Under the pieces are notes generated by a model, which made no database searches, was not told where the DNA came from, and saw only the letters and a program-made list of their open reading frames with translations. Source: Candidatus Tepidifontimicrobium thermophilum (GTDB lineage Bacteria; Sysuimicrobiota; Sysuimicrobiia; Sysuimicrobiales; Sysuimicrobiaceae). From it: a stretch of DNA of 64,000 nucleotides. Positions 1-64,000 of this stretch are shown one piece after another; within the stretch, counting starts at the first letter, position 1, and every line of letters begins with the position of its first letter. The position numbers and the translations under genes are program-made. The stretch lies in assembly GCA_031459915.1 (NCBI GenBank), contig JAVKHO010000001.1, positions 120,840 through 184,839 of the forward strand. The letters are read 5' to 3'.

Positions 1-4
1 CCGA

Positions 5-568
5 GTGCGGGTGGTGCCCCGCTCGCAGTTGCGTGAGGAACCAGCGGACGCCCAGACCCTGGCGGCGGCCACGGAGATGGCCCGCACCCTGGTCAGCAAG
101 ATGGGGTTTTCCGCGTCGGTGCTGGCCCATGCCACCGAACGGGGGCTGTTCGTGGACGTCCGGGGGGAGGACCTGGGCCTGCTGATCGGACGCAGGGGTC
201 AGGGCATCGAGGCCGTGGAGACGGTCCTGACGGCGATGGTGCACCAGGCCACGGGGTCTCGCGCGGAAGTGGAGGTGGACATCGGGGGTTACCGCGCCCG
301 GCGGCGGCAGCACTTGGCGGAGCTGGCCCGACGGGCGGCCAGGAGGGCTGTGGCGCAGGGCAAGCCGGTGCACCTGCCGCCCATGGACTCCCGTGAAAGG
401 CGCGTGGTCCACTCCGAGCTGGCCGGCGACCCCAAGGTGACCACCCGCAGCGAGGGCACAGGCGACAGCCGGCACGTGGTGGTGGAGCCCGCGGCGGGCC
501 AGCAGCACGCTAGAAGGCCCCAGAGGAAGCCGGTCGGGCGCGCCTGGCAGCAGCGCCGTGGACCTTGA
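5..568 (+). CDS. jag: Jag/KhpB-like RNA-binding protein with KH and R3H domains; the 5' end probably continues upstream of the window.
   Basis: The translation has a Jag-type C-terminal R3H region (RRVVHSELAG...KVTTRSEGTGDSRHVVV). It sits immediately upstream of rsmG-parAB, the conserved position for jag. The ORF opens at the window edge with GTG. Confidence 0.7.
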   Translation: MRVVPRSQLREEPADAQTLAAATEMARTLVSKMGFSASVLAHATERGLFVDVRGEDLGLLIGRRGQGIEAVETVLTAMVHQATGSRAEVEVDIGGYRARRRQHLAELARRAARRAVAQGKPVHLPPMDSRERRVVHSELAGDPKVTTRSEGTGDSRHVVVEPAAGQQHARRPQRKPVGRAWQQRRGP

Positions 569-1166
569 GGAGGCCTGTCGGGCTTTAGGCCTTCAGCTTC
601 CGGAAAGTCAGCTGGCCGTCTTGCGGCGTTACCTGGACCTCCTCGTGCAGTGGAACCGCAAGCTGGATTTGGTAGCCCCTGCGGCTCCGGACCAGCTGCT
701 CAGGGCCCACGTGCTGGACAGCCTCCTGCTGCTGGCTATGATCCAGCCCCCGCAAGGGGGGGCCGTGGCGGACGTGGGTAGCGGTGCGGGACTGCCTGGA
801 GTGGTGTGGGCGGTGGCCAGGCCGGACCTGTGGGTATTGCTGCTGGAGCCCAGGCGGAAGCGGGCGGCCTTCCTGGAGCGTGTGACGCTCGAGTTGAAAC
901 TAGCAAACGTGCAGGTGGAGCCAGTCCGGGCGGAGCGTGCGGCCGCAAACCCGCAGTACGCGCGGCGGTTCCACGTGGTGGTGGCCCGGGCGGTGGCCGG
1001 GCCTCAGAGGTTTCTGCATCTGGCAGGCGGGTTGGTCAGGCCGGGAGGGGTGGTGGCAGTGCCTGTGGGGCCCGACACGGAGATCCTGCCTCCGTTCCGG
1101 GAGGTGCGTTGGCCCGTGCCATGGGAGCCCGGGAGGACGCGCAGGGTGGCGGTCGCTGTGGCCTGA
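558..1166 (+). CDS. rsmG: 16S rRNA m7G527 methyltransferase RsmG (GidB).
   Basis: SAM-methyltransferase glycine motif VADVGSGAGLPG. Length of about 200 aa and position before parAB both fit RsmG. GTG start overlaps the jag end. Confidence 0.85.
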   Translation: MDLEEACRALGLQLPESQLAVLRRYLDLLVQWNRKLDLVAPAAPDQLLRAHVLDSLLLLAMIQPPQGGAVADVGSGAGLPGVVWAVARPDLWVLLLEPRRKRAAFLERVTLELKLANVQVEPVRAERAAANPQYARRFHVVVARAVAGPQRFLHLAGGLVRPGGVVAVPVGPDTEILPPFREVRWPVPWEPGRTRRVAVAVA

Positions 1167-1178
1167 TGGCCTGACCAT

Positions 1179-1194
1179 TATTTCCCGGGAAATA
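1179..1194. promoter_or_regulatory. parS-like perfect 16-bp palindrome TATTTCCCGGGAAATA in the rsmG-parA intergenic region.
   Basis: Read directly from the sequence. It matches the canonical parS (TGTTTCACGTGAAACA) at 12 of 16 positions. A near-identical palindrome lies just after parB. Confidence 0.45.
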
Positions 1195-1264
1195 GAGACG
1201 GCGGGCGAGCCCTCTTCGAGCCCTCTTAGAGGACCCAGGGGCCCGGCAGCAGAAAAACCAAGTC

Positions 1265-2053
1265 GTGATCTTGGCGCTAGCCAACCAGAAGGGCGGGGTC
1301 GGTAAGACCACCACCGCGGTGAACCTGGGCGCCTACCTGGCCAGGGGGCGCTGGAGGGTGCTCCTCGTGGACCTGGACCCGCAGGGTAACGCCACAAGCG
1401 GACTGGGGGTACACCGGGACTACGTGAGGCTGTCCACCTACGACTGCTTGCTCCGAGGTGCCTCCGTCAAGCAGGCCGCCCTCCCTACCGAGCTTGATGG
1501 GTTGGACCTACTCCCCAGCAGCGTAGACCTGGCAGGCGCGGAGGTTGAGCTGGTGGACGCCCCGTCGAGGGAGACACGCGTCAGGGACGCCCTGGAACCC
1601 GTGAAGGGGAGCTACGACTGGATCCTCGTGGACTGCCCGCCTTCCCTCGGTCTTTTGACCGTGAACGCCCTGGCCGCCGCGGACGGGGTCCTTGTGCCCA
1701 TCCAGTGTGAGTTCTACGCTCTGGAGGGCCTGGCGCAGCTGGTACACACCGTGGAACTGGTCAAAAGGACCCTCAACCCCAGACTGCACGTGGCCGCGGT
1801 GGTCCTGACCATGTACGACCCTCGCACGAACCTGAGCGAGCAGGTCGCCGAGGAGGTCCGGCGCTACTTCGGGAGCTGCGTGGCCAGGACGGTCATTCCC
1901 CGGAGCGTGCGGCTGGCCGAGGCACCGAGCCACGGAAAGCCCGTGATGCTGTACGACCCCCACTCAAAGGGCGCCCGGGCGTACGAGGCCCTGGCGGAGG
2001 AGCTGGGGACCAAGCTGCGTCCCGTAGCAGGGGTCGCAGGGGGGGTGCGGTGA
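1265..2053 (+). CDS. parA: Chromosome partitioning ATPase ParA/Soj.
   Basis: Deviant Walker A motif KGGVGKTT near the N-terminus, about 260 aa, followed directly by parB. Confidence 0.9.
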   Translation: MILALANQKGGVGKTTTAVNLGAYLARGRWRVLLVDLDPQGNATSGLGVHRDYVRLSTYDCLLRGASVKQAALPTELDGLDLLPSSVDLAGAEVELVDAPSRETRVRDALEPVKGSYDWILVDCPPSLGLLTVNALAAADGVLVPIQCEFYALEGLAQLVHTVELVKRTLNPRLHVAAVVLTMYDPRTNLSEQVAEEVRRYFGSCVARTVIPRSVRLAEAPSHGKPVMLYDPHSKGARAYEALAEELGTKLRPVAGVAGGVR

Positions 2054-2910
2054 GCCCGCACCGGCCGCGTGGCCTGGGCAGGGGACTTGCAGCCCTGATC
2101 CCAGGGGCTGAAGTTCTCGCGCGCGAGGAACGGATCGAGTACCTCCCGCTGGACCGGGTAAGGCCCGGCAAAAACCAGCCCAGGAGTTCCCTCCCCGTGG
2201 AGGAGCTGGAGGAGCTCGCAGCGTCCGTTCGGGTGCACGGGATCCTGCAACCGATCGTGGTGAGGCCTTCCGGGGACGGCTACGAGATCGTGGCGGGTGA
2301 GCGCAGGTGGCGGGCGGCGGTCCTGGCGGGCCTGGCTACTGTGCCCGCGGTGGTCCGTCAGGTGGGCGAGCTGGAAAGCCTGGCCCTGGCCCTGGTGGAG
2401 AACCTGCAGCGACAGGATCTCAACCCCGTGGAGCGGGCAAGGGCCTACCGGAGGCTTGTGCAGGAGTTCGGCCTTTCCCAGCAGGAGATCGCGCGCCTGG
2501 TGGGCCGCAGCCAGCCCGCGGTGGCCAACACCCTGCGGCTGCTGTCCCTGCCCCAGGAGGTTCTGCAGGCGGTGGAAGAGGGTCAGCTTTCCGAGGCCCA
2601 CGCCCGCCTGCTCCTGGAGGTGGAGGACCCCGGGCGCCGGGTGGAGCTGGCGCGCCTGGCGGTGGCGCGCAGGCTGACCACCAGGGAGCTGGGACGGCTG
2701 GTGCGTCCGAAGAGCGGCCCTGCGCGCGCGCGGCGCGCAGGGCCGTCCAGCCCTGACCTTGTGGCTCTGGAGGAGGCTTTAAGCCAGCGCCTCGGGACCC
2801 GGGTACGGGTGCGGACCGGCCGCGGACGCGGGGTGGTGGAGATCGAGTTCTACTCCGACGACGACCTTTCCAGGATCTGCGAGCTGGTCCTGGGCGGCCC
2901 CCTGCCCTGA
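2050..2910 (+). CDS. parB: Chromosome partitioning protein ParB/Spo0J.
   Basis: ParB box GERRWRAA, a helix-turn-helix region, and a C-terminal dimerisation region. The GTG start overlaps the parA stop. Confidence 0.9.
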   Translation: MSPHRPRGLGRGLAALIPGAEVLAREERIEYLPLDRVRPGKNQPRSSLPVEELEELAASVRVHGILQPIVVRPSGDGYEIVAGERRWRAAVLAGLATVPAVVRQVGELESLALALVENLQRQDLNPVERARAYRRLVQEFGLSQQEIARLVGRSQPAVANTLRLLSLPQEVLQAVEEGQLSEAHARLLLEVEDPGRRVELARLAVARRLTTRELGRLVRPKSGPARARRAGPSSPDLVALEEALSQRLGTRVRVRTGRGRGVVEIEFYSDDDLSRICELVLGGPLP

Positions 2911-2914
2911 CCTG

Positions 2915-2930
2915 TATTTCTCGAGAAATA
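2915..2930. promoter_or_regulatory. parS-like perfect 16-bp palindrome TATTTCTCGAGAAATA, 5 nt downstream of the parB stop.
   Basis: Read directly from the sequence. It differs from the 1179..1194 palindrome only at the two central positions (CCGG versus TCGA). Confidence 0.45.
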
Positions 2931-2933
2931 GCC

Positions 2934-4151
2934 GTGAGGTCCGACCTCGACAGGCTGATGGAGGAAAGGGGCCTGGACGCCCTGGTGGTGGCGGGCAGGG
3001 CGGACGAGGCGAACATGCTGTACGTCCTGCGCGGGGTGGCCATCCCGGGGGCGATCTACGTGAAAAAGCGCGGCCATCCCGGGGTGCTGTGCCACGGGAC
3101 TATGGAGCGGGGGGAGGCCGAAAGGACTGGGCTGCGGACCCGCAACCTAGGGCTGTACGACTGGAAGGAGCTCTTGCAGAAGGCCGGAGGCGACCCCCTG
3201 GAGGCCAGGGTGCTGCTCTTCCAGCGCGTTTTCCAAGACGAGGACGTGCGGGGGAGGGTGGCCTTCTACGGCGAGGTGGACCAAGGGGTCGCGTACCGGT
3301 TCCTCGGCAGGCTCGCCGCCTGCCTGGAAGGTATTGAAGTCGTGGGGGAGTACGGCCGCAGCGTGCTGGCCGTGGCCCGGGAGACCAAGGACCCAGACGA
3401 GCTGGAGAAGATTCGGGAAGTGGGGGCCGCCACCCAGCGGGTGGTGCAGAAAACCGAGCAGTTCCTCCGCTCCTGCCCCGCCAGGGACGGCCTCCTGCAC
3501 AAACCGGACGGTAGCGTGCTGACCGTCGGGGACGTGAAGGCCAGGGTCCGGGTCTGGCTCGCTGAAGAAGGGCTGGAGGAGTCCGGCACCATCTTCTCTC
3601 AAGGTCGGGACGCCGGGCTCCCCCACTCCAGAGGCGACGACCGGGCTCCGGTGACCGCGGGGGTGCCCGTGGTGTTCGACATCTTCCCCAGGCCCTCAGG
3701 CGGCGGGTACCACTTCGACATGACCCGCACCTGGTGTGTGGGAAATCCCTCGGCGGAAGCGCTGCAGGTGTACCGGGACGTGTACGAGTGCTACGCGCGG
3801 GTGACAGAGGCCCTGCGCCCGGGGGTCCGGTGTGCGGACCTGCAAAGGATGGCGTGTGAGTTCTTCGAGTCGCGGGGACACCCCACGGTCTGTTCAGACC
3901 CTACCGCCCAGGTGGGCTACGTTCACAGTCTCGGGCACGGCCTGGGGCTGGACGTGCACGAGGAGCCCCGGCTTTCGGACCACCCCGGCAATGAGGCGGT
4001 TTTGCGGCCGGGTGTGGTGGTGACGGTGGAGCCGGGCCTGTACTATCCGGATCAGGGTATAGGGGTCAGGCTGGAGGACGTGTGGGCGATCACGGAGGAC
4101 GGGGCGGTAAATTTGGGCGGTTACCCCATGGACCTAGTGCTTAGGTCCTAA
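2934..4151 (+). CDS. M24 family Xaa-Pro aminopeptidase/dipeptidase.
   Basis: Creatinase-like N-terminal half and M24 metal-ligand signature HSLGHGLGLDVHEEP; about 405 aa. Confidence 0.8.
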   Translation: MRSDLDRLMEERGLDALVVAGRADEANMLYVLRGVAIPGAIYVKKRGHPGVLCHGTMERGEAERTGLRTRNLGLYDWKELLQKAGGDPLEARVLLFQRVFQDEDVRGRVAFYGEVDQGVAYRFLGRLAACLEGIEVVGEYGRSVLAVARETKDPDELEKIREVGAATQRVVQKTEQFLRSCPARDGLLHKPDGSVLTVGDVKARVRVWLAEEGLEESGTIFSQGRDAGLPHSRGDDRAPVTAGVPVVFDIFPRPSGGGYHFDMTRTWCVGNPSAEALQVYRDVYECYARVTEALRPGVRCADLQRMACEFFESRGHPTVCSDPTAQVGYVHSLGHGLGLDVHEEPRLSDHPGNEAVLRPGVVVTVEPGLYYPDQGIGVRLEDVWAITEDGAVNLGGYPMDLVLRS

Positions 4152-5392
4152 GTCTGGGCAGCGCCCAACCACTTCTCCTCTTCCCGCGCCTTGTAGAGGG
4201 CGCGGTCGGCCGCCCGAAGCAAGTCGTCCACAGTGGCCCCGTGCTCGGGGCAGCTGGCTACCCCCACGGTGACGTCCGCGCCCCGGAGCCCGTCGCCGGA
4301 CCACAGGGCCTGGTACAGAGACTCCGCCAGCGCCAGGGCTCCAGAAGACCCCGTACCCGGCAGCAGGAGAGCGAACTCGTCCCCCCCGAGGCGGAACGCG
4401 TAGTCGGTCCGGCGCATGCGCCGGCGCAGGACGTGGGCCACCCACTGCAGTACTGCGTCGCCGGCCTGGTGGCCCAGGGTGTCGTTGACCCGTTTGAAGT
4501 GACGCAAGTCCAGCAACACCAAGCTCACGGGGTCCCCGTAGCGGCGGTGCCGGGCCAGCTCCCGCTGCCCGATTTCCACGAACATGCGGCGGTTCAAAAG
4601 GTCCGTGAGGGGGTCGGTGGTGCTCAGGCGTTCCAGCTCCCGCGTGGCCTGCTCCAGGCGTGCGTGGAGGTCCCGGCTGGCCCGGTAGGCCTGGAGGGTC
4701 AGGCCCACCAACAGCCACACGGAAACGGTGAGGGCGAAAACGGGCACCCCACTCCGGTACGCCATAACAAGCAGCGCCGACATGGGCGCGTACACCGCGA
4801 CGCTGACGCCGAGCATCGGGCCCAGAACACCCGGCTGCAGGGTGGCCGGGTCTTTAGACTCGAAAAACCGCGCCACGGCGGCGGCAGGGGTGTTGATGAG
4901 GCCGTGCACCAGCCCCGCGGCCAGGAGAGCGGCCACGTCACGAGGGGCGGGTAGCTCGGGCAAGGGGCCACCCCACAGCCGCCAGAGGAGGCCGCCGGCC
5001 AGAAACATGGCAAGGGACGTGTTTCCGAAGAACACCGCCGCTCGCTGGGGGCTGACGCGGTGGACTAGCGGCAGAACCAGGGCGCAGAGGGCGTACAGAG
5101 GCGGCGCGGCCGTCCAGCCCAGCAGCCACACGGCGCCGAAGACGAAGGGGGCCTGCATGCCGAGGATCACCCCCGAGGGGAAGCGGATGACCACGGCGTT
5201 GCCCACGGCCGTGAGGGCAGCGAAGACGAGGAACGTCCGCGCGTCTGGGATCCGGGCCAGGTGCGGGAGGGCGGCGCCCAGCAGGACCAGGCCCACCGCC
5301 AGCCAACTAAGGGCGTAGGCCAGGTACACCCGGGGGGGCCCGGCACGGGTCGGAGGCAGGGTGGTTCCCATTCGTGTCCTCCGGTGGGGCAC
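4148..5392 (-). CDS. Diguanylate cyclase with a multi-pass membrane N-terminal domain and a GGDEF domain.
   Basis: Several hydrophobic helices, then GGDEF signatures (DPLTDLLNRR ... RLGGDEFALLLPG). The N-terminal start is uncertain; an alternative ATG lies at 5371. Confidence 0.8.
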   Translation of the reverse strand: MPHRRTRMGTTLPPTRAGPPRVYLAYALSWLAVGLVLLGAALPHLARIPDARTFLVFAALTAVGNAVVIRFPSGVILGMQAPFVFGAVWLLGWTAAPPLYALCALVLPLVHRVSPQRAAVFFGNTSLAMFLAGGLLWRLWGGPLPELPAPRDVAALLAAGLVHGLINTPAAAVARFFESKDPATLQPGVLGPMLGVSVAVYAPMSALLVMAYRSGVPVFALTVSVWLLVGLTLQAYRASRDLHARLEQATRELERLSTTDPLTDLLNRRMFVEIGQRELARHRRYGDPVSLVLLDLRHFKRVNDTLGHQAGDAVLQWVAHVLRRRMRRTDYAFRLGGDEFALLLPGTGSSGALALAESLYQALWSGDGLRGADVTVGVASCPEHGATVDDLLRAADRALYKAREEEKWLGAAQT

Positions 5393-5440
5393 TAGGCAAC
5401 TTCAGTGCCAGGATACGGACAAAACTCGGGAGGGAGCTTG

Positions 5441-5998
5441 GTGAAGCGGGACGAGGCTTACGCCCTGGTGTGCGAGTGGATCGGGAACCCGAACCTGCGC
5501 AAGCACCTTCTGGCGGTGGAGGCCTGCATGCGGGCGTACGCGCGCCGGTTCGGGGCTGACGAGGACGAGTGGGGGACCGTAGGCCTGCTGCACGACCTCG
5601 ACTACGAGCGCTACCCCTACGCGGGACCGGGCGGACACCCCTTCGTGGGCGTGGAGGAGCTGCGCCGGCGCGGGGTGCCCGAGCACTGGTGCAGGGCGAT
5701 CCTCTCCCACGCGGACTACAGCGGGGTGCCGCGCCAGACCCCCATGGAGAAGGCGCTGTTCGCGTGCGACGAGATCACGGGGTTCGTGGTGGCAGTAGCC
5801 CTGGTGAAGGGCCGGTCCCTCCGGAACGTGGACGTGGAGTCTGTCAAGCGCAAGATGAAGGACAAAGCGTTCGCGCGGGCGGTGAGTCGGGAAGACTTGG
5901 TGCGGGGCGCGGAGGAGCTGGGGGTACCCTTCGAGGACCACGTGAGCACCGTGCTGGAGGCCATGCGGGGCGTCGGGGAGGCCCTGGAGCTTGCTTAG
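5441..5998 (+). CDS. HD-domain metal-dependent phosphohydrolase.
   Basis: HD motif GTVGLLHDLDYERY with a downstream histidine-rich region. GTG start with a GGGAGG ribosome-binding site. The six-frame ORF opens at 5405. Confidence 0.65.
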   Translation: MKRDEAYALVCEWIGNPNLRKHLLAVEACMRAYARRFGADEDEWGTVGLLHDLDYERYPYAGPGGHPFVGVEELRRRGVPEHWCRAILSHADYSGVPRQTPMEKALFACDEITGFVVAVALVKGRSLRNVDVESVKRKMKDKAFARAVSREDLVRGAEELGVPFEDHVSTVLEAMRGVGEALELA

Positions 5999-7297
5999 TC
6001 ACCCCTCAGCTGCGGCCACCGGGAGTCCCTTTTCCCTGGCCCGGTACAGGGCGGCGTCCGCGGCGGCCACCAGCGCGTCCGGGTCCCGGCCGTGGTCAGG
6101 GAACGTGGCTACCCCAACGGTGGCCTCCAGGCGCGCACCGGGCGCGGAGTCCAGCCGGGTCCCGGCCAGGAGGTCGGTAATGGCCTCTGCCACGGTCAGG
6201 GCCCCCTGGGTGTCGGTGTCCGGAAGCAGCAGGGCGAACTCGTCCCCGCCGATGCGGAACGCCAGGTCGGAGCCGCGCAGCCGATCCCGGAATACCTCGG
6301 CGGCGCGCTGCAGAGCCCGGTCGCCCGCTTCGTGCCCGTAGGTGTCGTTGACGTGCTTGAGGCTGCGGAGGTCCACCACCAGAAGGCTGAGGGGCCGGCC
6401 GGTCCGGGCGTGCCTGTGCAGCTCCTTCGGGAGGACCTGCACGAAGTGCCTGCGGTTCCACAGCCCCGTCATGGGGTCTGTGACGGTGAGGCGCTCCAGT
6501 TCCCGCAAGGCTTCCTGCAGGCGCTCGTTGGCCCGCCGGGTCTCCGCCAGCCCCTTCATGGCCACTGCGGTCAGCAGCCACACGCCTACCGCCAGAAAGG
6601 CAGCTGCCGGTCCGGTCTGCAGGGCGAGGAGCAGAAGGTAGGCGAGCAGCACGTACCCGGAGAAGACCAGGGTGAGCCCCTCGAGGGCCTGACGGAGCTG
6701 CAGGACCCGGGCGTCCCCGGTGGCCAGGTAGCGGCCGAAGGCGGCCACGAGGAAGTTGCCCACAGTGAACACCCCGCCGGAGACCAGCACGGAGGCTAGC
6801 TCGGACCAGGTGGGCTGCGGGGAAGGGCCGGGCCGGAGGAGCGCGAAAAGGTTGCCGGCGGTAGCGGCCCACACGCAGCCGTTTCCGAAGTACAGGAGCG
6901 CACGGAGCGGATCCCCGCGGCTGTTGCGCAGCACGAGGGGCAGGGTGAGCAGGAACAGGGGTGGTGCGGCTTTCCAGCCGTACAGCCACACCGGTGCCAG
7001 GATGGCCTGAAGGCTCAAGCGCAGGCCGCCGGGCAGGTCCAGGACGAAGAACACGTGTCCGGACAGGGAGATCGCGGCGAACAGCAGGTACTCGGGAGGG
7101 AAGCGCGGGAGTGCGGGCGCGGACAGCAACACCAACACCACCCCCGCTCCGGCCCACGCGAGGGTGTACACTCGATACGCGCCGGGCCGCGCAACGCTAG
7201 ACCGAGGGACCACGGTCGTGGCCAACGGCAAACCTCCCGTGTGGGGTTCGCCCCCAGGCGTCCCCCACCGAGATGGAGCAAGCGAGGAGCCATCCAT
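5999..7297 (-). CDS. Diguanylate cyclase with a membrane domain and GGDEF, paralogous to 4148..5392.
   Basis: Same architecture as the first cyclase; GGDEF signatures DPMTGLWNRR ... RIGGDEFALLLPD. The true start is probably downstream of 7297, because the divergent decarboxylase starts at 7296. Confidence 0.75.
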   Translation of the reverse strand: MDGSSLAPSRWGTPGGEPHTGGLPLATTVVPRSSVARPGAYRVYTLAWAGAGVVLVLLSAPALPRFPPEYLLFAAISLSGHVFFVLDLPGGLRLSLQAILAPVWLYGWKAAPPLFLLTLPLVLRNSRGDPLRALLYFGNGCVWAATAGNLFALLRPGPSPQPTWSELASVLVSGGVFTVGNFLVAAFGRYLATGDARVLQLRQALEGLTLVFSGYVLLAYLLLLALQTGPAAAFLAVGVWLLTAVAMKGLAETRRANERLQEALRELERLTVTDPMTGLWNRRHFVQVLPKELHRHARTGRPLSLLVVDLRSLKHVNDTYGHEAGDRALQRAAEVFRDRLRGSDLAFRIGGDEFALLLPDTDTQGALTVAEAITDLLAGTRLDSAPGARLEATVGVATFPDHGRDPDALVAAADAALYRAREKGLPVAAAEG

Positions 7298-8735
7298 GAG
7301 AACACCCTTGGAAGTCGAACGTCAGTTCGCATCCTCTGCAGCGCGAGTGGTGGACTGGATCCAGGGGTACTTCGAGGACGCGGAGCGCTACCCGGTGCTG
7401 TCCCGAGCGCAGCCCGGACAGCTGCGCTCCGCGCTGCCAGCTTCACCCCCCTTCGAACCCGAGCCCTTCGAGGCGGTGTGGGAGGACTTCCAGCGCGTGG
7501 TGCTGCCCGCCGTGACCCACTGGAACCACCCCGCCTTCTTCGCGTACTTCGCCATCACCGGGTCCGCGCCAGGCGTGCTGGGTGAGATGCTGTCCGCGGC
7601 CCTGAACGTGAACGGGATGCTCTGGAGGACCTGCCCGGCGGCCACCGAGCTGGAGCAGGTGGCGCTGGACTGGCTCCGGCAGATGCTGGGCCTGCCCGAA
7701 CAGTTCGGGGTGATCATGGACACCGCCTCGGTGGCCACCCTGTGCGCGGTGGCCGCGGCGCGGGAAGCCCTGGGCCTCGACATCCGCACGCGCGGAATGG
7801 CGGGGCGGCCGGACCTCCCGCGGCTGCGCCTTTATACCTCCGAGCAAGCGCACTCCAGCGTGGAGAAGGCAGCCATCGTGCTGGGTCTGGGCCAGGAAGG
7901 CGTCCGCAAGGTCCCCACGGATGAGGACTACCGCATGCGGCCGGACGCCCTGGAAGACGCCATCCGGGAGGATGTCCGCGCCGGGTGGCGGCCAGTGTGC
8001 GTGGTGGCCACGGTGGGTACCACCTCCACCACCAGCGTGGACCCGGTGGACGAGATCGCCGCGGTGTGCGAACGGTACGGGGTGTGGTTGCACGTGGACG
8101 CGGCCTACGGCGGCGCGGCCGCGATCCTGCCGGAGATGCGGTGGGTGCTGCGGGGCTGCGAGCGGGCCGACTCCTTCCTCGTGAACCCCCACAAGTGGCT
8201 GTTCACCCCCATCGACTGCACCGCCTTCTACACCCGGCGCCCGGACGTCCTGCGCGGTGCGTTCAGCCTGGTGCCCGCTTACCTGCAGACGCCCGTAGCG
8301 GACGCGGTGAACTTCATGGACTACGGGATCCAGCTGGGACGCCGGTTCCGCGCTCTGAAGCTGTGGATGGTCATCCGCATGTTCGGGGTGCGGGGGCTGC
8401 AGGAGGCGTTGCGCGGCCACCTGGAGCTGGCCCGGCAGTTCGCGGACTGGGTGGACGCGTCCGAGGAGTTCGAGCGGGTGGCACCGGTCCCCTTTTCCAC
8501 CGTGTGCTTCCGGCACCGGGCTCCCGGACTGGCCGCAGAGGAGGCGAACCGGTTCAACGAGCGGCTGTTGGAGGCGGTCAACGCTACCGGCGAGGCGTAC
8601 CTGTCGCACACGGTCCTGCGCGGCCGGTATGTCCTCCGGCTGGCGGTCGGCAACCTGCGCACCCAGCTCCGGCACGTGCGCCGGTGCTGGGAGCTGCTCC
8701 AGGAACAGGCGCGGAAGCTGCAGGGCCTGCGGTAG
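7296..8735 (+). CDS. PLP-dependent group II decarboxylase (aromatic-L-amino-acid or tyrosine decarboxylase family).
   Basis: NPHKW pyridoxal-lysine motif and a family-typical N-terminal region (VVDWIQGYFEDAERYPV). Start taken at the internal ATG 7296 (MRTPLEVERQF) rather than the long upstream ORF. Confidence 0.8.
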   Translation: MRTPLEVERQFASSAARVVDWIQGYFEDAERYPVLSRAQPGQLRSALPASPPFEPEPFEAVWEDFQRVVLPAVTHWNHPAFFAYFAITGSAPGVLGEMLSAALNVNGMLWRTCPAATELEQVALDWLRQMLGLPEQFGVIMDTASVATLCAVAAAREALGLDIRTRGMAGRPDLPRLRLYTSEQAHSSVEKAAIVLGLGQEGVRKVPTDEDYRMRPDALEDAIREDVRAGWRPVCVVATVGTTSTTSVDPVDEIAAVCERYGVWLHVDAAYGGAAAILPEMRWVLRGCERADSFLVNPHKWLFTPIDCTAFYTRRPDVLRGAFSLVPAYLQTPVADAVNFMDYGIQLGRRFRALKLWMVIRMFGVRGLQEALRGHLELARQFADWVDASEEFERVAPVPFSTVCFRHRAPGLAAEEANRFNERLLEAVNATGEAYLSHTVLRGRYVLRLAVGNLRTQLRHVRRCWELLQEQARKLQGLR

Positions 8736-8760
8736 ACCGGTCCCGCGGGAGGGGTAGACC

Positions 8761-9204
8761 GTGGAAGGGCTTCGGGTGTTGGACTGGGCTCTGGTGTGTG
8801 CGGTCGGGGTGCTGGCGGCCGCGGTGGCCGTGCTGGGCCGCCGGACCGTACACCTGGCGCGCGGGGCGGACACGGACCGGTCCTCGGAGGATCAGGCCCG
8901 TGCCCTGCAGAGGCTCCGGGCGGACCTGGACGCGGCCCGGGCGGAGCAGGTGCATCTGGCGGAGCAGTTGGCGCGGTGCGTGCAGCGGGTGGGCATGGTC
9001 CGCTACGACGCCTTCCAGGAGTCCGGGGGCCGGCTGTCGTTCAGCCTGGCGTTGCTGGACGGGCGGGGTGACGGGGTGGTCCTGAGCGTGCTGCACGGCC
9101 GGGACGGCTCGTACGCGTACGCCAAGGCCCTCCGGGACGGCAAGCCCTCCCACCCCCTCTCGGAGGAAGAACGCCAGGCGGTGGCTCAGGCCATGGGAGG
9201 CTGA
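8761..9204 (+). CDS. DUF4446-like protein with an N-terminal transmembrane helix and a coiled-coil.
   Basis: The 147-aa sequence resembles the DUF4446 family often found near parAB (recognition from memory). High third-position GC supports coding. Confidence 0.55.
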   Translation: MEGLRVLDWALVCAVGVLAAAVAVLGRRTVHLARGADTDRSSEDQARALQRLRADLDAARAEQVHLAEQLARCVQRVGMVRYDAFQESGGRLSFSLALLDGRGDGVVLSVLHGRDGSYAYAKALRDGKPSHPLSEEERQAVAQAMGG

Positions 9205-9223
9205 GTCGCCGCGGGTACAGGAG

Positions 9224-9898
9224 GTGGCTTCGCTGTTCCGGGATCGCCGTCACGCGGGCCGAGTCCTCGGGGACCTGGTGCGACGGCACCTGTCCGCGGA
9301 CGGTGCCACCGCGTTGGTCCTCGGCATCCCGCGGGGAGGCGTGGTGGTGGCCTCTGAGGTGGCGAGGGCCTTGGGCGCAGAGCTGGACCTGGCAGTGCCC
9401 CGGAAGCTGCGGGCGCCGTACAACCCCGAGCTCGCGGTGGGCGCGGTGGCGGAGGACGGTAGCGTGTACGTGGACGAGCGGGTCACGACCTCCCTGCGGG
9501 TGCCTCCGGAGTACCTGCAACAGGAGGTGGCCTTCCAGCTGGAGGAGATCCGCCGACGGCTACAGGCCTACCGCCAGGACCGGCCCGCCCCGCAGGTTTC
9601 GGGGCGCACGGTGGTGCTGGTGGACGACGGCATCGCGACCGGTTCCACCATGGTGGCGGCGGTGCGCTCCGTCCGCCGCAGGGGCGCGGCCCGGGTGGTG
9701 GTGGCGGTCCCCGTGGCTCCTCCGGAGGCCGTCAGGCGCCTGCGGGCAGAGGGGTGCGAGGTCCTCTGCGTCCGAGAGGAACCCCTGTTCGTGGCGGTGG
9801 GCCAGTTTTACGAGGACTTCACGCAGGTCTCTGACGAGGAGGTCCAGGCCCTGCTGCAGGAGTTCTGGCAGAAGAAGGAGGCGGGCGGTGGACCGTGA
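9224..9898 (+). CDS. Phosphoribosyltransferase family protein.
   Basis: PRPP-binding motif VVLVDDGIATGSTM and a type I PRTase fold pattern. Confidence 0.7.
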   Translation: MASLFRDRRHAGRVLGDLVRRHLSADGATALVLGIPRGGVVVASEVARALGAELDLAVPRKLRAPYNPELAVGAVAEDGSVYVDERVTTSLRVPPEYLQQEVAFQLEEIRRRLQAYRQDRPAPQVSGRTVVLVDDGIATGSTMVAAVRSVRRRGAARVVVAVPVAPPEAVRRLRAEGCEVLCVREEPLFVAVGQFYEDFTQVSDEEVQALLQEFWQKKEAGGGP

Positions 9899-11468
9899 CG
9901 AGGTGCTGGACCGGCTGAGGGAGGCCGCGGCCGAGCTGGGAAGGCTGCTGGAGGCCCTGCCGGACGGGCTTCTGCGGGAGCCCCTGGAGCGGTGGACCCC
10001 GCTGGACGTGGCCGCACACCTCGTGGGCTGGAACCACCACGTGGCCCGTGGCCTCCAACAGTTGGTCCGGGGGCAGGCGCCCTCCTACCTCCCCCAGGCC
10101 CAGCAGGACTACGCGGAGCTGAACGCGGAGTCGGTGGCGCGGTGGGGCGGACTGGACCGGCGCGCGCTTCTGGCCGAGCTAGAGGCCTCTCTGGCGGAGC
10201 TGCTGGCGTTTTTGACCTCGCTAGCCCCGGAGCTGTGGGACCGGGACTTCGGGGTCCGACACCGGGACCGGCCCGTGACCGTGCTGCGGACTGCTGGCGC
10301 GCTGGCGCAGGACTACGTCTCGCACACGGAGCGGTTGCGGGCGTGGGCGGCGCGGCGCGGGGTCGAAGTTCCGCGGCAGCGGCTGCTCCGTACGGCCCTG
10401 TACCGACGGCACGTGCAGCTCGGGGCGCGCATGGTGCCGTTCGCGGGCTGGGAGATGCCTGTGCAGTACGGGGGGATCGTGGCGGAACACCGCGCAGTCC
10501 GGACCGCGGCAGGGCTGTTCGACGTCTCCCACATGGGCGAGGTCCGCATCTGGGGGCCCGGCGCGCTTTCGACCCTCGACCGACTGTTGTGCAACGATCC
10601 CCGGCGGCTTGCAGTGGGCCAGGCCCTGTACACGCCCATGTGCGGCCCGAACGGCGGGGTGCTGGACGACCTGGTGGTGTGTCGGCTGGGCGAGGACCGG
10701 TACCTGCTGGTGGTGAACGCCAGCCGGCGGGAGCAGGACAGCCAGTGGGTACGGGACCACGCGCGGGACTGCCGCGTCCGGGACGTCTCCTTCTTCACCT
10801 CACTGGTGGCGCTGCAGGGCCCGAGGGCCCAGGAGCTGCTGCAGCGCCTCACCGAGTTCGACCTGTCCAGCCTGCCGCGCTTCCGCCTGACGCCGCCAAT
10901 CGGGGTGGCCGGGGTCCGGGCTGTGGTGTCGCGGACCGGGTATACGGGCGAGGACGGTTTCGAAATCCTCACGGACTGGCTCGACGCCCTTCCGGTGTGG
11001 GACGCCCTGGTGGACCTGGGGGCAACCCCCTGCGGGCTGGGCGCCCGCGACACCCTGCGGCTGGAGGCGGGCTACCTGCTGTACGGCCAGGACATGGATG
11101 AGTCCACCACGCCGCTGGAGGCCGGGCTGGGCTGGACCGTGAAGCTGGAGGGCCGGGAGTTCGTGGGCGCCGACGCCCTGCGCCGGCAGAAAGCCGAGGG
11201 GGTGCGGCGGCGTCTGTGCGGGCTCGTGCTGGAGGGGAGGGCCATTGCGCGGTCGGGCTGCGCGGTCCTCCGGGACGGGGAGGTGGTCGGGCGGGTGACC
11301 AGCGGCACGTTCGGCCCGTGGGTGCAGCGCAGCATCGCCCTCGCCTACCTCCCCGCGGAGCTGGCTGCGGCCGGCACGCGGGTGGAGGTGGAGGTGAGGG
11401 GCCAGCGGGTCGGCGCAGAGGTGGCCAGCCTGCCCTTTTACCGGAGGGCTTCGGGCGGTGGGATATAG
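9888..11468 (+). CDS. gcvT: DinB/YfiT-like (MDMPI N-terminal type) domain fused in-frame to the glycine cleavage T protein (aminomethyltransferase).
   Basis: The first 155 aa or so carry a DinB_2-like signature (WTPLDVAAHLVGWNHHV). The remaining 365 aa or so are a typical GcvT (LYRRHVQLGARMVPFAGWEMPVQYGG ...). There is no stop codon and no canonical start between the two parts. AGGAGG then GTG at 9888. Confidence 0.7.
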   Translation: MDRDEVLDRLREAAAELGRLLEALPDGLLREPLERWTPLDVAAHLVGWNHHVARGLQQLVRGQAPSYLPQAQQDYAELNAESVARWGGLDRRALLAELEASLAELLAFLTSLAPELWDRDFGVRHRDRPVTVLRTAGALAQDYVSHTERLRAWAARRGVEVPRQRLLRTALYRRHVQLGARMVPFAGWEMPVQYGGIVAEHRAVRTAAGLFDVSHMGEVRIWGPGALSTLDRLLCNDPRRLAVGQALYTPMCGPNGGVLDDLVVCRLGEDRYLLVVNASRREQDSQWVRDHARDCRVRDVSFFTSLVALQGPRAQELLQRLTEFDLSSLPRFRLTPPIGVAGVRAVVSRTGYTGEDGFEILTDWLDALPVWDALVDLGATPCGLGARDTLRLEAGYLLYGQDMDESTTPLEAGLGWTVKLEGREFVGADALRRQKAEGVRRRLCGLVLEGRAIARSGCAVLRDGEVVGRVTSGTFGPWVQRSIALAYLPAELAAAGTRVEVEVRGQRVGAEVASLPFYRRASGGGI

Positions 11469-11507
11469 TGGGGCTGTCGGGCGGAAGTTGCAGGGAGGGA
11501 GGCAGAC

Positions 11508-11888
11508 GTGTATCCGGAGGACTACCGCTACAGCACCGAGCACGAGTGGGCGAAGAGAGAGAACGGCAGGGTGCGGGTGGGGATCACCCGGTTTGCCGCA
11601 GACCGGCTCACGGACGTGGTGTACGTGGAGCTGCCCCAGGTGGGCTCGGAGGTGCGTTTCATGCAGCCCTTCGGGGTGGTGGAGTCTGTGAAGGCGGCCA
11701 GCGAGCTGTACGCGCCGGTCTCCGGGCGGGTGGTGGAGGTCAACGAGCGGCTGCGGGACCACCCCGAGCTGGTGAACGAGGACCCCCACGGCGAGGGGTG
11801 GATGATCGTGGTGGAAGCCACCGACCCCTCCGAGCTGGACCGGCTCATGGACGCCCAGGCGTACCGCCAGCACATCGGGGAGGCTTAG
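11508..11888 (+). CDS. gcvH: Glycine cleavage system H protein.
   Basis: Lipoyl-lysine motif ESVKAAS and the usual 126 aa. Good ribosome-binding site. Confidence 0.9.
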   Translation: MYPEDYRYSTEHEWAKRENGRVRVGITRFAADRLTDVVYVELPQVGSEVRFMQPFGVVESVKAASELYAPVSGRVVEVNERLRDHPELVNEDPHGEGWMIVVEATDPSELDRLMDAQAYRQHIGEA

Positions 11889-13262
11889 GTGCGCTACATT
11901 CCCACGACCCCGGAAGAGCGCGAGTACATGCTGCGGCTGATCGGCGTCCGCTCCGTGGAGGACCTGTTCGCGGACGTCCCCGACAGCGTCCGGCTGCGCC
12001 GGCCCCTGCGCCTGCGGCCCGCCCTCAGCGACCCGGAGGTGCTCCGGTACCTGGGTGCCCTGGCGAACCGGAACGCGCACGCGGACCGCCTGACCTGCTT
12101 TGTGGGCGCGGGGGCCTACGACCACTTCGTGCCGCCCGCGGTGTGGCAGCTGGTCGGCCGGGGCGAGTTCCTGACCGCTTACACCCCCTACCAGGCCGAG
12201 ATCATGCAGGGCGAGCTGCAGGCGACCTATGAGTACCAGACCATGGTGTGCGAGCTGCTGGGGATGGAGGTCGCGAACGCCTCCATGTACGACGGGGCCT
12301 CCGCCCTCGGCGAAGCCGCGGTGATGGCGCGGGACCTCACGAAACGGGACCGGGTGGTGGTGAGCCGGGCGGTCCACCCGGAGTACCGGCAGGTGCTGCG
12401 CACGTACACCGAGCCGCTGGGGATCCGGGTGGTGGAGCTGCCGCACGAGGCAGGCACCACGCCGCCGGGCCCGCGGGAGCTGAACGGGCGTACCGCGGCC
12501 GTGGTGGTCCAGCACCCCAACTTCTTCGGCTGCCTGGAGGACGTGCGCGGCTGGGCGGAGGCCGCGCACGGGGCGGGCGCTCTCCTGGTGGTGGCCTGCT
12601 CAGACCCCCTGGCGTTTGGCCTGCTGGAGCCGCCGGGAGCTCTCGGGGCGGACATCATCGCCGCGGAGGGCCAGCCGCTGGGGAACCCGTTGAACTTCGG
12701 CGGTCCGTACCTGGGGATCATTGCCACCCGGCAGGAGTTCGTGCGGCGCATGCCGGGGCGTCTGGTGGGCGCCACCGTGGACCGTCACGGCCGCCGGGGC
12801 TTTGTGCTGACCCTCCAGACCCGCGAGCAGCACATCCGGCGGGAAAAGGCCACCAGCAACATCTGCACCAACGAGGCCCTCAACGCGCTGGCGGCGGCGG
12901 TGTACCTGAGCCTGCTGGGCCCTCAGGGGGTCCGGCAGGTGGCGGAGCTGTGCCTGCGCAAGGCGGACTACTTGAAGTCCCGGGTGGCGGAGCTGCCAGG
13001 CTTCCAGCTGCCGTTCCGCGCGCCCACATTCCACGAGTTCGTGGTGCGGACGCCCAGGCCCGCGGAGGCTCTCGTCCGGGCCCTGATCCGCGAGGGCTTC
13101 TTGGCCGGCCTGCCGCTAGGCAGGTTTTACCGGGGCATGCGGGACTGCCTGCTGGTGGCCGTCACGGAGACCCGGACCCGGGAGGAGATGGACCGGTTCG
13201 TGGAGGCCCTGGAGCGCGCCTGCCGGCGCGGGCGGCAGGCGGTGGGAGGTCGGGTGCTGTGA
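11889..13262 (+). CDS. gcvPA: Glycine dehydrogenase (decarboxylating) subunit 1.
   Basis: Typical GcvPA N-terminus ([15 protein letters not shown]); 457 aa. Confidence 0.9.
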
Positions 13263-14713
13263 GGGACTTCCCCTTGATCTTCGAGCAGAGCGTGTCGGGC
13301 CGTCGCGGGTTCGGGTTGCCGGATCCGGACGTGCCCGCCCGACCCCTGGAGGAGCTCGTCCCGCAGCAGGCCTTGCGGAGGCGCCCGCCCGCGCTCCCGG
13401 AGGTGAGCGAGCTGGACGTGGTCCGCCACTACACCCGGCTCAGCCACCGCAACTTCTCCATCGACGAGGGGTTCTACCCGCTGGGCTCCTGCACCATGAA
13501 GTACAACCCCAAGCTGCACGAGGAGGTGGCGCGGCTTCCGGGCTTTGCCCGCCTCCATCCCTACACGCCCGAGGAGCTCGCCCAGGGCGCGCTGCAGCTG
13601 CTGTGGGAACTCGGGGAGGAGCTGCGGGAGCTGGCGGGGATGGACGCGGTGACCTTCCAGCCCGCAGCCGGGGCCCACGGTGAGCTGGTGGGCCTGCTGG
13701 TGATCCGTGCCTACTTCGCTTCCCGGGGCGAGAAGCGCACCCGGGTCATCGTTCCGGACTCCGCGCACGGCACCAACCCGGCCACCGCAGCCATGGTGGG
13801 CTACGAGGTGGTCACCGTGCGGTCCGACGCCCGGGGCAATCTGGACCTGGTGGCCCTGGAGGAACACCTGGACGAGCGCACCGCGGCGGTGATGCTGACC
13901 AACCCCAACACCCTCGGGCTGTTTGAAGAGCAGGTGGACCGGATCGCGGAGCGCGTGCACGCAGCGGGCGCGCAGATGTACCTGGACGGGGCCAACTTCA
14001 ACGCCATGGTGGGGATCACCCGGCCCGGTGACCAGGGGTTCGACGTGATGCACATGAACCTGCACAAGACCTTCTCTACCCCGCACGGCGGCGGCGGTCC
14101 TGGAGCCGGGGTGGTGGCGGTGAAGTCCCACCTGGAACCCTTCCTGCCTGTCCCCGTGGTGGTCCGGGAAGGGGATCGCTACCGGCTGGACTTCGACCGG
14201 CCGCAGTCCGTGGGCCGGGTGCGGGCCTTCTACGGGAACTTCGCGAACCTCGTACGGGCGTACGCGTACCTCCGGACCGTGGGAGCCGAGGGGCTGCGGG
14301 CGGTGGCAGAACACGCGGTCCTGCACGCCAACTACCTGCGCGTCCGGCTGGCACCGTACTACGAGATCCCCTACGACCGGATCTGCAAACACGAGTTCGT
14401 AGCGTCGGGCGTACGGCAGAAGCGGAGGGACGGGGTCACCACCCGGGATATCGCCAAGCGTCTCCTGGACTACGGGTTTCACGCCCCCACCGTGTACTTC
14501 CCCTTGATCGTGGAAGAGGCCATCATGATCGAGCCCACGGAAACGGAGAGCCTGCAGACGCTGGACGCGTTCGTGGACGCCATGGTGGCCATCGACCGGG
14601 AGTGCCAGGAGGATCCGGAGAAGGTGCGCACCGCCCCCCACACCACCGCGGTAGGCCGGCTGGACGAGGTGCGGGCGGCCCGCTCCCCGGACCTCCGGTG
14701 GAAGCCTGCCTGA
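13259..14713 (+). CDS. gcvPB: Glycine dehydrogenase (decarboxylating) subunit 2.
   Basis: Typical GcvPB N-terminus ([16 protein letters not shown]). The GTG start overlaps the gcvPA stop. The longer six-frame ORF 12248..14713 is an alternate frame of gcvPA and was trimmed. Confidence 0.9.
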
Positions 14714-14751
14714 AGTTCCGGGGCCGAGAGGCAGGAATCCCAGACGGGTTG

Positions 14752-14767
14752 TAGAAAGCGCTTTCTA
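14752..14767. promoter_or_regulatory. Perfect 16-bp palindrome TAGAAAGCGCTTTCTA upstream of the cupin and tctCBA genes.
   Basis: Read directly from the sequence. It is an AT-rich island in GC-rich DNA, about 30 nt upstream of a GGGGAGG ribosome-binding site. Confidence 0.35.
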
Positions 14768-14795
14768 AGAACCGGGGTTGTCGGGGAGGTGCCGC

Positions 14796-15188
14796 TTGGA
14801 ACTGAAGCCCGCGCGGATCCGGGTGGTGGACGTGGAGGGGTGGGAGTTCCCCGCGGGCCGTCGGACGCGTGTCTTCGCGGGCGTGGCAGGACTACCCACA
14901 CGGAACTTCGTCATGGGCCAGAGCCAGATCTACCCCGGTGGCGGAATCCCCCGACACGCCCACGAGAACGAGGAGGTCTACCTGGTCCTGAAGGGTCGAG
15001 CCCGCATGACGGTCGGGGACGAGACGTTTGAGGTGTCGGAGGGCACCGCGGTCTACCTGCCGCCCAACGTTCCGCACGGGCTGACGAACGCGGGGGAGGA
15101 GGACGTGATCCTGCTGTTCGTGTACTCACCGGCCACGTTGGTCTCCCACTGGAGTGAAGAACGACAGGAAGGAGGAACGAGGACATGA
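14796..15188 (+). CDS. Cupin domain protein.
   Basis: Cupin motifs (HAHENEEVYLVLKG ... PPNVPHG). Start is uncertain: TTG 14778 or TTG 14796, the latter after GGGGAGG. Confidence 0.65.
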   Translation: MELKPARIRVVDVEGWEFPAGRRTRVFAGVAGLPTRNFVMGQSQIYPGGGIPRHAHENEEVYLVLKGRARMTVGDETFEVSEGTAVYLPPNVPHGLTNAGEEDVILLFVYSPATLVSHWSEERQEGGTRT

Positions 15189-16186
15189 GGAAGCGGTCGG
15201 TTCTCTTGCTGGTCGTAGCCCTGCTGGCCACCGCGGGGCTGGCCTACGCGGCCCCGGGCTGGCGACCGGCCCGTCCTGTTACGGTCATCGTGCCCTGGCC
15301 CGCCGGCGGCTCCACAGACATGACGGCGCGGGTACTCGCCAGCCAGATGGAACGCTTCCTCGGGCAACGGATCGTGATCGTGAACACACCGGGGGCCGGC
15401 GGGGCTATCGGGATGAAGGAAGCCTGGGACCGGCCGCGGGACGGTTACACGTGGGCAGCGAACTCCAGCACGGCGGTCATCAGCTACCCTGTACTCGGTC
15501 AGCTGGAGGTCACCCACCGTGACTGGCTGTACTTCTACGTGCTGTATGCCCCCAACGTCATCGCCGTTCCGGCCAACTCGCCATTCCGGACCGCCAGGGA
15601 CCTGGCAGACGCCATGCGGGCTCGACCCGGGGCCATTCGCGTTTCCTCCGCTGGCGCGGGCAGCTCTGGGCACCTGGGGGCGGAGACGTTCCGGCTCGCT
15701 GTGGGCGCTACCTACCGCCACGTGGCGTACGCGGGGGGCGCACCCGCGGTGGTGGCGGCGGTCCAGGGTGAGGTGGAAGCGGTCATGCAACTTTCCATGG
15801 AAGTAGCGGAGATGCTCCGGGCAGGGCGTCTCCGGGCACTCGCGGTGATGTCCCGTAGTCCGCTGACCATGGAGGGGTACGGGGTGATTCCTCCCATCAC
15901 CCAGGTGCTACCTAACTTCCCGGAGACCGGTTCGTACTTCGGGCTGATGCTGCCGAAAGACATGCCGGCCGACGTCGTCGCAACGGTGGAAGCCGCTTTC
16001 CGCCCCGCCTCGGAAGCTCCCGCGGTGCGTCTGTTTGCGCGCCAGAACGGAGTGGTGGCGGTGAGCCTGTCGGGCCGACAGGCTACGGAAGTCACCGAGC
16101 AGAAAGCGCGGCGGGTGGCCTGGACGCTGTTCGAGGCGGGGCTGGCGAAAAAGTCGCCTACGGAGCTGGGGATTCCCAGACCTTGA
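15185..16186 (+). CDS. tctC: Tripartite tricarboxylate transporter substrate-binding protein (Bug/TctC family).
   Basis: Signal peptide and Bug-family conserved regions; AGGAAGGAGG ribosome-binding site. Confidence 0.8.
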   Translation: MRKRSVLLLVVALLATAGLAYAAPGWRPARPVTVIVPWPAGGSTDMTARVLASQMERFLGQRIVIVNTPGAGGAIGMKEAWDRPRDGYTWAANSSTAVISYPVLGQLEVTHRDWLYFYVLYAPNVIAVPANSPFRTARDLADAMRARPGAIRVSSAGAGSSGHLGAETFRLAVGATYRHVAYAGGAPAVVAAVQGEVEAVMQLSMEVAEMLRAGRLRALAVMSRSPLTMEGYGVIPPITQVLPNFPETGSYFGLMLPKDMPADVVATVEAAFRPASEAPAVRLFARQNGVVAVSLSGRQATEVTEQKARRVAWTLFEAGLAKKSPTELGIPRP

Positions 16187-16202
16187 AGGGCGGGAGGCGG
16201 AT

Positions 16203-16685
16203 GTGACGGGAGGGCGGCCGACGCGGGCTTCCCTTGCAGACGCGGCTGCTGCCGCCGGACTGGCAGGGGTGGCTCTGGGGTTCCTCAAGGCCGCGCTGGA
16301 CATCCCCACTCCCACGGCCCTGTGGGCCTGGTACGACTCCCCGGGTCTGACACCTTCCCTGCTGGCGGCTGGCCTCTTGCTCCAGTCGCTGCTCCTCCTG
16401 GCGAGGTCTTTACCGGGGCTGGGAAGAGGGATCCGTGGATCGAATGGGCTCGAGGGGGCCCGCTCGTGGGGCGCAGGACGCGTCCTGGTGGCCTTGGCCT
16501 TCTGCGTGGCGTTTGTGGCTCTCATGGGGCGGCTGCCCTTCGGGGTGCTGGTGGCGGCGCTGGTGTTCGCCATGACGGTGGCCTTCCGAGGGACGGACCC
16601 ACCCCGGGCGGCCGTTCTGGCGGTGCTGACTGCGGTCGCGGTCGTTCTGGTATTCGGCCGGCTGTTTTTCGTGCCGCTGCCATGA
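16203..16685 (+). CDS. tctB: Tripartite tricarboxylate transporter small membrane subunit TctB.
   Basis: About 160 aa with four hydrophobic helices, lying between tctC and tctA. Confidence 0.6.
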   Translation: MTGGRPTRASLADAAAAAGLAGVALGFLKAALDIPTPTALWAWYDSPGLTPSLLAAGLLLQSLLLLARSLPGLGRGIRGSNGLEGARSWGAGRVLVALAFCVAFVALMGRLPFGVLVAALVFAMTVAFRGTDPPRAAVLAVLTAVAVVLVFGRLFFVPLP

Positions 16686-18205
16686 ACGCGCTCGCGTTCC
16701 TGTCGGAACTGGCGCGGCTGGCCACGGACCCTGTGACGGTCTTGCTGGTGGTCGTCGGCGCCCAGGTGGGCATCGTCTTTGGCATGCTGCCGGGGTTGAC
16801 CGCCACCATGGCCATGTCGCTGCTGACTGGCCTGACCTTCTCGCTGCCGGCAAGTCAAGCGGTAGCAGTGCTGCTGGGAGCGTACGTGGGCGCGATCACG
16901 GGGGGAAGCCGGTCTGCGGTCCTCCTCAACATCCCAGGGACTCCAGCTCAGGCCGCGGTGTGCCTCGACGGGTTCCCGCTGGCGATGCAGGGCCGCGCGG
17001 CAGAGGCCATCGGGCTTTCGGTGACGGCTTCTACCCTGGGGACCCTGTTTGGCGTCGCCATGCTGGCCCTGTTCGCGCCGCTCTTGGGTCAGGTGGCCCT
17101 CCAGTTCGGTACGTGGGAGTTCTTCTGGCTTGCGGTGTTCGGCGTCGTGATCGCCGGGAGCCTGACCGGCGGGCAGGACTCCCTGAAGGGGTGGATGGCC
17201 GGGACCCTGGGGCTCCTGCTGGCCACCGTCGGCCAGGACGGGATCCACGCCTATCCCCGGTTCACCCTAGGCCGGGTGGAACTTCAGGGGGGGTTCGCGC
17301 TGATCCCGGTCCTGGTGGGTGCGTACGGGATGTCAGAGATCCTGACAGTTCTGCGGCGGAGTGAGCGCGCGGTGGTGCACACGCGGCTGGACCGGGTCCT
17401 GCCGCGTTTCAAGGAAGTGTTTCGGCACCGATGGCACATCCTGAGGTCCGGACTCATCGGGACGTTCGTGGGGATCATCCCGGGGGTCGGTGAGGATATC
17501 GCTTCGTGGGTTTCCTACGACGTGGCCCGCAGGACGAGCCGGAGCCCGCAGCTGTTCGGCAAGGGATCCATCGAGGGACTGATCGCGGCAGAGACGGGGG
17601 ACAACGCGTGTATCGGGGGTGCGTGCGTTCCGGTTCTGACGCTCGGGGTACCGGGAAGCGCGCCGGCTGCTGTGCTGCTCGCCGCCCTCACGATCCACGG
17701 GCTGAAACCGGGCCCGCTGTTGGTGCTCCAGCACCCGGAGACCGTGTGGCAGGTGGTGGCGCTGTTCCTTCTGGCGACGCTGGCCGTGTTCGTGCTCAGC
17801 CTGACCCTGGTGCGCCCTATGGTCCGGATCCTGTTGATCCCACGGGAAGCGCTGATGCCCGTGGTCTACGTGCTGTGCGTGGTGGGCAGCTTCGCCATTT
17901 CCGGTCGAATCTTCGACGTTTGGGTGATGTTGGGGTTCGGCCTGCTGGGGTTTGCCCTGAGGGAGGCCGGGTTCCCGGTGGCGCCGCTTGTTCTGGGATT
18001 CATCCTGGGGCCGATGGCCGACGACAACCTGCGTCGCGGGCTGTCCCTGGGGGGCGGTGATCCGGCACCGTTCTTCACACGGCCGATCTCCGCGATCCTG
18101 GTGAGCCTCATCGTCTTCACGGTCGTCGGCCGGACGCTGGTGACGTCGCGGGTCCTGCGACGCGGGGCACGCGGGGAAGCGTCCCTCTCGACAGGAGGGG
18201 GTTAG
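16682..18205 (+). CDS. tctA: Tripartite tricarboxylate transporter permease TctA.
   Basis: Large polytopic membrane protein with a typical TctA N-terminus (MNALAFLSELARLATDPVTVLLV). Trimmed from ORF 16322..18205 to the ATG at 16682. Confidence 0.8.
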   Translation: MNALAFLSELARLATDPVTVLLVVVGAQVGIVFGMLPGLTATMAMSLLTGLTFSLPASQAVAVLLGAYVGAITGGSRSAVLLNIPGTPAQAAVCLDGFPLAMQGRAAEAIGLSVTASTLGTLFGVAMLALFAPLLGQVALQFGTWEFFWLAVFGVVIAGSLTGGQDSLKGWMAGTLGLLLATVGQDGIHAYPRFTLGRVELQGGFALIPVLVGAYGMSEILTVLRRSERAVVHTRLDRVLPRFKEVFRHRWHILRSGLIGTFVGIIPGVGEDIASWVSYDVARRTSRSPQLFGKGSIEGLIAAETGDNACIGGACVPVLTLGVPGSAPAAVLLAALTIHGLKPGPLLVLQHPETVWQVVALFLLATLAVFVLSLTLVRPMVRILLIPREALMPVVYVLCVVGSFAISGRIFDVWVMLGFGLLGFALREAGFPVAPLVLGFILGPMADDNLRRGLSLGGGDPAPFFTRPISAILVSLIVFTVVGRTLVTSRVLRRGARGEASLSTGGG

Positions 18206-18207
18206 GG

Positions 18208-19047
18208 ATGCGCCTCGCGTACGCCGTAGCGGCTCCCGACGGCGGCGCCCCGCCCTTGGCGTGGTGCGGGCCGCTGGAGGCTGTCCTGGAGAGGGTGCGG
18301 GCGGCCGGGTTCGAGGGGGTGGAACTGTACGTGGTGGACCCTGGGCGGCTGGACCCGGTGCGGTTGGCGGGACAGCTCGGGGATGCGGGGCTGAGCGCGG
18401 CAGCCGTGTGCACGGGTGAAGTCTACGGGCGTGACCGGTTGTACCTGTCTGCCCGGGACGGGGAGGTACGGAGGGCGGCGATGGCGCGGAGCCGAGCCAT
18501 CATCGACTTCGCGGCCGCCCTGCGGGTGCCGGTGAACGTCGGACGGCTGCGCGGTCCCGCGGCCGGGGACCCCGAGGCAGCGCGCCGTGCGCTGGACGCA
18601 CTGGCCGAGCTGGCGACCTACGCGCAGGGCCGGGGGACTTACTTGGTCCTGGAACCTGTGAACCACCATGAGCTGGACTTGGTCAACACCACCTCGGAGG
18701 GGATCTCGTGGGTCCGCCAGGTCAACGAGGAGGGGCTGCGTTTGATGCTGGACCTGTATCACGTGCACCTTGCGGACGTGTCTGTACCGGCAGCCTTCGT
18801 GACTGCGTGGGCCGCTGGAGTCCTGGCGCACGTACACGTGTGCGACAGCAACCGGCTCGCCCCGGGGTGGGGGCACCTCCCCCTTAGGGACGTGCTGGCG
18901 ATCCTGGCGGCGGTGGGTTACACAGGCTGGGTCACGGTAGAGTGCTTGCAGCGTCCGAGCCCTGAAGAAACGGTCCGTCAGGCTGGAAGCCACCTCCGCC
19001 GGCTCCTGGAGGAGCTGCGAACGAGCCCGGCCGGGTTCCGACAGTGA
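18208..19047 (+). CDS. Sugar phosphate isomerase/epimerase (xylose isomerase-like TIM barrel).
   Basis: AP-endonuclease-2 / xylose-isomerase-like TIM-barrel pattern (GFEGVELY ... EPVNHHE ... LDLYHVH); 279 aa. Confidence 0.75.
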   Translation: MRLAYAVAAPDGGAPPLAWCGPLEAVLERVRAAGFEGVELYVVDPGRLDPVRLAGQLGDAGLSAAAVCTGEVYGRDRLYLSARDGEVRRAAMARSRAIIDFAAALRVPVNVGRLRGPAAGDPEAARRALDALAELATYAQGRGTYLVLEPVNHHELDLVNTTSEGISWVRQVNEEGLRLMLDLYHVHLADVSVPAAFVTAWAAGVLAHVHVCDSNRLAPGWGHLPLRDVLAILAAVGYTGWVTVECLQRPSPEETVRQAGSHLRRLLEELRTSPAGFRQ

Positions 19048-19048
19048 T

Positions 19049-20209
19049 TCAGGCGTCCACCCCGGCCAGCCTGAGGAAGGCCCGCATGCGGTGGGCCGCG
19101 AGCTCCGGATCGTGGAAGAGTCCCGCGCGGTCTGCCAGGACGAACACCTCCACCAGATGGAGGACGGATCGGGCGCTCTCCATCCCTGCGACCATCCGGA
19201 AGTGATCCTGGTGTCCGTTGAGGTAGGCGAGGAAGACCAAGCCAGTCTTGTACCGGTAGGTGGGAGGACCGAAGATGTGGCGGCTGAGTGGGACACAAGG
19301 TGCCAGAATCTCCTCGTAAGCGGCCGCGTCGCCCCGGTCGAGCGCCTGCAGCGCCGCAGAGGCCGCAGGCGCGATGGCATCGAAGATCCCCAAAAGTGCG
19401 TGGCTGATATGCTGGCCGTCTCCCCGGATCAGTTCCACGAAGTGGAAGTCGTCCCCGGTGTACACCCGCACAGATGGAGGCAGGCGGCGCCGGAGCTGAA
19501 CTTCCACCTCGGGATCGAGGAGGGAGACCTTGACTCCGTCCACGCGATCCGCGTGCTCGGCCACGAGATCGACGAAGAACTCCAGCGCGTCGCGGGGATC
19601 CCGGTACCCCCAGTAGCCGCGGAGCGAGGGGTCGAAGGGCTCACCCAGCCAGTGGACCAATACGCGGCGGCTCGCGGACCGAAAGAGCCGGTCGTAGATC
19701 CTGAGGTAATCCCGAGGCTCCCGGGCTGCCGCGCACAGGGCCCGGCTGCTCATGATGACCGCCTGGGCCCCTTGCGCCTCGACCCACTCCAGCTGCCGGC
19801 GGTAACTGGCTTCCACCTCGTCGAGGCTAGCTTGGCCGGGGGTGAGGTCGTCGGTGTTCACGCCGCAGACGACCGGCGCGTCAGAGGGATGCGCGATCTC
19901 AGCCGTCCGACGGCAGAGTTCCATGGCCGTGGCAGGGTCGAGGCCCATCCCCCGTTGCGCGGTGTCCATGGCCTCCGCTACGCCGAGCCCCCAGGACCAC
20001 AGGTAGGCTCGGTACGCTAGTGTAGCCTCCCAGTCCAGATGACACTGCCCTTCCTCCGGCTCGCGCCAGGGGTCTGCCACCACATGGGCGGCGGCGTAGG
20101 CGACCCGGGAGCGGATCGGGTGCAGGGGGCGGGAGAAACTCCGGGGAGGCCCGAGTCGGTACCACGCCAGCGAGCGGTCCGGCTGGGGCAGGAGCACCTC
20201 CACCGCCAC
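19049..20209 (-). CDS. DUF993-like hypothetical enzyme.
   Basis: About 386 aa. The long ORF was trimmed to the GTG just after the stop of the upstream Gfo/Idh/MocA gene. The family assignment is from memory of co-occurrence with isomerase and oxidoreductase genes. Confidence 0.5.
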   Translation of the reverse strand: MAVEVLLPQPDRSLAWYRLGPPRSFSRPLHPIRSRVAYAAAHVVADPWREPEEGQCHLDWEATLAYRAYLWSWGLGVAEAMDTAQRGMGLDPATAMELCRRTAEIAHPSDAPVVCGVNTDDLTPGQASLDEVEASYRRQLEWVEAQGAQAVIMSSRALCAAAREPRDYLRIYDRLFRSASRRVLVHWLGEPFDPSLRGYWGYRDPRDALEFFVDLVAEHADRVDGVKVSLLDPEVEVQLRRRLPPSVRVYTGDDFHFVELIRGDGQHISHALLGIFDAIAPAASAALQALDRGDAAAYEEILAPCVPLSRHIFGPPTYRYKTGLVFLAYLNGHQDHFRMVAGMESARSVLHLVEVFVLADRAGLFHDPELAAHRMRAFLRLAGVDA

Positions 20210-20211
20210 GG

Positions 20212-21378
20212 CTAGAGCTCCAGGTCCGGCAGGTCCACCCAGCACCGCTCCCGCCAGGAGGTGTAGGCCGCTTCCACCACCTGGAGACCTCGGGCGCCCT
20301 CCAGGAAGTCCCAGCGGTAGGGGGCCCCGCCCAGGGCATGCTGCAGGAAGAGTTCCCACTGCACCTTGAAGGCGTTGTCGAAGGTCTCGTTGTCGGGGAC
20401 TGGAGCCCAGTCCGCGTAGTAGTCGTGGCCCTTGGGGATGTCGGGGTTCCACACCGCCCGGGGGGTGCACGCGCGGTGTTGCACGTAACAGTCCCGAAGT
20501 CCCGCCACCGCGCTCCCGTGGGTCCCGTCCACCTGGATCTGCAGCAGGTCGTCCCGTCGGACGCGGATGGTCCACGAGGAGAGGACGTGGGCGACGACCC
20601 CTCCGTCCAGCTGCAGAATGGCGTACGCCGCGTCCTCCGCGGTGCAGGTGTAGGGGCGCCCGCGCTCGTCGTAGCGCTGTGGAACGTGGGTGGCCCCCAG
20701 ACACACGAGGGATCGGATGCGCCCGAACAGGTTCTCTAGAACGTACTGCCAGTGGCAGAACATGTCCAGGACGATGCCACCGCCGTCCTCTCGGCGGTAG
20801 TTCCACGACGGCCGCTGGGCCGGTTGCCAGTCGCCCTCGAACACCCAGTAGCCGAACTGCATCTGGATGGACAGCACCTGGCCGAAGAAGGCGGAGTCCA
20901 CCAGCCTCTTCAACTTGCGAATCCCCGGCAGGAAGAGCTTGTCCTGCACCACCCCGTTTGCTACTCCCTTCTGCCGCGCGAGGCGTGCCAGCTCCAGAGC
21001 GGACGCGAAATCCGAGGCGACGGGCTTCTCGCAGTACACGTGTTTGCCCGCGGCGATGGCGCGTCGGAGAGCCTCGGCTCGGGCTGCGGTAACCTGCGCG
21101 TCGAAGTAGAGGGGTGCGTCGGGGTCCGAGAGGGCGTCGTCCAGGGAAGTGGTCCAGTGGTGGACCCCGTGCGCTTGCGCCAGGGCCTGCAGCTTTTCGG
21201 GGTCACGGCCCACCAGCACGGGCTCGGGGACCACTACGGTTCCGTCTGGCAGGCGGACGCCCCCCTGTTGCTGGATGGCCAGGATGGATCGGACTAGGTG
21301 CTGGTTACGTCCCATCCGGCCGGTAACCCCGTTCATGAGGATCCGCACGGTACGAATCATAGAAAGGGTTTTCTCCAC
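20212..21378 (-). CDS. Gfo/Idh/MocA family NAD(P)-dependent oxidoreductase.
   Basis: N-terminal Rossmann fold (VRILMNGVTGRMG) and an EKP motif. Confidence 0.8.
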   Translation of the reverse strand: MEKTLSMIRTVRILMNGVTGRMGRNQHLVRSILAIQQQGGVRLPDGTVVVPEPVLVGRDPEKLQALAQAHGVHHWTTSLDDALSDPDAPLYFDAQVTAARAEALRRAIAAGKHVYCEKPVASDFASALELARLARQKGVANGVVQDKLFLPGIRKLKRLVDSAFFGQVLSIQMQFGYWVFEGDWQPAQRPSWNYRREDGGGIVLDMFCHWQYVLENLFGRIRSLVCLGATHVPQRYDERGRPYTCTAEDAAYAILQLDGGVVAHVLSSWTIRVRRDDLLQIQVDGTHGSAVAGLRDCYVQHRACTPRAVWNPDIPKGHDYYADWAPVPDNETFDNAFKVQWELFLQHALGGAPYRWDFLEGARGLQVVEAAYTSWRERCWVDLPDLEL

Positions 21379-21455
21379 GGGGCCTCTCCTTTCCTCCCGC
21401 TGCCTGTGGCCGTCCTCCTGAATTTGTCACCGCGCCTGACCGCTGGACGGCGCTG

Positions 21456-21473
21456 TTGACAGTACCGTTAACC
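21456..21473. promoter_or_regulatory. Imperfect inverted repeat GTTGACAGTACCGTTAAC in the divergent promoter region; candidate LacI-family operator overlapping a TTGACA box.
   Basis: 14 of 18 positions are symmetric about the central GTAC. It lies 20 to 40 nt upstream of the LacI gene start. Confidence 0.25.
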
Positions 21474-21494
21474 TAGGATCTGAAAGGCGTTTCT

Positions 21495-22514
21495 ATGGCC
21501 ACCCTGGCGGAAGTAGCGAGGACGGCGGGGGTGTCCCTGGCGACGGCCAGCCGCGTCTTGAGCGGTAGTGGCTACCGGGTCCGGCCGGAGCTCAGGCGGA
21601 GGGTGCTGGCCGCCGCCCGGAGCCTGAACTATGTCCCCAACGCGCACGCGCAGGCCCTGGTGCGGGCACGCACCCACGTGGTCGGGGTGGTCGCCCACGA
21701 CGTCAGTGACCCGTACTTCGCAGAGATCGTTCGGGGCGCACAGCGGGTCGCCAGTCGGGCAGGACGGCTGACCATCATCTGCAACACTTACCGCGACCCA
21801 GACCGAGAAGTGGAGTACGTGCGGCTCCTCCACGCCCAGCGGGTGGAGGCCATCGTGTTGGCTGGCAGCGGGCGCGACGACCGTAGCTACGGGCAGAAGA
21901 TGTTGGCGGCCGTGGAGGCTTACCTGGCCACCGGGGGGCGGCTGGTGGTGATCAGCCGTCACCATTTACCCGGCGACGCGGTGCTGCCCGACAACTTCGG
22001 GGGAGCCAGAGCCCTGGCCCACTACCTGGCGGATCTGGGGCATCGGAGGGTGGCGATGATCGCGGGACCCCCTCAGCTGACAACCACGCGGGATCGGGTA
22101 GAGGGCTTCCGCCAGGGGCTGTCGGAGAAAGGCATCCGCCTGGACCCCACATGGGTGCTGCCCGGTGACTTCAGCCGAGATAGCGGAGAGGCCGCGGCGG
22201 AACAGCTCCTCCGGCGAGGGCTGCGCGTGACGGCCATCTTCGCCTTGAACGACCAGATGGCTGTGGGAGCCCTGGCGACGCTTCGGCGGGCTGGGTTTCG
22301 GGTCCCTGACGATGTCTCGCTAGCGGGCTTCGACGATATGGCGATCGCCCGGGACGTCACACCGACGCTGACCACCGTCCGCATCCCCATGGAGGAGATG
22401 GGGGTCCGGGCCATGGAGCTGGCCCTGGAGAGCCCCGGCGAAGACCTCCGTGTGGCGTTCTTCCCCGCGGTGGTGATCCCGAGGGAAAGCACGGCTCCGC
22501 CGAAGGGGGCTTAG
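21495..22514 (+). CDS. LacI family transcriptional regulator.
   Basis: N-terminal LacI-type helix-turn-helix (MATLAEVARTAGVSLATASRVLSG) plus a periplasmic-binding-protein-like sugar-binding core. Confidence 0.85.
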   Translation: MATLAEVARTAGVSLATASRVLSGSGYRVRPELRRRVLAAARSLNYVPNAHAQALVRARTHVVGVVAHDVSDPYFAEIVRGAQRVASRAGRLTIICNTYRDPDREVEYVRLLHAQRVEAIVLAGSGRDDRSYGQKMLAAVEAYLATGGRLVVISRHHLPGDAVLPDNFGGARALAHYLADLGHRRVAMIAGPPQLTTTRDRVEGFRQGLSEKGIRLDPTWVLPGDFSRDSGEAAAEQLLRRGLRVTAIFALNDQMAVGALATLRRAGFRVPDDVSLAGFDDMAIARDVTPTLTTVRIPMEEMGVRAMELALESPGEDLRVAFFPAVVIPRESTAPPKGA

Positions 22515-22519
22515 CAGAG

Positions 22520-23665
22520 GTGGGGGCAGACCTGCAGGCGCGGATCGATCGGGTGGACGTGTACGTGGTGGGTCTCCCGGTCCGGCGGGCCTTCGCCATC
22601 TCTGGAGGGGCCGTGACCCGTGTGGGGGAACCCGCGGTGCGGGTGCTGGTCAAGGTGACAGACACGGACGGCGCGTGCGGCTGGGGTGAGGCGACCCCGC
22701 TGCCTTCGTGGACGTACGAGACCACCGAGTCCATCGTGGGGACGCTGCGCGGCTATCTGGCTCCCGCGGTTCAGGGCCATCCACTATGGGATCTGGACGG
22801 GCTCCATCGGACGTTCGACCGCGTCATCCAGCGTGGTTTCTCCATCGGTGCCCCGCTGGCGAAGGCTGCCCTGGACGTGGCCGTCCACGACCTCGTGGGT
22901 CGACGTCTGCGGGTGCCCGTGGGTGTGTGGCGCGGGTCCCGGCGGCGGGAGGAGATCGAGTTGGCTTGGGTGGTGTCGCCTGAAAGCGTGGCGGCGGCGG
23001 AGGCCAGCGTGGAGGAAGGACGGGCTGCGGGCTACCGGGCGTTCAAGGTCAAAATCGGCCTGCACACGGAGGACGAGGACGTGGCCATCGTCCGCGCTGT
23101 CCGCAAACGTGCGGGGTCCGCGTTCCTGTGGGTGGACGCCAACCAGGCTTACCGACCCCAGGAAGCGCTGCGGGTAGCGCGTCGGCTTTCGGAGCTGGAC
23201 GTGGCGGTTTTCGAACAGCCCTTGAGGAGCAACGACCTGTTCGGCCTCGCCTGGCTGAGGGAGCGGTCACCGATCCCCGTCGCCCTGGACGAGACCCTGC
23301 GACACCCGCAGGACCTGCTGACCGCGGTTCGGCTTGGGTGTCTGGACGTGGCCATCGCAAAGGTCCAGCGGAACGCGGGCCTGTGGTTGTCGTGGAGGCT
23401 CTGCGAGCTGGTGGAGGAGTCCGGGCTCGACCTTATGGGATCCGGGCTGACCGACTCCGACCTCGGGCTGGCTGCCTCCCTGCACCTGTTCGGCGGTTTC
23501 GGCCTCCGCCACCCCGCCGACCTGAACGGGCGGCAGTTCCTGGAGAGCCCCTACGCGGTGCAGACGGTCCAGGTGGAGGGGGGATACGCCAGGGTCCCCG
23601 TGGCTCCTGGCCTGGGGGTGGAAGTGGACGAGGGGGCTGTCCGGCGCCTCAGCCTGTCCATCTGA
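22520..23665 (+). CDS. Enolase-superfamily enzyme (mandelate racemase / muconate lactonizing enzyme / dipeptide epimerase type).
   Basis: Capping domain followed by a barrel with the KxK motif (FKVKIG) and metal-ligand acidic residues. Confidence 0.75.
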   Translation: MGADLQARIDRVDVYVVGLPVRRAFAISGGAVTRVGEPAVRVLVKVTDTDGACGWGEATPLPSWTYETTESIVGTLRGYLAPAVQGHPLWDLDGLHRTFDRVIQRGFSIGAPLAKAALDVAVHDLVGRRLRVPVGVWRGSRRREEIELAWVVSPESVAAAEASVEEGRAAGYRAFKVKIGLHTEDEDVAIVRAVRKRAGSAFLWVDANQAYRPQEALRVARRLSELDVAVFEQPLRSNDLFGLAWLRERSPIPVALDETLRHPQDLLTAVRLGCLDVAIAKVQRNAGLWLSWRLCELVEESGLDLMGSGLTDSDLGLAASLHLFGGFGLRHPADLNGRQFLESPYAVQTVQVEGGYARVPVAPGLGVEVDEGAVRRLSLSI

Positions 23666-23725
23666 CCCCCCAAACACAGACGAGCTGGCCGCGGGATTGC
23701 TCCTACCGCAGGCGGGGAGGTCGTC

Positions 23726-25360
23726 GTGACCCTTTCGAGCCGGCTCGTCGCGGTCACCCTGCTGGCCGTGGTCCCCGTGGCCCTGAGCCTCGGCTACACC
23801 TACCGCCGGGAGCGAGCAAGGCAGCTGGTCCTCGTGGAGGATCGGGCGCGGCGGTCCGCGGAGCTGCTCGCCGCGGACACAGCCCGTCTGCTGGAGGACG
23901 TCCGGAGGGAACTGGTGCGCCTGAGTCTGGTGGCAGCGGTGCGCGACGGCGAACCGGAGGGATGCAACCAGCGCCTCACCCGCACCGTGGCGGACGGCCA
24001 TCTGTTCGCAGGGATCCTGAGGGTCGACCGCGGGGGCCGGCCGGTCTGCGCTTCCCATCCGATGGCCGCCATGGGCTGGGCGCGACAGCCCACCAGCCGC
24101 GCGCTCGCGCGGACCGCAAGGTTCTCGGTGGGTGCGCTCGTGGAGGGAGGCAACACGTTGGGCCTCGCGGTGGCCGTGCCGGTGCCGGACGCCAGGTACC
24201 GGACGACCCTAGGCACCCTGCTGGCCGCCGTACACCCAGACCGCCTGCAGGGCCTCGTACGCGGCCGGCCGGCCGTGGTGGGGGAGACCTGGGCTGTGCT
24301 GGACCCGCGTGGGCGGGTGCTGGCTGCCTGGCCAGAAGGCGCTGCCGTTCCGGGAAGGCCGTGGGCGGTCTGGGACTGGCGCGACGGCACGTCGGACGGA
24401 GTAGCATTAGCCGGCTGGACTTCCGCTGCGGCCTTCCGGCGGACTAGGGGCCACGCGGTGGCCCACGTGGCCGTGGCGGACGGTGCGGTGGTGGCGGTGT
24501 GGGCGGTGTCCGAAGACGTGGCGTTCGCGGACCTGCGGGCCGCGGCCCGGAACAGCTGGCTGGCGCTGGGGTTTGCGGCGGTCTGCGCCGCGGTGGTGGT
24601 GTGGGCGGCGAGCCGGTGGCTGGTGCTGCGGCCCGTAGAGGCTCTCGTGCGGGCGGCGGAGCGGGTCCGCAGCGGGGACCTGGGGGCCCGTACGGGGCTG
24701 GCGTACGACGGCACCGAGCTGGGCTCCCTCGCCTCCGCCTTCGACGAGATGGTGGAAGCCCTCCGGGCGCGGGAGGCGGAGCTGGCCGCGGCCTACGACA
24801 CTACCCTGGAGGGGTGGTCCAGGGCCCTGGACCTCAGGGATCGCGAGACCCGGGGACACACCCTGCGGGTGGCAGCCCTGGCGGTGGAACTGGCCCGCGC
24901 CATGGGCGTGCCCGAGGATCAGGTGGTGCACGTGCGCCGGGGGGCCCTGTTGCACGACATCGGCAAGATGGCCATCCCCGACGAAATCCTCCACAAGCCG
25001 GGGCCCCTCACGGCGGAGGAGATGGCGGTGATGCGGCGCCACCCCCAGTACGCGTACGAGCTCCTGTGGCCCATCCGTTACCTGCGACCGGCCCTGGACA
25101 TCCCCTACTGCCACCACGAGCGGTGGGACGGTAGCGGCTACCCCCGCGGCCTGCGGGGAGAGGAGATCCCTCTGGCGGCCCGGATCTTCGCGGTGGTGGA
25201 CGTCTGGGACGCTCTTTCCAACCCTCGGCCCTACCGGCCCGCTTGGCCGCAGGACAAAGCCCGAGCCTACCTCCAGGAGCAGGCCGGACGCCAGTTCGAC
25301 CCGGAAGTGGTGGCCGCGTTTTTGCGCCTGCTGGACGGGCAAAAAGCAGAGGCAGGCTAG
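23726..25360 (+). CDS. HD-GYP domain c-di-GMP phosphodiesterase with a transmembrane/sensor region and a HAMP domain.
   Basis: N-terminal transmembrane helix, a second helix, a HAMP domain, then HD-GYP signatures (HTLRVAALAVELA ... LLHDIGK ... HHERWDGSGYPRGL). GTG start. Confidence 0.8.
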   Translation: MTLSSRLVAVTLLAVVPVALSLGYTYRRERARQLVLVEDRARRSAELLAADTARLLEDVRRELVRLSLVAAVRDGEPEGCNQRLTRTVADGHLFAGILRVDRGGRPVCASHPMAAMGWARQPTSRALARTARFSVGALVEGGNTLGLAVAVPVPDARYRTTLGTLLAAVHPDRLQGLVRGRPAVVGETWAVLDPRGRVLAAWPEGAAVPGRPWAVWDWRDGTSDGVALAGWTSAAAFRRTRGHAVAHVAVADGAVVAVWAVSEDVAFADLRAAARNSWLALGFAAVCAAVVVWAASRWLVLRPVEALVRAAERVRSGDLGARTGLAYDGTELGSLASAFDEMVEALRAREAELAAAYDTTLEGWSRALDLRDRETRGHTLRVAALAVELARAMGVPEDQVVHVRRGALLHDIGKMAIPDEILHKPGPLTAEEMAVMRRHPQYAYELLWPIRYLRPALDIPYCHHERWDGSGYPRGLRGEEIPLAARIFAVVDVWDALSNPRPYRPAWPQDKARAYLQEQAGRQFDPEVVAAFLRLLDGQKAEAG

Positions 25361-25364
25361 CGGC

Positions 25365-25868
25365 TCACTTAGAGTGCTTGTCGGCCACCTTCGTGGCCCC
25401 GTACGCTTCCGGCTTGGTCTTGGCCGCGTACCCGGAACCCGTGACCATGCCCACCACCTCTCGGATGATGGACTTGGTCTCGCCCCGGTCGCCGACGTCC
25501 ACGTGGATCTCCACCGGTAGCTGAGCGTGGCCGTTGCGGGCCAGCCCCGCGGAGAGGCGGGAGGCCACCTCCAGGCTCAGGGAGACCTCGTACAGGATCC
25601 GCTGGCGGAGGCTGTCTATCTTGCGGGTGTAGTGCTTCCGGTAAAAGTACCGGCCGCCCTGCCCGACCCGGTGGATGACGATGGCGGTCACGAAGCAGGT
25701 GTGGTCCGAGACGAGAGAGTCTGTGCCCACGATCAGGTGGTAAGGCCGCTCGGGCTGCTCCTCCACGAACGCCACCACGTGGCGGAACATCTCGTCGAAC
25801 GTCATGCGCCCCAGGGTGGGGCTTACGTACTCCATGGCGGACTCCCAGGCCAGTATAGGCCGGCCCAC
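25365..25868 (-). CDS. YkuK/DUF458 family protein with an RNase-H-like fold.
   Basis: The 167-aa sequence matches my memory of the YkuK family (DTCFVTAIVIHR ... HVDVGDRGETK). Confidence 0.55.
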   Translation of the reverse strand: MGRPILAWESAMEYVSPTLGRMTFDEMFRHVVAFVEEQPERPYHLIVGTDSLVSDHTCFVTAIVIHRVGQGGRYFYRKHYTRKIDSLRQRILYEVSLSLEVASRLSAGLARNGHAQLPVEIHVDVGDRGETKSIIREVVGMVTGSGYAAKTKPEAYGATKVADKHSK

Positions 25869-25890
25869 GGGTTCCTTCCACGGGCCGGGC

Positions 25891-26484
25891 CTACAGCTCG
25901 CGCCGGCCCTCGAGGGCCCTGGCGAGGGTCACCTCGTCTGCGTACTCCAGGTCCCCGCCCACGGGCAGGCCGTGCGCCAGCCGCGTCACCCGGATCCCCA
26001 GGGGACGGATGAGCCGGGCGAGGTAGAGGGCGGTGGCGTCTCCCTCCACGCGGGGGTTGGTGGCCACGATGACCTCGCGCACCTCGCCACCGCGCAGGCG
26101 GTCCAGCAGCTCGCGGATCCGTAGGTCCTCCGGGCCGACCCCGTCCAGGGGCGAGATGGCGCCCCCGAGCACGTGGTAACGGCCCCGGAACTCCCGGGCC
26201 CGTTCAATGGCCAGCACGTCCCGGGAGTCCTCCACCACGCACAGGACAGAAGGGTCGCGGGTGGGGCTGGTGCAGATGGCGCACGGGTCCACCTCCGTGA
26301 GGTGGAAGCAGACCGAGCACGGCTTCACCCGCGCCTTGGCTTCCAGCAGAGCCTCGGCCAGCTGCCGGACCTCGTCCTCGGACATCCGGAGGACGTGCAG
26401 CGCCAGGCGCTGGGCAGTTTTCGGCCCCACCGTGGGCAGCCGCGACAGGTGCTCGACCAGACGGGCCAGGGCCTCGGGCAGCAT
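25891..26484 (-). CDS. recR: Recombination protein RecR.
   Basis: Helix-hairpin-helix, the C4 zinc finger ([16 protein letters not shown]), and a Toprim domain. Confidence 0.9.
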
Positions 26485-26488
26485 CCCC

Positions 26489-26800
26489 TTACGCCAGACC
26501 CGGCAGGCCGAAGCCGCCGGCGATCCCCTTCAGGCGCTGCTCCGCTTGTGCGCGGGCCTGCTCCTGGGCGTGGTGAAGGGCCGCCAGCACCAGGTCCTCC
26601 AAGGTCTCCACGTCCCCGGGGTCCACCACTTCCGGCGCGATGTGGACCTCCAGCACGCGGCCATGCCCGTCCACCACCACCCGGACGGTGCCGCCACCCG
26701 CACTGGCCTCCACGCGTTCCTGGGCCAGCTCCTCCTGCACACGGGCGAACTCCTCCTGAACCTTCTGGACCTGCCGGAGCACCTTGCTCACGTCCCGCAC
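26489..26800 (-). CDS. ybaB: Nucleoid-associated protein YbaB/EbfC.
   Basis: 103 aa with the typical YbaB sequence, in the conserved position between dnaX and recR. Confidence 0.85.
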
Positions 26801-26816
26801 GGCTCACCTCTTTGCG

Positions 26817-28439
26817 CTACTCCTCCGGTGCCTCGAGCGGCCGGAAGGCCACTGCAGGCCCCAGGAGGTGCGTGGCTTGGTCCACCAGGGGGTCCCTGGG
26901 CGGGTCCCGGGGTGGAGGGGGTGTGGTGTCTGCCACCACGACGCGCAGCCGCAGACGCCGGCCGAGGGCCTGCTGGAAAGCCTGTTCGACTAGACCCCGG
27001 TGCCGCGGGTCCTGCAGGGTGCTGGCCGCAAACTCCCCGCCCACGGGGAACTCCACCACAAGCTCGTCCGCGTCCAACGCGGCGGGTCTGGCGTCCGCCA
27101 GCAGGGCGAAGGTGTAGGCGCGCTTGGCCTTGACCTCCTCGAGGACGCGCGGCCACCGCGCGACCACGGACTCCCAGTCCAGCTCGGGTTCTACGGGCAG
27201 GGCGGACTGGACCACAGGTCCGTCCGCCTCCGCGGGCCGGCGGGATGGCAGCTCCGCGCGCGTCGGCTCGGCAGGTTGGTCGGGTTCCGTCGCCTGGAGC
27301 ATCCGCTCCAGCCTGAGCACGCGGCCACGCAGGCCTTCCAGGGTCGGGTCCACGTCGGGCCGCGCGAGGCGCAGCAGGGCCAGCTCCAGGCTGAGCCGGG
27401 GCTGGGTACTCCACCGGGCCTCGTTCTCCGCGGCCGCCAGGACGGAGATCGCGCGCAGCAGCTCCTCTGGAGGGAAGCTGTGGGCCTGCTGGAGCAGCCG
27501 GGCGACCCGGTCCGGGGGCGCATCCACCAGGTCCCGGAGGTCCGGGGCGGTGCGCAGGAGCAACAGGTCCCGGAAGTGGGACACCAGACGCCGCAGCACC
27601 GCGCGTGGGTCCCGGCCGCTTTCCGCCACCCGCGCGGCCAGCCGCAGCGCGGCCGCGGCGTCGGAGTTCTGAACCGCGTCGGTGACCGCGTCCACCAGCT
27701 CGTCCTCCAGCAGGCCCAACAGGCGGACCACGTCCGCTTCCTGGATGGGCCCTTCCACGCTGCTCGCGAGCTGGTCGAGGACGCTCTCGGCATCCCGCAG
27801 CGCCCCGTCCGCGGACCGCGCGATCAGGTGCAGGGCACCTGGAGCGATCTGCAGTCCCTCCTCCTGCGCGATGCGGGACAGCCGTTCCACCACCAGGGGG
27901 GTGGGGATCCGTCGGAACTCGAACCGCTGGCACCGGGAAAGGATGGTGGTGGGCAACCGGTGGGGTTCGGTGGTCACCAACACGAACACCACGTGCGGGG
28001 GCGGCTCCTCCAGGGTCTTCAGCAGCGCGTTTTCCGCCTCCGTGGTGAGCATGTGGGCCTCGTCGAGGATGTACACCTTGTACCGGCTCGCCGCGGGCGC
28101 CAGGCGCACCCGCTCGCGGATCTCCCGGATCTCGTCGATGCCCCGGTTGCTGGCGGCGTCCAGCTCGATGACGTCCAGGGAGCTGCCCTCCGCGATGGCC
28201 CGACACGCCGCGCAGCGGTTGCAAGGGTCCGGCGTGGGCCCCTGCTCGCAGTTGAGGGCCTTGGCGAGGATCCGGGCGGTGGTGGTCTTCCCGGTCCCGC
28301 GGTGGCCGCTGAACAGGTACGCGTGGCTGATCCGGCCGGTGGCGAGGGCGCCCCGCAGGGTACGGGTCACCGGCTCCTGCCCCACCACGTCGCCGAAGGT
28401 CTGGGGCCTCCACTTGCGGTACAGAGAGAGGTGCGCCAT
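26817..28439 (-). CDS. dnaX: DNA polymerase III subunits gamma and tau.
   Basis: AAA+ clamp-loader motifs (GHRGTGKTT, the C4 zinc module CNRCAACRAI, and SRC). Start taken at the internal Met (MAHLSLYRKWRPQTF). Confidence 0.85.
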   Translation of the reverse strand: MAHLSLYRKWRPQTFGDVVGQEPVTRTLRGALATGRISHAYLFSGHRGTGKTTTARILAKALNCEQGPTPDPCNRCAACRAIAEGSSLDVIELDAASNRGIDEIREIRERVRLAPAASRYKVYILDEAHMLTTEAENALLKTLEEPPPHVVFVLVTTEPHRLPTTILSRCQRFEFRRIPTPLVVERLSRIAQEEGLQIAPGALHLIARSADGALRDAESVLDQLASSVEGPIQEADVVRLLGLLEDELVDAVTDAVQNSDAAAALRLAARVAESGRDPRAVLRRLVSHFRDLLLLRTAPDLRDLVDAPPDRVARLLQQAHSFPPEELLRAISVLAAAENEARWSTQPRLSLELALLRLARPDVDPTLEGLRGRVLRLERMLQATEPDQPAEPTRAELPSRRPAEADGPVVQSALPVEPELDWESVVARWPRVLEEVKAKRAYTFALLADARPAALDADELVVEFPVGGEFAASTLQDPRHRGLVEQAFQQALGRRLRLRVVVADTTPPPPRDPPRDPLVDQATHLLGPAVAFRPLEAPEE

Positions 28440-28480
28440 GGGTCCGGAGCGGGCCTGCCGACACTGGTATTCTACCTGAA

Positions 28481-29368
28481 GTGGGACCGGAGAGCTTGCA
28501 TCTGGCAACACGGGTAAGCCTGCTGGCCCTGCAGGTGACTGCGGCCCTGTGGGTGTACCAGGACGCCAGGCGGTGGTCCAGGGCGGCGTGGTGGTGGGGT
28601 CTGCTGGTGGCCGCAGGCGGGCCGGTGACCTTCCCCGCGTACGTGCTGCTGTTCCGGCCGCCGGACGGGGAGTGGGGTGCCGCAGAGGTCCTCGCGGTGG
28701 CGAGCTTCGGATTGCTCACCGTCCCCCTGGCCGCCAGCGTGCTGGTGGACCCGTGGGAGGGCTTGGGGGCCGTGGCCACCGCGGTGGTGGCGCAGAGCGC
28801 GGCGCTACTGGCAGGCTGCTGGCAGGTACTTCGGAGGTACCGCCGGACGTGGTCCGGGCTGGGTCTGGGTTGGGCGCACGCTCCGCGAGGGGTGGCGGTG
28901 GGAGTGGCGGCGGGGATTCCTCTCGTGGCGGCGGTGCACTACGCGGTGCAGCCCGCCGCGGTGTACCTGCTGGGACTGGTGATGGGGCAGGAGCGCGCCC
29001 GGACCCTGGCGGAGCTGGAGCAGTGGTCCAATCCCCTCGTACAGGCCATGCCCCCCCTCAGCGACTGGTCCGCGGTGGCCCTGTTCGCGGCGCTGGTGTG
29101 CGGGCTCGTGCCGCTGGCGGAGGAGGTTTTCTTCCGGGGGCTGGCTTACCAGGCGGCCCGGCGGAGGCTCCATCCGGGGTGGGCTGCGGGGCTCGTGGCG
29201 TTGGCCTTCGCCGCGGTGCACCTGCAGGTGGTCAACTTCCTGCCCATCGCGGTACTGGGGTGGGCGTTCGCGGTGGCGGTGGAGCGCACCGGCAGCCTCG
29301 TCCCCGCGGTGGCGATGCACGCAGTCAACAACCTGGTGGCCCTCGTGGTGGCCTACACGCAGCGGTAG
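28481..29368 (+). CDS. CPBP family intramembrane metalloprotease (CAAX protease-like) with an extra N-terminal membrane region.
   Basis: CPBP signature motifs EEVFFRG, FAAVH and HAVNN within a polytopic membrane protein. Confidence 0.7.
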   Translation: MGPESLHLATRVSLLALQVTAALWVYQDARRWSRAAWWWGLLVAAGGPVTFPAYVLLFRPPDGEWGAAEVLAVASFGLLTVPLAASVLVDPWEGLGAVATAVVAQSAALLAGCWQVLRRYRRTWSGLGLGWAHAPRGVAVGVAAGIPLVAAVHYAVQPAAVYLLGLVMGQERARTLAELEQWSNPLVQAMPPLSDWSAVALFAALVCGLVPLAEEVFFRGLAYQAARRRLHPGWAAGLVALAFAAVHLQVVNFLPIAVLGWAFAVAVERTGSLVPAVAMHAVNNLVALVVAYTQR

Positions 29369-29385
29369 CCCGCGGGGTTTGCGGG

Positions 29386-29668
29386 TCCGAGCGGCCGTGC
29401 ACCCGCCGTCGACGCCGCGACCGCGGCGGCCCCCGCGTACCGGCTCCGGCTAGGTGCCCCTGCGGCGCCCGGGAGGGTCTGCTTACCGTTGCTTCCTTCC
29501 GGACCTGGCGGGGTTCGCAGGTTCCCGTCGCGCAGGACCCAGCCGTCCTCACCGGGGACCGCGGACCGGACCCGTAGCCGCGCCGCCTCGGGCGGGGGTT
29601 CAGCCCCCCTGTGGCGGATCGGGGGTACAGGGAACCGCCAGCTCCCCGCCTAGCACGGCCGCGCCCCG
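29386..29668 (-). ncRNA. ffs: Signal recognition particle RNA (ffs), long Bacillus-type.
   Basis: The minus strand carries the domain IV signature CAGGUCCGGAAGGAAGCAACGG, a near-exact match to the bacterial consensus GUCCGGAAGGAAGCAGC. A 10-bp terminal helix closes the molecule (GCGGCCGUGC at the 5' end pairing with GCACGGCCGC at the 3' end). An extended -10 element (TGcTATACT) lies just upstream. It sits on the upstream side of dnaX, as in Bacillus. Confidence 0.65.
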
Positions 29669-29726
29669 AGTATAGCACCGCCAGGAGCTGGGAGCCGGGC
29701 CCGCGAAGCAACCGCAGGAGGGTTCG

Positions 29727-30689
29727 GTGCGGAATTCTCAGGCGCGGAATTCTCAGGCGGGTCTGTTCGAACGGGCACCGGCGCGGCCGCTGCGGCTGGG
29801 CCGGGCGGAGGTGTACGTGGGCACGTGCTCGTGGACGCGCGGTTTCGAGACCTTCTACCCTCGGGGCTTCCGCAGTCGCCCGGAGGCGCGCCTGCGGTAC
29901 TACGCCACGGTGTTCCCCACGGTGGAGGTGGACGCCACGTACTACGCCCTGCTCCCCGCGGACACCGCCCGGAAGTACGTGGCGTGGACGCCGCCAGGGT
30001 TTTTGCTAAACGTGAAGGCGTTCGGGTTGTTTACAGGCCAGGGCGCAGAGGTCGCGCGGCTGCCGGAGGTGGTCCGGGCGCTCCTGCCGGGTGCTCTGCG
30101 GACCCGCCGGCGCGTGGTGGACCGCGACCTCCCGGAAGAGGTGGAGACGTTGTGTTGGGAACTGTTCCTGGACTTCTGCCGGCCGCTCCGGGAGGCGGGC
30201 AAGCTCGGCTACCTGCTGTTCCAGTTCCCGCGTTGGGTCACCTACTCGGAGCGGTTCTTCCGCAGGCTGGACTACCTCGTCCGCATGACCGCCGGCTACC
30301 GGCTGGCGGTGGAGTTCCGTCACGGGTCGTGGGTGGAGCCCTCGGTACGGGATCGGGTTTGGAGCGCCCTGCGGGAGCGGGGCATCGTGTACGTGGTGCC
30401 GGACGAGCCGCAGCTGGAGTGGACCGTCCCGCCGGAGGTGGCGGTAACCTCGGACTGGTCGGTGGTGCGCTTCCACGGCCGCAACGCGGAGGCTTGGTCC
30501 GCCCGCGGCGCGGACGTGAAGGAGCGCTTCGACTACCTGTACACCGAGGAGGAGCTGCGTCCCTGGGCACTGCGGGCGCGGCGGCTGGCCGCGGACGTGG
30601 ACCGGCTGTTCCTCATGATGAACAACTGCGAGCGGGGCCAGGCCGCGGTGAACGCACAGATGTTGCTGGACCTGCTGGGGGGAAACTGA
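29727..30689 (+). CDS. DUF72 family protein.
   Basis: DUF72 core (VYVGTCSWTRGFETFYPRG ...). AGGAGG sits 5 nt before GTG 29727. A shorter start at GTG 29811 is also possible. Confidence 0.65.
   Translation: MRNSQARNSQAGLFERAPARPLRLGRAEVYVGTCSWTRGFETFYPRGFRSRPEARLRYYATVFPTVEVDATYYALLPADTARKYVAWTPPGFLLNVKAFGLFTGQGAEVARLPEVVRALLPGALRTRRRVVDRDLPEEVETLCWELFLDFCRPLREAGKLGYLLFQFPRWVTYSERFFRRLDYLVRMTAGYRLAVEFRHGSWVEPSVRDRVWSALRERGIVYVVPDEPQLEWTVPPEVAVTSDWSVVRFHGRNAEAWSARGADVKERFDYLYTEEELRPWALRARRLAADVDRLFLMMNNCERGQAAVNAQMLLDLLGGN
29729..29758 (+). repeat. Tandem direct repeat, two copies of the 15-bp unit GCGGAATTCTCAGGC.
   Basis: Read directly from the sequence. It lies between the ffs promoter region and the body of the DUF72 gene. 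If DUF72 starts at 29727, the repeat encodes a duplicated RNSQA peptide. Confidence 0.6.
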
Positions 30690-30690
30690 G

Positions 30691-31623
30691 TTGACCTTAC
30701 CGACCCTGCAGGACGTCCTGGACGCGCAGCGGCGCATCCAGCCCTGGGTGCTGCGGACCCCCGTGGTGTCCGCCTGGGCGCTGGGCATTTGCCTGAAACT
30801 CGAGTCCCTGCAGGTCACCGGGTCCTTCAAGCCCCGGGGGGCGTTTAACCACATCCTGCGTCACCGCGACAGGTGCGGGCAGGGGGTTGTGACCGCCTCC
30901 TCCGGAAACCACGGCCAGGCCGTGGCCTACGCGGCCCGCTGTCTGGGCCTGCCCGCGGTGGTGGTGGTGCCCGAGGACGTGGTGGCGGTGAAGGAGCGGA
31001 GCATCCGGGCGTGGGGAGCTGAGGTGGTGCGGTGTGGTCACACGACCGCAGACCGCATCGCCGCGGCCATGGAGCTGGCGCAGGCCCGGGGGCTGCACTA
31101 CGTGCCCCCCTTCGACGACCCGGACGTCATCGCCGGACAGGGCACGGTGGGGCTGGAAGTCCTCAACCAGTTCCCCGCGGTGCGAACCGTGGCGGTGCCG
31201 TGCGGCGGTGGCGGGCTGCTTTCAGGCGTGGCCCTGGCGGTGAAGAGCCTGCGGCCGGACGTCCAGGTGGTGGCGGTGGAGCCGGAGGGGGCCGCGTGCT
31301 TTTTCGCGTCGTGGAGCGCGGGAAGACGGGTGCGCCTGGAACGGGTACAGACCGTGGCGGACGGGCTCAGGGCGGTGGAGCCGGGGGAGCTGACCTGGAG
31401 CTGTGCTTCGCAGTACGTGGACCGCTTCGTGACGGTGACCGACGAGGAGATCCAGCGAGCGGTGGTGCGCCTGTTCGAGGAGGGGAAGGTGGTGGCGGAG
31501 CCCTCAGGGGCAGCCGCGGTGGCCTTCTGCCTCCGGGAACCGTCGGAGGGGGCGCTGGCGGTGGTAAGCGGCGGTAACCTGGACCCCGGGTTGCTCATGC
31601 GGTGGGCGAGGGAGGCACCTTGA
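30691..31623 (+). CDS. PLP-dependent threonine/serine dehydratase-like enzyme (catabolic threonine ammonia-lyase or serine racemase type).
   Basis: Lysine motif SLQVTGSFKPRGA and glycine-rich loop SSGNHGQAVAYAA; 310 aa with no regulatory ACT extension. TTG start. Confidence 0.75.
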   Translation: MTLPTLQDVLDAQRRIQPWVLRTPVVSAWALGICLKLESLQVTGSFKPRGAFNHILRHRDRCGQGVVTASSGNHGQAVAYAARCLGLPAVVVVPEDVVAVKERSIRAWGAEVVRCGHTTADRIAAAMELAQARGLHYVPPFDDPDVIAGQGTVGLEVLNQFPAVRTVAVPCGGGGLLSGVALAVKSLRPDVQVVAVEPEGAACFFASWSAGRRVRLERVQTVADGLRAVEPGELTWSCASQYVDRFVTVTDEEIQRAVVRLFEEGKVVAEPSGAAAVAFCLREPSEGALAVVSGGNLDPGLLMRWAREAP

Positions 31624-31677
31624 CATGCGAATACGCGTTCGACATAATGGGCGCAGGAAGACGGTCGAGGTGCGGAG

Positions 31678-31836
31678 TTGGTCGCGCGTGCGTATGTGGT
31701 CGAGGGAATCCGGAGGAAGGGCGACACTGGGAAGCTTTGGCGGGCCTTGGAGGACGACCGTCGGTTTGTGCGCCTGAAGCTCGCCCTGGTGGCGGTCCTG
31801 TACCTGTGTGCGGGGGCGGTGCTGCGTGGCGGCTAA
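31678..31836 (+). CDS. Possible small tail-anchored membrane protein of 46 to 52 aa (unannotated small ORF).
   Basis: This frame has high third-position GC, unlike the overlapping MRIRV... frame. It has a charged N-terminus and a C-terminal hydrophobic helix (LKLALVAVLYLCAGAVL). Start is TTG 31678 or GTG 31696. It overlaps the start of the next gene. Confidence 0.25.
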   Translation: MVARAYVVEGIRRKGDTGKLWRALEDDRRFVRLKLALVAVLYLCAGAVLRGG

Positions 31837-32248
31837 GTGGTCGTACGTGGTTGTCGGGGCGTTCCCCCACTCCCGGGGCAGTCGCTACGGGGTCGCGGTG
31901 GTGGCCTCAGACGGTGCCACCGTCCGCAGCTGGGGCGGCTGGCAAACGGAGGGGGGCGCACCGGCTGCTGCGATCCGTGCCGTCCTGGAGGGGCTGTGGG
32001 TGGCCCGCTCGTTCGGCCGCAGGGTACGGGTGTGCGTTCACCCGCCGGAGGTGGCTTCCTGGCTGGGTCGGCGCGCGCCGGTCCCCGACCGCCACGTCCG
32101 GTATTTCGTGCAGGTGAGGGCCCTTAGCCACACTTACAGGCAGGTGGAGTTCCTCCCCGCGAGTCCTGCGGAGGTTGAGCTGGCCCGCCAGGCCGCCGGA
32201 CAAGGTGGCCCAGTCCCATCGGACGGTCTGGAGCTGGTCGGCCGCTGA
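31826..32248 (+). CDS. RNase-H-like fold protein, apparently degenerate.
   Basis: RNase HI-like spacing (VVVGAF ... VASDGATVRSWGGW ... AAIRAVLEGL) but with the first catalytic Asp replaced. High third-position GC. Start is ambiguous among GTG 31808, 31826 and 31847. Confidence 0.4.
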   Translation: MAAKWSYVVVGAFPHSRGSRYGVAVVASDGATVRSWGGWQTEGGAPAAAIRAVLEGLWVARSFGRRVRVCVHPPEVASWLGRRAPVPDRHVRYFVQVRALSHTYRQVEFLPASPAEVELARQAAGQGGPVPSDGLELVGR

Positions 32249-32583
32249 GGCTCTGAACCGTGGTAAGCACCAGCCCCAGGTCGCCAGCTCGGCGGTCCGG
32301 CATGCCATGCGCTGAGCTGGCAGGTGACACCTGGTCACAGGTCGCCTGGTGCATCGGTAGGCGCGCCACGGAGGCTAAAGCCACCGGGGTCCGGCCGATC
32401 GGGCGCGCCCAGAACTTCAGCACCCCCGACCACGTCGGGGATCGGTACCTCCGCACAGCCTCCTGGCCGCTTGGTCAGGTGGAACGCCTCCACGGTTTCG
32501 GCCGTATCATGCAGGGGATGAGCGTCTGACTTCCGGGTGCTTCCGGGCCCCTCGGAGGGTGAAATCTTTCGTGGGATGGGTTG

Positions 32584-32660
32584 TGGCGCGCCCGGAGGGA
32601 CTCGAACCCCCAACCTTCTGATCCGTAGTCAGATGCTCTGTCCAGTTGAGCTACGGGCGC
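32584..32660 (-). tRNA. tRNA-Arg (anticodon ACG) with encoded CCA.
   Basis: Cloverleaf folded by hand: acceptor stem GCGCCCG/CGGGCGC, D-stem GCUC/GAGC, anticodon stem UCUGA/UCAGA with loop CUACGGA, T-loop UUCGAGU, discriminator G, then CCA. Confidence 0.9.
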
Positions 32661-32668
32661 GGGACCGG

Positions 32669-33145
32669 GTGAATTCTAGCAGAGCCCTTCCTCTGGTGTC
32701 CACGGCGCTGGCGGTGCTGCTGGCCGCGGGTACGGCGCGTGCCGCGCCGCGTCCGGGGAACCTCATCCTCCCGGGTCGGGCGGTGGGCCCGGTGGTTCTG
32801 GGGATGACCGCGCAGCAGGTGGTGCGGCAGCTCGGATCTCCCGCGGGCGCTGCCCGCGCTCAGGCAGGAGCTAAGCTGTCCTGGCCCGGTCGGGGGCTGA
32901 CCGTGCGGCTGGACCAGGACGGACGGGTGGACGCGGTGTTCGTGGACAGCCCGGAGTACCGGACCGCGGAAGGTGTGGGTGTGGGGAGTACGCGGGAGGA
33001 GGTCCTGGCGGCCTTCGGCCCCACCTCCCACGCCCAGGAGGACCGTACTGTCCTCATCCTGGCTTACCCTGCCCTGGGCATCTCCTTCGCCATCCCCAAG
33101 GACCGGCAGCGGGTGGAGCTCGTCATGGTGTACCGCCCCCGCTGA
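32669..33145 (+). CDS. Secreted hypothetical protein with a signal peptide.
   Basis: GTG start just after the tRNA, followed by a signal peptide (LVSTALAVLLAAGTARAAP). The six-frame ORF 32537.. was trimmed because it overlaps the tRNA. Confidence 0.5.
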   Translation: MNSSRALPLVSTALAVLLAAGTARAAPRPGNLILPGRAVGPVVLGMTAQQVVRQLGSPAGAARAQAGAKLSWPGRGLTVRLDQDGRVDAVFVDSPEYRTAEGVGVGSTREEVLAAFGPTSHAQEDRTVLILAYPALGISFAIPKDRQRVELVMVYRPR

Positions 33146-33181
33146 CCGCGGGGTCTCCGGGGCAAACGCCCTGGGGCTAGT

Positions 33182-34288
33182 TCAGGAGGTCGCTCCGAGG
33201 ATCGCCACCTCCCTGGGCAGGTGGCTCAGCACCTCCGGCCCCGAAGGGCCCAGGACCACCGCCTCTTCCAGCCGGATGCCGAACTCGCCGGGCAGGTAGA
33301 CCCCTGGCTCCACGGTGAAGGCCATCCCCACTTCGAGGACTTCGGGGTTGTCGGTGTGGAGGGACGGCGGCTCGTGTACCGAAAGCCCCAGCCCGTGGCC
33401 GGTCCGGTGCACGAACTGGGCGCCGTAGCCCCCAGCTTCGATGACTTGCCGGGCCGCTCGGTCCACCTCGGAAGCCGGTACACCCGGCCGCACGGCCGCC
33501 AGCGCCGCCCGCAGCGCCCGGTCCACTACCTCCCACACCTCCAAGAACCGCCGGGTGGGCTCTCCCAAGAACCCCATCCGGGTCACGTCGGAGCAGTAGC
33601 CGTCCACCCTCGCGCCCAGGTCCACCAGGACCGGCTCTCCAGGCTGGAGCCGCCTGCCTCCGGGCGTGTGGTGCGGCAGGGCGGTGTTCGGACCGGAGGC
33701 CACCAGCACGAACGGTACCTGTTCGGCGCCGGAGGCCGCCATGGCGGCCCGGGCGGCTTCCGCGACCTCCACCTCCGAAGCTCCCACCCGGCACGCACGC
33801 AGGGCCGCCTGTACCCCTTCGTCCGCAACCCGAGCGGCCCGGCGCAGGGCCTCCACCTCGGAAGGGTCCTTGCGTGCCCGGAGGGGTGCCAGGAGGGTGG
33901 AGGCCGCACGCCACCGGGAGTGCGGCAGGTGTTTCTGGAGCAGCAGCAGGTGGTCGGCCCGGAGGTCGTCCGAAACGGCCACGCACTCCCGCGGTCCTCC
34001 CAGGAAGGCGAGAGCGTCCAGTAGGGCCGAGGCGGGGTCATCCGCGTCGCCGTAGGCGAACACAGGTGCGCCTACGGTCTGCCGGAGCGCTTCCAGGTTG
34101 AGCCGGGGAGTGACCACCGCGTGGCGGTCTGCGGTTACCAGCAGCAGGCACAGCCGTTCGTCCGCTAGCGGCGACCAGCCGCACAGGTAGCGGAAGTCGT
34201 CCCCCGGTCCCAGGGCCACCAGGCCGCAGCCTGCGCCGGCCATCCGACCCCGGAGGCGCTCAAGGCGTGCGGGCTGCAGGCTCGGCAC
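33182..34288 (-). CDS. M24 family Xaa-Pro aminopeptidase/dipeptidase (second copy).
   Basis: M24 signature HRTGHGLGLSVHEPP plus the creatinase-like N-terminal domain. Confidence 0.8.
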   Translation of the reverse strand: MPSLQPARLERLRGRMAGAGCGLVALGPGDDFRYLCGWSPLADERLCLLLVTADRHAVVTPRLNLEALRQTVGAPVFAYGDADDPASALLDALAFLGGPRECVAVSDDLRADHLLLLQKHLPHSRWRAASTLLAPLRARKDPSEVEALRRAARVADEGVQAALRACRVGASEVEVAEAARAAMAASGAEQVPFVLVASGPNTALPHHTPGGRRLQPGEPVLVDLGARVDGYCSDVTRMGFLGEPTRRFLEVWEVVDRALRAALAAVRPGVPASEVDRAARQVIEAGGYGAQFVHRTGHGLGLSVHEPPSLHTDNPEVLEVGMAFTVEPGVYLPGEFGIRLEEAVVLGPSGPEVLSHLPREVAILGATS

Positions 34289-35104
34289 CTACCACCACGA
34301 GAACTTCTTGCGGACCTCCCGGGCGGTCTCCGGCGCGATGTCCACGGGCAGCAGGTTCTCGTACTCGCCCATCCGCGTGACCAGGCGGGCACCGTTGGGT
34401 GCCCACTTGCCCTGGAACTTCCCCAGCTCCGGCACGTACGCGATGCTGCCGCCCTGCATCATGATGCCGCCGTAGAACTCCCCGTACTGGCCCACGGCCA
34501 GGACCGGCATCAGCAGCTCCATGGTCCGCGCCCGGACCGCGGACTGCATGGTCTCCAGCATGTAGGGCATGTCGGACGACGCCACCATCTGGACCACGAG
34601 GATCTCTGCCCCCGCGTTGGCCAGCTTCCGGGCGATCTCCGGGACCAACAGTTCGTAGCCGCCCAGGATCCCCACCTTCACCCCGTGGATGGTGGTGGGC
34701 CGGTTGGGCCCCGGGTCGTACAGGCCGCGCTCGGTGGGGTAGAAGACCTGCTTGTAGTGCTTGCTGATGATCTTGCCGTTGGGCGCGATGACGAACGAGC
34801 AGATGCGGGGTTTGGGAGCTTTCCGGGACCCCTTGGGCTTCGGCACCAGTTCCCGGGTGGCCCCGCAGATCACGTACACGTTCGCTTCCCGGGCCGCCTG
34901 GCTCAGACGGTCGGTGATGGGGCAGGGGATGGGCATGGGTTTGACGTTGCCCAGGAAGTACTCGGAGAAGGCCACCACCGCGGCACCCTCCCGCCCTGCT
35001 CGGCGGATGAACTCCACCGCCTTCTCGAGGTTGTCGGTGGTCCCCTCCTCCCAGGACCGGCTCTCGCCCCACCGGTAGCGGATCTGCGCGAGTCCGAATC
35101 GCAC
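34289..35104 (-). CDS. Carbon-nitrogen hydrolase (nitrilase superfamily).
   Basis: The catalytic Glu, Lys and Cys residues appear in the expected context (AFSEYF ... KHYKQ ... ICSFVI-type). GTG start after GGGAGGTGAGG. The long ORF 34289..35755 was trimmed. Confidence 0.7.
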   Translation of the reverse strand: MRFGLAQIRYRWGESRSWEEGTTDNLEKAVEFIRRAGREGAAVVAFSEYFLGNVKPMPIPCPITDRLSQAAREANVYVICGATRELVPKPKGSRKAPKPRICSFVIAPNGKIISKHYKQVFYPTERGLYDPGPNRPTTIHGVKVGILGGYELLVPEIARKLANAGAEILVVQMVASSDMPYMLETMQSAVRARTMELLMPVLAVGQYGEFYGGIMMQGGSIAYVPELGKFQGKWAPNGARLVTRMGEYENLLPVDIAPETAREVRKKFSWW

Positions 35105-35254
35105 CGCCTCACCTCCCGGGTCGAACAGCGGTAGGCCACAAACGCGTGCGTCCGACCGCGTGTTCTGCTCGATTTTATTACGCGCTGTGGCGGGCCCTTC
35201 TCCTGCACCGCCCCGCAGGGACCGGGGGACGGCGGTCGAACTCTCCTCACGTCC

Positions 35255-36046
35255 ATGCCTGTACGGACGGCTGCTCCCCAGGAGTCGGAAGCGAGGCGGC
35301 GACGCCGGGTCCAGGGGATCCTGAAAGCCCTCAAGGCTCGCTACCCGGACCCCCAGATCCCGCTGGCGCACCGGTCTGCCTTCGAACTTTTGGTCGCCAC
35401 CATCCTTTCGGCTCAGTGCACCGACGAGACCGTCAACCGCGTGACTCCCGAGCTGTTCCGCCGGTTCCCAGGTCCGCAGGCCCTCGCCCAAGCGGAGCTG
35501 GCGGCCGTGGAGGAGCTCATCCGGCCCACCGGGTTCTTTCGACAGAAGGCCCGGGCCATCGTGGAGTGCAGCCGCAGGCTGGTTGCCGAGCACGGAGGGG
35601 AGGTCCCCCCGGACATGGAGGCCCTGGTACGGCTCCCGGGGGTAGGCCGCAAGACCGCCAACGTGCTGTTCGCAGCCGCCGAGATCGAGCGCTGGCCTGG
35701 GTGGCCCCACACCCGGAGCCGTCCCGACGGAACCGGGATCGTGGTGGACACCCACGTGACCCGGTTGAGCCGGCGGCTCGGCCTGACTGCGGAGGTGGAC
35801 CCGGAGGCCATCGAGCGGGACCTGGTGCGGCTGGTCCCCCCGGACGAGTGGTCCCGTTTTTCCCTGCGGCTCATCTACTTCGGCCGTGAGGTCTGCACGG
35901 CCCGGGATCCCCGCTGCCCCGCCTGCCCCCTGCGGCAGCTGTGTCCGTCCGCGCCCTACGGAGGCTTCCCGCCCTGGATGGCGTCCCCTGCCAGGGGCGC
36001 TGCGCGACGGGGCCGCAGGGGCCGGCAGGCGGCCTACGGCCCGTGA
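35255..36046 (+). CDS. nth: Endonuclease III (DNA glycosylase/AP lyase).
   Basis: Helix-hairpin-helix GPD motif (LPGVGRKTANVLF, VDTHV) and the C-terminal 4Fe-4S cluster cysteines. Confidence 0.85.
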   Translation: MPVRTAAPQESEARRRRRVQGILKALKARYPDPQIPLAHRSAFELLVATILSAQCTDETVNRVTPELFRRFPGPQALAQAELAAVEELIRPTGFFRQKARAIVECSRRLVAEHGGEVPPDMEALVRLPGVGRKTANVLFAAAEIERWPGWPHTRSRPDGTGIVVDTHVTRLSRRLGLTAEVDPEAIERDLVRLVPPDEWSRFSLRLIYFGREVCTARDPRCPACPLRQLCPSAPYGGFPPWMASPARGAARRGRRGRQAAYGP

Positions 36047-36078
36047 CCGTAGAATCGACCGGGCTTTCTTCGGCGGAG

Positions 36079-36684
36079 GTGAGGGAGTTGCGCGACCCGA
36101 GGAGGGAGCGGACCCTGGTGTTGGTCAAACCAGACGGGGTCCAGCGGGGCTTGGTGGGGGAGATCCTGGCGCGGTTCGAGCGGGCCGGGCTGAAACTGGT
36201 GGCCCTGAAGATGGTGCGGGCGCCTCGGGAGCTTCTGGAGCGCCACTACCCCGCGGACGAAACGTTCCTCCGCACCATCGGAGGCAAGACCAAGGAGGCC
36301 TTCGAGGCGTACGGGCTGGACGTCCGGGAGAGGATGGGCACCGAGGACCCCGTGGAGGTGGGCCGCCGGGTGCGGGAGTGGCTTGTGGACTTCATGGCGT
36401 CCGGCCCCGTGGTGGCGGCGGTGGTGGAGGGTGTCCACGCGGTGAGTGCGGTTCGGAAGCTGGTGGGGCAGACCCTGCCCGTGTTCGCAGACCCGGGCAC
36501 CATCCGAGGAGACTGGAGCACCGACTCGCCCACCCTCGCGAACCTCGAGCAGCGGCCGGTACGTAACCTGGTCCACGCGTCGGGGACCCTGGAAGAGGCG
36601 GAGTACGAGGTCCGGCTCTGGTTCCGGGAGGACGAGATCCACGCCTACCGCAGGGCTGACGAGGCTGCCCTGTTTGGTAGCTGA
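36079..36684 (+). CDS. ndk: Nucleoside diphosphate kinase, a long form carrying internal insertions.
   Basis: Ndk signatures (LVLVKPDGVQRGLVGEI ... SGPVVAAVVEG ... ADPGTIRGD ... NLVHASG), plus insertions of about 45 and 18 aa relative to the canonical length of about 140 aa. Confidence 0.75.
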   Translation: MRELRDPRRERTLVLVKPDGVQRGLVGEILARFERAGLKLVALKMVRAPRELLERHYPADETFLRTIGGKTKEAFEAYGLDVRERMGTEDPVEVGRRVREWLVDFMASGPVVAAVVEGVHAVSAVRKLVGQTLPVFADPGTIRGDWSTDSPTLANLEQRPVRNLVHASGTLEEAEYEVRLWFREDEIHAYRRADEAALFGS

Positions 36685-36710
36685 ACAGGCCCGACGCCGG
36701 AGGCCGTAGC

Positions 36711-37541
36711 CTACCCAGGCCGCTCCAGGCCGGGAATGCGGGCGAGGATCCACGCCCCGGCCTGGACCAGCCACCCCGGCTCGAGTCCGCCGGCGAGGTC
36801 CTCTGGCGCCACAAGGTCCACCACGACGCCTCCCACGTCTACCTGTAGGCTGACGAAGCGCCGGTGGGTCAGCGGGTTGGTGCGGCGCTCCACGCGCTCT
36901 ACGGTGCCCGCGATCCACGCGGTGGCCTCGGGTCTGTCCCGGTCGGCACCCTCGTCCAGGCTGGTGTGCCACGTGCTTGCGAAGGTGCGGGGAGGCAGGC
37001 GGAACCCCGTGGCGTGCTGGCTCTCGCCCCAGTCCAGGATGTCCCGGAAGCCCACGACCGCGTCCGCGAAGCACACCAGCTCCAGGTCCACGAAGGCCGG
37101 CAGGGGAGCTAGGTGTTGCACCACGCACAGGAAGTCCACGAGGTCGCAAACCAGGGGGAACCGGCCGCTGTACGGCTCTGCGGGGTCCGTGGGGTCCAGC
37201 CACACCTCCCCCCACCCTTCCTCGGGGTTTTGAGGGTCATGGCCGACAGCGACGACCGCAGCCCGGTGACGGACGCCGGTCTCAAAAAAGGGGAGCAGCC
37301 CCAGGGGCTGCCCGGCGGGCCCCAGCTCCGCCCAGAGCTCCACCCCGTCCCCCACCTGCCACCGCCGCAGGCCGAATCCCGGCTCCGTGGCGAGAGGCTG
37401 GCCCAGCCGCGCCGCTTGCTCGGCGAGGGCCTCGAGGTCCGAGCCTCGCTGGAGCTGGAACCCCACGCAGTCGAAGTACGTCACCGTCAAAAGACAGAAG
37501 ACCGCCCTCCGGGCGGCCTCCTGCGTCGGTCGCCTGGACAC
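36711..37541 (-). CDS. Hypothetical protein with no recognisable domain.
   Basis: The 276-aa ORF has high third-position GC. Start is uncertain. Confidence 0.4.
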   Translation of the reverse strand: MSRRPTQEAARRAVFCLLTVTYFDCVGFQLQRGSDLEALAEQAARLGQPLATEPGFGLRRWQVGDGVELWAELGPAGQPLGLLPFFETGVRHRAAVVAVGHDPQNPEEGWGEVWLDPTDPAEPYSGRFPLVCDLVDFLCVVQHLAPLPAFVDLELVCFADAVVGFRDILDWGESQHATGFRLPPRTFASTWHTSLDEGADRDRPEATAWIAGTVERVERRTNPLTHRRFVSLQVDVGGVVVDLVAPEDLAGGLEPGWLVQAGAWILARIPGLERPG

Positions 37542-37607
37542 CGGTCCGGGCGTGCCGCCTAGACCACGGACCTGTCCGGGCGGGTCACGCCTGTGCCGGA
37601 AAAGGCC

Positions 37608-38033
37608 TTACCGGCGGCCCCCCCGACGGGAACCGCGCCGCGTGGCCCCGCGCTTCGTCGCCGGGCGGCGGGCCGTACGCCGCGGAGCCGTCTTACGGGC
37701 CGTGGCCGCCTTCCGCGCAGCCCGGCGGGGCGCGGCCTTTTTCGCCGCGGTCTTGCGCGCGGGCTTACGGGCAGGCTTTTTGGCGGCAGCCTTCCGGGCC
37801 GGCCGGGCGGCTTTCTTCGCGGGCTTGCGGGCCGCTGGCCGGCGCTTGGGTGCCGCAGGCGCGGGCGCCGCGGGTGTAGGCTCCGCAGGCGCCGGCGTCA
37901 CGGGCGCTTCCATCTCGCCGTACATGTCCTCCGCCTCCTCGTCCGTCGTCAACGACAGGTCGCCCTGTTCGTCGAACTCTTCTTCCGCAAGCTCCTCGTG
38001 GAATCCTCCTAGGCGGCGTTCCTCCATGGTCAC
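37608..38033 (-). CDS. Histone-H1-like protein with an acidic N-terminus and a C-terminal Lys/Ala/Pro-rich repeat (AKKAA/PARK-type) tail.
   Basis: Translation: MTMEERRLGGFHEELAEEEFDEQGDLSL... followed by PAARKPAKKAARPARKAAAKKPARKPARKTAAKKAAPRRAARKAA... Compare the HU C-terminal tails of Actinobacteria, AlgP and Hc1. Confidence 0.55.
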   Translation of the reverse strand: MTMEERRLGGFHEELAEEEFDEQGDLSLTTDEEAEDMYGEMEAPVTPAPAEPTPAAPAPAAPKRRPAARKPAKKAARPARKAAAKKPARKPARKTAAKKAAPRRAARKAATARKTAPRRTARRPATKRGATRRGSRRGGRR

Positions 38034-38132
38034 GCGCCTCCCCGCGAAGCTCTTTCGGCACGATTCTAGTACCCGCGACGCCCGCGAGCTACGGGAAGGT
38101 AGCAGAGGTGGTTTGCCGAGTGTGGACGCTCT

Positions 38133-38516
38133 TCAACGGGAGAGGGGGCCGGACCCGAGGGACCAGCGGCCTCCTCCCGCCACCACCAGGGCGAGGGCAC
38201 ACAGCAAGAGTACCGTCTCGAGGACAAAGCCACCCAGGTAGCCGCGGGGCCAGAGCACCCGCAGGATGGCCACCGCCATCTCCGCGGCCAGCAGGGCCGC
38301 CACTAGGCGGGTCCCAAGCCCCAGCAGGAGCAGCACTCCGCCTCCCAGCTCCAGCGCGGCCACCGCGCGCGCCAGCGCCTCAGGGGCCGGGAACCCCGTA
38401 GCGATGAGCAGACCCACGAAGCGATCCATGCCCCCGGCCCACTTCGCGTACCCGTAGGGTATGAATGTGGCGACTAGAGCCACGCGGACCAGCAGGAGGC
38501 CGAGGTCCCTTCCCAC
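38133..38516 (-). CDS. DoxX family membrane protein.
   Basis: 127 aa with four hydrophobic helices and the DoxX pattern (LLLVRVALVATFIPYGYAK). Confidence 0.7.
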   Translation of the reverse strand: MGRDLGLLLVRVALVATFIPYGYAKWAGGMDRFVGLLIATGFPAPEALARAVAALELGGGVLLLLGLGTRLVAALLAAEMAVAILRVLWPRGYLGGFVLETVLLLCALALVVAGGGRWSLGSGPLSR

Positions 38517-38521
38517 CGGGT

Positions 38522-38988
38522 TCAGTACACGGAACTCTCCAGGTCCGGGTCGTTGGCCTGGATGGCCCGAAGGAGGCGGTCGGCCAACTGAGGGTCCAGG
38601 CGGCGGAGGATCTCATAGTGCTCCGTGGCCTTCTGGCGGTCCCCCATGGCCAGGTACGTCCGGGCCAGGTAGTCGTGGGCGGGCGCGTAGTCGGGCCGGA
38701 CGCTCAAGGCGCGGCGGTACGCCTCTACAGAGCGCGCGTAGTTACGGAGCTTGCGGTACGCGTACCCCAGGTTCGTCCACGCCTCAACGAACCGGGGGTC
38801 AAGCCGGACCGCCTGCAGATAGGCGCGGACCGCCTGGTCCCACTGCTGGCGGCGGGAGTACTCCACTCCCTGCTGGTAGAACCTCAGGGCCTCCTCGCCC
38901 ACTCCACCTCCTGGCTCTCCTGCTGGGTCTGCCCACACCACGGCTCCCAGGCAAAGGACCAAAGCCGCGGTCCAGACAAGCGTGCGCA
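38522..38988 (-). CDS. Secreted TPR-repeat protein.
   Basis: Signal peptide (MRTLVWTAALVLCLGAVVWA) followed by about three TPR repeats. Start taken at the internal Met. Confidence 0.65.
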
Positions 38989-39389
38989 TCTGGCCACCAC
39001 CTCCTCGGGCTTCGCCGTTAGGGTGGAGCGTCCGCGTCACAGTCCGGTCACATGCTTGCCACCACAGGCGCGGGACGCCCAGGCCGCCGAAAACGGCGTG
39101 GTTGGAGACCCCCGGGAGGCCCCGGAGGACGGACTGGGTCGCGAGGGCGCGGTCGAAGGGGTCACGGTGGCTGTGGTGCAGCCCCTGCCAAGGTGGTGTA
39201 CGGGAGGAGCTGGGAAGATCCGTGGCCCGGAGCCTACGTAAGCGAGGGCGCAGGCACCGCCCGCTCGTTCAGCGGGCCGCTGATGCAGTCACGACCTCTC
39301 GGGCTCAGCTTCTGGGGCTCGGCCAGAGCCCACAAGAGGACGGGCACGGGCTCGGCTCAGGGGAGCAGAGGTCAAATCCATAGAGCCAA

Positions 39390-40487
39390 TCAGGCTAAGC
39401 CTCGGATCCGCAGCCTCAGGTCGTTGGGCGAGTCCGCGTGCCGCAGCGCCTCCTCGACGGTCACGAGCCCGCGCTGGACCAGCTCGTACAGAGCTTGGTC
39501 GAAGGTTTGCATCCCTTCCTGGGCGCCTGCCTGGATGGCCTGCTTGACGGCGCCCACGTCGCCCCTCCGCACCAGCTCCCGGATCCTGGGGGTGGCCACC
39601 AGGACCTCCAGCGCGGCCACCCGACCGTTCCCGTCAGCCCGGGGGACCAGCCGCTGGGAGACGATGCCCTCCAGGGTGATGGACAGCCTGTGCAGGATCT
39701 CCTGGGTGTGGTCGGGCGGGAAGAAGGCCAGCAGCCGTTCCAGCGCCTGGGCCGCGTTCATGGTGTGCAGGGTGCTGAGCACCAGGTGACCGGTCTCCGC
39801 AAAGTACAGGGCCGCGTCCGCGGACTCCCGATCCCGCATCTCCCCGATGAGGAGGACGTCCGGCGCCTGCCGGAGCGCGGCACGCAGGGCGTGGTGGAAG
39901 GAAGGGGTGTCCGTGGCCACTTCCCGCTGGCTGACGAGGCTGCGCTTGTCGGGGTGCAGGAACTCGATGGGGTCCTCGATGGTCACGATGTGGCCGTCCT
40001 CGTGGGTGTTCCGGTGGTCGATCATGGCCGCCAGGGTGGTGGACTTTCCGGAGCCCGTGGGGCCTGTGACCAGTACCAGCCCCCGCCTGCGCAGGACCAG
40101 GTCCTTCAGGACCTCCGGAAGCCCTAGGTCTTCGAAGGACGGGATGTCCGTGCGGACCCTTCGCGCCACGAGGGCTAAGGTCCCCCGCTGCCGGTACACG
40201 TTGACCCGGAACCGGCCCACGCCGGGCAGGCTGTACGCCAAGTCCACGCTGTGCTCCCGGCGCAGCTGCTCCTGCTGGTCCGCGTCCAGGATCTCCCGTA
40301 CCAGGGCTTCGACCGCCGCGGGGCTGACCTTGGGGACCTCCAGGGGCTGCAGCCGGCCGTGGACCCGGTACGCGGGCGGGGACCCCACCTTCACGTAAAG
40401 GTCGCTGGCGTCCCGCTCGCCCATGCCCCGCAGCAGGTCCGCAGCCCGGAGTTCGGTAGGGGCCGCCGCGCTCACGGCGTGCCCCAC
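39390..40487 (-). CDS. Type IV pilus retraction ATPase paralogue (PilT/PilU family).
   Basis: Walker A motif GPTGSGKSTT and the PilT family region (IEDPIEF ... HHA); 365 aa. The start overlaps pilT by 16 nt. Confidence 0.8.
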   Translation of the reverse strand: MGHAVSAAAPTELRAADLLRGMGERDASDLYVKVGSPPAYRVHGRLQPLEVPKVSPAAVEALVREILDADQQEQLRREHSVDLAYSLPGVGRFRVNVYRQRGTLALVARRVRTDIPSFEDLGLPEVLKDLVLRRRGLVLVTGPTGSGKSTTLAAMIDHRNTHEDGHIVTIEDPIEFLHPDKRSLVSQREVATDTPSFHHALRAALRQAPDVLLIGEMRDRESADAALYFAETGHLVLSTLHTMNAAQALERLLAFFPPDHTQEILHRLSITLEGIVSQRLVPRADGNGRVAALEVLVATPRIRELVRRGDVGAVKQAIQAGAQEGMQTFDQALYELVQRGLVTVEEALRHADSPNDLRLRIRGLA

Positions 40488-41566
40488 GCGGAGGCCAAAG
40501 CCGCGGTGGGTGCTTCCCGGGCGAAGGCGTGCTTGTCCACGGCCCAGCGGTAGGCCACCTCCGCGGTGATCCGGCCCGTCTTCAGCAGGTGTCGCAGGCT
40601 CTGGTCCAGGCTCTGCATCCCGTCCTTCAGCCCCGTCTGGATGGCGGAGGGGATCTGGTGGACCTTGTTCTCCCGGATCAGGTTGCGGATGGCGGGGGTG
40701 GCCACCATGACCTCCACCGCAGGCACGCGGCCGGTGCCGTCCGCGGTGGGCAGCAGGAGCTGCGCGACCACGCCCACCAGGGACTCGGCCAGCTGCACCC
40801 GTACCTGCTCCTGCTGGTGGCTGGGGAACACGTCGATGATGCGGTTGACGGTCTGCGCGGCGCCGCTGGTGTGCAGGGTACTCAGCACCAGGTGGCCCGT
40901 CTCCGCCGCGGTCAGGGCCAGGGCAATGGTCTCCAGATCCCGCATCTCTCCCACCAGGATCACGTCCGGGTCCTCTCGCAGGGCGGACCGCAGGGCCGCG
41001 GCGAAGGACCGGGCGTGCACGCCCACTTCCCGCTGGTTGACGACGCTGCGCTTGTGCGCGTGCACGAACTCGATGGGGTCCTCCAGGGTGATGATGTGGG
41101 CAGTACGGCGCTCGTTGATGAGGTCCACCATGGCCGCCAGGGTGGTGGATTTCCCGGAGCCCGTCGGGCCGGTGACCACGATGAGGCCCCGGTCCCGCAG
41201 GGCTAGGTCCTCCAGCACCGGCGGCAGGCCGAGCTCCCGGATGGTCTTGATGCGCGAGGGGATGAGGCGGAACACCGCCCCCTCGCCCAGCCGCTGGAGG
41301 AACACGTTGACCCGGAACCGCCCGAGGTTCGCGAGCTCCACCGAGAAGTCCAGGTCCAGGTGTTCCTCAAAGCGGGCCTTCTGGGCGTCCGTGAGGATGT
41401 CGTACACCATGGCGTGAACGTCTTCCCGGGAGAGGGAGGGCCAGCCCTCCACGTCCACCAGCTCGCCGTTCACGCGGAGCTTGGGCGGTACTCCCACGGT
41501 GAGGTGAAGGTCGGACGCGCCCTTCTGCTTTGCCAGGATCAGCAGTTCCGTGATGTCCAAGGTCAT
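40472..41566 (-). CDS. pilT: Twitching motility ATPase PilT.
   Basis: Canonical PilT N-terminus (LAKQKGASDLHL) and Walker A GPTGSGKSTT; 364 aa. Confidence 0.85.
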   Translation of the reverse strand: MTLDITELLILAKQKGASDLHLTVGVPPKLRVNGELVDVEGWPSLSREDVHAMVYDILTDAQKARFEEHLDLDFSVELANLGRFRVNVFLQRLGEGAVFRLIPSRIKTIRELGLPPVLEDLALRDRGLIVVTGPTGSGKSTTLAAMVDLINERRTAHIITLEDPIEFVHAHKRSVVNQREVGVHARSFAAALRSALREDPDVILVGEMRDLETIALALTAAETGHLVLSTLHTSGAAQTVNRIIDVFPSHQQEQVRVQLAESLVGVVAQLLLPTADGTGRVPAVEVMVATPAIRNLIRENKVHQIPSAIQTGLKDGMQSLDQSLRHLLKTGRITAEVAYRWAVDKHAFAREAPTAALASAWGTP

Positions 41567-43002
41567 CCCTCCAGGACCGGTACGAGGAACTCAGGGGCTG
41601 CCCGCAGCTGCTCCACGAGGCGGCGGGCGGAGGCCTCCAGGGGCACCCCTTGTCCCTGGGCGGGGTCCCACTCGTACGCCACCGCCTGGTCGGAAAAGCC
41701 CGTGTACCGGCAACTGTCGCAGCCCCCGGGAGAAGCCCACCGCGCGGGGACCTTCGGGGTCGGCCACGCCGGTGGGGTGTGGTGCACCGTGGCGCACCGG
41801 CACAGGGCCGGCACGGGCACGGCGGCCAGGACCCCGCGAACGGGCACCACCACTTCCGCACCCAGAGCGGCGTGGACGTGACGGGCCCGGTAACCCGGCA
41901 GGCCCAGGACGAGCCTCTGGCCCGGCCACCACCCCAGGAGTAGCTGGCGCAAGACGCTGGGCGCCGTGCTGTCCGCCACCAGGGCGTCCGGACGCGCCTG
42001 CTGCCACAGGGGGGCGTCGGCTTCGGGGCTTTCCACCACGGCCGGGACCGGGCGAACCCCACCGGCCCCAGCCAGGACCACGATCCCGCCCCATCGGGAG
42101 GCCACCCGCGCGGCCAGGGACCGCAGCAGGCGGGCCCGCAGCCCCGCCTCCGGGCAGGCTACCGCCAGCAGCCCGCCCGCGTGCAGACCCTGGAGGGCGG
42201 AGTCCCACACCTCCGCCGGCAGGCCCACCTCGTCCTGGAGCGGGTCGGCGGGAACCGGCCTGAGGGGGCCCGCCAGCCCTGCTCCCCACCGCGTCCGCAC
42301 GAGCCGCAGCGCCGCCTCCACCGACCTGTCGGCGAGGACCACCTCAAACGCGAGCACGCCCCGGGGATCCGCGCGATCCGCGAGCGCAGCGAGGGACTCC
42401 CAAGGGACCTGGGGACCGTCCGCGGGGAACACGCCCGCTGGGGTGCGGTAGCGAACCCGCACCGCCCTCCCGGGGAGCGGCTCCACGTACACGTGGGTAG
42501 CTCCCTTCTGGGCCGCGTTGCTGAGCACGAGGCGCAAGGCCAGGTCGCCGTTCCGTGCGGGAGGTGGCGCCCCGGCCAGTGCATCCACGACCTCCCGGAT
42601 GTTGGAGGCCAGGGCCACCACGGCACAGGGCCGCATCCCCGTGAGGCGCTGGACCTCCGCCAGCACCCGGTGGTCCGTGGGGTCCGCTAGGGCCACCGCC
42701 AGCTCACCCTGCCCTGCGAGGAGCGGTAGGACCCCGAGCCGGCGCTGGGTGTCCACCGGCAGCAGCTGCAAAGCCTCCGGATCCACCATGTCGGGCCGCA
42801 GGTGTACGTAGGGCAACCCCAGCTGGGTGCTGAGGGCCCAGGCCACATCGTCCTCCGTGGCGAAGCCGAGGCGGACCAGGGCCTCGCCGAGGCGGATGCC
42901 GTGCTGCAGCTGGAAGGTCACCGCCTGCTCCAGCTGCTGAGGACTGATGACACGGGCCTGGAGGAGGATCTCCCCCAGGGGCCGGTGTCCGGTGGGTACC
43001 AC
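41563..43002 (-). CDS. PilB/GspE-like protein with an N-terminal T2SS-E N domain but an apparently degenerate ATPase core.
   Basis: GspE-N-like region (LGEILLQARVISPQQLEQAV ... VHLRPDMVDPEAL). The core shows only a vestigial P-loop (VVLAGAGGVRP) in place of GPTGSGKT. The C-terminal tetra-cysteine cluster (CRC ... C..C) is retained. Its stop overlaps the pilT start. Confidence 0.55.
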   Translation of the reverse strand: MVPTGHRPLGEILLQARVISPQQLEQAVTFQLQHGIRLGEALVRLGFATEDDVAWALSTQLGLPYVHLRPDMVDPEALQLLPVDTQRRLGVLPLLAGQGELAVALADPTDHRVLAEVQRLTGMRPCAVVALASNIREVVDALAGAPPPARNGDLALRLVLSNAAQKGATHVYVEPLPGRAVRVRYRTPAGVFPADGPQVPWESLAALADRADPRGVLAFEVVLADRSVEAALRLVRTRWGAGLAGPLRPVPADPLQDEVGLPAEVWDSALQGLHAGGLLAVACPEAGLRARLLRSLAARVASRWGGIVVLAGAGGVRPVPAVVESPEADAPLWQQARPDALVADSTAPSVLRQLLLGWWPGQRLVLGLPGYRARHVHAALGAEVVVPVRGVLAAVPVPALCRCATVHHTPPAWPTPKVPARWASPGGCDSCRYTGFSDQAVAYEWDPAQGQGVPLEASARRLVEQLRAAPEFLVPVLEG

Positions 43003-43128
43003 GGGTCAGACCTCCACGTCGCTCGCCAACGTGGGTGTAGCAAGTTCCTTGCCACCCGGGCGGCCGGCAGGGTTCTAGCGGGCCGGCGCAGGCGCAAGGC
43101 GTGTGTTCGGTAGGTGGCCTTTAGGGGT

Positions 43129-43203
43129 TGGCTCCGGCGGTAGGACTCGAACCTACAACCCCCTGGTTAACAGCCAGGTGCTCTACCATTGAGCTACGCC
43201 GGA
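43129..43203 (-). tRNA. tRNA-Asn (anticodon GUU) with encoded CCA.
   Basis: Cloverleaf folded by hand: acceptor stem UCCGGCG/CGCCGGA, anticodon stem CCUGG/CCAGG with loop CUGUUAA, T-loop UUCGAGU. Confidence 0.9.
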
Positions 43204-43277
43204 ACGCGTGGCTAGGCGCGGCCACCATCTTACGCGGGGCGCCGTGCGGTGTCAAACGGGGAACGGAGGTGAGGTGC

Positions 43278-44417
43278 GTGAGCCGGTCGGAGGTGGCGGC
43301 GAACGCCCTGGTGGCGAGCCTGGTGGTGGCGGCCACCTACGGCGTCCTGTGGTTGCTGGTCCGGATCACCGACATCCTGGTCCTGGTGCTCATCTCGGCT
43401 ATCCTCGCCTCTGGACTGGCGCCCACCGTCACCCGCCTGGAACGCACACGGGTGGGGCGCCGCAGCCTGGGCCGCGCGTGGGCCATCGGGTTGACGGTGC
43501 TGGGAGTCCTGGCGGCGGTGGGCCTGATGGTGAGCGTGCTGGTGACCCCGTTGGTCCAGCAGGCGGGGGCGTTCTTCGACCGCCTGCCGGAGTACGTACG
43601 GGAGGCGGAGGAGTGGCTGCGGCAGCTGCGGTTGCGGTATCCGTGGGTCCCCGACGCCAGCCGTTGGGTGGCTCGGCTGCCGGAGGAAGTGCAGAACTTC
43701 GCGCAGTACTTCGGTCCCGCCGCGGGCGTGTTCGGTCGGTTCGTGGGCGGGCTGTTCACCGCCACCACGGTCCTGGTGCTGGTGGTCTACATGCTCATCG
43801 AGGGGCCGCGGCTGAAGCAGGGGTTCGTGCGGCTCTTCCCACCCTCCCAGCGGCCGCTGGTGGTCCAGGTCCTGGACGGGGTCGCGGGCAAGTTCAGCGG
43901 CTGGGTTCGGGGCACTTTCCTCATGGGCTTTTCCATCTTCGTCATGGACACGGTGGGACTCATCCTCCTGGGCATGCCGTATCCCTTCGTCCTGGGGCTC
44001 GCAGCAGGCGTCGCGGAGCTCATCCCCGTGGTGGGGCCGTTTTTGGGCGCGGTACCCGCGGTGCTGGTGGCGCTGTTCCAGCCCACGTGGAAGCTGGTGG
44101 GGGTGGTGGTGCTGTTCGTACTGGCGCAGCAGATCGAGCAGAACGTGCTGGTGCCGCGGATCATGAGCCGGGCGGTGGGCCTTTCCCCCATCCTCGCCAT
44201 CTTCGCCCTGTTGGCGGGAGGGGCGTTGATGGGGCCGGTGGGTGTGCTGCTGTCGATCCCGGTGGCCGCGGCGCTGCAGGTGGTGGCCACGGAGGTGGTC
44301 CGGGTGGTGCTCCCGTACACACGGTCCGACGCCCACGTGCTGGAGGACGCCGCGGACCCCGGCCCTCTTGCGGGCGAGACCGAGGCCGGCCACGAGAGGA
44401 GCGCGGGCCGGACCTAG
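43278..44417 (+). CDS. AI-2E family transporter (PerM/YhhT, UPF0118).
   Basis: Polytopic membrane protein with the AI-2E pattern. GTG start after GGAGGTGAGG. The longer ORF was trimmed because it overlaps the tRNA. Confidence 0.75.
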   Translation: MSRSEVAANALVASLVVAATYGVLWLLVRITDILVLVLISAILASGLAPTVTRLERTRVGRRSLGRAWAIGLTVLGVLAAVGLMVSVLVTPLVQQAGAFFDRLPEYVREAEEWLRQLRLRYPWVPDASRWVARLPEEVQNFAQYFGPAAGVFGRFVGGLFTATTVLVLVVYMLIEGPRLKQGFVRLFPPSQRPLVVQVLDGVAGKFSGWVRGTFLMGFSIFVMDTVGLILLGMPYPFVLGLAAGVAELIPVVGPFLGAVPAVLVALFQPTWKLVGVVVLFVLAQQIEQNVLVPRIMSRAVGLSPILAIFALLAGGALMGPVGVLLSIPVAAALQVVATEVVRVVLPYTRSDAHVLEDAADPGPLAGETEAGHERSAGRT

Positions 44418-45505
44418 CTCGGAGGTTCCAGCAGGCCGAAGGTGCGCCACGCCTCCAGCTTGCTCTGTACGCGCCGGATCACCTCGTCGGTGAACTCCGT
44501 GGTGGTGGCGGCGCCGCCCAGGTCCGGGGTGCGGACGCCGTCCTGCACGGCCTCGAAGGTGGCTTCGTAGATGGCGCGGGAGGCCCGGGACGCCGCGGGG
44601 TCTCCGAGGTACGACAGAGCGGCCGCGGTGGCCAGGATCATGGCCATGGGGTTGGCTAAGTTCTTACCGTACAGTCGCGGGGCTGTCCCGTGGGGCGCTT
44701 CCGCCAGCGCCACCCGGACCTGCAGGTCGTCGTCCAGGGCCAGGACCACCGACTCCGCGCCCGCGATGCTGCCGAACATCTGCAGCACGAGGTCCGACAG
44801 GGTGTCCCCGTCCCGGTTCAAGGCGGGAATGACCAGCGCTTCCCCCGTGGTCTGTAACAGCAGCGCGTAGACCGCGTCGATCAGCTGCGGCTCGTACGGG
44901 ACGTCGGGGTGACGCCGGGCCGCAGCGTCCAGCTCCTCCTTCAGCAGGCCTTCGTAGGTCGGGCTGACGGTGTACTTGGGCCCTCCGAACACCTTCGCCC
45001 CCATACGGCGGGCGTGCCGGAAGCTGAACTCCGCCACCACGCGACAGATCCGGCGGCTCACCCGGGTGGTGCGGTACGCCACCTCCTCCAGGCCCTCGCC
45101 CTCTCTCCATTCGCGCGCGCCGTAGGCGTCCTCCACGGCCATCCGCACCACCGCGATGGGCGCCACCACCCCCGCCAGGGGCCGCACCCCGGGGATCCGA
45201 CGGCCGGTGCGGAGGATCACCTGGGCGCCGATGAGTTCACGCAGCAGGGCGTTGGGGCTGCCGACGTCGCCCGGCCCCTCCGGGGTCGTGGTGGCCGCCT
45301 TGAGCCCGACCCGGTACCGGCGCAGAGCTTCCGCGGCCTCGTGGACCACGCGGTTCCCGGTCGCCCGGCGGTGCGCGAGACTCAGGTCGAACCGTACCAA
45401 CTGCAGGGGGAAGCCGCACACGCTGGGGTCCAGCAGCCGTAGGGCTTGCTCCAACAGCTCCTGACCCGTGAGGTCGCCTTCCAGGACGACCAGGCTCAGG
45501 CCCAT
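44414..45505 (-). CDS. Isocitrate/isopropylmalate dehydrogenase family protein.
   Basis: Family motifs LNRDGDTLSDL and AEAPHGTAP; 363 aa. Confidence 0.7.
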   Translation of the reverse strand: MGLSLVVLEGDLTGQELLEQALRLLDPSVCGFPLQLVRFDLSLAHRRATGNRVVHEAAEALRRYRVGLKAATTTPEGPGDVGSPNALLRELIGAQVILRTGRRIPGVRPLAGVVAPIAVVRMAVEDAYGAREWREGEGLEEVAYRTTRVSRRICRVVAEFSFRHARRMGAKVFGGPKYTVSPTYEGLLKEELDAAARRHPDVPYEPQLIDAVYALLLQTTGEALVIPALNRDGDTLSDLVLQMFGSIAGAESVVLALDDDLQVRVALAEAPHGTAPRLYGKNLANPMAMILATAAALSYLGDPAASRASRAIYEATFEAVQDGVRTPDLGGAATTTEFTDEVIRRVQSKLEAWRTFGLLEPPS

Positions 45506-45511
45506 AGCAGT

Positions 45512-48148
45512 TCAGTCGTCCTGCAGGGCTTCCCGCACCCGGGCCGCCAGTTCGCTGATCAGGAACGGCTTCTGCAGGAAGCCCTTCGCTCCCCGGGCCA
45601 CAGCGTCGCGGGCGGCGCGCTCCTGCGTGTAGCCGCTGGTGAGCAGGATCCGGACGCGCGGGTCCAGGGCCCGCAGGGCGTCGAAGGTCTGGGTCCCGGA
45701 AAGGCCGGGCATGGTCATGTCCAGGATCACTAGGTCGATCCGGCCCGCGTGCTCCTGGTACAGGCGCAGCGCTTCCTGCCCGTCCGTCGCCACCAGCACC
45801 CGGTAGCCGCGGCGGGTCAGCACGTCCCGAAGCAGGTTGCACAGGGGCTCCTCGTCGTCCACCACCAGGATGGTCTCCCCCGCTCCTCCGTCCACCTCCG
45901 CCTCCCCCGCCTCCTCGGGTTCCGCCGCGCCGCTTGCCACCGGCAGGTACATCCGCACCGCGGTGCCCTTTCCCACTTCGCTGTCCACCTCCAGAAACCC
46001 CCCGTGGTTGCGGACGATCCCGTACACCATCGCCAGCCCGAGCCCGGTCCCCTTTCCGGGTCCCTTCGTGGTGAAGAAGGGTTCGAACATGCGGGCCTTG
46101 ACGTGCTCGTCCATCCCCACACCCGTGTCCCGCACGGTCAGGCACACGTACGGCCGCAGGACGGGCGGTTCCCCGGAGGTGGGGTCCGGTGCGATGACCG
46201 GTTGCAGGACCAGCTCGAGGACCCCGCCGTCGGGCATGGCGTCGCGGGCGTTCATGCACAGGTTGAGGACCGCCTGGTGCAGCTGGCTGGCGTCCCCCTC
46301 CACCATGGGCAGGTCGGAGGGAAAGCGCGTGCGCAGCTCGATGCGGGGGTCCAGGGTGCTGCGGAACAGCTCCGTGACCTCGGAGCACAGGCGGGCTACG
46401 TCCAGGGGACGGACCTCGAACTTGCCCCTGCGGGCGAAGCCCAGCAGCTGGCGGGTCAGCTCGGAGGCACGCAGGGCTGACCGCTCCAGGACATCAAAGT
46501 AGCGCTGCAACTCCGGGGTGCCGGGCAGTTCCTCCTTCAGCAACCCCAGGTAGCCCACGATGGTCCCGAGGATGTTGTTGAAGTCGTGGGCGATGCCCCC
46601 TGCGAGGGTACCGATACTCTCCATCTTCTGCGCCTGCAGGAGTTCCTCTTCCAGGCGCTTGTTGGCGGTGATGTCGCGGTACACACCGAGCACGCCCACC
46701 GGCCTCCCCTGAGCGTCCCGCTGGACTGAGAGGGAGGCGGACAGCCAGCTGACCTGGCCGTCCGCGGTGCGGTGCCGCAGCTCCCCGCGCCAGGTGCCGT
46801 CCCGCAGGAGGTGCTGGCGCAGGCGCGCGAGGCTGTCCCGCGCCTCGGGCTGAACCAGGGAGTCGAAGTCGCGGCCCAGGGCGTCGCTGGCCAGCCACCC
46901 GTACAGAGCCTCCGCGGCACGGTTCCAGTACACCACCCGCCCGTCCCAGTCCGTGGCCACGATGGCGTCCTGCACCTGTTCCAGCAGGCTGGCCTGGAAG
47001 TGCAGCATGTCCGCCACGCGCCGGTGCTCTGTAAGATCCCGCACGGTCCCCAGCAACATGGGTTTGCCCCGGAGGACCACCCGGTTGGCCTGTAGCTCGC
47101 ACTCCAGCCGGCTTCCGTCGGGGCGGAGGCCCACGAAGCCCACTGCCTCCCCCGGGGAAGGGGAAGCGAGCCGTTCCCGCAGGTAGTTGGCCAGCTTGGG
47201 GCGGTCCTCGGGCGCGCACAACGCCAGGGGGCCGAGCCGGTCCACGCACTCCGCGGACGTGGTCCGGAACATCTGCAGGAACCGGCGGTTGACGAACCGG
47301 AACAGCCCGTCCTCCAAGAGGAACACCCCGTCGGGTGACTCCTCGATGAGGGTGCGGTAGCGCGCTTCCGACTCCCGCAGCTCCTCTTCCAGGCGCCGCT
47401 GCTCGGTGATGTCCAGGGCGGTGGCCAGCACGAACTGGAGGCGTCCCTGGGGGTCACGTATGGGTGCCAGCAGCACCTCCAGGGTCCTGGAAGGGGGGCC
47501 TGGGCGGCGGGCGTCGGGCGGCGGCCACGGGAAGTTCTGCAGCCTGACCGCCTGCCCCCGCAGCGCGTCTTGCAGGGCGCTACGGTGCTGGGGGCCGAAC
47601 ACCGAGCCACCCCGGAGTGCGTTGGGCGGCTCCCCCGACGGGGGCGGCCCTTGGCCGAACAGGTCTACCCAGGCGCGGTTGGTGGCGATGACCCGGCCGT
47701 CCAGGTCGAGCGCCTGTGCAGGCAGGGGGAAGTCGTGCAGGGCCTGTCGGACGTGGGAAGCCAGTTCCCGCCCTCCCACCGCCCCCGGCGGCGTGATGGA
47801 CCAAACCACGGACCGGCCCGCGGCCTCGGCGCGGGCGGACGCTTGGACGACGCTCCCGTCAGCGCGGCGGAGGCTCAACTCCCCGGTCCACCGCTTGCGC
47901 CGCCGCGACTCCTCTAGCACGTGGAGGGCCTCCGCAGAGCCGTCCGTGAGCGCCCGGAACGGCAGGCCCACTACGGATCCTGGCCCGAGACCTACCAGGT
48001 CGGCCGCGGCGCGGTTGGCGGCCACCACCACGCCGTGCTCGTCCACCTCCAGCACCGCGTCTGAGACGGCCCGCAGCACCGCCGCCAGGCGCTCGGAGGC
48101 TTCCGCCGCCCTGGGGTCGTCAACGTGGGTTTTCCGCCGCCAGAACAT
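45512..48148 (-). CDS. Hybrid sensor histidine kinase with multiple PAS domains, HisKA, HATPase_c and a C-terminal receiver domain.
   Basis: Repeated PAS segments, an H-box (HDFNNILG), an ATPase G-box (GTGLGLAMV), then a receiver domain (ILVVDDEEPL ... DLVILDMTMPG). Confidence 0.8.
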   Translation of the reverse strand: MFWRRKTHVDDPRAAEASERLAAVLRAVSDAVLEVDEHGVVVAANRAAADLVGLGPGSVVGLPFRALTDGSAEALHVLEESRRRKRWTGELSLRRADGSVVQASARAEAAGRSVVWSITPPGAVGGRELASHVRQALHDFPLPAQALDLDGRVIATNRAWVDLFGQGPPPSGEPPNALRGGSVFGPQHRSALQDALRGQAVRLQNFPWPPPDARRPGPPSRTLEVLLAPIRDPQGRLQFVLATALDITEQRRLEEELRESEARYRTLIEESPDGVFLLEDGLFRFVNRRFLQMFRTTSAECVDRLGPLALCAPEDRPKLANYLRERLASPSPGEAVGFVGLRPDGSRLECELQANRVVLRGKPMLLGTVRDLTEHRRVADMLHFQASLLEQVQDAIVATDWDGRVVYWNRAAEALYGWLASDALGRDFDSLVQPEARDSLARLRQHLLRDGTWRGELRHRTADGQVSWLSASLSVQRDAQGRPVGVLGVYRDITANKRLEEELLQAQKMESIGTLAGGIAHDFNNILGTIVGYLGLLKEELPGTPELQRYFDVLERSALRASELTRQLLGFARRGKFEVRPLDVARLCSEVTELFRSTLDPRIELRTRFPSDLPMVEGDASQLHQAVLNLCMNARDAMPDGGVLELVLQPVIAPDPTSGEPPVLRPYVCLTVRDTGVGMDEHVKARMFEPFFTTKGPGKGTGLGLAMVYGIVRNHGGFLEVDSEVGKGTAVRMYLPVASGAAEPEEAGEAEVDGGAGETILVVDDEEPLCNLLRDVLTRRGYRVLVATDGQEALRLYQEHAGRIDLVILDMTMPGLSGTQTFDALRALDPRVRILLTSGYTQERAARDAVARGAKGFLQKPFLISELAARVREALQDD

Positions 48149-48187
48149 CCCCCGTCCCCCCGGAGCAAGTGGCGTGCCGGCTGGGAC

Positions 48188-49186
48188 TTACGCGTGCAGC
48201 TCCAGGATGTCCCCGTCCTCCAGCACGTGGTCGCGTCCCACCATCTGGCCGTGGTAGCCCCGGCCCCACAGACGGGCATACTTCAGCCTCTCCGCCAGCT
48301 CCTTGTGGATGACCTCCGCGGCGTCGCGCACCGTGGATCCCCGAGGCAGGACGAAGGGAGCCTGCAGGTCAGGCTTCTGGCCAGGGGGCTTGCTGTATAC
48401 GCGGATCTTGTGCAGGGCGCTGAAGATCCGACTCCGCAGCTGTTCCAGGCCGTCCCCGCGCACCGCGGACACCGGCAGGGGCTCGCCTGGCAGGCGCTCG
48501 CCCAGTAGCTCCACCAGCACGGCCAGGTTCTCCCGGGCTCCCGGCAGGTCCCACTTGTTGGCCACCACCACGGTGCGCTTGTAGGCTCCCCGAGGCAGGG
48601 AGGCGTCGTCTGGGACGACCGCTTCCTGGCCCACCAGGAACACGCGGTTGTCCGGCAGCAGCCGCAGGCTGTCCTCCAGGTACAGGATCCCGTCGTCGCT
48701 GCAGTCCAGCACCAGCACCGCGGCGTCGGCGCCCCGGATCAGGCCGTACAGCCAGCCCTCACTGAACTCCCGGCACACCGGCGGGGTGTCCACCAGCTGT
48801 ACCTGCACGTTCTCGAAGTGCATCATGCCGGGTTGGGGCACCCGCGTGGTCAGGGGGTAGGGTGCGACTTCCGGCGCGGCGTTGGTGAGGGCGGCCAGCA
48901 GGCTGGACTTCCCGGAGTTGGGCGGGCCCACCAGGACCACCTGGCCGGCGCCTTCCCTGGGGATGTGGAAGAACGGTTGGGCCCGGGCGCCTCCCCGGCG
49001 GGTCTGCATCTCCTGGCGCAGCCGGGCGATCTTTCGCTTGATGTCCGCCTGGAGCTTTTCCGTGCCCTTGTGTTTGGGCACGGTGCGGAGCATCTCCTCG
49101 AGAGCCTCCAGCCGCTCCTGCGGGGAGGCTGCCTGGCGGTAGCGCTGCTCCGCGCTCAGGTACTCGGGTGTCAGGTTCGCCGGCAT
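48188..49186 (-). CDS. Obg-family GTPase of the DRG-like type with a C-terminal TGS domain.
   Basis: G1 motif GPPNSGKSSLL, G3 motif DTPP, a basic coiled N-terminus, and a TGS-like C-terminus. Confidence 0.65.
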   Translation of the reverse strand: MPANLTPEYLSAEQRYRQAASPQERLEALEEMLRTVPKHKGTEKLQADIKRKIARLRQEMQTRRGGARAQPFFHIPREGAGQVVLVGPPNSGKSSLLAALTNAAPEVAPYPLTTRVPQPGMMHFENVQVQLVDTPPVCREFSEGWLYGLIRGADAAVLVLDCSDDGILYLEDSLRLLPDNRVFLVGQEAVVPDDASLPRGAYKRTVVVANKWDLPGARENLAVLVELLGERLPGEPLPVSAVRGDGLEQLRSRIFSALHKIRVYSKPPGQKPDLQAPFVLPRGSTVRDAAEVIHKELAERLKYARLWGRGYHGQMVGRDHVLEDGDILELHA

Positions 49187-49239
49187 CGGGGCTCCCTCCC
49201 CTCCATCGTAGCGGGCGGTCCGTCGCCGCCGGGCCGGCT

Positions 49240-51444
49240 ATGATGGGTGAGATGGCACGGGCTTCTCCACCTCGGACGACCCGGGTACACCCTGCCCTGC
49301 GGCCGCTCCTGCGGGCCTCGGGGGTACCGACGCCGGGGCCCTTCGAGCCTTCCCCGTTTCAGCTGCAGGCGCTGGAGGCGCTGCGGGAGGCGGACGTCCT
49401 CGTGGAGGCGCCCACGGGGAGCGGGAAGACGTGGATCGCGGAGCAGGCGATCCGCGAGGCGCTGGGCTCAGGGCGCAGGTCCTGGTACACCACGCCCCTC
49501 AAGGCCCTGTCGAACCAGAAACACCGTCGGTTCTGCGGGCTGTACGGGGAAGAGCACGTGGGGCTGCTAACCGGGGAACGGCGGGTGCGGCCGGAAGCCC
49601 CGGTGGTGGTGGCTACCACCGAGGTGCTGCGCAACACCCTGTACGACCCGCAGGAGGCGCCGGACCTGGTGGTCTTGGACGAGGCCCACTACCTCAGCGA
49701 CCCCGAGCGAGGGACCGCGTGGGAGGAGGTGATCCTGTACGCGCCCCCCACGACCCGACTGCTGTTGCTCTCCGCTACGCTGCCCAACGCCACCGAGCTC
49801 GCGGACTGGATGGCAGAGGTCCGCGGCCGCCGGCCCGTGGTGGTCACCGAGCGCGTGCGGCCCGTACCCCTAGAGTTCCTAGCCGCAGATGCTGAAGGCC
49901 GCCTGGTGCCCCTGGACCGGGCCACGGCGCAAGGCCGCCGGCCCAGGGACTGGGTGGCGGATGTGATGGCGGCGCTGGAGGAGGCGGGGCTGCTGCCCGC
50001 CATTTTCTTCTTTCCCGCGCGCCGGCTGTGCGACGAGGCGGTGCAGCTGCTGGGCAGGCGGGCTGCTCGGGGCGAAGGGGATCGGCGGGAGGCGTGGCGC
50101 CGGTGGGAGCAAGAGTTCCCGCACCTGCGCGGGCACCCGTTCCGTGCGCCCCTCCTGCGGGCAGGGGTGGCGCCGCACCACGCGGGCCACACCACCGCCT
50201 GGAGGCTGGTGGTGGAGGACCTCCTGGAAAAGGGGCTGTTGCGGGCGGTCTGCGCCACCACCACCCTGGCCGCGGGGCTGGACGTACCCGCCCGGACCGT
50301 GGTGCTGACCACCCTGGTGCGGAACAGCCCGGAGGGGATGGTCTACCTGTCGGCCACCGAGTTCCACCAGATGACCGGACGGGCCGGCCGCCGGGGCAAG
50401 GACACGGTCGGCTTCGTGGTCCTGCCAGCTCTGGACCCGGACGAACTCGCGCAGGCCGAGGCCCTGATGGGTGCGAGCCCTGAACCCATCCGGTCCGCGT
50501 TCGCCCCCACCTACCCCCTGGTGTTGAACCTGCTGCGAACGAGGCCCGTGGAGGCCGCGGTGGCAGAGCTGGGCCGTTCCCTGGCCGCGTACCAGCGGAG
50601 GCGGCAGGTGGAGAACTTGCGCCGGCGCCTGGAGTCGATCCCACCGGACCCTCTGGTGGAGCGGCCCTGTGGGGACCGGCTGTACACGCGGGTACGGTAC
50701 GAGCGCATGCTAGACCGGCCGGAAGTTCACGCGGCAGACCTGGCGGCTTGGCCGTGCCGCACGTGCCCCGTGGAAAGACGGTGCGTGGAGTCCCTGGACG
50801 CCCTGCGGCGGCTGGAGCAGCAGCGATCCCGGCTGCGCCGGGAGCTGCTGCAGCTAGAGGGGGAGCTGGAGGACGTGTTTCACGCGCGCGCCCGCGTCCT
50901 CCAGCGCCTGGGATACCTGGACGCCAACTACCGACCTACCCCAGAAGGCAACTGGGCCGCGCGGCTGCGGCACCCCAGGTGTCTGGTGCTGGCGGAGCTG
51001 GTCCGCAGGGGCCTGCTTCCCACGGACCCGTACCGGCTGTGCGGCTACGCCGCGGCCCTGAGCACGGAGCGAGCTCCCCGGCTCGGCCAGGAGGCCGGTC
51101 TGGGCGTACTGGCCCGCCTGGTGACGGTTCTGGCGGAGATGGAGGCCCAGGAGGGGCTAGCTCCGGAGGGCTTGGTGGAGGAGTTCCGCCAGCAGTGGGA
51201 CCGAGCCCTGCGGAGGATGCTGCCATCCAGCGCGGACCGCCGGGCGTGGGCGGCTGAGGCGTGGTGTGCGGGAGGGGACTTCTCGGCCCTCTGCCGGGAG
51301 CTGGACGTAGCCGAGGGAGACCTCCAGCGCATCCTCCTGCAGGCGGCGGAGGTCTGCAACCAGCTGGCGGAGCTGCCTCAGGCGGAGGTCTCCCGGGCCG
51401 CGGCACAGGCCCGGGACCGTCTCCTGCGGCCCCCCGTACTCTAG
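49240..51444 (+). CDS. Ski2-like (HelY/Mtr4-type) superfamily 2 DEAD/DEAH-box helicase.
   Basis: Motif I APTGSGKT, motif II DEAHYL, motif III SATLPN, and motif VI near MTGRAGRRGKD. Confidence 0.75.
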   Translation: MMGEMARASPPRTTRVHPALRPLLRASGVPTPGPFEPSPFQLQALEALREADVLVEAPTGSGKTWIAEQAIREALGSGRRSWYTTPLKALSNQKHRRFCGLYGEEHVGLLTGERRVRPEAPVVVATTEVLRNTLYDPQEAPDLVVLDEAHYLSDPERGTAWEEVILYAPPTTRLLLLSATLPNATELADWMAEVRGRRPVVVTERVRPVPLEFLAADAEGRLVPLDRATAQGRRPRDWVADVMAALEEAGLLPAIFFFPARRLCDEAVQLLGRRAARGEGDRREAWRRWEQEFPHLRGHPFRAPLLRAGVAPHHAGHTTAWRLVVEDLLEKGLLRAVCATTTLAAGLDVPARTVVLTTLVRNSPEGMVYLSATEFHQMTGRAGRRGKDTVGFVVLPALDPDELAQAEALMGASPEPIRSAFAPTYPLVLNLLRTRPVEAAVAELGRSLAAYQRRRQVENLRRRLESIPPDPLVERPCGDRLYTRVRYERMLDRPEVHAADLAAWPCRTCPVERRCVESLDALRRLEQQRSRLRRELLQLEGELEDVFHARARVLQRLGYLDANYRPTPEGNWAARLRHPRCLVLAELVRRGLLPTDPYRLCGYAAALSTERAPRLGQEAGLGVLARLVTVLAEMEAQEGLAPEGLVEEFRQQWDRALRRMLPSSADRRAWAAEAWCAGGDFSALCRELDVAEGDLQRILLQAAEVCNQLAELPQAEVSRAAAQARDRLLRPPVL

Positions 51445-51465
51445 ACGCGTCGAAAGGCGGTGGGT

Positions 51466-52776
51466 CTAGGCGCTCCCCGCGGCGTGGAGGTGCCCTGCCG
51501 GCGTGAACTGTTCGGTCTCCGTGGAGCCCGCAAGGGCCACGGTGGAGCTGACCCCCAGCACCTGAAGCACTGTGTCGAAGTAGCCGGTGCCCACCTCCCT
51601 CTGGTGCCGGGTGGCGGTGTACCCCTCCCGCTCCAGCTGGAACTCCCGCTCCTGCAGCTCCACGTAGGCGGCCATCCCATGCCGCGCGTAGTCGCGGGCC
51701 AGCTCGAAGGTGGAGGCGCATAGCGAGTGGAAGCCCGCCAGGGTCACGAACTGGAAACGGTAGCCCAGAGCCGCCAGCTGCCGCTGGAAGTCCGCGATGG
51801 ACTGCGGGTCCAGGTGACGGCGCCAGTGGAAGCTGGGGGAACAGTTGTAGGCCAGCAGCTTGCCCGGGAAGCGGGCGTGTACGGCGTCCGCGAAGCGCGC
51901 GGCCTCTTCCAGGTCCGGCCGGGAGGTCTCAAACCACAGGAGGTCCGCATACGGGGCGTAGGCCACGGCCCGGTGAATGGCGGCCTCCAGGCCCGAGCGG
52001 ACCACGTGGTAGCCCTCAGGGGTACGCTCGCCGGTGAGGAAGGTCGCGTCGTAGGGGTCCGCGTCGCTGGTCAGCAGCCGGGCGTCCCGGGCGTCGGTCC
52101 GGGCCACGAGAACCGTGGGCACGTCGCACACGTCCGCGGCCAGCCGGGCTGCCTGCAGGACCCGCACGAACTGCGAGGTGGGGACCAGGACCTTGCCGCC
52201 CAGGTGCCCGCACTTCTTTTCGGAGGCGAGCTGGTCCTCGAAGTGCACCGCAGCGGCGCCCGCCTCGATGAAGGCGCGGGTGACCTCAAACGCGCTGAGG
52301 GGGCCACCGAATCCTGCCTCCGCGTCGGCCACGATGGGAACGAGCCAGTCCCGGCGTACCCGTCCTTCTGCCCACTCGATCTGGTCCGCCCTGCGCAGGG
52401 CGTTGTTGATCCTGCGGACTAGGGCCGGCCCGCTGGTCCAGGGGTAAAGCCCGAGGTCCGGGTAAGTGGTCTCCGCCAGGTTGCTGTCCGCAGCCACCTG
52501 CCACCCGCTGAGGTAGATGGCCTGTAGCCCTGCCCGGACCATCTGCACCGCCTGCATCCCGGACAGGGCGCCCAGGGCCGCCACGAACGGTTCCTGGTGC
52601 AGCGCCCTCCACAGGCGCTCGGCGCCCCGACGGGCCAGGCTGTACTCTACGCGGACCGAGCCGCGCAGGCGCACCACGTCTGCCGCAGAGTACAGACGGC
52701 GGACTCCCCTCCACCGTGGCTCCGTCTGCCAGCGGTGCTCCAGCTCACGCGCCTCCCGCTCCAGGGCACTCTCCAT
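51466..52776 (-). CDS. aceA: Isocitrate lyase.
   Basis: ICL signature KKCGHLGGK and the ICL/PEP-mutase fold pattern. Start at the internal Met (MESALERE) after CAGGAGGG. Confidence 0.85.
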
Positions 52777-52823
52777 CTCGCCCTCCTGGTCTGAGACTCG
52801 TTGTCGGCCGAGAAAGGGGGCGG

Positions 52824-53003
52824 CTAGGACGCTTCCGGCAGGGCCGCCAGCTCCGCTTCCAGCTCCCCGAGCGCCGCGCACGCCGCGCAGTACGCGGTCC
52901 CCTCGGGGGTGTACGCACAGCTCGGGCAGCAGGGAGCGCCGCAGCTCTGGCAGGTCCACGCCTCGAACCAGCGCACCGTCCTTCCACACCAGCACGTCGC
53001 CAT
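52824..53003 (-). CDS. Small Cys-rich protein of 59 aa, a putative zinc ribbon.
   Basis: Twelve cysteines arranged CWC ... CQSC ... CC..C ... C..C. It lies directly upstream of aceA. A longer form could start at 53066. Confidence 0.3.
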
Positions 53004-53158
53004 GGCAGTCACCTCGCTTTCTACTGTGCGCGCCCGGCCCGGAGGCCTCCACGGCCCGGCGACCAACTCCCCCGGGCGTGGGGTGAACGGTTCAAAAACG
53101 GTGATGAGCGGGCTACTCCGTAAGGGCCTCAGATAAACAGTGTTGATCGGTCAGGGCC

Positions 53159-53896
53159 CTAGAGGTGGAGCAACAGGCGGAGGGTCCGGGCAGCCGACCG
53201 GCTTACGGGGATCTCGGTCCCGCGCTCGTCGTCCAGCTTGAGCAGGAGGGTCCCGGAAAAGTAAGGGTGGACCTCCCGCACGGAGTCCAGGTTCACTACG
53301 TAGCTACGGTGCACCCGAACGAACTGGGCAGGGGGCAGCCGGCGCTGCAGCTGGCCCACGTTGCAGCTGGCCTCCACAGTCCCGTTTCGCGTGACGACCC
53401 GGCAGGCGTCCCCCTGGGCCTGCACGTACAGGATGTCGGAGGGGTCCAGGAGCACCACGTGGTCGGCGGTGGGGACCGCCACGCGCGAAGCCTGGGCCGG
53501 CTCTTCCTGGAGGAGCCGTTCCAGGGTCTTGCGCAGCCGGGCGCGGTCCACGGGCTTGAGCAGGTAGTCGAAGGCTGCGGCTTCAAAGGCCTCCAGGGCG
53601 TGGTCCTCGAACCCGGAGACCAGCACCACCCGGGGTTTGCGGGGCAACGCAGCCAGGCTGCGCAGGAGGTCGAGGCCGGAAAGCCCTGGCATCCGGATGT
53701 CGAGGAACAGGGCGTCCACGGGGCCCTGGCGCAGGCGTTCCAGGGCCGCCTCCGCGGAGTCCACGGACTCCACGTCCTCCTGCCCCTCTCCCCGGAGCAG
53801 CTCCTCCAGGTACCGGCGGGCTTCCGGGTCGTCGTCGGCCACCAGCAGGCGCAGCCGGCGGGTCACGGCCCTCCCTCCACGCGCCGCGGCAGCCAT
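53159..53896 (-). CDS. LytTR/AlgR family response regulator.
   Basis: Receiver domain (LLVADDDP ... FLDIRMPG) followed by a LytTR DNA-binding domain. Confidence 0.8.
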   Translation of the reverse strand: MAAAARGGRAVTRRLRLLVADDDPEARRYLEELLRGEGQEDVESVDSAEAALERLRQGPVDALFLDIRMPGLSGLDLLRSLAALPRKPRVVLVSGFEDHALEAFEAAAFDYLLKPVDRARLRKTLERLLQEEPAQASRVAVPTADHVVLLDPSDILYVQAQGDACRVVTRNGTVEASCNVGQLQRRLPPAQFVRVHRSYVVNLDSVREVHPYFSGTLLLKLDDERGTEIPVSRSAARTLRLLLHL

Positions 53897-55086
53897 ACCG
53901 TTACCCGGGTACCGCGGCCCTCCTCGCTCTCCACCCGCAGGCCCGCAGCCTCCCCGTAGATGGCCCGCAGCCTCCGCTGCACGTTGAACAGTCCGATCCC
54001 CAACCCGGAGCCGACTCCCCGCTCGGTGACCACCTGCAAGCGGCCTTCCGGGATACCCACCCCGTCGTCCTCCACCACGAGGACTAGGTCGTCCCCGCGC
54101 ACTCCGGCCTGGACCCGGACCGTCCCGGACCCCGTCTTGGGCTCCACCCCGTGCACCACGGCGTTTTCGACCAACGGCTGCACGGTCAGGACGGGGACCA
54201 GCTCGCCCAGCAGGTCCCCGGGCACGTCCACCTGCGCCCGCAGCCGTGGCCCCAGACGGGCCCGCTCGATGGCCAGGTACTGCTCGACGTACCAGAGCTC
54301 TTCCTCCAAGGTGCAGAACTCCCCGTGGGAGCGCAGGGCGTGGCGCAGGAACTCTGCGAAGTCCGTGAGCAGCCTGCGGGCCCGCTCGGGATCCCGGCCT
54401 ACCACCGCGGCGACAGAGTGCAGGGTGTTGAACACGAAGTGCGGGGAGATTTCCGCCCGCAGCGCCCGCAGCTCTTCCCGGGTAAGCCGCTCCACCTCCG
54501 CGTCCAGGAGTGCCAGCTCCAGCTGGGCGCCCAGCAGGTCACCCACCAGGGCTGCCCCCTCCACCACCTCCTGCGGGAAGAGGCGGCCGTCGGTCCGGTA
54601 GAACTTGAGGGCCGCCGGGACCATCCCCCGGACCCGCAGGGGGACCACCAGGGCTGCCGTGAGGGGGCAGCGGGGCTCCGGACAGCCGATCTCCTCCCGG
54701 GTGTGCGCCACCTGGACCTGGCCGGTGCGGAGGACGCGTTTGGTGAACTCCGTGGTGACGGACTGGCCCGGTACGTGGTGGTCCTCCCCCGCGCCCACGA
54801 AGGCCAGGACCTGAGCCCGGCCCACCAGGGCCACGGCGTCGGCGCCCACGGCCTCGCGCAGCATGCGGGCGACCTCCGCCGCGGCCTCTCGGGTGAGCCC
54901 GCGACGGAAGACGTCTCGGGCCTGCCGGCTGACCTCCACCAGCTTCTGTACGGTGGGGACCAGCAGGGCCCGGTGGAACCCGTCCACGACCCGTGGCATG
55001 CCAGCCGTCTCCTGCGTTACCAGGATAGCGCGGCCGGGGTCGAGCTCGGGCCCGACTTTTTTATCCACCGAGGCGATGTGGCTCAC
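53863..55086 (-). CDS. Cytoplasmic GAF-domain sensor histidine kinase (LytS/YehU-like HisKA_3 type).
   Basis: GAF-like N-terminal domain, histidine region HFVFNTL, and an HATPase domain (VENAVVHG ... DDGVGIP). It overlaps the response regulator gene. Confidence 0.75.
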   Translation of the reverse strand: MSHIASVDKKVGPELDPGRAILVTQETAGMPRVVDGFHRALLVPTVQKLVEVSRQARDVFRRGLTREAAAEVARMLREAVGADAVALVGRAQVLAFVGAGEDHHVPGQSVTTEFTKRVLRTGQVQVAHTREEIGCPEPRCPLTAALVVPLRVRGMVPAALKFYRTDGRLFPQEVVEGAALVGDLLGAQLELALLDAEVERLTREELRALRAEISPHFVFNTLHSVAAVVGRDPERARRLLTDFAEFLRHALRSHGEFCTLEEELWYVEQYLAIERARLGPRLRAQVDVPGDLLGELVPVLTVQPLVENAVVHGVEPKTGSGTVRVQAGVRGDDLVLVVEDDGVGIPEGRLQVVTERGVGSGLGIGLFNVQRRLRAIYGEAAGLRVESEEGRGTRVTVWLPRRVEGGP

Positions 55087-55124
55087 AGGAACCGCCGGGC
55101 CGGTCCTCGAAATTCCTCCCGACC

Positions 55125-55946
55125 ATGAGGCAGGCCGGGGACGACCGGACGTTCGGATTCGAGAAGTTCAGCAGCCACGGGTTCTTCCGTGAGGTCAACC
55201 GCTGGTTGGTGGAGCACGTCGGTATCCGGCCGGGGGACACGGTGGTGGACTTGGGCTGCGGGCCTGGCGCCGTCACGGAGCTCATCCTGGAGCACGTGAG
55301 TCCCGAGTCCGGCGCGGTGGTCTACGCCATCGACCCCTCACCCTCCGCCCTGGACACCGCGCGCCAACGCATCCGGTCCGCCGTGGTGCGATTCCTGGAG
55401 GGCACCGCGGAGCGCCTCAGCCAGCTGGTGCCCGCCGCGGACGTGGTCCTGTTCTGCAACGCCATCCACCTGGTGCAGGACAAAGTCCAGGTGGTGCGGG
55501 AAGCCCTTGCGGTCCTGCGCCCGGGCGGCGTGTTTGGCTTCAACACCACCTTCTTCGAGGGCGCCTACCCCCCGGAGACGCTCCGGTTCTACAAGCTGTG
55601 GATGCTGCGGGCGGTCCGGCACCTGAAGGAACGCGGCCTGGAGGTCGCTCGGGGCGTGAAGGCCACCGCCATGCGCTGGCTGACTCCGGAGGAGTACGAG
55701 GAGCTCCTGCGGGCGAACGGGTTCGGGGACGTACGCGTCCACCTGCAGCGGCAGGAGCTGTCCTGCCAGAGCCTGGAAGACATCAGCGAGTTCTCCCTGT
55801 TCATCGAGGGCGCGCTGCCCGGTGTGCCGCTCCGGGAGGCGTGCGAGGCCCTCAAGCTGGGCGTCCGGCAGGCGTTTCAGGAGCTAGCCCTGGCCGCGGT
55901 GCCGCGCAACTGGCTCCAGATCATCGCCCGACGCGGCACACGCTGA
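55125..55946 (+). CDS. Class I SAM-dependent methyltransferase.
   Basis: SAM-binding motif VVDLGCGPG. Confidence 0.7.
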   Translation: MRQAGDDRTFGFEKFSSHGFFREVNRWLVEHVGIRPGDTVVDLGCGPGAVTELILEHVSPESGAVVYAIDPSPSALDTARQRIRSAVVRFLEGTAERLSQLVPAADVVLFCNAIHLVQDKVQVVREALAVLRPGGVFGFNTTFFEGAYPPETLRFYKLWMLRAVRHLKERGLEVARGVKATAMRWLTPEEYEELLRANGFGDVRVHLQRQELSCQSLEDISEFSLFIEGALPGVPLREACEALKLGVRQAFQELALAAVPRNWLQIIARRGTR

Positions 55947-55954
55947 CAGGAGCT

Positions 55955-55975
55955 CCGCGCGCCGCGGCCGCGCGG
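55955..55975. terminator. GC-rich hairpin between the convergent methyltransferase and cspA genes; possible bidirectional terminator.
   Basis: CCGCGCG-ccgcggc-CGCGCGG read from the sequence. There is no U-tract, so this is weak evidence. Confidence 0.3.
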
Positions 55976-56007
55976 GCGGCGCCGGTCCGAGCTCGAAGCC
56001 AGGTGGG

Positions 56008-56214
56008 TTAGCCGATGACGCGGACGTTGGAGGCCTGGGGGCCCTTCTGACCCTGCGTGACCTCGAACTCCACCTTCTGGCCTTCCTGGAGGTTCCGGTA
56101 CCCCTCCCCCACGATGGCGGTGTAGTGTACGAACACGTCCTTGCTGCCGTCGTCGGGAGTGATGAACCCGTACCCCTTCTCCGGGCTGAACCACTTCACG
56201 GTTCCCCTGGGCAT
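56008..56214 (-). CDS. cspA: Cold shock protein (CspA family).
   Basis: 68 aa with RNP motifs [12 protein letters not shown] and VFVHY. Confidence 0.9.
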
Positions 56215-56332
56215 CCTACGCCTCCGTGCCGTTCTGCCCGCGCAACGCGGGACAGGCCCATCATCGGCCAGCCCCCCGGCTTTGTCAACGGGCCGGCAAG
56301 GAACGCCACCGCACAGGGAGAAAGCAACATTG

Positions 56333-57479
56333 GATGACGTGCCCCTTGGTCTATGGCCCCGAGTGCCGTCGCTACGACTTCGGCGGCGGGCACCCCCTGA
56401 ACTCCACGCGCCTGGAGCTTGCCACCGACCTCATGCGGGAGCTGGGGCTCCTGGAACGCCACGGCGTGGTGCCGCCCCGAGTGGCGTCGGACGAAGAGCT
56501 GGGCTGGGTGCACAGCGCGGAGTATGTGGCGGCCGTCCGCGCTCTGAGCGAGCGGCCGGAACACCCTCTGTTGAGCCGCCTGTACGGGTTCGGCCCGGGG
56601 GACAACCCGCCGTTCCGGGGCATGCACGACGCCGCCGCCACCATCGTGGGAGGGGCCCTGGTGGCCGCGGAGGGCATCGCGTCCGGGGCGTTCCTGCACG
56701 CCTTCCACATCTCCGGGGGGCTGCACCACGCGCAGCGGGCTCAGGCGAGCGGTTTCTGCGTGTACAACGACGTGGCGGTGGCCTGCGAGTTCTTCCGGCG
56801 TCGCGGGTGGCGGGTGCTGTACGTGGACGCGGACGCCCACCACGGCGACGGGACCCAGGCCCTCTTCTACGACACGGACGAGGTCCTGACCGTCTCCCTG
56901 CATGAGACGGGCCGGTACTTATTCCCCGGCACCGGGGAGCCCGAGGAGCTGGGCGAGGGGCGCGGCTACGGTTTCAGCGTGAACGTGCCGCTGCTCCCGC
57001 TCACGGACGACGCCTCGTGGGTGGAGTGCTTCGAGTGCGTGGTGCCTGCAGTGGCCCGCGCGTTCCGTCCGGACGTGGTGGTGACCCAGCACGGGTGCGA
57101 CACGCACCGCCGGGACCCGCTCACGGACCTCGGGTGCACCGTGTACGCGGCGGAGTACTTCGCCCGGAGGATGCACGAGCTGAGCCACGAGCTGTGCGAG
57201 GGTCGGTGGCTGGCGACGGGCGGCGGGGGGTACGACATCTGGCTCACGGTACCGCGAGCCTGGACCCTGGTCTACGGGGTGGTCTCGCACCAGGACGTAG
57301 CCGACGAGGTGCCGGAGGCGTGGCGCCAGCGGTGGCGGCCGTGGGCACCGGTGGACCTGCCGCGCCGGATGCGGGAGGACCCCTCGTCCGACGCGCCGCC
57401 CGTGGTACGGGCGCACAACCTGGAAACCGCCCGTCGGGTCACGCGCCGGGTCCTGGAGATCCTGGGGGGCCTGTCGTGA
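56333..57479 (+). CDS. acuC: Histone deacetylase family protein (AcuC-type acetoin utilisation / protein deacetylase).
   Basis: HDAC motifs ([15 protein letters not shown]). Start at ATG 56333. Confidence 0.8.
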
Positions 57480-57844
57480 GGCCTGTGGTGTGGCTGGACA
57501 ACAGCCCGTGGAGCTGGGAGGCTCTGGGCTACGCCCTTCAGTTGGCCCGGGCCCGACAGGTGGGGTTGGTGGCGGTGTGCGAGCCCACCGTCTCGCCACA
57601 GGACCGGGATCGGGCGGTGGCCGCGGGCGCGGCGTGGGGTGTGGACGTGGAGGTCCGCGTCCCGCCACCGGGAAGCCGCACCGAGTGGGAGGTGTGGCGG
57701 GCAGGCGGGGAGGAGGGAGCGGAGGTGGTGGTGGCTCCGAGGCGGACCGCGACCCGCAAGGTGGTGTTCGGAGCCGGGCTGGTGTGGCTGCTCACCAACG
57801 CCCCTGGCCCCGTGGTGGTGTACCGGTCCCCCAAGGAGCCGTGA
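57476..57844 (+). CDS. Universal stress protein (UspA) family.
   Basis: About 122 aa with a Usp-like pattern. The GTG start overlaps the acuC stop. Confidence 0.5.
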   Translation: MRPVVWLDNSPWSWEALGYALQLARARQVGLVAVCEPTVSPQDRDRAVAAGAAWGVDVEVRVPPPGSRTEWEVWRAGGEEGAEVVVAPRRTATRKVVFGAGLVWLLTNAPGPVVVYRSPKEP

Positions 57845-57845
57845 G

Positions 57846-58406
57846 TTGAGCGTGCCGGCTGGAGCTTTCCGGGACCGGAGGGGCCGGCCGGTGCAGGTGG
57901 GTGAGTACCGGCCGGAGGACCGCGGACTGCTGGTGGCCATGTACCGCTCCTTCGACCCCGACCAGCGGGCCCAGGGGATCCCACCCCTACACCCCCTGCG
58001 GCTGGCGGAGTGGCTGGAGGTCCTCACGGAGGAGGGGGTGAACGTGGTGGCCAGGTGCGAGGGCCGGGTGGTGGGCCACGCGGTGCTGGTCCCCGACCGG
58101 GCGGGGTCTCATGAGCTGGCCATTTTCGTGCACCAGGACTACCAGGGCGCGGGGATCGGCAACCGACTCTTGCAGGCACTGCTGGAACTCGGACGCGCCC
58201 GAGGCGTCCGCCACGTGTGGCTCACCGTGGAGCCGTGGAACGGGCGGGCACAGGCCCTGTACCGCCGCGCGGGGTTCGAGCGCTCCGCCGCGGACCCGTG
58301 GGAGGAGGTGTGGGAGCTGGAGCTGGGCGGGTTCCGTGTTAGCGGCCCACCCGGTGGTACTCCGGATTCGGGTGCCAGCCCAGAGCGTTCGCCAGGCGGT
58401 TGGTGA
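57846..58406 (+). CDS. GNAT family N-acetyltransferase.
   Basis: GNAT motif A (QGAGIGNRLLQAL). TTG start. Confidence 0.7.
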   Translation: MSVPAGAFRDRRGRPVQVGEYRPEDRGLLVAMYRSFDPDQRAQGIPPLHPLRLAEWLEVLTEEGVNVVARCEGRVVGHAVLVPDRAGSHELAIFVHQDYQGAGIGNRLLQALLELGRARGVRHVWLTVEPWNGRAQALYRRAGFERSAADPWEEVWELELGGFRVSGPPGGTPDSGASPERSPGGW

Positions 58407-58911
58407 AGTTGAACATCGCCGCCACCTGGGCGATGTCGAAGATGTCCTCGTCGGCCCAGCCGGCCTCCCGCAGGGCCTGTACGTCCGCCTCCGTCATGCG
58501 GTGCGGCTCGGTGGTGAGCTTGGCGGCGAAGTCCAGCATCGCCCGGTCCTTGCGGTCCAGGGGGGCGTGCCGGTAGTCGGTGGCGAGGGTGTCGGCCAGC
58601 ACGGGATCCTCTGTGAGCAACCGCAGGGCTGCCCCGTGGCTGGTGGAACAGTAGTGGCAGCGGTTGAGGGAGGAAACCACCACTGCGATCATCTCCCGCT
58701 GCACCTTCGTGAGGTTCGAGGGGCCCCGCATCAGGTAGTCGTAGTACTGCCACCATCGGACGCAGTGCTCGGGCCGGGCCGCGAAGATGCGGAAGACGTT
58801 GGGGAAGATCCCCAGCTTGTCCACGGACGCCCGCGCCAGCTCCCGGACCGCTTGGGGGACTTCAGCTTCCTCCGGGACGCGGATCCACGCGAGCCGCCGT
58901 ACGTCGGCCAT
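58339..58911 (-). CDS. Carboxymuconolactone decarboxylase / AhpD-like peroxidase-related enzyme.
   Basis: CMD-family motif CHYCSTSH. It overlaps the convergent GNAT gene by 68 nt. Confidence 0.7.
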   Translation of the reverse strand: MADVRRLAWIRVPEEAEVPQAVRELARASVDKLGIFPNVFRIFAARPEHCVRWWQYYDYLMRGPSNLTKVQREMIAVVVSSLNRCHYCSTSHGAALRLLTEDPVLADTLATDYRHAPLDRKDRAMLDFAAKLTTEPHRMTEADVQALREAGWADEDIFDIAQVAAMFNFTNRLANALGWHPNPEYHRVGR

Positions 58912-58914
58912 GGG

Positions 58915-59265
58915 CTAGCCCCGCCGGAACTCCTCGTACACCCGGTCGGTCTTGGCCGCCATCACGAAGTCGTTGCGGTGCAGGCCCCGGATCTTGTGCG
59001 TCCACCAGCTGACGGTGACCTTGCCCCACTCCGTGAGCAGGGCCGGGTGGTGTCCCTGCTCCTCTGCCAGCTCCCCTACCCGGTTGGTGAAACGCAGGGC
59101 CTCCGCGAAGTTGGGGAAGGGGAAGGTGCGCTCCAGACGCGGGATACCGTCCCGCTCCACCACCGTCCACTCCGGGACCTCGCGGCGCAGCTCGGCGACC
59201 TCCGCCTCCGTGAGGGAGGGCTCGCCTCCCCGGCAGGGCACGCAGCGCGTTTCGGCAAGACCCAT
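58915..59265 (-). CDS. Pterin-4a-carbinolamine dehydratase.
   Basis: PCD family pattern ([22 protein letters not shown]). Confidence 0.8.
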
Positions 59266-59312
59266 GGCCTACCACCTAGGATAGCACGGGGATAGCACGG
59301 ATGGGCCGGCCC

Positions 59313-59714
59313 TCAGGGGACCAGGACCACCCTGGGCAGCGCCTGCCCGCGGTCCCGGGCGGCACGGGCCACCAGCCGACCGCCCAGGCGGTACCACAGC
59401 CGGATGCGCACCAGACGGCGCAGCCCCTCGTGGGCCAGGGGCGGGTAGAACACCCGACTGGTGGCGATCTCCGACATGTCCCGGAAGAACCACCCCCAGT
59501 CCCCGCGGTCGGCGGGCAGGGCCCGGACGCCGTCCATGCGCACGTGCACGTCCACCTCCCGGCCCGAGGCGTCCAGGTAGACGGAGGCCACGGTGCCCGC
59601 GCCGATGAAGGACTCGATGAGGTTCCGCACCGCGGCCGAGGTCGGCGGAGCCGCCCCGTGGGCGGCGGCCACCGCCACCGCGGTTCCCAGTACCCCCGCC
59701 AGCCAACGGCGCAT
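59313..59714 (-). CDS. Hypothetical secreted protein.
   Basis: Signal-peptide-like N-terminus (MRRWLAGVLGTAVAVAAAHG). Start taken at the internal Met. Confidence 0.35.
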   Translation of the reverse strand: MRRWLAGVLGTAVAVAAAHGAAPPTSAAVRNLIESFIGAGTVASVYLDASGREVDVHVRMDGVRALPADRGDWGWFFRDMSEIATSRVFYPPLAHEGLRRLVRIRLWYRLGGRLVARAARDRGQALPRVVLVP

Positions 59715-59901
59715 GCCCTCCCCCCGTGGCTTCGCGGAACGCCGCCGCGGTTCCTGCGGGAGCGCCTTCACTTCACGGACATAGACGGCGGCTATCCGTG
59801 GCATAGCGCGCATCGATTGGAAGGCGATCACGGGGCGTGCTAGGTTGGGCGTGCGGGGACCGCCGGGAGGCGGGACCCGGCTGGGTCCGGAGGGAGAGGC
59901 C

Positions 59902-61785
59902 GTGCGCGTGAACCACGTGAAGCTCCTGGTCGGGGGGGTTCAGCTCCGCGACGGCGTGACCACCGTCACCGACATCCTCGGGAAGATCTTCACCCGCGCG
60001 GGGCTGTTCGCGGTAGCCATGGAAAAGGGCTACGCGTCCACCATCTACGGGGCGCACCAGTTCGACCCGATGCTGGTGACCGAGGAACCCCCGGTGTCCT
60101 ACGGGGATCCCGAGGTGGACGTGCTGGTAGCCCTGGACTACGACAGTAACCCGGACGCCCCGGAGCAGCCCAACCGCGACACCGTGCTGCGGCACGGCGG
60201 CAAGCTGCGGGACGGCGGGGTCCTGGTGTACGACTCGTCCACCGGCGAGATCCCCACCGGAGCCCTGGAGGCCCGGGGCATCCAGGTCTTCCCGATCCCT
60301 GCGCGGAGGATCGCGCAGTCGGAGCTGAAGCGGGAGATCGTGAAGAACGTGGTGATGACTGGGGCCTTGTTCCGCCTGCTGCAGTTCGACTCCGACGAGG
60401 CGTACCTGCGGCAGCTGCTGGAGGAACGGTTCCTGCGGAAGGGCCGCGAGGTGGTGGACCTGAACCTGCAGGCAGCGCGGCGGGGCCGTCAGGAAGTGGA
60501 GCGGGTGCTGGAGGCGAACGGCTACCAGCTTCCTGTGCGGCTGGAGCCGCGGCCGGGCCGGCACCGGGCTGTGTACATCTCTGGGAACGAGTGCCTCGGC
60601 CTGGGCGCCATCGCGGGTGGGGTGCGCTTCTACGCGGGCTACCCCATCACGCCGGCCAGCAGCATCCTGGAGTTCATGGAGCAGTGGCTGCCCAAGTACG
60701 GCGGGCGCGCCCTGCAGGGCCAGAACGAACGGGAGAGCATCCGAGCGGCTCTGGGAGCCGCCCTGGCGGGCGTGCGGTCCATGGTGGGCAGCTCCGGGCC
60801 GGGGATCTCCCTCAAGGTGGAGGAGTTCGGGGTCAGCGGCGCCACGGAGACCCCCGTGATCGTGGTGGACGCGCAGCGGGCTGGGCCCTCCACGGGCATG
60901 CCCACGCGTCCGGAACAGGGCGACCTGAACCTGGTGATCGGGGGAGGCCACGGGGACTTCCCGCGGATCGTCCTGGCACCGGGCACCGTGGAGGAGTGCT
61001 ACACCCTGATGCTGGAAGCGTGTGAGCTGTCCGACAAGTACCAGTGCCCGGTGTTCTTCCTGACAGACCTGAACCTCTCGGAGGGCAAGAAGACCGTTCT
61101 GGAAGACGTGTTCCGGCGGCCCCAGGTGGTGCGGCACGGGATCGTGCGGGAGGAGGACGTCCGCGCGAAGCCGTACCGGCGGTTCGAAGTCACCCCTTCC
61201 GGCATCTCCCCTCGCAGCGTGCCCGGCACCCCGGGGGCGATCTTCAAGGCGAGCGGGGCGGAACACGACGAGTTCGGGTTCGTGTCCATCGACCCGCGCA
61301 AGCGGGCGGCCATGGTGGAGAAGCGCATGCGGAAGCTGGACACCTACTTGCAGGAGGACTGGAAACCGCCGCAGGTGTTCGGCTCCGTGCGGGGGAACCC
61401 GGTGGTGGTGGGCTGGGGGAACACCCGGCCCGTGCTGGAGGAGGCGCGGTTGTTCCTGCAGCGCCGTGGGGTGCCGGTGGCCCTGGTGCACTTCACCCAC
61501 GTCTTCCCGTTGCACCGCAGGAAGCTCGAGGCGCTGTTCGCGGACGCGGGCCCCGTGGTGGTGGTGGAGCAGAACTTCAGCGGTCAGTTTGCAGACCTGC
61601 TGCAGCGGGAGCTTCGGATCGCCACCCGTCGGGTGAACAAGTACAACGGTGTGCCCCTCTACCCCACCGAGGTGGCGGAGGCGGTGCTGCAGGCCCTGCA
61701 GCGGGAGGGCGCGGTGGTACGGATCGGGGGCGACAGCCAGCCCGTCCCGGTGGAGGTGGGCCGCAATGAACACGAAGGGGATTAA
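59902..61785 (+). CDS. korA: 2-oxoacid:ferredoxin oxidoreductase alpha subunit (KorA-type, fused gamma/alpha domains).
   Basis: PFOR domains III and I. GTG start after GGAGGGAGAGG. Beta subunit follows directly. Confidence 0.8.
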   Translation: MRVNHVKLLVGGVQLRDGVTTVTDILGKIFTRAGLFAVAMEKGYASTIYGAHQFDPMLVTEEPPVSYGDPEVDVLVALDYDSNPDAPEQPNRDTVLRHGGKLRDGGVLVYDSSTGEIPTGALEARGIQVFPIPARRIAQSELKREIVKNVVMTGALFRLLQFDSDEAYLRQLLEERFLRKGREVVDLNLQAARRGRQEVERVLEANGYQLPVRLEPRPGRHRAVYISGNECLGLGAIAGGVRFYAGYPITPASSILEFMEQWLPKYGGRALQGQNERESIRAALGAALAGVRSMVGSSGPGISLKVEEFGVSGATETPVIVVDAQRAGPSTGMPTRPEQGDLNLVIGGGHGDFPRIVLAPGTVEECYTLMLEACELSDKYQCPVFFLTDLNLSEGKKTVLEDVFRRPQVVRHGIVREEDVRAKPYRRFEVTPSGISPRSVPGTPGAIFKASGAEHDEFGFVSIDPRKRAAMVEKRMRKLDTYLQEDWKPPQVFGSVRGNPVVVGWGNTRPVLEEARLFLQRRGVPVALVHFTHVFPLHRRKLEALFADAGPVVVVEQNFSGQFADLLQRELRIATRRVNKYNGVPLYPTEVAEAVLQALQREGAVVRIGGDSQPVPVEVGRNEHEGD

Positions 61786-62629
61786 GCTCTGGGAGGAGAA
61801 CGCGGTCCCCAAGCACCGCATCCAGTGGTGCCCGGGCTGCGGGGACTTCGGGGTGCTGGCAGCCCTCAAGCAGGCCCTGACGGAACTGGAGGTCATGCCG
61901 CACGAGCTGCTCCTGGTGGGCGGGATCGGTTGCTCGGGCCAGATCCGCAACTACCTGAACGGCAACGCGTTCCACGGGACCCACGGGGGCGCCCTCGCCT
62001 ACGGGCTGGGCGCGAAGATGGCGAACCCGGACCTGAAGGTCATCTGCCTGGCCGGGGACGGCGACACCTTCGCTATCGGGGTGGAGAACTTCGTGCACGT
62101 GTGCCGGCGGGACCCTGACATGGTGCTGCTGGTGATGAACAACGGGGTGTACGGGCTTACCAAGGGACAGGACTCGCCCACCGCAGGCCTGGGGCAGCCG
62201 GACGAACGGGGCAGCCGGGAGGAGCACCCGCCCATGGTGGACGCCCTCCTGCTGGCGTTGGCCAGCGAGGCCACCTTCGTGGCGCAGTCCTTCAGCGGGG
62301 ACGTCAAGCACACAGCGCGGATGATCGTGGAGGCCATCCAGCACCCCGGCTTCGCGTTCATCAACGACTTCTCCCCCTGCGTCACGTACAACCGCTTCAA
62401 CACGTACGACTGGTTCCGGGAGCGGGTGGAGCACGTGCCCGAGGACCACGACCCCTCCGACCGGGACGCGGCCTGGCGGTTGGTGCGGGAGTTCGCGCGG
62501 CGGGGCAAGATCCCGCTTGGCGTGGTGTACCGGAACCCGCGACCCAAGCGGCCCCAGCGCCGGTTGCCCCTGTGGGAGGACGAGCTGTCCGGGGTGGACC
62601 TGGAGCCGGTCCTGGCGACCTACCGGTAG
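61766..62629 (+). CDS. korB: 2-oxoacid:ferredoxin oxidoreductase beta subunit (TPP-binding).
   Basis: TPP motif GDGD preceded by CPGCGD. The ATG start overlaps the korA end. Confidence 0.85.
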   Translation: MNTKGIKLWEENAVPKHRIQWCPGCGDFGVLAALKQALTELEVMPHELLLVGGIGCSGQIRNYLNGNAFHGTHGGALAYGLGAKMANPDLKVICLAGDGDTFAIGVENFVHVCRRDPDMVLLVMNNGVYGLTKGQDSPTAGLGQPDERGSREEHPPMVDALLLALASEATFVAQSFSGDVKHTARMIVEAIQHPGFAFINDFSPCVTYNRFNTYDWFRERVEHVPEDHDPSDRDAAWRLVREFARRGKIPLGVVYRNPRPKRPQRRLPLWEDELSGVDLEPVLATYR

Positions 62630-62923
62630 ACCGCGTCACCGCTGGTCGAGGGCGGGCCCGGAGCTGTCGGCACACGCTCTTCGCGGTCAGCGGGCTCCAG
62701 CTGGCGTTCACCGTCGTCGCGTCGGATGACGACGCCAATCCCCATGCCCTCGAAGGCTTAAAGGAGTTCTCGCAGGCCCAGAACGCACGGACGGACAAGG
62801 GGCCCGTGGCCGGACAGGGGTATCCGGGACGAGCTGGTTTCGCGTCCTCCTCACGAGGGAGCCGGTCGCTTTCGGCAATTCGGACGGGCGGGCTCCTAGA
62901 CTTGGGGAGGAGGCGAGCGCGAC

Positions 62924-63127
62924 CTAGTGGGTCCCGCAGCTGCAGGCCCCGCCGCAGCCGCAACCTGCGGACGAGCGCGCCGGCCGTGGAGCCGCGATCA
63001 GGGACACCAGACGACGGACGTTGCGGGACCCACAGCGCTCGCAGAAGACAGCGTCGGCGTCCGCGTGCCCTACCAGGCGTTCGAAGCGGTCCCCGCACTC
63101 GGTGCAGACGTACTCGTAGACCGGCAT
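62924..63127 (-). CDS. FmdB family zinc-ribbon protein.
   Basis: N-terminus MPVYEYVCTECG with a second CxxC (CERCG); 67 aa. Confidence 0.7.
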   Translation of the reverse strand: MPVYEYVCTECGDRFERLVGHADADAVFCERCGSRNVRRLVSLIAAPRPARSSAGCGCGGACSCGTH

Positions 63128-63177
63128 GGCGTCCTGCTCCCTCCGGGTCCATGATAGCAGGGGAGGGGAAACGTCCC

Positions 63178-63828
63178 GTGGAGGAGCAGGCGGTGCGGAT
63201 ACCCCTGGACGGGGCCGGGGTGTTCGGAGACCTCTCGGTCCCGCGGGGAGCGAAGGGGCTGGTGCTGTTCGCTCACGGCAGCGGGAGCAGCCGCTTCAGC
63301 CCCCGCAACCGGTTCGTGGCGCGGAGGCTCCAGGAGCGGGGGCTGGCCACCCTGCTGCTGGACCTCCTCACTGCCCAGGAGGAACAGGAGGATGCGGGGA
63401 CCGGCCGGTACCGGTTCGACGTCACCCTGCTGGCGGACCGGCTGCTTCGGGCGGTTGCCTGGACGGCCAACCACGACGACCTCCGGGGGCTCCGGGTGGG
63501 CCTTTTCGGGGCCAGTACGGGCGCGGCCGCGGCCCTGCGGGCAGCGGCGGCAGATCCCGAAGGGGTAGCCGCGGTGGTGTCCCGCGGCGGCAGGCCCGAC
63601 CTGGCACGGGAAGTCCTGCTTCTGGTCAGGGCGCCCACCCTGTTGATCGTCGGAGGGGCGGACGAGCCAGTCCTGCAGCTCAATCGGGAAGCCTTCCGGC
63701 TGCTAACGTGCGAGAAACGCCTGGAGGTGGTCCCGGGAGCGGGCCACCTTTTCGAAGAGCCGGGCGCCCTGGAGCGTGTAGCCGACTTGGCCGCGGACTG
63801 GTTCGCGAGGTACCTGGCAAGCTCCTAG
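63178..63828 (+). CDS. Dienelactone hydrolase-like alpha/beta hydrolase.
   Basis: Nucleophile elbow GASTG and a family-typical N-terminus. GTG start after GGGGAGGGG. Confidence 0.7.
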   Translation: MEEQAVRIPLDGAGVFGDLSVPRGAKGLVLFAHGSGSSRFSPRNRFVARRLQERGLATLLLDLLTAQEEQEDAGTGRYRFDVTLLADRLLRAVAWTANHDDLRGLRVGLFGASTGAAAALRAAAADPEGVAAVVSRGGRPDLAREVLLLVRAPTLLIVGGADEPVLQLNREAFRLLTCEKRLEVVPGAGHLFEEPGALERVADLAADWFARYLASS

Positions 63829-64000
63829 GCGCCCAGGATCTGGGCCGCCCGCTCGTAGTCCTCCGCTTTCACCCAGAGGATCATGCCGTAGCGGCCGGCC
63901 CCTGCGGCGGTGGCGGCAGCCGCGGTGATGTTGATGCCCGCCTCGCTCAGCTTGCGGATGTGCTCACCGGCCGCCCCGACCCGGTCGTCGCCCTGTACCA
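63825..64000 (-). CDS. ACT-domain protein C-terminus; the gene continues beyond the window end.
   Basis: C-terminal peptide ...EAGINITAAAATAAGAGRYGMILWVKAEDYERAAQILGA is ACT-like. Partial. Confidence 0.35.
   Translation of the reverse strand, partial: VQGDDRVGAAGEHIRKLSEAGINITAAAATAAGAGRYGMILWVKAEDYERAAQILGA

Follow-up and report, generated by a model that had tools for sequence, protein, structure and literature searches.

Comparative sequence analysis indicates, with a probability that we place near 85%, that the two 16-bp palindromes flanking parAB are centromere (parS) sites recognized by the one chromosomal ParB whose gene they enclose. A sequence-only reading of this DNA had proposed that they serve as centromere sites for a ParB of shifted DNA specificity. 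That proposal is supported by the recognition residues of the protein, by covariation of protein and site throughout a clade of relatives, and by the positional conservation of the palindromes.

The region around the palindromes shares most features with canonical ParABS systems, such as Soj/Spo0J-parS of B. subtilis, Spo0J of Thermus thermophilus, and ParB of Caulobacter. These systems have the same three-domain ParB with a GERRxRA CTPase motif and LGRGL, the same parA-parB operon beside rsmG near oriC, and the same 16-bp palindromic centromeres, which carry a TTTC-N4-GAAA core and lie beside or inside parAB. In the DNA described here, dnaA, dnaN, recF, and gyrB on the other strand are followed by rpmH-rnpA-yidD-yidC-jag-rsmG-parA-parB, such that the operon with parA lies near oriC, about 4 kb downstream of dnaA. 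The parA stop overlaps the parB start. The differences reside in the protein-DNA interface. Whereas canonical ParB proteins have R173 and G201 (Caulobacter numbering is used throughout, unless stated otherwise), the ParB encoded here has Gln and Ala at these positions; and whereas canonical parS has G at base 1 and A at base 6, the sites here have A and a pyrimidine, respectively. The features of the locus are listed in Table 1, with positions given in the window, that is, the whole stretch of 64,000 nucleotides that was analyzed.

Table 1. Features of the parAB locus and the residues and sites proposed to take part in centromere recognition.
Feature	Position	Strand	Basis or remark
jag (5-568) and rsmG (558-1166), conserved origin-region neighbors directly upstream	5..1166	+	Jag_EloR and rsmG_gidB matches
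Site 1, upstream parS-like palindrome TATTTCCCGGGAAATA	1179..1194	.	Between rsmG and parA; equals the 16-bp B. subtilis NBS
parA (soj), Walker-type partition ATPase with KGGVGKT motif	1265..2053	+	ParA-family profile matches; Pfam ParA/CbiA/AAA_31
parB, 286 aa, ParB_N (GERRWRA), HTH_ParB, and ParB_C	2050..2910	+	TIGR00180, Pfam, structure alignment
LGRGL codons, ParB residues 9-13, N-terminal ParA-binding motif	2074..2088	+	Aligns to Thermus Spo0J GLGRGLEALLP
CAG codon, Q155 = Caulobacter ParB R173 = Noc Q158; predicted to read base 1 of the 14-bp site	2512..2514	+	Alignment; role from PMC7383237
GCC codon, A183 = Caulobacter ParB G201 = Noc R186; predicted to face base pair 6	2596..2598	+	Alignment; role from PMC7383237
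Site 2, downstream parS-like palindrome TATTTCTCGAGAAATA	2915..2930	.	Begins 5 nt past the parB stop (2908-2910)

Both palindromes described in the sequence-only reading are present and perfect, and the 12/16 identity to canonical parS (TGTTTCACGTGAAACA) that it reported was reproduced for each, with mismatches at positions 2, 7, 10, and 15. The sites differ from each other only at positions 7 and 10 of the 16-mer. Site 1 is located 13 nt past the rsmG stop (1166) and 71 nt ahead of the parA GTG (1265), and 4 nt separate the end of site 2 from the next ORF (2934). Such sequences are rare. With up to two mismatches allowed, the pattern TATTTCNNNNGAAATA matches the 64 kb only at sites 1 and 2 (0.01 matches expected), and the bare core TTTCN4GAAA again occurs only there (0.08 expected). 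Because sites 1 and 2 alone recur in ten independent assemblies or contigs with this ParB, they are not an assembly artifact. Three of these ten extend past the window by about 8 kb on the upstream side and include dnaA, dnaN, and gyrB. The 72 kb visible hold two sites in total, both flanking parAB, with dnaA about 4 kb away. A canonical parS near oriC, which the sequence-only reading had regarded as contrary to its proposal, did not appear: the motif TGTTNCACGTGAAACA gave 0 matches in the window and the 8 kb upstream of it, even with three mismatches allowed. The sequence-only reading had placed site 1 in the parA promoter; a scan of positions 1000-3200 found no sigma-70-like promoter, and no terminator found by a terminator scan overlaps either palindrome. 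Site 2 was also considered as a terminator hairpin and rejected, since no T-run follows it. A literature search with the 16-mers returned shRNA loop sequences (CTCGAG) only.

By its sequence features, the protein is an otherwise normal ParB, not a Noc. It scores 183 bits against TIGR00180 (cutoff 58), carries the Pfam domains PF02195, PF17762, and PF23552, and has Thermus Spo0J as its closest solved structure (189 bits). Its GERRWRA and ENLQR motifs align to solved ParB structures (Thermus, Myxococcus, and Bacillus), and its N-terminus, MSPHRPRGLGRGLAALIPG, aligns to that of Spo0J. The ParA-binding motif, (L|F|I)G[K|R]G(L|F|I), is absent from Noc (PMC12704722), and LGRGL is kept in all full-length sequences of the clade of relatives that share Gln at position 173 (the Q clade). 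One ParB homologue only is found in the window, and one in the 20-kb locus of each Q-clade relative.

Four positions are known from experiments to set specificity for parS versus the Noc-binding site (NBS), reading RTAG in ParB and QKKR in Noc (PMC7383237). Q173 selects adenine 1, residue 201 faces base pair 6, and R173 and G201 have been described as absolutely conserved across ParB orthologues (PMC7383237). Here, the specificity positions 173/179/184/201 are Q155/T161/S166/A183 in the numbering of the protein itself. In an alignment that includes the Bacillus ParB structure, the recognition residues deviate from those of canonical ParB by Q at 173 and A at 201. Most Q-clade members have no Lys or Arg at either 179 or 184, and when Lys was missing from these two positions in Caulobacter ParB, as in its QTAG and QTAR variants, 0/16 test sites were bound (PMC7383237). 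Function in the Q clade would therefore need compensating residues.

These residues suggest how the system may work. At base 1 of each half-site, Gln at position 173 would hydrogen-bond adenine in place of guanine, which would turn the centromere from GTTTC...GAAAC into ATTTC...GAAAT. Ala replaces Gly at 201, and in step base 6, an A in canonical parS, would have become a pyrimidine, namely C in site 1 and T in site 2. The resulting consensus would be TATTTCYCGRGAAATA, which, with Y=C, matches the Noc-binding site of Bacillus exactly. ParB binding, clamp loading, and centromere function at the palindromes are predictions: ParB dimers would load here as CTP-dependent clamps, spread over parAB and oriC-proximal DNA, and engage ParA via the N-terminal LGRGL, marking the origin for segregation. 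ParB on these sites may have extra roles in SMC loading and parAB autoregulation.

Two points escaped the sequence-only reading: site 1 has the very sequence bound by Noc in Bacillus, and the protein has undergone a change that Noc also made. The present system shares Q at 173 and adenine at base 1 with Noc-NBS of Firmicutes. Site 1 equals the 16-bp NBS of the Noc co-crystal (duplex GGATATTTCCCGGGAAATATCC; PMC7383237) and has the binding-site sequence ATTTCCCGGGAAAT, whereas site 2 departs from it at base 6 in both half-sites. Moreover, the Noc model TIGR04285 is nominally the top NCBIfam match of the protein. Even so, it is very unlikely that the protein is a Noc-like nucleoid-occlusion factor, or a dual ParB/Noc, and that the palindromes are NBS instead of centromeres. 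The match to the Noc model, at 213 bits, falls far under its 315-bit cutoff. Noc has K179, K184, and R201, whereas the ParB here has T, S, and A, leaving only Q173 in common. In Noc, the N-terminus is a conserved amphipathic helix that targets the membrane, and the ParA-binding motif is missing (PMC4331003, PMC12704722); the N-terminus of the ParB here lacks this helix and carries LGRGL. Furthermore, Noc is a paralogue additional to ParB, usually encoded between rsmG and parA, and in the control loci real Noc genes adjoin an R173 ParB. In contrast, the ParB here is the sole homologue in the window, and its gene is downstream of parA and overlaps it. In a phylogenetic tree, 0/100 bootstraps join the Q clade to Noc. 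The distribution of sites may also be different. Bacillus has about 70 scattered NBS (PMC4331003), roughly one per 60 kb, and Noc systems have dozens of sites chromosome-wide except in the terminus; here, two sites occur in 72 kb, both at parAB, although at Bacillus density this sample is small and the stretch too short to establish a distribution.

The sites recur at the parAB locus of relatives. In the spacer between rsmG and parA and in the one after parB, nothing but the palindromes is conserved as a block among relatives whose ParB identity goes as low as 58%. Orthologues of site 1, [C/T]ATTTC[C/T]CG[A/G]GAAAT[A/G], occupy the same position in four relatives (L172, L173, L175, and L178), and two more carry degenerate copies (L171 and L174). 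The identical site 2 16-mer is present at the parB 3' end in five relatives (L171, L172, L173, L175, and L178), and L174 has a degenerate copy, TATTTCCCGGCGAATA, at that position. The copies of site 2 in relatives overlap the end of parB or follow it at a distance of 3 to 87 nt. In R173 relatives, which include the sister group (L179) and the syntenic L180, a canonical parS, TGTTTCACGTG[A/G]AACA, is located about 600-740 nt into parB, where it encodes VSRET or VSRGT. Basal Q173 members with Gly at 201 (Q..G) have TATTTCACGTGAAATA at the same intragenic position, encoding ISREI. It is very unlikely that ParB binds these sites mainly for autoregulation or insulation of parAB and that the true segregation centromere is elsewhere in the genome, an explanation that could draw on the exact bracketing of the operon and on the 72-kb extent of the sequence inspected. 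The control loci have normal centromeres, that is, origin-proximal parS beside or inside parAB, and the Q-clade loci of about 20 kb all lack sites of any other type. In addition, autoregulation overlaps the centromere explanation and does not exclude it.

The identity of residue 173 covaries with the first base of the site. Sites were counted if they lay within 3 kb of parB and had a perfect TTTC/GAAA core, and were classed as A-type (ATTTC..GAAAT) or G-type (GTTTC..GAAAC, the type of canonical parS). A broad ParB alignment search of genome contigs with the universal motifs ENLQR and GERRWRA yielded mostly unrelated R173 ParBs, which were used as controls. A metagenome search with the HTH region, for which one of two patterns was generic, gave 7 Q-type loci out of 80, and the other Q-type loci were gathered by searching for contigs encoding Q-type ParBs. 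An A-type site is present in 11/16 Q-type loci and a G-type site in none of the 16, whereas R173 loci have an A-type site in 1/143 cases and a G-type site in 66/143. The Fisher p-value for the association between residue 173 and site type (p = 1.5e-12) overstates independence, because the Q clade arose once. In essence, the change of R to Q together with that of G to A counts as a single evolutionary event, to which the Noc and K173 lineages are independent parallels.

This covariation bears on the other explanation offered in the sequence-only reading, namely that the palindromes are operators for another factor. Although intergenic placement at both ends of the operon would suit operators of an unrelated transcription factor, whose likeness to parS and NBS would then be coincidental, we consider this highly improbable and found no support for it. 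The TTTC-N4-GAAA architecture is that of parS, and where the sites depart from parS, the base found varies across lineages with the residue at ParB position 173. Basal members have their site inside parB, where R173 relatives have canonical parS, and no other regulator gene is conserved beside the sites.

Q173 is widespread among close relatives, occurring in about 90 of the best 120 ParB homologues. All 45 Q173 ParBs in a neighbor-joining tree (numpy implementation, 100 bootstraps) form one clade (81/100 bootstraps), whose members are MAGs labelled Armatimonadota by NCBI. Since this clade is phylogenetically separate from Noc, its Q173 is convergent with that of Noc. Literature searches on parS in Armatimonadetes, on divergent parS, and on co-evolution of ParB with parS returned no earlier account of such a system. 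It is likely that the whole uncultured lineage recoded its centromere: a single-copy ParB would have changed R173 to Q, without duplication or the permissive residues Lys179/184, while its one or two parS sites changed G to A in step, initially in place inside parB. G201A would have followed later, with base 6 becoming a pyrimidine, and identity to the Noc site would have been reached by convergence. Together with the K173/T1, R201/C6, and A201/T6 pairings seen in unrelated lineages, these changes would make up a natural ParB recognition code, parallel to the engineered code and wider than it.

ParB-parS is the textbook case of a nearly universally conserved bacterial centromere. If an essential single-copy ParB made the switch itself, then no duplication is needed for a centromere to co-evolve with the protein that reads it; the small number of sites that these genomes appear to keep, just one or two, may have made this possible. 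The lineage also supplies natural proteins in which residues replacing the permissive lysines may be found. For genome annotation, origin prediction by parS would overlook these genomes, and motif searches could take their sites for Noc sites. The pairs Q..G/TATTTCACGTGAAATA and Q..A/TATTTCYCGRGAAATA are candidates for orthogonal ParB/parS labelling.

The natural proteins can be compared with engineered intermediates between Caulobacter ParB and Noc (PtoN; Jalal et al. 2020). Q..G members pair with TATTTCACGTGAAATA, which combines base 1 of NBS with base 6 of parS, a hybrid of the kind to which specificity moved in vitro in the QKAG and QTKG variants (PMC7383237). However, PtoN variants needed Lys at 179/184 in the Caulobacter scaffold, whereas the natural clade proteins lack these residues, and the A201 of this clade is not on the engineered path. 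Residue 201 has its own pattern of pairing. G201 pairs with A6 in 107/109 sites of R..G loci and in 5/5 sites of Q..G loci, and A201 pairs with T or C at base 6 in all 12 sites of the Q..A clade. Two unrelated R..A lineages (L040 and L132), with four sites between them, include half-sites whose base 6 is T or G, and R201 pairs with C6 in L034.

The best-supported reading of two 16-bp palindromes that flank parAB is that they would serve as the cognate parS (centromere) sites of the ParB encoded between them. The sequence confirms what the sequence-only reading had stated of them: their positions, their perfect palindromy and, for each, 12 of 16 bases shared with canonical parS. They differ from each other only at positions 7 and 10 of the 16-mer. 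Because the window has a G+C content of ~70%, such AT-rich palindromes are rare in it, and a scan of the 64 kb finds only these two for both TATTTCNNNNGAAATA at up to two mismatches (0.01 expected) and the bare core TTTCN4GAAA (0.08 expected). Canonical parS has no match in the window at up to three mismatches. The same two sites recur in 10 of 10 independent contigs with an identical ParB, and the three that reach ~8 kb further upstream contain no extra site. Site and ParB searches covered 72 kb of the source genome; a second ParB or a canonical parS beyond that stretch is possible. Between 1000 and 3200, the promoter scan found no sigma-70-like promoter and the terminator scan placed no terminator at either palindrome. 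A purely autoregulatory role of the sites at parAB would be compatible with the centromere reading, with which it overlaps.

Coordinates of palindromes and neighbouring features in the window and in comparison loci (L-numbers, from other genomes or metagenomes)
Locus	Feature	Coordinates	Sequence or remark
Window	site 1	1179-1194	TATTTCCCGGGAAATA; 13 nt past rsmG stop, 71 nt ahead of parA GTG
Window	parA	1265-2053 (+)	
Window	parB	2050-2910 (+)	
Window	site 2	2915-2930	TATTTCTCGAGAAATA; starts 5 nt past parB stop, ends 4 nt ahead of next ORF (M24 peptidase)
L172	upstream; downstream site		CATTTCTCGAGAAATA; TATTTCTCGAGAAATA
L173	upstream; downstream site		CATTTCTCGAGAAATA; TATTTCTCGAGAAATA
L178	upstream; downstream site		CATTTCCCGAGAAATG; TATTTCTCGAGAAATA
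L175	upstream; downstream site		TATTTCTCGGGAAATA; TATTTCTCGAGAAATA
L171	upstream; downstream site		TATTTAAGAGCAAATA (degenerate); TATTTCTCGAGAAATA
L174	upstream; downstream site		TATTGCGCGAGAAATG (degenerate); TATTTCCCGGCGAATA (degenerate)
L143	palindromes	8721-8736, 9048-9063	GTTTTCACGTGAAAAC-type
L153	palindromes	8727-8742, 9051-9066	GTTTTCACGTGAAAAC-type
L117	palindrome	1164-1179	GTTTTCACGTGAAAAC-type
L040 (Clostridium thermobutyricum DSM 4928)	sites	10857-10872, 12063-12078, 12214-12229	TGTTTCTCGTGAAACA twice, TGTTTCACGAGAAACA
L132	sites	4761-4776, 4799-4814	TGTTTCTCAAGAAACA, TGTTTCGTGAGAAACA
L034 (MAG 'bacterium isolate bin40')	sites	418-433, 508-523	TGTTTCCCGGGAAACA; ParB key RAGR
L002/L003 (reach upstream of window)	dciA	857-1129 (-)	
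L002/L003	HATPase_c/HTH gene	5153-5935 (-)	
Window	GGDEF gene	4148-5392 (-)	
Window	HD-domain gene	5405-5998 (+)	
Window	GGDEF gene	5999-7297 (-)	
Window	SRP RNA, large bacterial type	29395-29658 (-)	159 bits
Window	tRNA-Arg(ACG)	32584-32660 (-)	
Window	tRNA-Asn(GTT)	43129-43203 (-)	

[quoted passage not shown] The duplex co-crystallized with Noc is GGATATTTCCCGGGAAATATCC (PMC7383237), and PMC8429893 gives the length of NBS sites as 16 bp. Within the 14-bp core, NBS has A and C at bases 1 and 6, where parS has G and A; the two otherwise agree, and preference is set by residues 173, 179, 184 and 201 (Caulobacter numbering), which are RTAG in ParB and QKKR in Noc (PMC7383237). Guanine 1 is hydrogen-bonded by R173 and adenine 1 is bonded by Q173, while thymine -6 faces no side chain when residue 201 is Gly and guanine -6 is bonded by R201 (PMC7383237). 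Alignment to solved ParB structures (Thermus, Myxococcus, Bacillus), together with a MAFFT alignment, places Q155, T161, S166 and A183 of the window ParB at these positions. Q155 and A183 replace R173 and G201 of ParB, so the residue that reads base 1 is glutamine, as in Noc, and base 1 is adenine in both sites. A183 differs from the Gly of ParB as well as from the Arg of Noc; site 1 has C at base 6 and site 2 has T.

Apart from these recognition residues, everything about the protein marks it as ParB rather than Noc. Its domains are ParB_N, HTH and ParB_C, with the motifs GERRWRA and ENLQR; parB overlaps the parA stop codon, and no second ParB homologue is found in the window or in any relative's locus. 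Its N-terminus, MSPHRPRGLGRGLAALIPG, has the ParA-binding motif (L/F/I)G[K/R]G(L/F/I), which Noc lacks (PMC12704722), and is devoid of the conserved amphipathic membrane helix of Noc (PMC4331003). Its score with the NCBIfam Noc model, 213 bits, falls short of the 315-bit cutoff. Within the control loci, genuine Noc genes (Q at 173, R at 201) always adjoin an R173 ParB and canonical parS. Q at 173, adenine at base 1 and the 16-bp site 1 are shared with Noc; nevertheless, the N-terminus, gene position, missing K/K/R residues at 179/184/201, family score and phylogeny all speak against a function like that of Noc. Neighbour joining of 209 sequences (ParB and Noc) puts 45 of 45 Q173 ParBs in one clade (bootstrap 81/100) and Noc in another (61/100); the two join in 0 of 100 bootstraps, and Q173 therefore arose independently of Noc. 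By sequence, this ParABS variant appears to have reached, by convergence, the solution that Noc and NBS use at base 1. In the Caulobacter scaffold, QTAG and QTAR, which have no Lys at 179 or 184, do not function (PMC7383237); the Q clade mostly lacks Lys-type residues there, so other residues must compensate.

Glutamine occupies position 173 in ~90 of the best 120 homologues, almost all with A201 (Q..A) at identities of at least 57% and with G201 (Q..G) at 50-57%; every full-length Q-clade member keeps an LGRGL-type motif. The two-site arrangement is common to syntenic origin loci of Q..A relatives (58-86% ParB identity), with one site in the rsmG-parA spacer and the other at or just past the parB end, and the palindrome is the sole conserved island in alignments of their spacers. 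Q..G members (L093, L135, L176, L177, L181) carry a single TATTTCACGTGAAATA ~640-670 nt into parB, encoding ISREI. In R173 ParBs, TGTTTCACGTG[A/G]AACA lies in the corresponding stretch, 600-740 nt past the parB start, and codes for VSRET or VSRGT; they include the sister group L179, the syntenic relative L180 and L017, L105, L112 and L113. The intragenic Q..G site is the R173 site with G to A and C to T changes in its two halves. Even distant ParBs keep an intragenic parS at this position, in the linker that joins the DNA-binding domain to the C-terminal one; the peptide there is constrained to VSRET by canonical parS and to ISREI by the A-type site.

Site type follows residue 173. Counting sites within 3 kb of parB with a perfect TTTC/GAAA core and at most two palindrome mismatches, A-type sites (ATTTC..GAAAT) occur at 11 and G-type sites (GTTTC..GAAAC) at 0 of 16 Q173 loci, versus 1 and 66 of 143 R173 loci (Fisher's exact p = 1.5e-12, a value that ignores phylogeny). 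Since the Q clade arose once, this covariation amounts in essence to a single event; positional orthology supports it, as do independent parallels in the Noc, K173, R..A and R..R lineages. K173 ParBs of L143, L153 and L117 (keys KTEG and KTDG for 173/179/184/201, metagenome contigs) adjoin palindromes with T at base 1, possibly a third pairing; five KREG loci (L108, L120, L128, L136, L168) yielded no site.

Residue 201 likewise covaries with base 6. Where residue 201 is Gly, base 6 is A (107 of 109 sites in R..G loci, 5 of 5 in Q..G loci); where it is Ala, as in the Q..A clade, base 6 is T or C at all 12 sites. Two unrelated R..A lineages (L040 and L132, key RTKA) have half-sites whose base 6 is T or G, so A201 coincides with a base other than A beyond the Q clade too. 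Upstream of parAB in L034, whose ParB has R173 and R201, two sites combine G at base 1 with C at base 6, a natural hybrid that fits the R201-to-C6 rule (PMC7383237). The suggestion of centromere sites for a ParB of shifted specificity is supported, at the level of sequence, by Q155, A183 and clade-wide site covariation. The alternative offered with it, operators for an unrelated factor, is contradicted by that covariation with ParB and by the orthologous intragenic site.

The system would then be a canonical ParABS in which reader and centromere are both recoded; the literature searched contains no description of a Q-type ParB/A-type parS variant. The ancestor may have had an R..G ParB and an intragenic canonical parS. 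R173Q would have arisen together with G to A at base 1 of both half-sites, in place, followed by G201A, loss of the intragenic site and gain of two flanking sites whose base 6 is a pyrimidine. As in ParBs that have been characterized, this one would load at the sites as a CTP-gated clamp, spread and contact ParA through its N-terminus.

The neighbourhood of parAB is a classical origin region. One strand carries gyrB, a remA-like gene, dciA, recF, an S4-domain gene, dnaN and dnaA, and the opposite strand rpmH, rnpA, yidD, yidC, jag, rsmG, parA and parB; this order puts the sites, which bracket parAB, ~4 kb from dnaA. NCBI labels the source genomes Armatimonadota MAGs. Rfam and ARAGORN match only one SRP RNA and two tRNAs in the window. 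Upstream of it, dciA lies within the dnaA-dnaN-recF-gyrB cluster, and a HATPase_c plus HTH (IclR/TrmB-like) gene between dnaA and rpmH, likely the oriC region, is conserved in all Q-clade loci. Just downstream of parB, two paralogous multi-pass membrane GGDEF (diguanylate cyclase) genes enclose an HD-domain gene, an arrangement that L171-L173 and L178, the closer relatives, share and that more distant relatives have lost in part.

Follow-up and report, generated by a model that had tools for sequence, protein, structure and literature searches.

To our knowledge, how type IV pili switch between their extension and retraction motors is still an open question. Known c-di-GMP inputs into this machinery target the active motors PilB/MshE or run through adaptors of the FimX/PilZ type. 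Here we ask what a PilB-like protein stripped of its catalytic motifs might do at the head of an operon with two PilT-family retraction ATPases. The locus lies in a 64-kb stretch of DNA (the window) from an organism of the Sysuimicrobiota (CSP1-3), labeled Armatimonadota at NCBI. We refer to the PilB-like gene as pilB*. Because its predicted product is conserved, catalytically dead, keeps a c-di-GMP-sensing domain, and is encoded immediately 5' of retraction motors, pilB* probably encodes a regulator of pilus retraction that responds to a signal and has not been described before.

Results

An operon of pilB*, pilT1, and pilT2

Three co-directional minus-strand ORFs encode proteins of 479, 364, and 365 aa (Table 1). 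pilB* begins with GTG, and a GGAGG Shine-Dalgarno sequence lies 8 nt 5' of this start. The pilB* stop and pilT1 start overlap as ATGA; pilT1 and pilT2 overlap either as GTGA (alternative start 40475, 361 aa) or by 16 nt (start 40487). As the sequence-only reading had proposed, these overlaps point to translational coupling of pilB* to two PilT-family retraction ATPases with intact motifs, both of which score above the TIGR01420 cutoff of 319 bits. PilT1 carries GPTGSGKS, TLEDPIE, PDVILVGEMRD, TGHLVLSTLHT, and AIRNLIRE. PilT2, 49% identical to PilT1, has intact Walker A, Asp box, Walker B, and His box motifs and RIRELVRR in place of AIRNLIRE, a substitution that suggests a PilU-like or divergent paralogue.

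A same-strand tRNA-Asn(GTT) gene precedes pilB* by 126 nt, an arrangement kept within the lineage (loci L005, L007, L009, L011, and L012). The candidate promoter upstream of it (one site against 0.1 expected from shuffles) may drive tRNA-Asn, with read-through into the pilB* operon, and no terminator-like site occurs from the promoter match to position 38900.

Scanning of ~60 ORFs across the whole 64-kb window identified no T2SSF/PilC, PilM/N/O, secretin, or N_methyl pilin, and the prepilin motif G[FY]TLxE is absent from every frame. The earlier statement that pilC, pilM-Q, and pilin genes are missing nearby thus holds for the full 64 kb, within which pilB* is not encoded with PilC/GspF or other machine genes. 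That the window is without pilus machinery counts against pilB* acting in pilus retraction. The window does encode two GGDEF proteins (4148-5392 and 5999-7297, GGDEF and RxxD motifs intact) and a HAMP-HD-GYP protein (23726-25360). These genes are non-adjacent and 16-37 kb from pilB*, and the concentration of c-di-GMP enzymes reported nearby does not amount to a specific association in this lineage.

Table 1. Coordinates of the pilB* operon, its upstream elements, and the domains and motifs of pilB*
Feature	Position	Strand	Evidence
Candidate sigma-70-like promoter TTGACA-17-TAAGAT	43227..43255	-	Consensus match only; ~24 nt upstream of tRNA-Asn
tRNA-Asn(GTT)	43129..43203	-	Rfam tRNA, 75.8 bits
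pilB* (predicted PilB-derived pseudo-ATPase, 479 aa)	41563..43002	-	Homology, alignments, model, dN/dS
MshEN (GSPII/N1) domain, residues 1-145	42568..43002	-	Pfam PF05157 4e-17; PDB sequence matches
Predicted c-di-GMP-binding unit, 53 residues	42823..42981	-	NF053729; relaxed motif of Wang et al. 2016
N2D-like domain, residues 150-262	42217..42555	-	Alignments and Foldseek; relics of ASDIHxEP (ATHVYVEP) and RVRYR
Degenerate ATPase C-terminal domain, residues 263-479	41566..42216	-	Profile match to EpsE/GspE 1p9r; Foldseek
Walker A relic VACPEAGLRAR, residues 281-291	42130..42162	-	Alignments
Asp-box (EDPxEY) position VVLAGAGGV, residues 308-316	42055..42081	-	Alignments
Walker B relic RPDALVADSTAP	41959..41994	-	Alignments; catalytic Glu gone
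His-box relic PGQRLVLGLPGYRA	41884..41925	-	Alignments; both His gone
Four-Cys zinc motif C401-R-C403 ... C428-DS-C431	41710..41802	-	Alignments
pilT1, canonical PilT (364 aa)	40472..41566	-	TIGR01420 496 bits
pilT2, PilT/PilU-family paralogue (365 aa)	39390..40487	-	TIGR01420 463 bits

A predicted PilB/GspE fold with a degenerate catalytic core

Standard profiles barely register the ATPase region of pilB*. Its sole Pfam domain is MshEN (residues 61-144, 4e-17), T2SSE (PF00437) finds no match even at E<=0.1, and the scores for TIGR02538 PilB (51.6 bits, cutoff 675) and TIGR02533 (14, cutoff 630) both fall below threshold. A profile built from the pilB* family does match the EpsE and PilF ATPase cores (7e-9 to 6e-7), including a 7e-9 match to EpsE/GspE 1p9r that spans residues 158-453. 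AlphaFold gives a confident model (pLDDT 90.5, pTM 0.84), and its best Foldseek matches are GspE 4pht (2.8e-17) and PilB 5tsh (1e-15, TM 0.53/0.65) at 13-16% identity. The structure prediction called for earlier thus returns a PilB/GspE fold, and model, Foldseek, and profile agree on a three-domain N1-N2D-CTD architecture. In the PilB/GspE ATPase family, the N2D and CTD folds are those through which the ring packs.

All four catalytic motifs are replaced throughout the pilB* family. Where Walker A (G-x4-G-K-[ST]) is expected, pilB* has ACPEAGLRAR, in which Lys has become Leu and Thr has become Arg, with an acidic residue within the loop. MAFFT alignment with real PilBs and, independently, an HMM alignment to T. 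thermophilus PilF place this P-loop relic, V281-ACPEAGLRAR-291, at the same position. The sequence-only reading was correct that the ATPase motifs are lost; it mis-assigned the Walker A remnant to VVLAGAGGVRP (308-318), which occupies the Asp-box position. The remaining consensus sequences (Asp box EDPxE, Walker B DPDxxxxGExRD, and His box GHLVxSTLHTN) align to LAGAGGV, RPDALVADSTAP, and GQRLVLGLPGYRA. Judged from these alignments and the model, pilB* is a true pseudo-ATPase, with the fold retained and every catalytic motif gone.

The tetracysteine module is recognizable by sequence: C401-x-C403 ... C428-xx-C431 aligns to the CxxC...CxxC of PilF/PilB, with altered spacing in the first pair. 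A conserved WP...P.RW loop separates the pairs, and C401, C428, and C431 are invariant in both subfamilies. Together with the MshEN match, this bears out the earlier description of a GspE N-terminal domain combined with four cysteines.

An MshEN domain with an essentially intact c-di-GMP motif

Both PF05157 (62.4 bits, cutoff 23.1) and the NCBIfam 'c-di-GMP_motif' NF053729 (59.6 bits, cutoff 38) score above threshold on pilB*, and the MshEN region matches PilF 6f8l (2.9e-32) and MshE 5htl (6e-14). The relaxed motif of Wang et al. 2016 comprises two 24-residue stretches, [RKPN]hGxxhhxx[GAS]hhxxxxhxxxhxx[Q..], with 5 residues between them. pilB* has motif I at residues 8-31 (P8-LGEILLQARVISPQQLEQAVTFQ31) and, after a 5-residue spacer, motif II at residues 37-60 (R37-LGEALVRLGFATEDDVAWALSTQ60), and fits 47/48 constrained positions. 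The one miss, at position 10 of motif I, is R17, where Gly, Ala, or Ser is expected; this sub-clade has Arg there, which could weaken c-di-GMP binding. The check on this motif that had been asked for thus finds it, as far as motif fit can tell, essentially intact.

Conservation follows the motif. L9, G10, L13, R37, G39, L42, G46, W55, and L57 are invariant in both subfamilies across 28-100% identity, and W55 in motif II is a clade-specific Trp. An invariant A-D107-P-T-D110 falls in the region that matches the guanine-contacting Asp108 of VcMshE, a region-level match.

pilB* is a maintained gene

An uninterrupted 479-aa ORF is present in 23+ contigs, and the gene is also intact in orthologues as divergent as 40% identity, including all orthologous loci fetched from 5 GTDB species representatives. 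Against an 86% orthologue, dN/dS of pilB* is 0.30, with 0.26 in MshEN, 0.20 in N2D (the lowest), and 0.42 in the CTD; the corresponding values for pilT1 (0.07) and pilT2 (0.10) are 3-4 times lower, a contrast that tells against the proposed regulatory role. The closer pilB* family has 53 invariant columns, with the c-di-GMP motif and Cys residues among them. In one MAG set (QN142), pilB* is annotated as two ORFs.

pilB* is a maintained gene and no pseudogene. The loss of every catalytic motif and the QN142 annotation might suggest a normal pilB that is decaying or misannotated. Such a reading is hardly credible given the intact ORFs, dN/dS of 0.2-0.4, the invariant columns, and the confident AlphaFold model. 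A frameshifted pseudogene of a normal pilB, which the sequence-only reading had named as one outcome that would overturn it, is ruled out by the same conservation data.

Linkage to pilT across a Walker-A-less clade

pilB* falls within a broad clade of PilB paralogues that lack Walker A and have in common the Trp in MshEN motif II and a P-loop signature of [VI][GA][CST]x[DE][PS]xxR; all members come from uncultured organisms. pilT directly follows pilB* in 45/51 non-redundant Walker-A-less loci, and the remainder are mostly truncated contigs. Counting loci with at least 1.4 kb past the last pilT, pilC occurs in 0/30 Walker-A-less loci and two pilT genes in 21/30, whereas Walker-A-intact relatives have pilT-pilC in 9/9 and two pilT in 0/9 (Fisher p ~5e-9, for loci that are phylogenetically non-independent). 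The link between pilB* and a PilT-family gene is kept to ~28% identity and in differing genomic neighbourhoods, and the pairing, start/stop overlaps included, recurs in at least 5 divergent sub-groups.

Some clade members are fused to a receiver domain (REC). At L017, L032, L037, and L038, the gene immediately preceding the REC-fused member encodes a REC-HD-GYP protein with HD, HHE, and GYP motifs; at L017 this gene itself follows a dCache hybrid kinase. In relatives, an HD-GYP phosphodiesterase gene is co-oriented with, and overlaps, the REC-fused pilB*. A real pilB lies directly upstream of a clade member at L015 and divergently upstream at L039. An intact PilB/GspE C-terminus is encoded in a related MAG sharing local synteny (P0250, L020); within this lineage, a real PilB was seen in that MAG and not in the window.

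Discussion

We describe a PilB paralogue that, by alignment and modeling, keeps a two-motif MshEN pocket, the N2D/CTD fold, and the four-Cys module, with the residues for ATP binding and hydrolysis gone. On balance, we lean towards pilB* being a c-di-GMP-responsive dead PilB paralogue that gates pilus retraction, through PilT1/PilT2 or through the PilB/PilT docking site. c-di-GMP binding to MshEN would alter the contacts that the dead PilB makes with its partners, and phosphorylation of the fused receiver domain would provide a second input in some relatives. The partner could be the co-expressed PilT1/PilT2 rings or the docking site of a pilus machine encoded elsewhere, and the outcome would be retraction gated against extension with no ATP spent. 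A regulatory or scaffolding role for a pseudo-ATPase PilB beside two PilTs had been suggested from sequence. The loss of catalysis, the intact MshEN motif, the conserved pilT link, and the REC and HD-GYP partners in relatives favor that suggestion. The two GGDEF cyclases and the HD-GYP protein of the window genome add signalling context, without being specifically associated with pilB*.

Comparison with Walker-A-intact loci indicates that pilB-pilT is the ancestral operon order, and adjacency alone could therefore be inherited rather than functional. This would suit a pilB* that serves as a nucleotide-free c-di-GMP reporter to another pathway, such as EPS or biofilm formation, unrelated to PilT and with the adjacency as a leftover of a former pilB-pilT-pilC operon. 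M. xanthus offers a precedent: its PilB controls EPS separately from pilus assembly, and EPS is up-regulated when Walker A is mutated (PMC11656802). We nonetheless consider this unlikely, given that the overlapping pilT pairing survives in divergent sub-groups with unrelated neighbourhoods and that pilC is always lost and pilT often duplicated, where a neutral leftover should have broken up.

The same linkage bears on the idea that pilB* is a decoy for real PilB, blocking the PilM/PilC docking site at given c-di-GMP levels and so acting on extension. The regions of GspE/PilB that engage the platform, N1 (MshEN) and N2D, are kept, the best fold match is the GspE-GspL complex 4pht, and a real pilB adjoins a clade member at L015 and L039; this reading leaves unexplained why pilB* travels with pilT rather than pilB/pilC in most loci, and we regard it as quite improbable. 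The L015 and L039 arrangements, together with the intact PilB/GspE C-terminus in the syntenic MAG, also make it very doubtful that pilB* serves a self-contained motor as its platform-docking, signal-sensing subunit, with the PilT paralogues performing all ATP hydrolysis and maybe driving both extension and retraction in genomes without a canonical PilB. That proposal draws on the absence of a real pilB from the window and on MSHA pili, for which bifunctional or PilT-assisted extension is reported (PMC9815625).

If retraction gating by pilB* is correct, a conserved dead extension motor that carries a c-di-GMP sensor and sits beside retraction motors would give the retraction side a novel kind of input, and pilB* would clearly illustrate how pseudoenzymes evolve within the secretion-ATPase superfamily. 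More tentatively, and with considerable doubt, the Trp-bearing Walker-A-less clade as a whole might comprise widespread, undescribed 'motor-mimic' regulators, in which a c-di-GMP-gated dead PilB works as a clutch between extension and retraction. The dead PilB would bind the PilT ring or occupy the motor docking site, and some lineages would add phosphorylation or a Ser/Thr-kinase link. Automated pipelines now call such proteins 'PilB/GspE' or 'hypothetical'; a motif II Trp, a P-loop without Lys, pilT next, and no pilC tell the clade from real PilBs. Given their hot-spring origin, the proteins are probably thermostable, which should make them suitable for biochemistry and cryo-EM.

Several known systems share parts of this design. 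In the archaellum, ArlH (FlaH) is an ATPase-fold protein with poor or no hydrolysis that modulates ArlI, a motor of the PilT/VirB11 superfamily, and we liken pilB* to it. ArlH is KaiC/RecA-like, binds ATP, has no known c-di-GMP domain, and is unrelated to pilB* in sequence. The FimX-PilZ-PilB system of Pseudomonas and Xanthomonas likewise places a pilus motor under c-di-GMP control via a degenerate, inactive receptor domain; FimX, whose target is PilB, is a degenerate GGDEF-EAL protein, whereas pilB* is a degenerate motor copy genetically tied to PilT. The position of pilT2 resembles that of PilU, described as a second PilT-family paralogue directly after pilT and a PilT-dependent accessory retraction ATPase (PMC6762196). 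PilU is catalytically active, and the parallel leaves the upstream dead PilB unexplained. In M. xanthus, PilB in a nucleotide-free form or with a mutated Walker A still signals to exopolysaccharide production, and its MshEN domain binds c-di-GMP (PMC11656802); that protein is an active motor that moonlights, whereas pilB* is a separate paralogue with catalysis permanently lost.

Two PDB sequence matches of pilB* are themselves active motors. T. thermophilus PilF (6F8L, 5OIU, 6EJF) is the best PDB sequence match of pilB* (2.9e-32; profile 2.3e-57 over residues 6-451) and has c-di-GMP-binding GSPII/MshEN domains, one with a Pro-initial motif (P335), and a zinc-binding tetracysteine, which pilB* resembles by sequence. 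Unlike pilB*, which has a single GSPII domain and a predicted dead core, PilF combines three GSPII domains with a functional ATPase core needed for piliation. V. cholerae MshE (5HTL) has the same layout as pilB*: an MshEN domain with two 24-residue motifs and a 5-residue spacer, followed by N2D, a T2SSE-fold CTD, and four Cys. MshE, however, is an active, c-di-GMP-stimulated ATPase encoded in a pilus operon, whereas pilB* has lost all ATPase motifs, has no pilC beside it, carries the clade-specific motif II Trp, and is coupled to pilT.

Results

We identify an operon of three co-directional genes in which pilB*, a dead copy of the extension motor gene pilB, precedes two retraction motor genes, pilT1 and pilT2 (see table). 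An ATGA is common to the pilB* stop and the pilT1 start, which bears out the translational coupling proposed by the sequence-only reading, and the overlap between pilT1 and pilT2 is a GTGA or spans 16 nt, according to the start chosen. Both downstream products exceed the PilT/PilU cutoff and keep Walker A, Asp box, Walker B, and His box intact, as expected of the canonical PilT and second PilT/PilU paralogue described earlier; AIRNLIRE is found in pilT1 only, with RIRELVRR in pilT2. A tRNA-Asn, itself preceded by a sigma-70-like promoter match, lies 126 nt upstream of pilB* on the same strand and is the only Rfam match upstream of the operon, with no riboswitch or other Rfam element there. We find no terminator-like site along the operon.

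The only Pfam match in pilB* is MshEN (residues 61-144, 4e-17), and T2SSE gives no match down to E<=0.1. Among NCBIfam models, the curated domain model NF053729 (c-di-GMP_motif) scores 59.6 bits against a cutoff of 38, and the PilB equivalog 51.6, far below its cutoff of 675; neither Pfam nor NCBIfam holds a curated model for the degenerate core. Two independent alignments, one by MAFFT with genuine PilBs and one by HMM between Thermus PilF and the family profile, are concordant at every motif position. Walker A (GPTGSGK[ST]) is replaced by ACPEAGLRAR (residues 282-291), the Asp box (EDPxEY) by LAGAGGV, Walker B (DPDxxxVGExRD) by RPDALVADSTAP, and the His box (GHLVxSTLHTNDA) by GQRLVLGLPGYRA. 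The reported loss of ATPase motifs therefore holds for all four, and the core, as judged from its residues, is catalytically dead. Because the two alignments agree, VVLAGAGGVRP, previously read as Walker A, is ruled out in that role and belongs at the Asp-box position. The C-terminal tetra-Cys zinc motif is retained as claimed (C401-x-C403 ... C428-xx-C431).

A PDB search with the single pilB* sequence matched the MshEN part alone; the family profile was required to reach the ATPase cores of EpsE/GspE and PilF (7e-9 to 6e-7, residues 158-453). Structure prediction, one of the checks suggested with the sequence-only reading, gave a confident AlphaFold model with a PilB/GspE fold (pLDDT 90.5, pTM 0.84), which is closest in structure to GspE and PilB (E 1e-15 to 1e-17, identity only 13-16%). 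On the profile, the model, and these matches, the degenerate region is still a PilB.

The published c-di-GMP motif consists of two 24-residue repeats with 5 residues between them (PMC5013675; PMC11731258). Alignment to it, also suggested earlier, places both motifs in pilB* (motif I, residues 8-31; motif II, 37-60; spacer, 5 residues), which fits 47/48 constrained positions of the relaxed motif. The sole misfit is Arg17, at a position that calls for Gly, Ala, or Ser; in more distant family members it is occupied by Gly, Asn, or Ser. Pro at motif I position 1 is not unprecedented: in the GSPII-C domain of PilF, one motif begins with Pro (P335) (PMC11731258). L9, G10, L13, R37, G39, L42, G46, and L57 show no variation even at 28% identity; given this invariance and the motif fit, pilB* likely binds c-di-GMP. 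The window encodes two GGDEF cyclases, with a small HD-domain protein gene between them (cluster 4148-7297), and a HAMP-HD-GYP protein, a likely c-di-GMP phosphodiesterase, so the organism uses c-di-GMP. The nearby concentration of such enzymes noted earlier is present in the window, but at 16-37 kb from pilB* these genes do not show a specific association with it.

Identical pilB* protein occurs on at least 23 contigs labelled 'Armatimonadota bacterium', and orthologues at 86, 69, 61, and 41% identity in four further GTDB species all keep the triad intact; the 41% orthologue, in Candidatus Sysuimicrobium calidum, has the same synteny, which assigns the lineage to Sysuimicrobiota/CSP1-3. Against the 86% orthologue, dN/dS is 0.30 for pilB* (MshEN 0.26, N2D 0.20, CTD 0.42), and 0.07 and 0.10 for pilT1 and pilT2, values that put pilB* under purifying but relaxed selection. 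The closer family has 53 invariant columns, which cluster in MshEN motif II and near the zinc motif. A frameshifted pseudogene, the possibility raised against the sequence-only reading, is ruled out: each orthologous locus fetched has a complete ORF, and dN/dS is 0.2-0.4. In three assemblies of one MAG population, pilB* is annotated as two adjacent ORFs of 221 and 280 aa (QN142_06905 and QN142_06900; proteins P0335 and P0338, in the cluster of P0001), which reflects a frameshift from assembly or else a genuine disruption within that population. NCBI records of relative loci L001-L012 place a single 90%-identity protein cluster under Armatimonadota, Firmicutes/Bacillota, or 'bacterium', and these phylum labels look unreliable.

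Among ~60 ORFs across the 64-kb window we find no PilC (T2SSF), PilM/N/O, secretin, or pilin, which upholds the absence of pilC, pilM-Q, and pilin genes noted earlier; a prepilin cleavage motif is absent from every frame. A real PilB fragment used as query matched mostly short metagenome fragments, with one match in a related MAG of the same study, GCA_031459625.1, where an intact PilB/GspE C-terminus (P0250, locus L020) lies at a contig end. This MAG and the window have RNaseH-like/RecR/YbaB/DnaX/Rce1 synteny in common, with RecR and IsoDH each 73% identical; accession blocks did not tie P0250 to a pilB*-bearing MAG. Relatives of the window lineage therefore have a genuine assembly-type ATPase, known from that MAG.

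An AI-2E transporter adjoins the triad in the window, L005, L007, and L017, and not in L016 or L018; as the AI-2E/tRNA-Asn pair is kept while the triad is rearranged, shared ancestry explains the adjacency better than the functional link considered for it. In the distant L017, a REC-fused locus, the pair lies on the opposite side, with a ParE/Phd toxin-antitoxin pair inserted between pilT2 and tRNA-Asn/AI-2E. The start of the listed transporter ORF falls within the tRNA-Asn complement, and its N-terminus MAPAVGLEPTTPWLTARCSTIELRRN is tRNA read as protein; MAG annotations give the true gene, of ~379 aa. The TPR protein was set aside as a pilotin-like partner because it is conserved among close relatives only (absent from L005/L012, apparently frameshifted in L009). 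Orthologous loci in which pilB* identity is as low as 40% (L005, L007) still have the multi-PAS kinase at the corresponding place with respect to the triad; it may provide an upstream input or may reflect synteny alone. The gcv row is consistent with the reductive glycine pathway reported for Sysuimicrobiota (PMC11604079).

Features of the window and of relative loci
Feature	Sequence	Position	Strand	Remarks
Triad	window	39390-43002	-	pilB*-pilT1-pilT2
pilB*	window	41563-43002	-	479 aa
pilT1	window	40472-41566	-	PilT/PilU model, 496 bits (cutoff 319)
pilT2	window	39390-40487	-	PilT/PilU model, 463 bits (cutoff 319)
TPR protein	window	38522-39040	-	small; directly downstream of pilT2; N-terminal signal-peptide-like segment
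141-aa protein	window	37608-38033	-	no Pfam match; acidic N-terminus; Lys/Ala/Arg/Pro-rich histone-H1-like tail
tRNA-Asn	window	43129-43203	-	
AI-2E-family transporter ORF	window	43128-44417	+	429 aa as listed
Multi-PAS hybrid histidine kinase	window	45512-48148	-	878 aa; receiver domain
GGDEF cyclase	window	4148-5392		intact GGDEF and RxxD I-site
HD-domain protein	window	5405-5998		small
GGDEF cyclase	window	5999-7297		intact GGDEF and RxxD I-site
gcvT-gcvH-gcvPA-gcvPB	window	10320-14713	+	glycine cleavage / reductive glycine genes
HAMP-HD-GYP membrane protein	window	23726-25360	+	HD, HHE, GYP motifs
Bacterial large SRP RNA	window	29395-29658	-	159 bits
tRNA-Arg(ACG)	window	32584-32660	-	
ParE/Phd pair	L017	12223-12768		
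Ser/Thr kinase-linked locus	L047	4075-9847		'VCGPRRSGCST' sub-group
Ser/Thr kinase-linked locus	L058	10745-13555		'VCGPRRSGCST' sub-group
Tandem pilB locus	L019	55-5386		metagenome

With the C-terminal profile as query, a search of 1.84 billion representative proteins returned only 5 tight clusters, beneath which lies a long tail of T2SSE proteins, many without Walker A. A second subfamily, at 28-45% identity, has two derived features in common with pilB*: the motif II signature EDD[VIL]AWALSxQLGxPYV and [VI][GA][CST]x[DE][PS]xxR in place of the P-loop. Its loci L013, L016, and L018 again read pilB*-pilT-pilT, in unrelated neighbourhoods. Some members carry an N-terminal receiver domain, with a REC-HD-GYP phosphodiesterase gene (HD, HHE, GYP) directly upstream, preceded in L017 by a dCache hybrid kinase; HD-GYP recurs in this position in L032, L037, and L038. 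In L015 a clade member has an intact pilB C-terminus directly before it and pilT after it; in L039 the upstream neighbour is a real PilB core in divergent orientation.

A metagenome scan gave at least 342 relatives, of which 80 loci were kept; without truncated and redundant genes, 19 are Walker-A-intact and 51 Walker-A-absent. pilT is immediately downstream in 15/19 and 45/51, respectively. Where pilT is adjacent and at least 1.4 kb extends beyond the last pilT, pilC is present in all nine intact loci (9/9) and in 0/30 absent loci, whereas two tandem pilT occur in 0/9 versus 21/30 (Fisher p ~5e-9 for intact versus absent, on phylogenetically non-independent loci sampled with family-derived patterns). 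The five named Walker-A-less sub-groups differ in their P-loop relics (VACPEAGLRAR, IGCADPLVRST, VHGPPRSGGSL, VCGPRRSGCST, VSSPGKSDITR). All five, and nearly all other aligned Walker-A-less loci (L061 being one exception), have Trp at MshEN motif II position 19 (..WAL[SGA]..), which sampled Walker-A-intact PilBs lack. A Trp common to sub-groups with different relics, together with the pilT/pilC pattern, suggests a single old clade of dead PilB paralogues that would partner PilT rather than PilC. In the 'VCGPRRSGCST' sub-group, genes for large Ser/Thr protein kinases come after pilB*-pilT, and some of these kinases contain PA14 domains. Every Walker-A-less member found is from an uncultured organism. 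In the metagenome locus L019, two tandem Walker-A-intact pilB genes precede pilT and pilC, and a pilin gene lies beyond these, a plausible starting point for a dead paralogue via tandem duplication.

Discussion

By sequence and structural model, pilB* combines a PilB fold devoid of catalytic residues with a c-di-GMP pocket that looks intact and with a zinc motif; the gene is under purifying selection, and its tight coupling to pilT genes is conserved. We propose that c-di-GMP bound by MshEN would alter engagement by the dead N2D-CTD body, whose partner may be either the PilT rings or, in a pilus machine with its genes elsewhere, the site where motors dock. Receiver phosphorylation could provide a second input in some relatives, and the outcome would be gating of retraction against extension.

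The conservation data exclude a decaying relic. Of the other main alternatives to gating, pilB* might signal independently of PilT, for which M. xanthus PilB in EPS control is a precedent (PMC11656802), act as a decoy for the real PilB, or serve as a subunit of a self-contained PilT-powered motor.

Papers on Sysuimicrobiota and CSP1-3, with their supplements, yielded nothing on pili or c-di-GMP. Full-text literature searches turned up neither a pseudo-ATPase or degenerate-Walker PilB nor a Walker-less PilB paralogue tied to PilT, although one may exist outside the literature that is searchable. The module of a dead motor with a retraction motor, and its signature, are apparently undescribed, built from parts, MshEN, the PilB fold, and PilT, that are themselves familiar.
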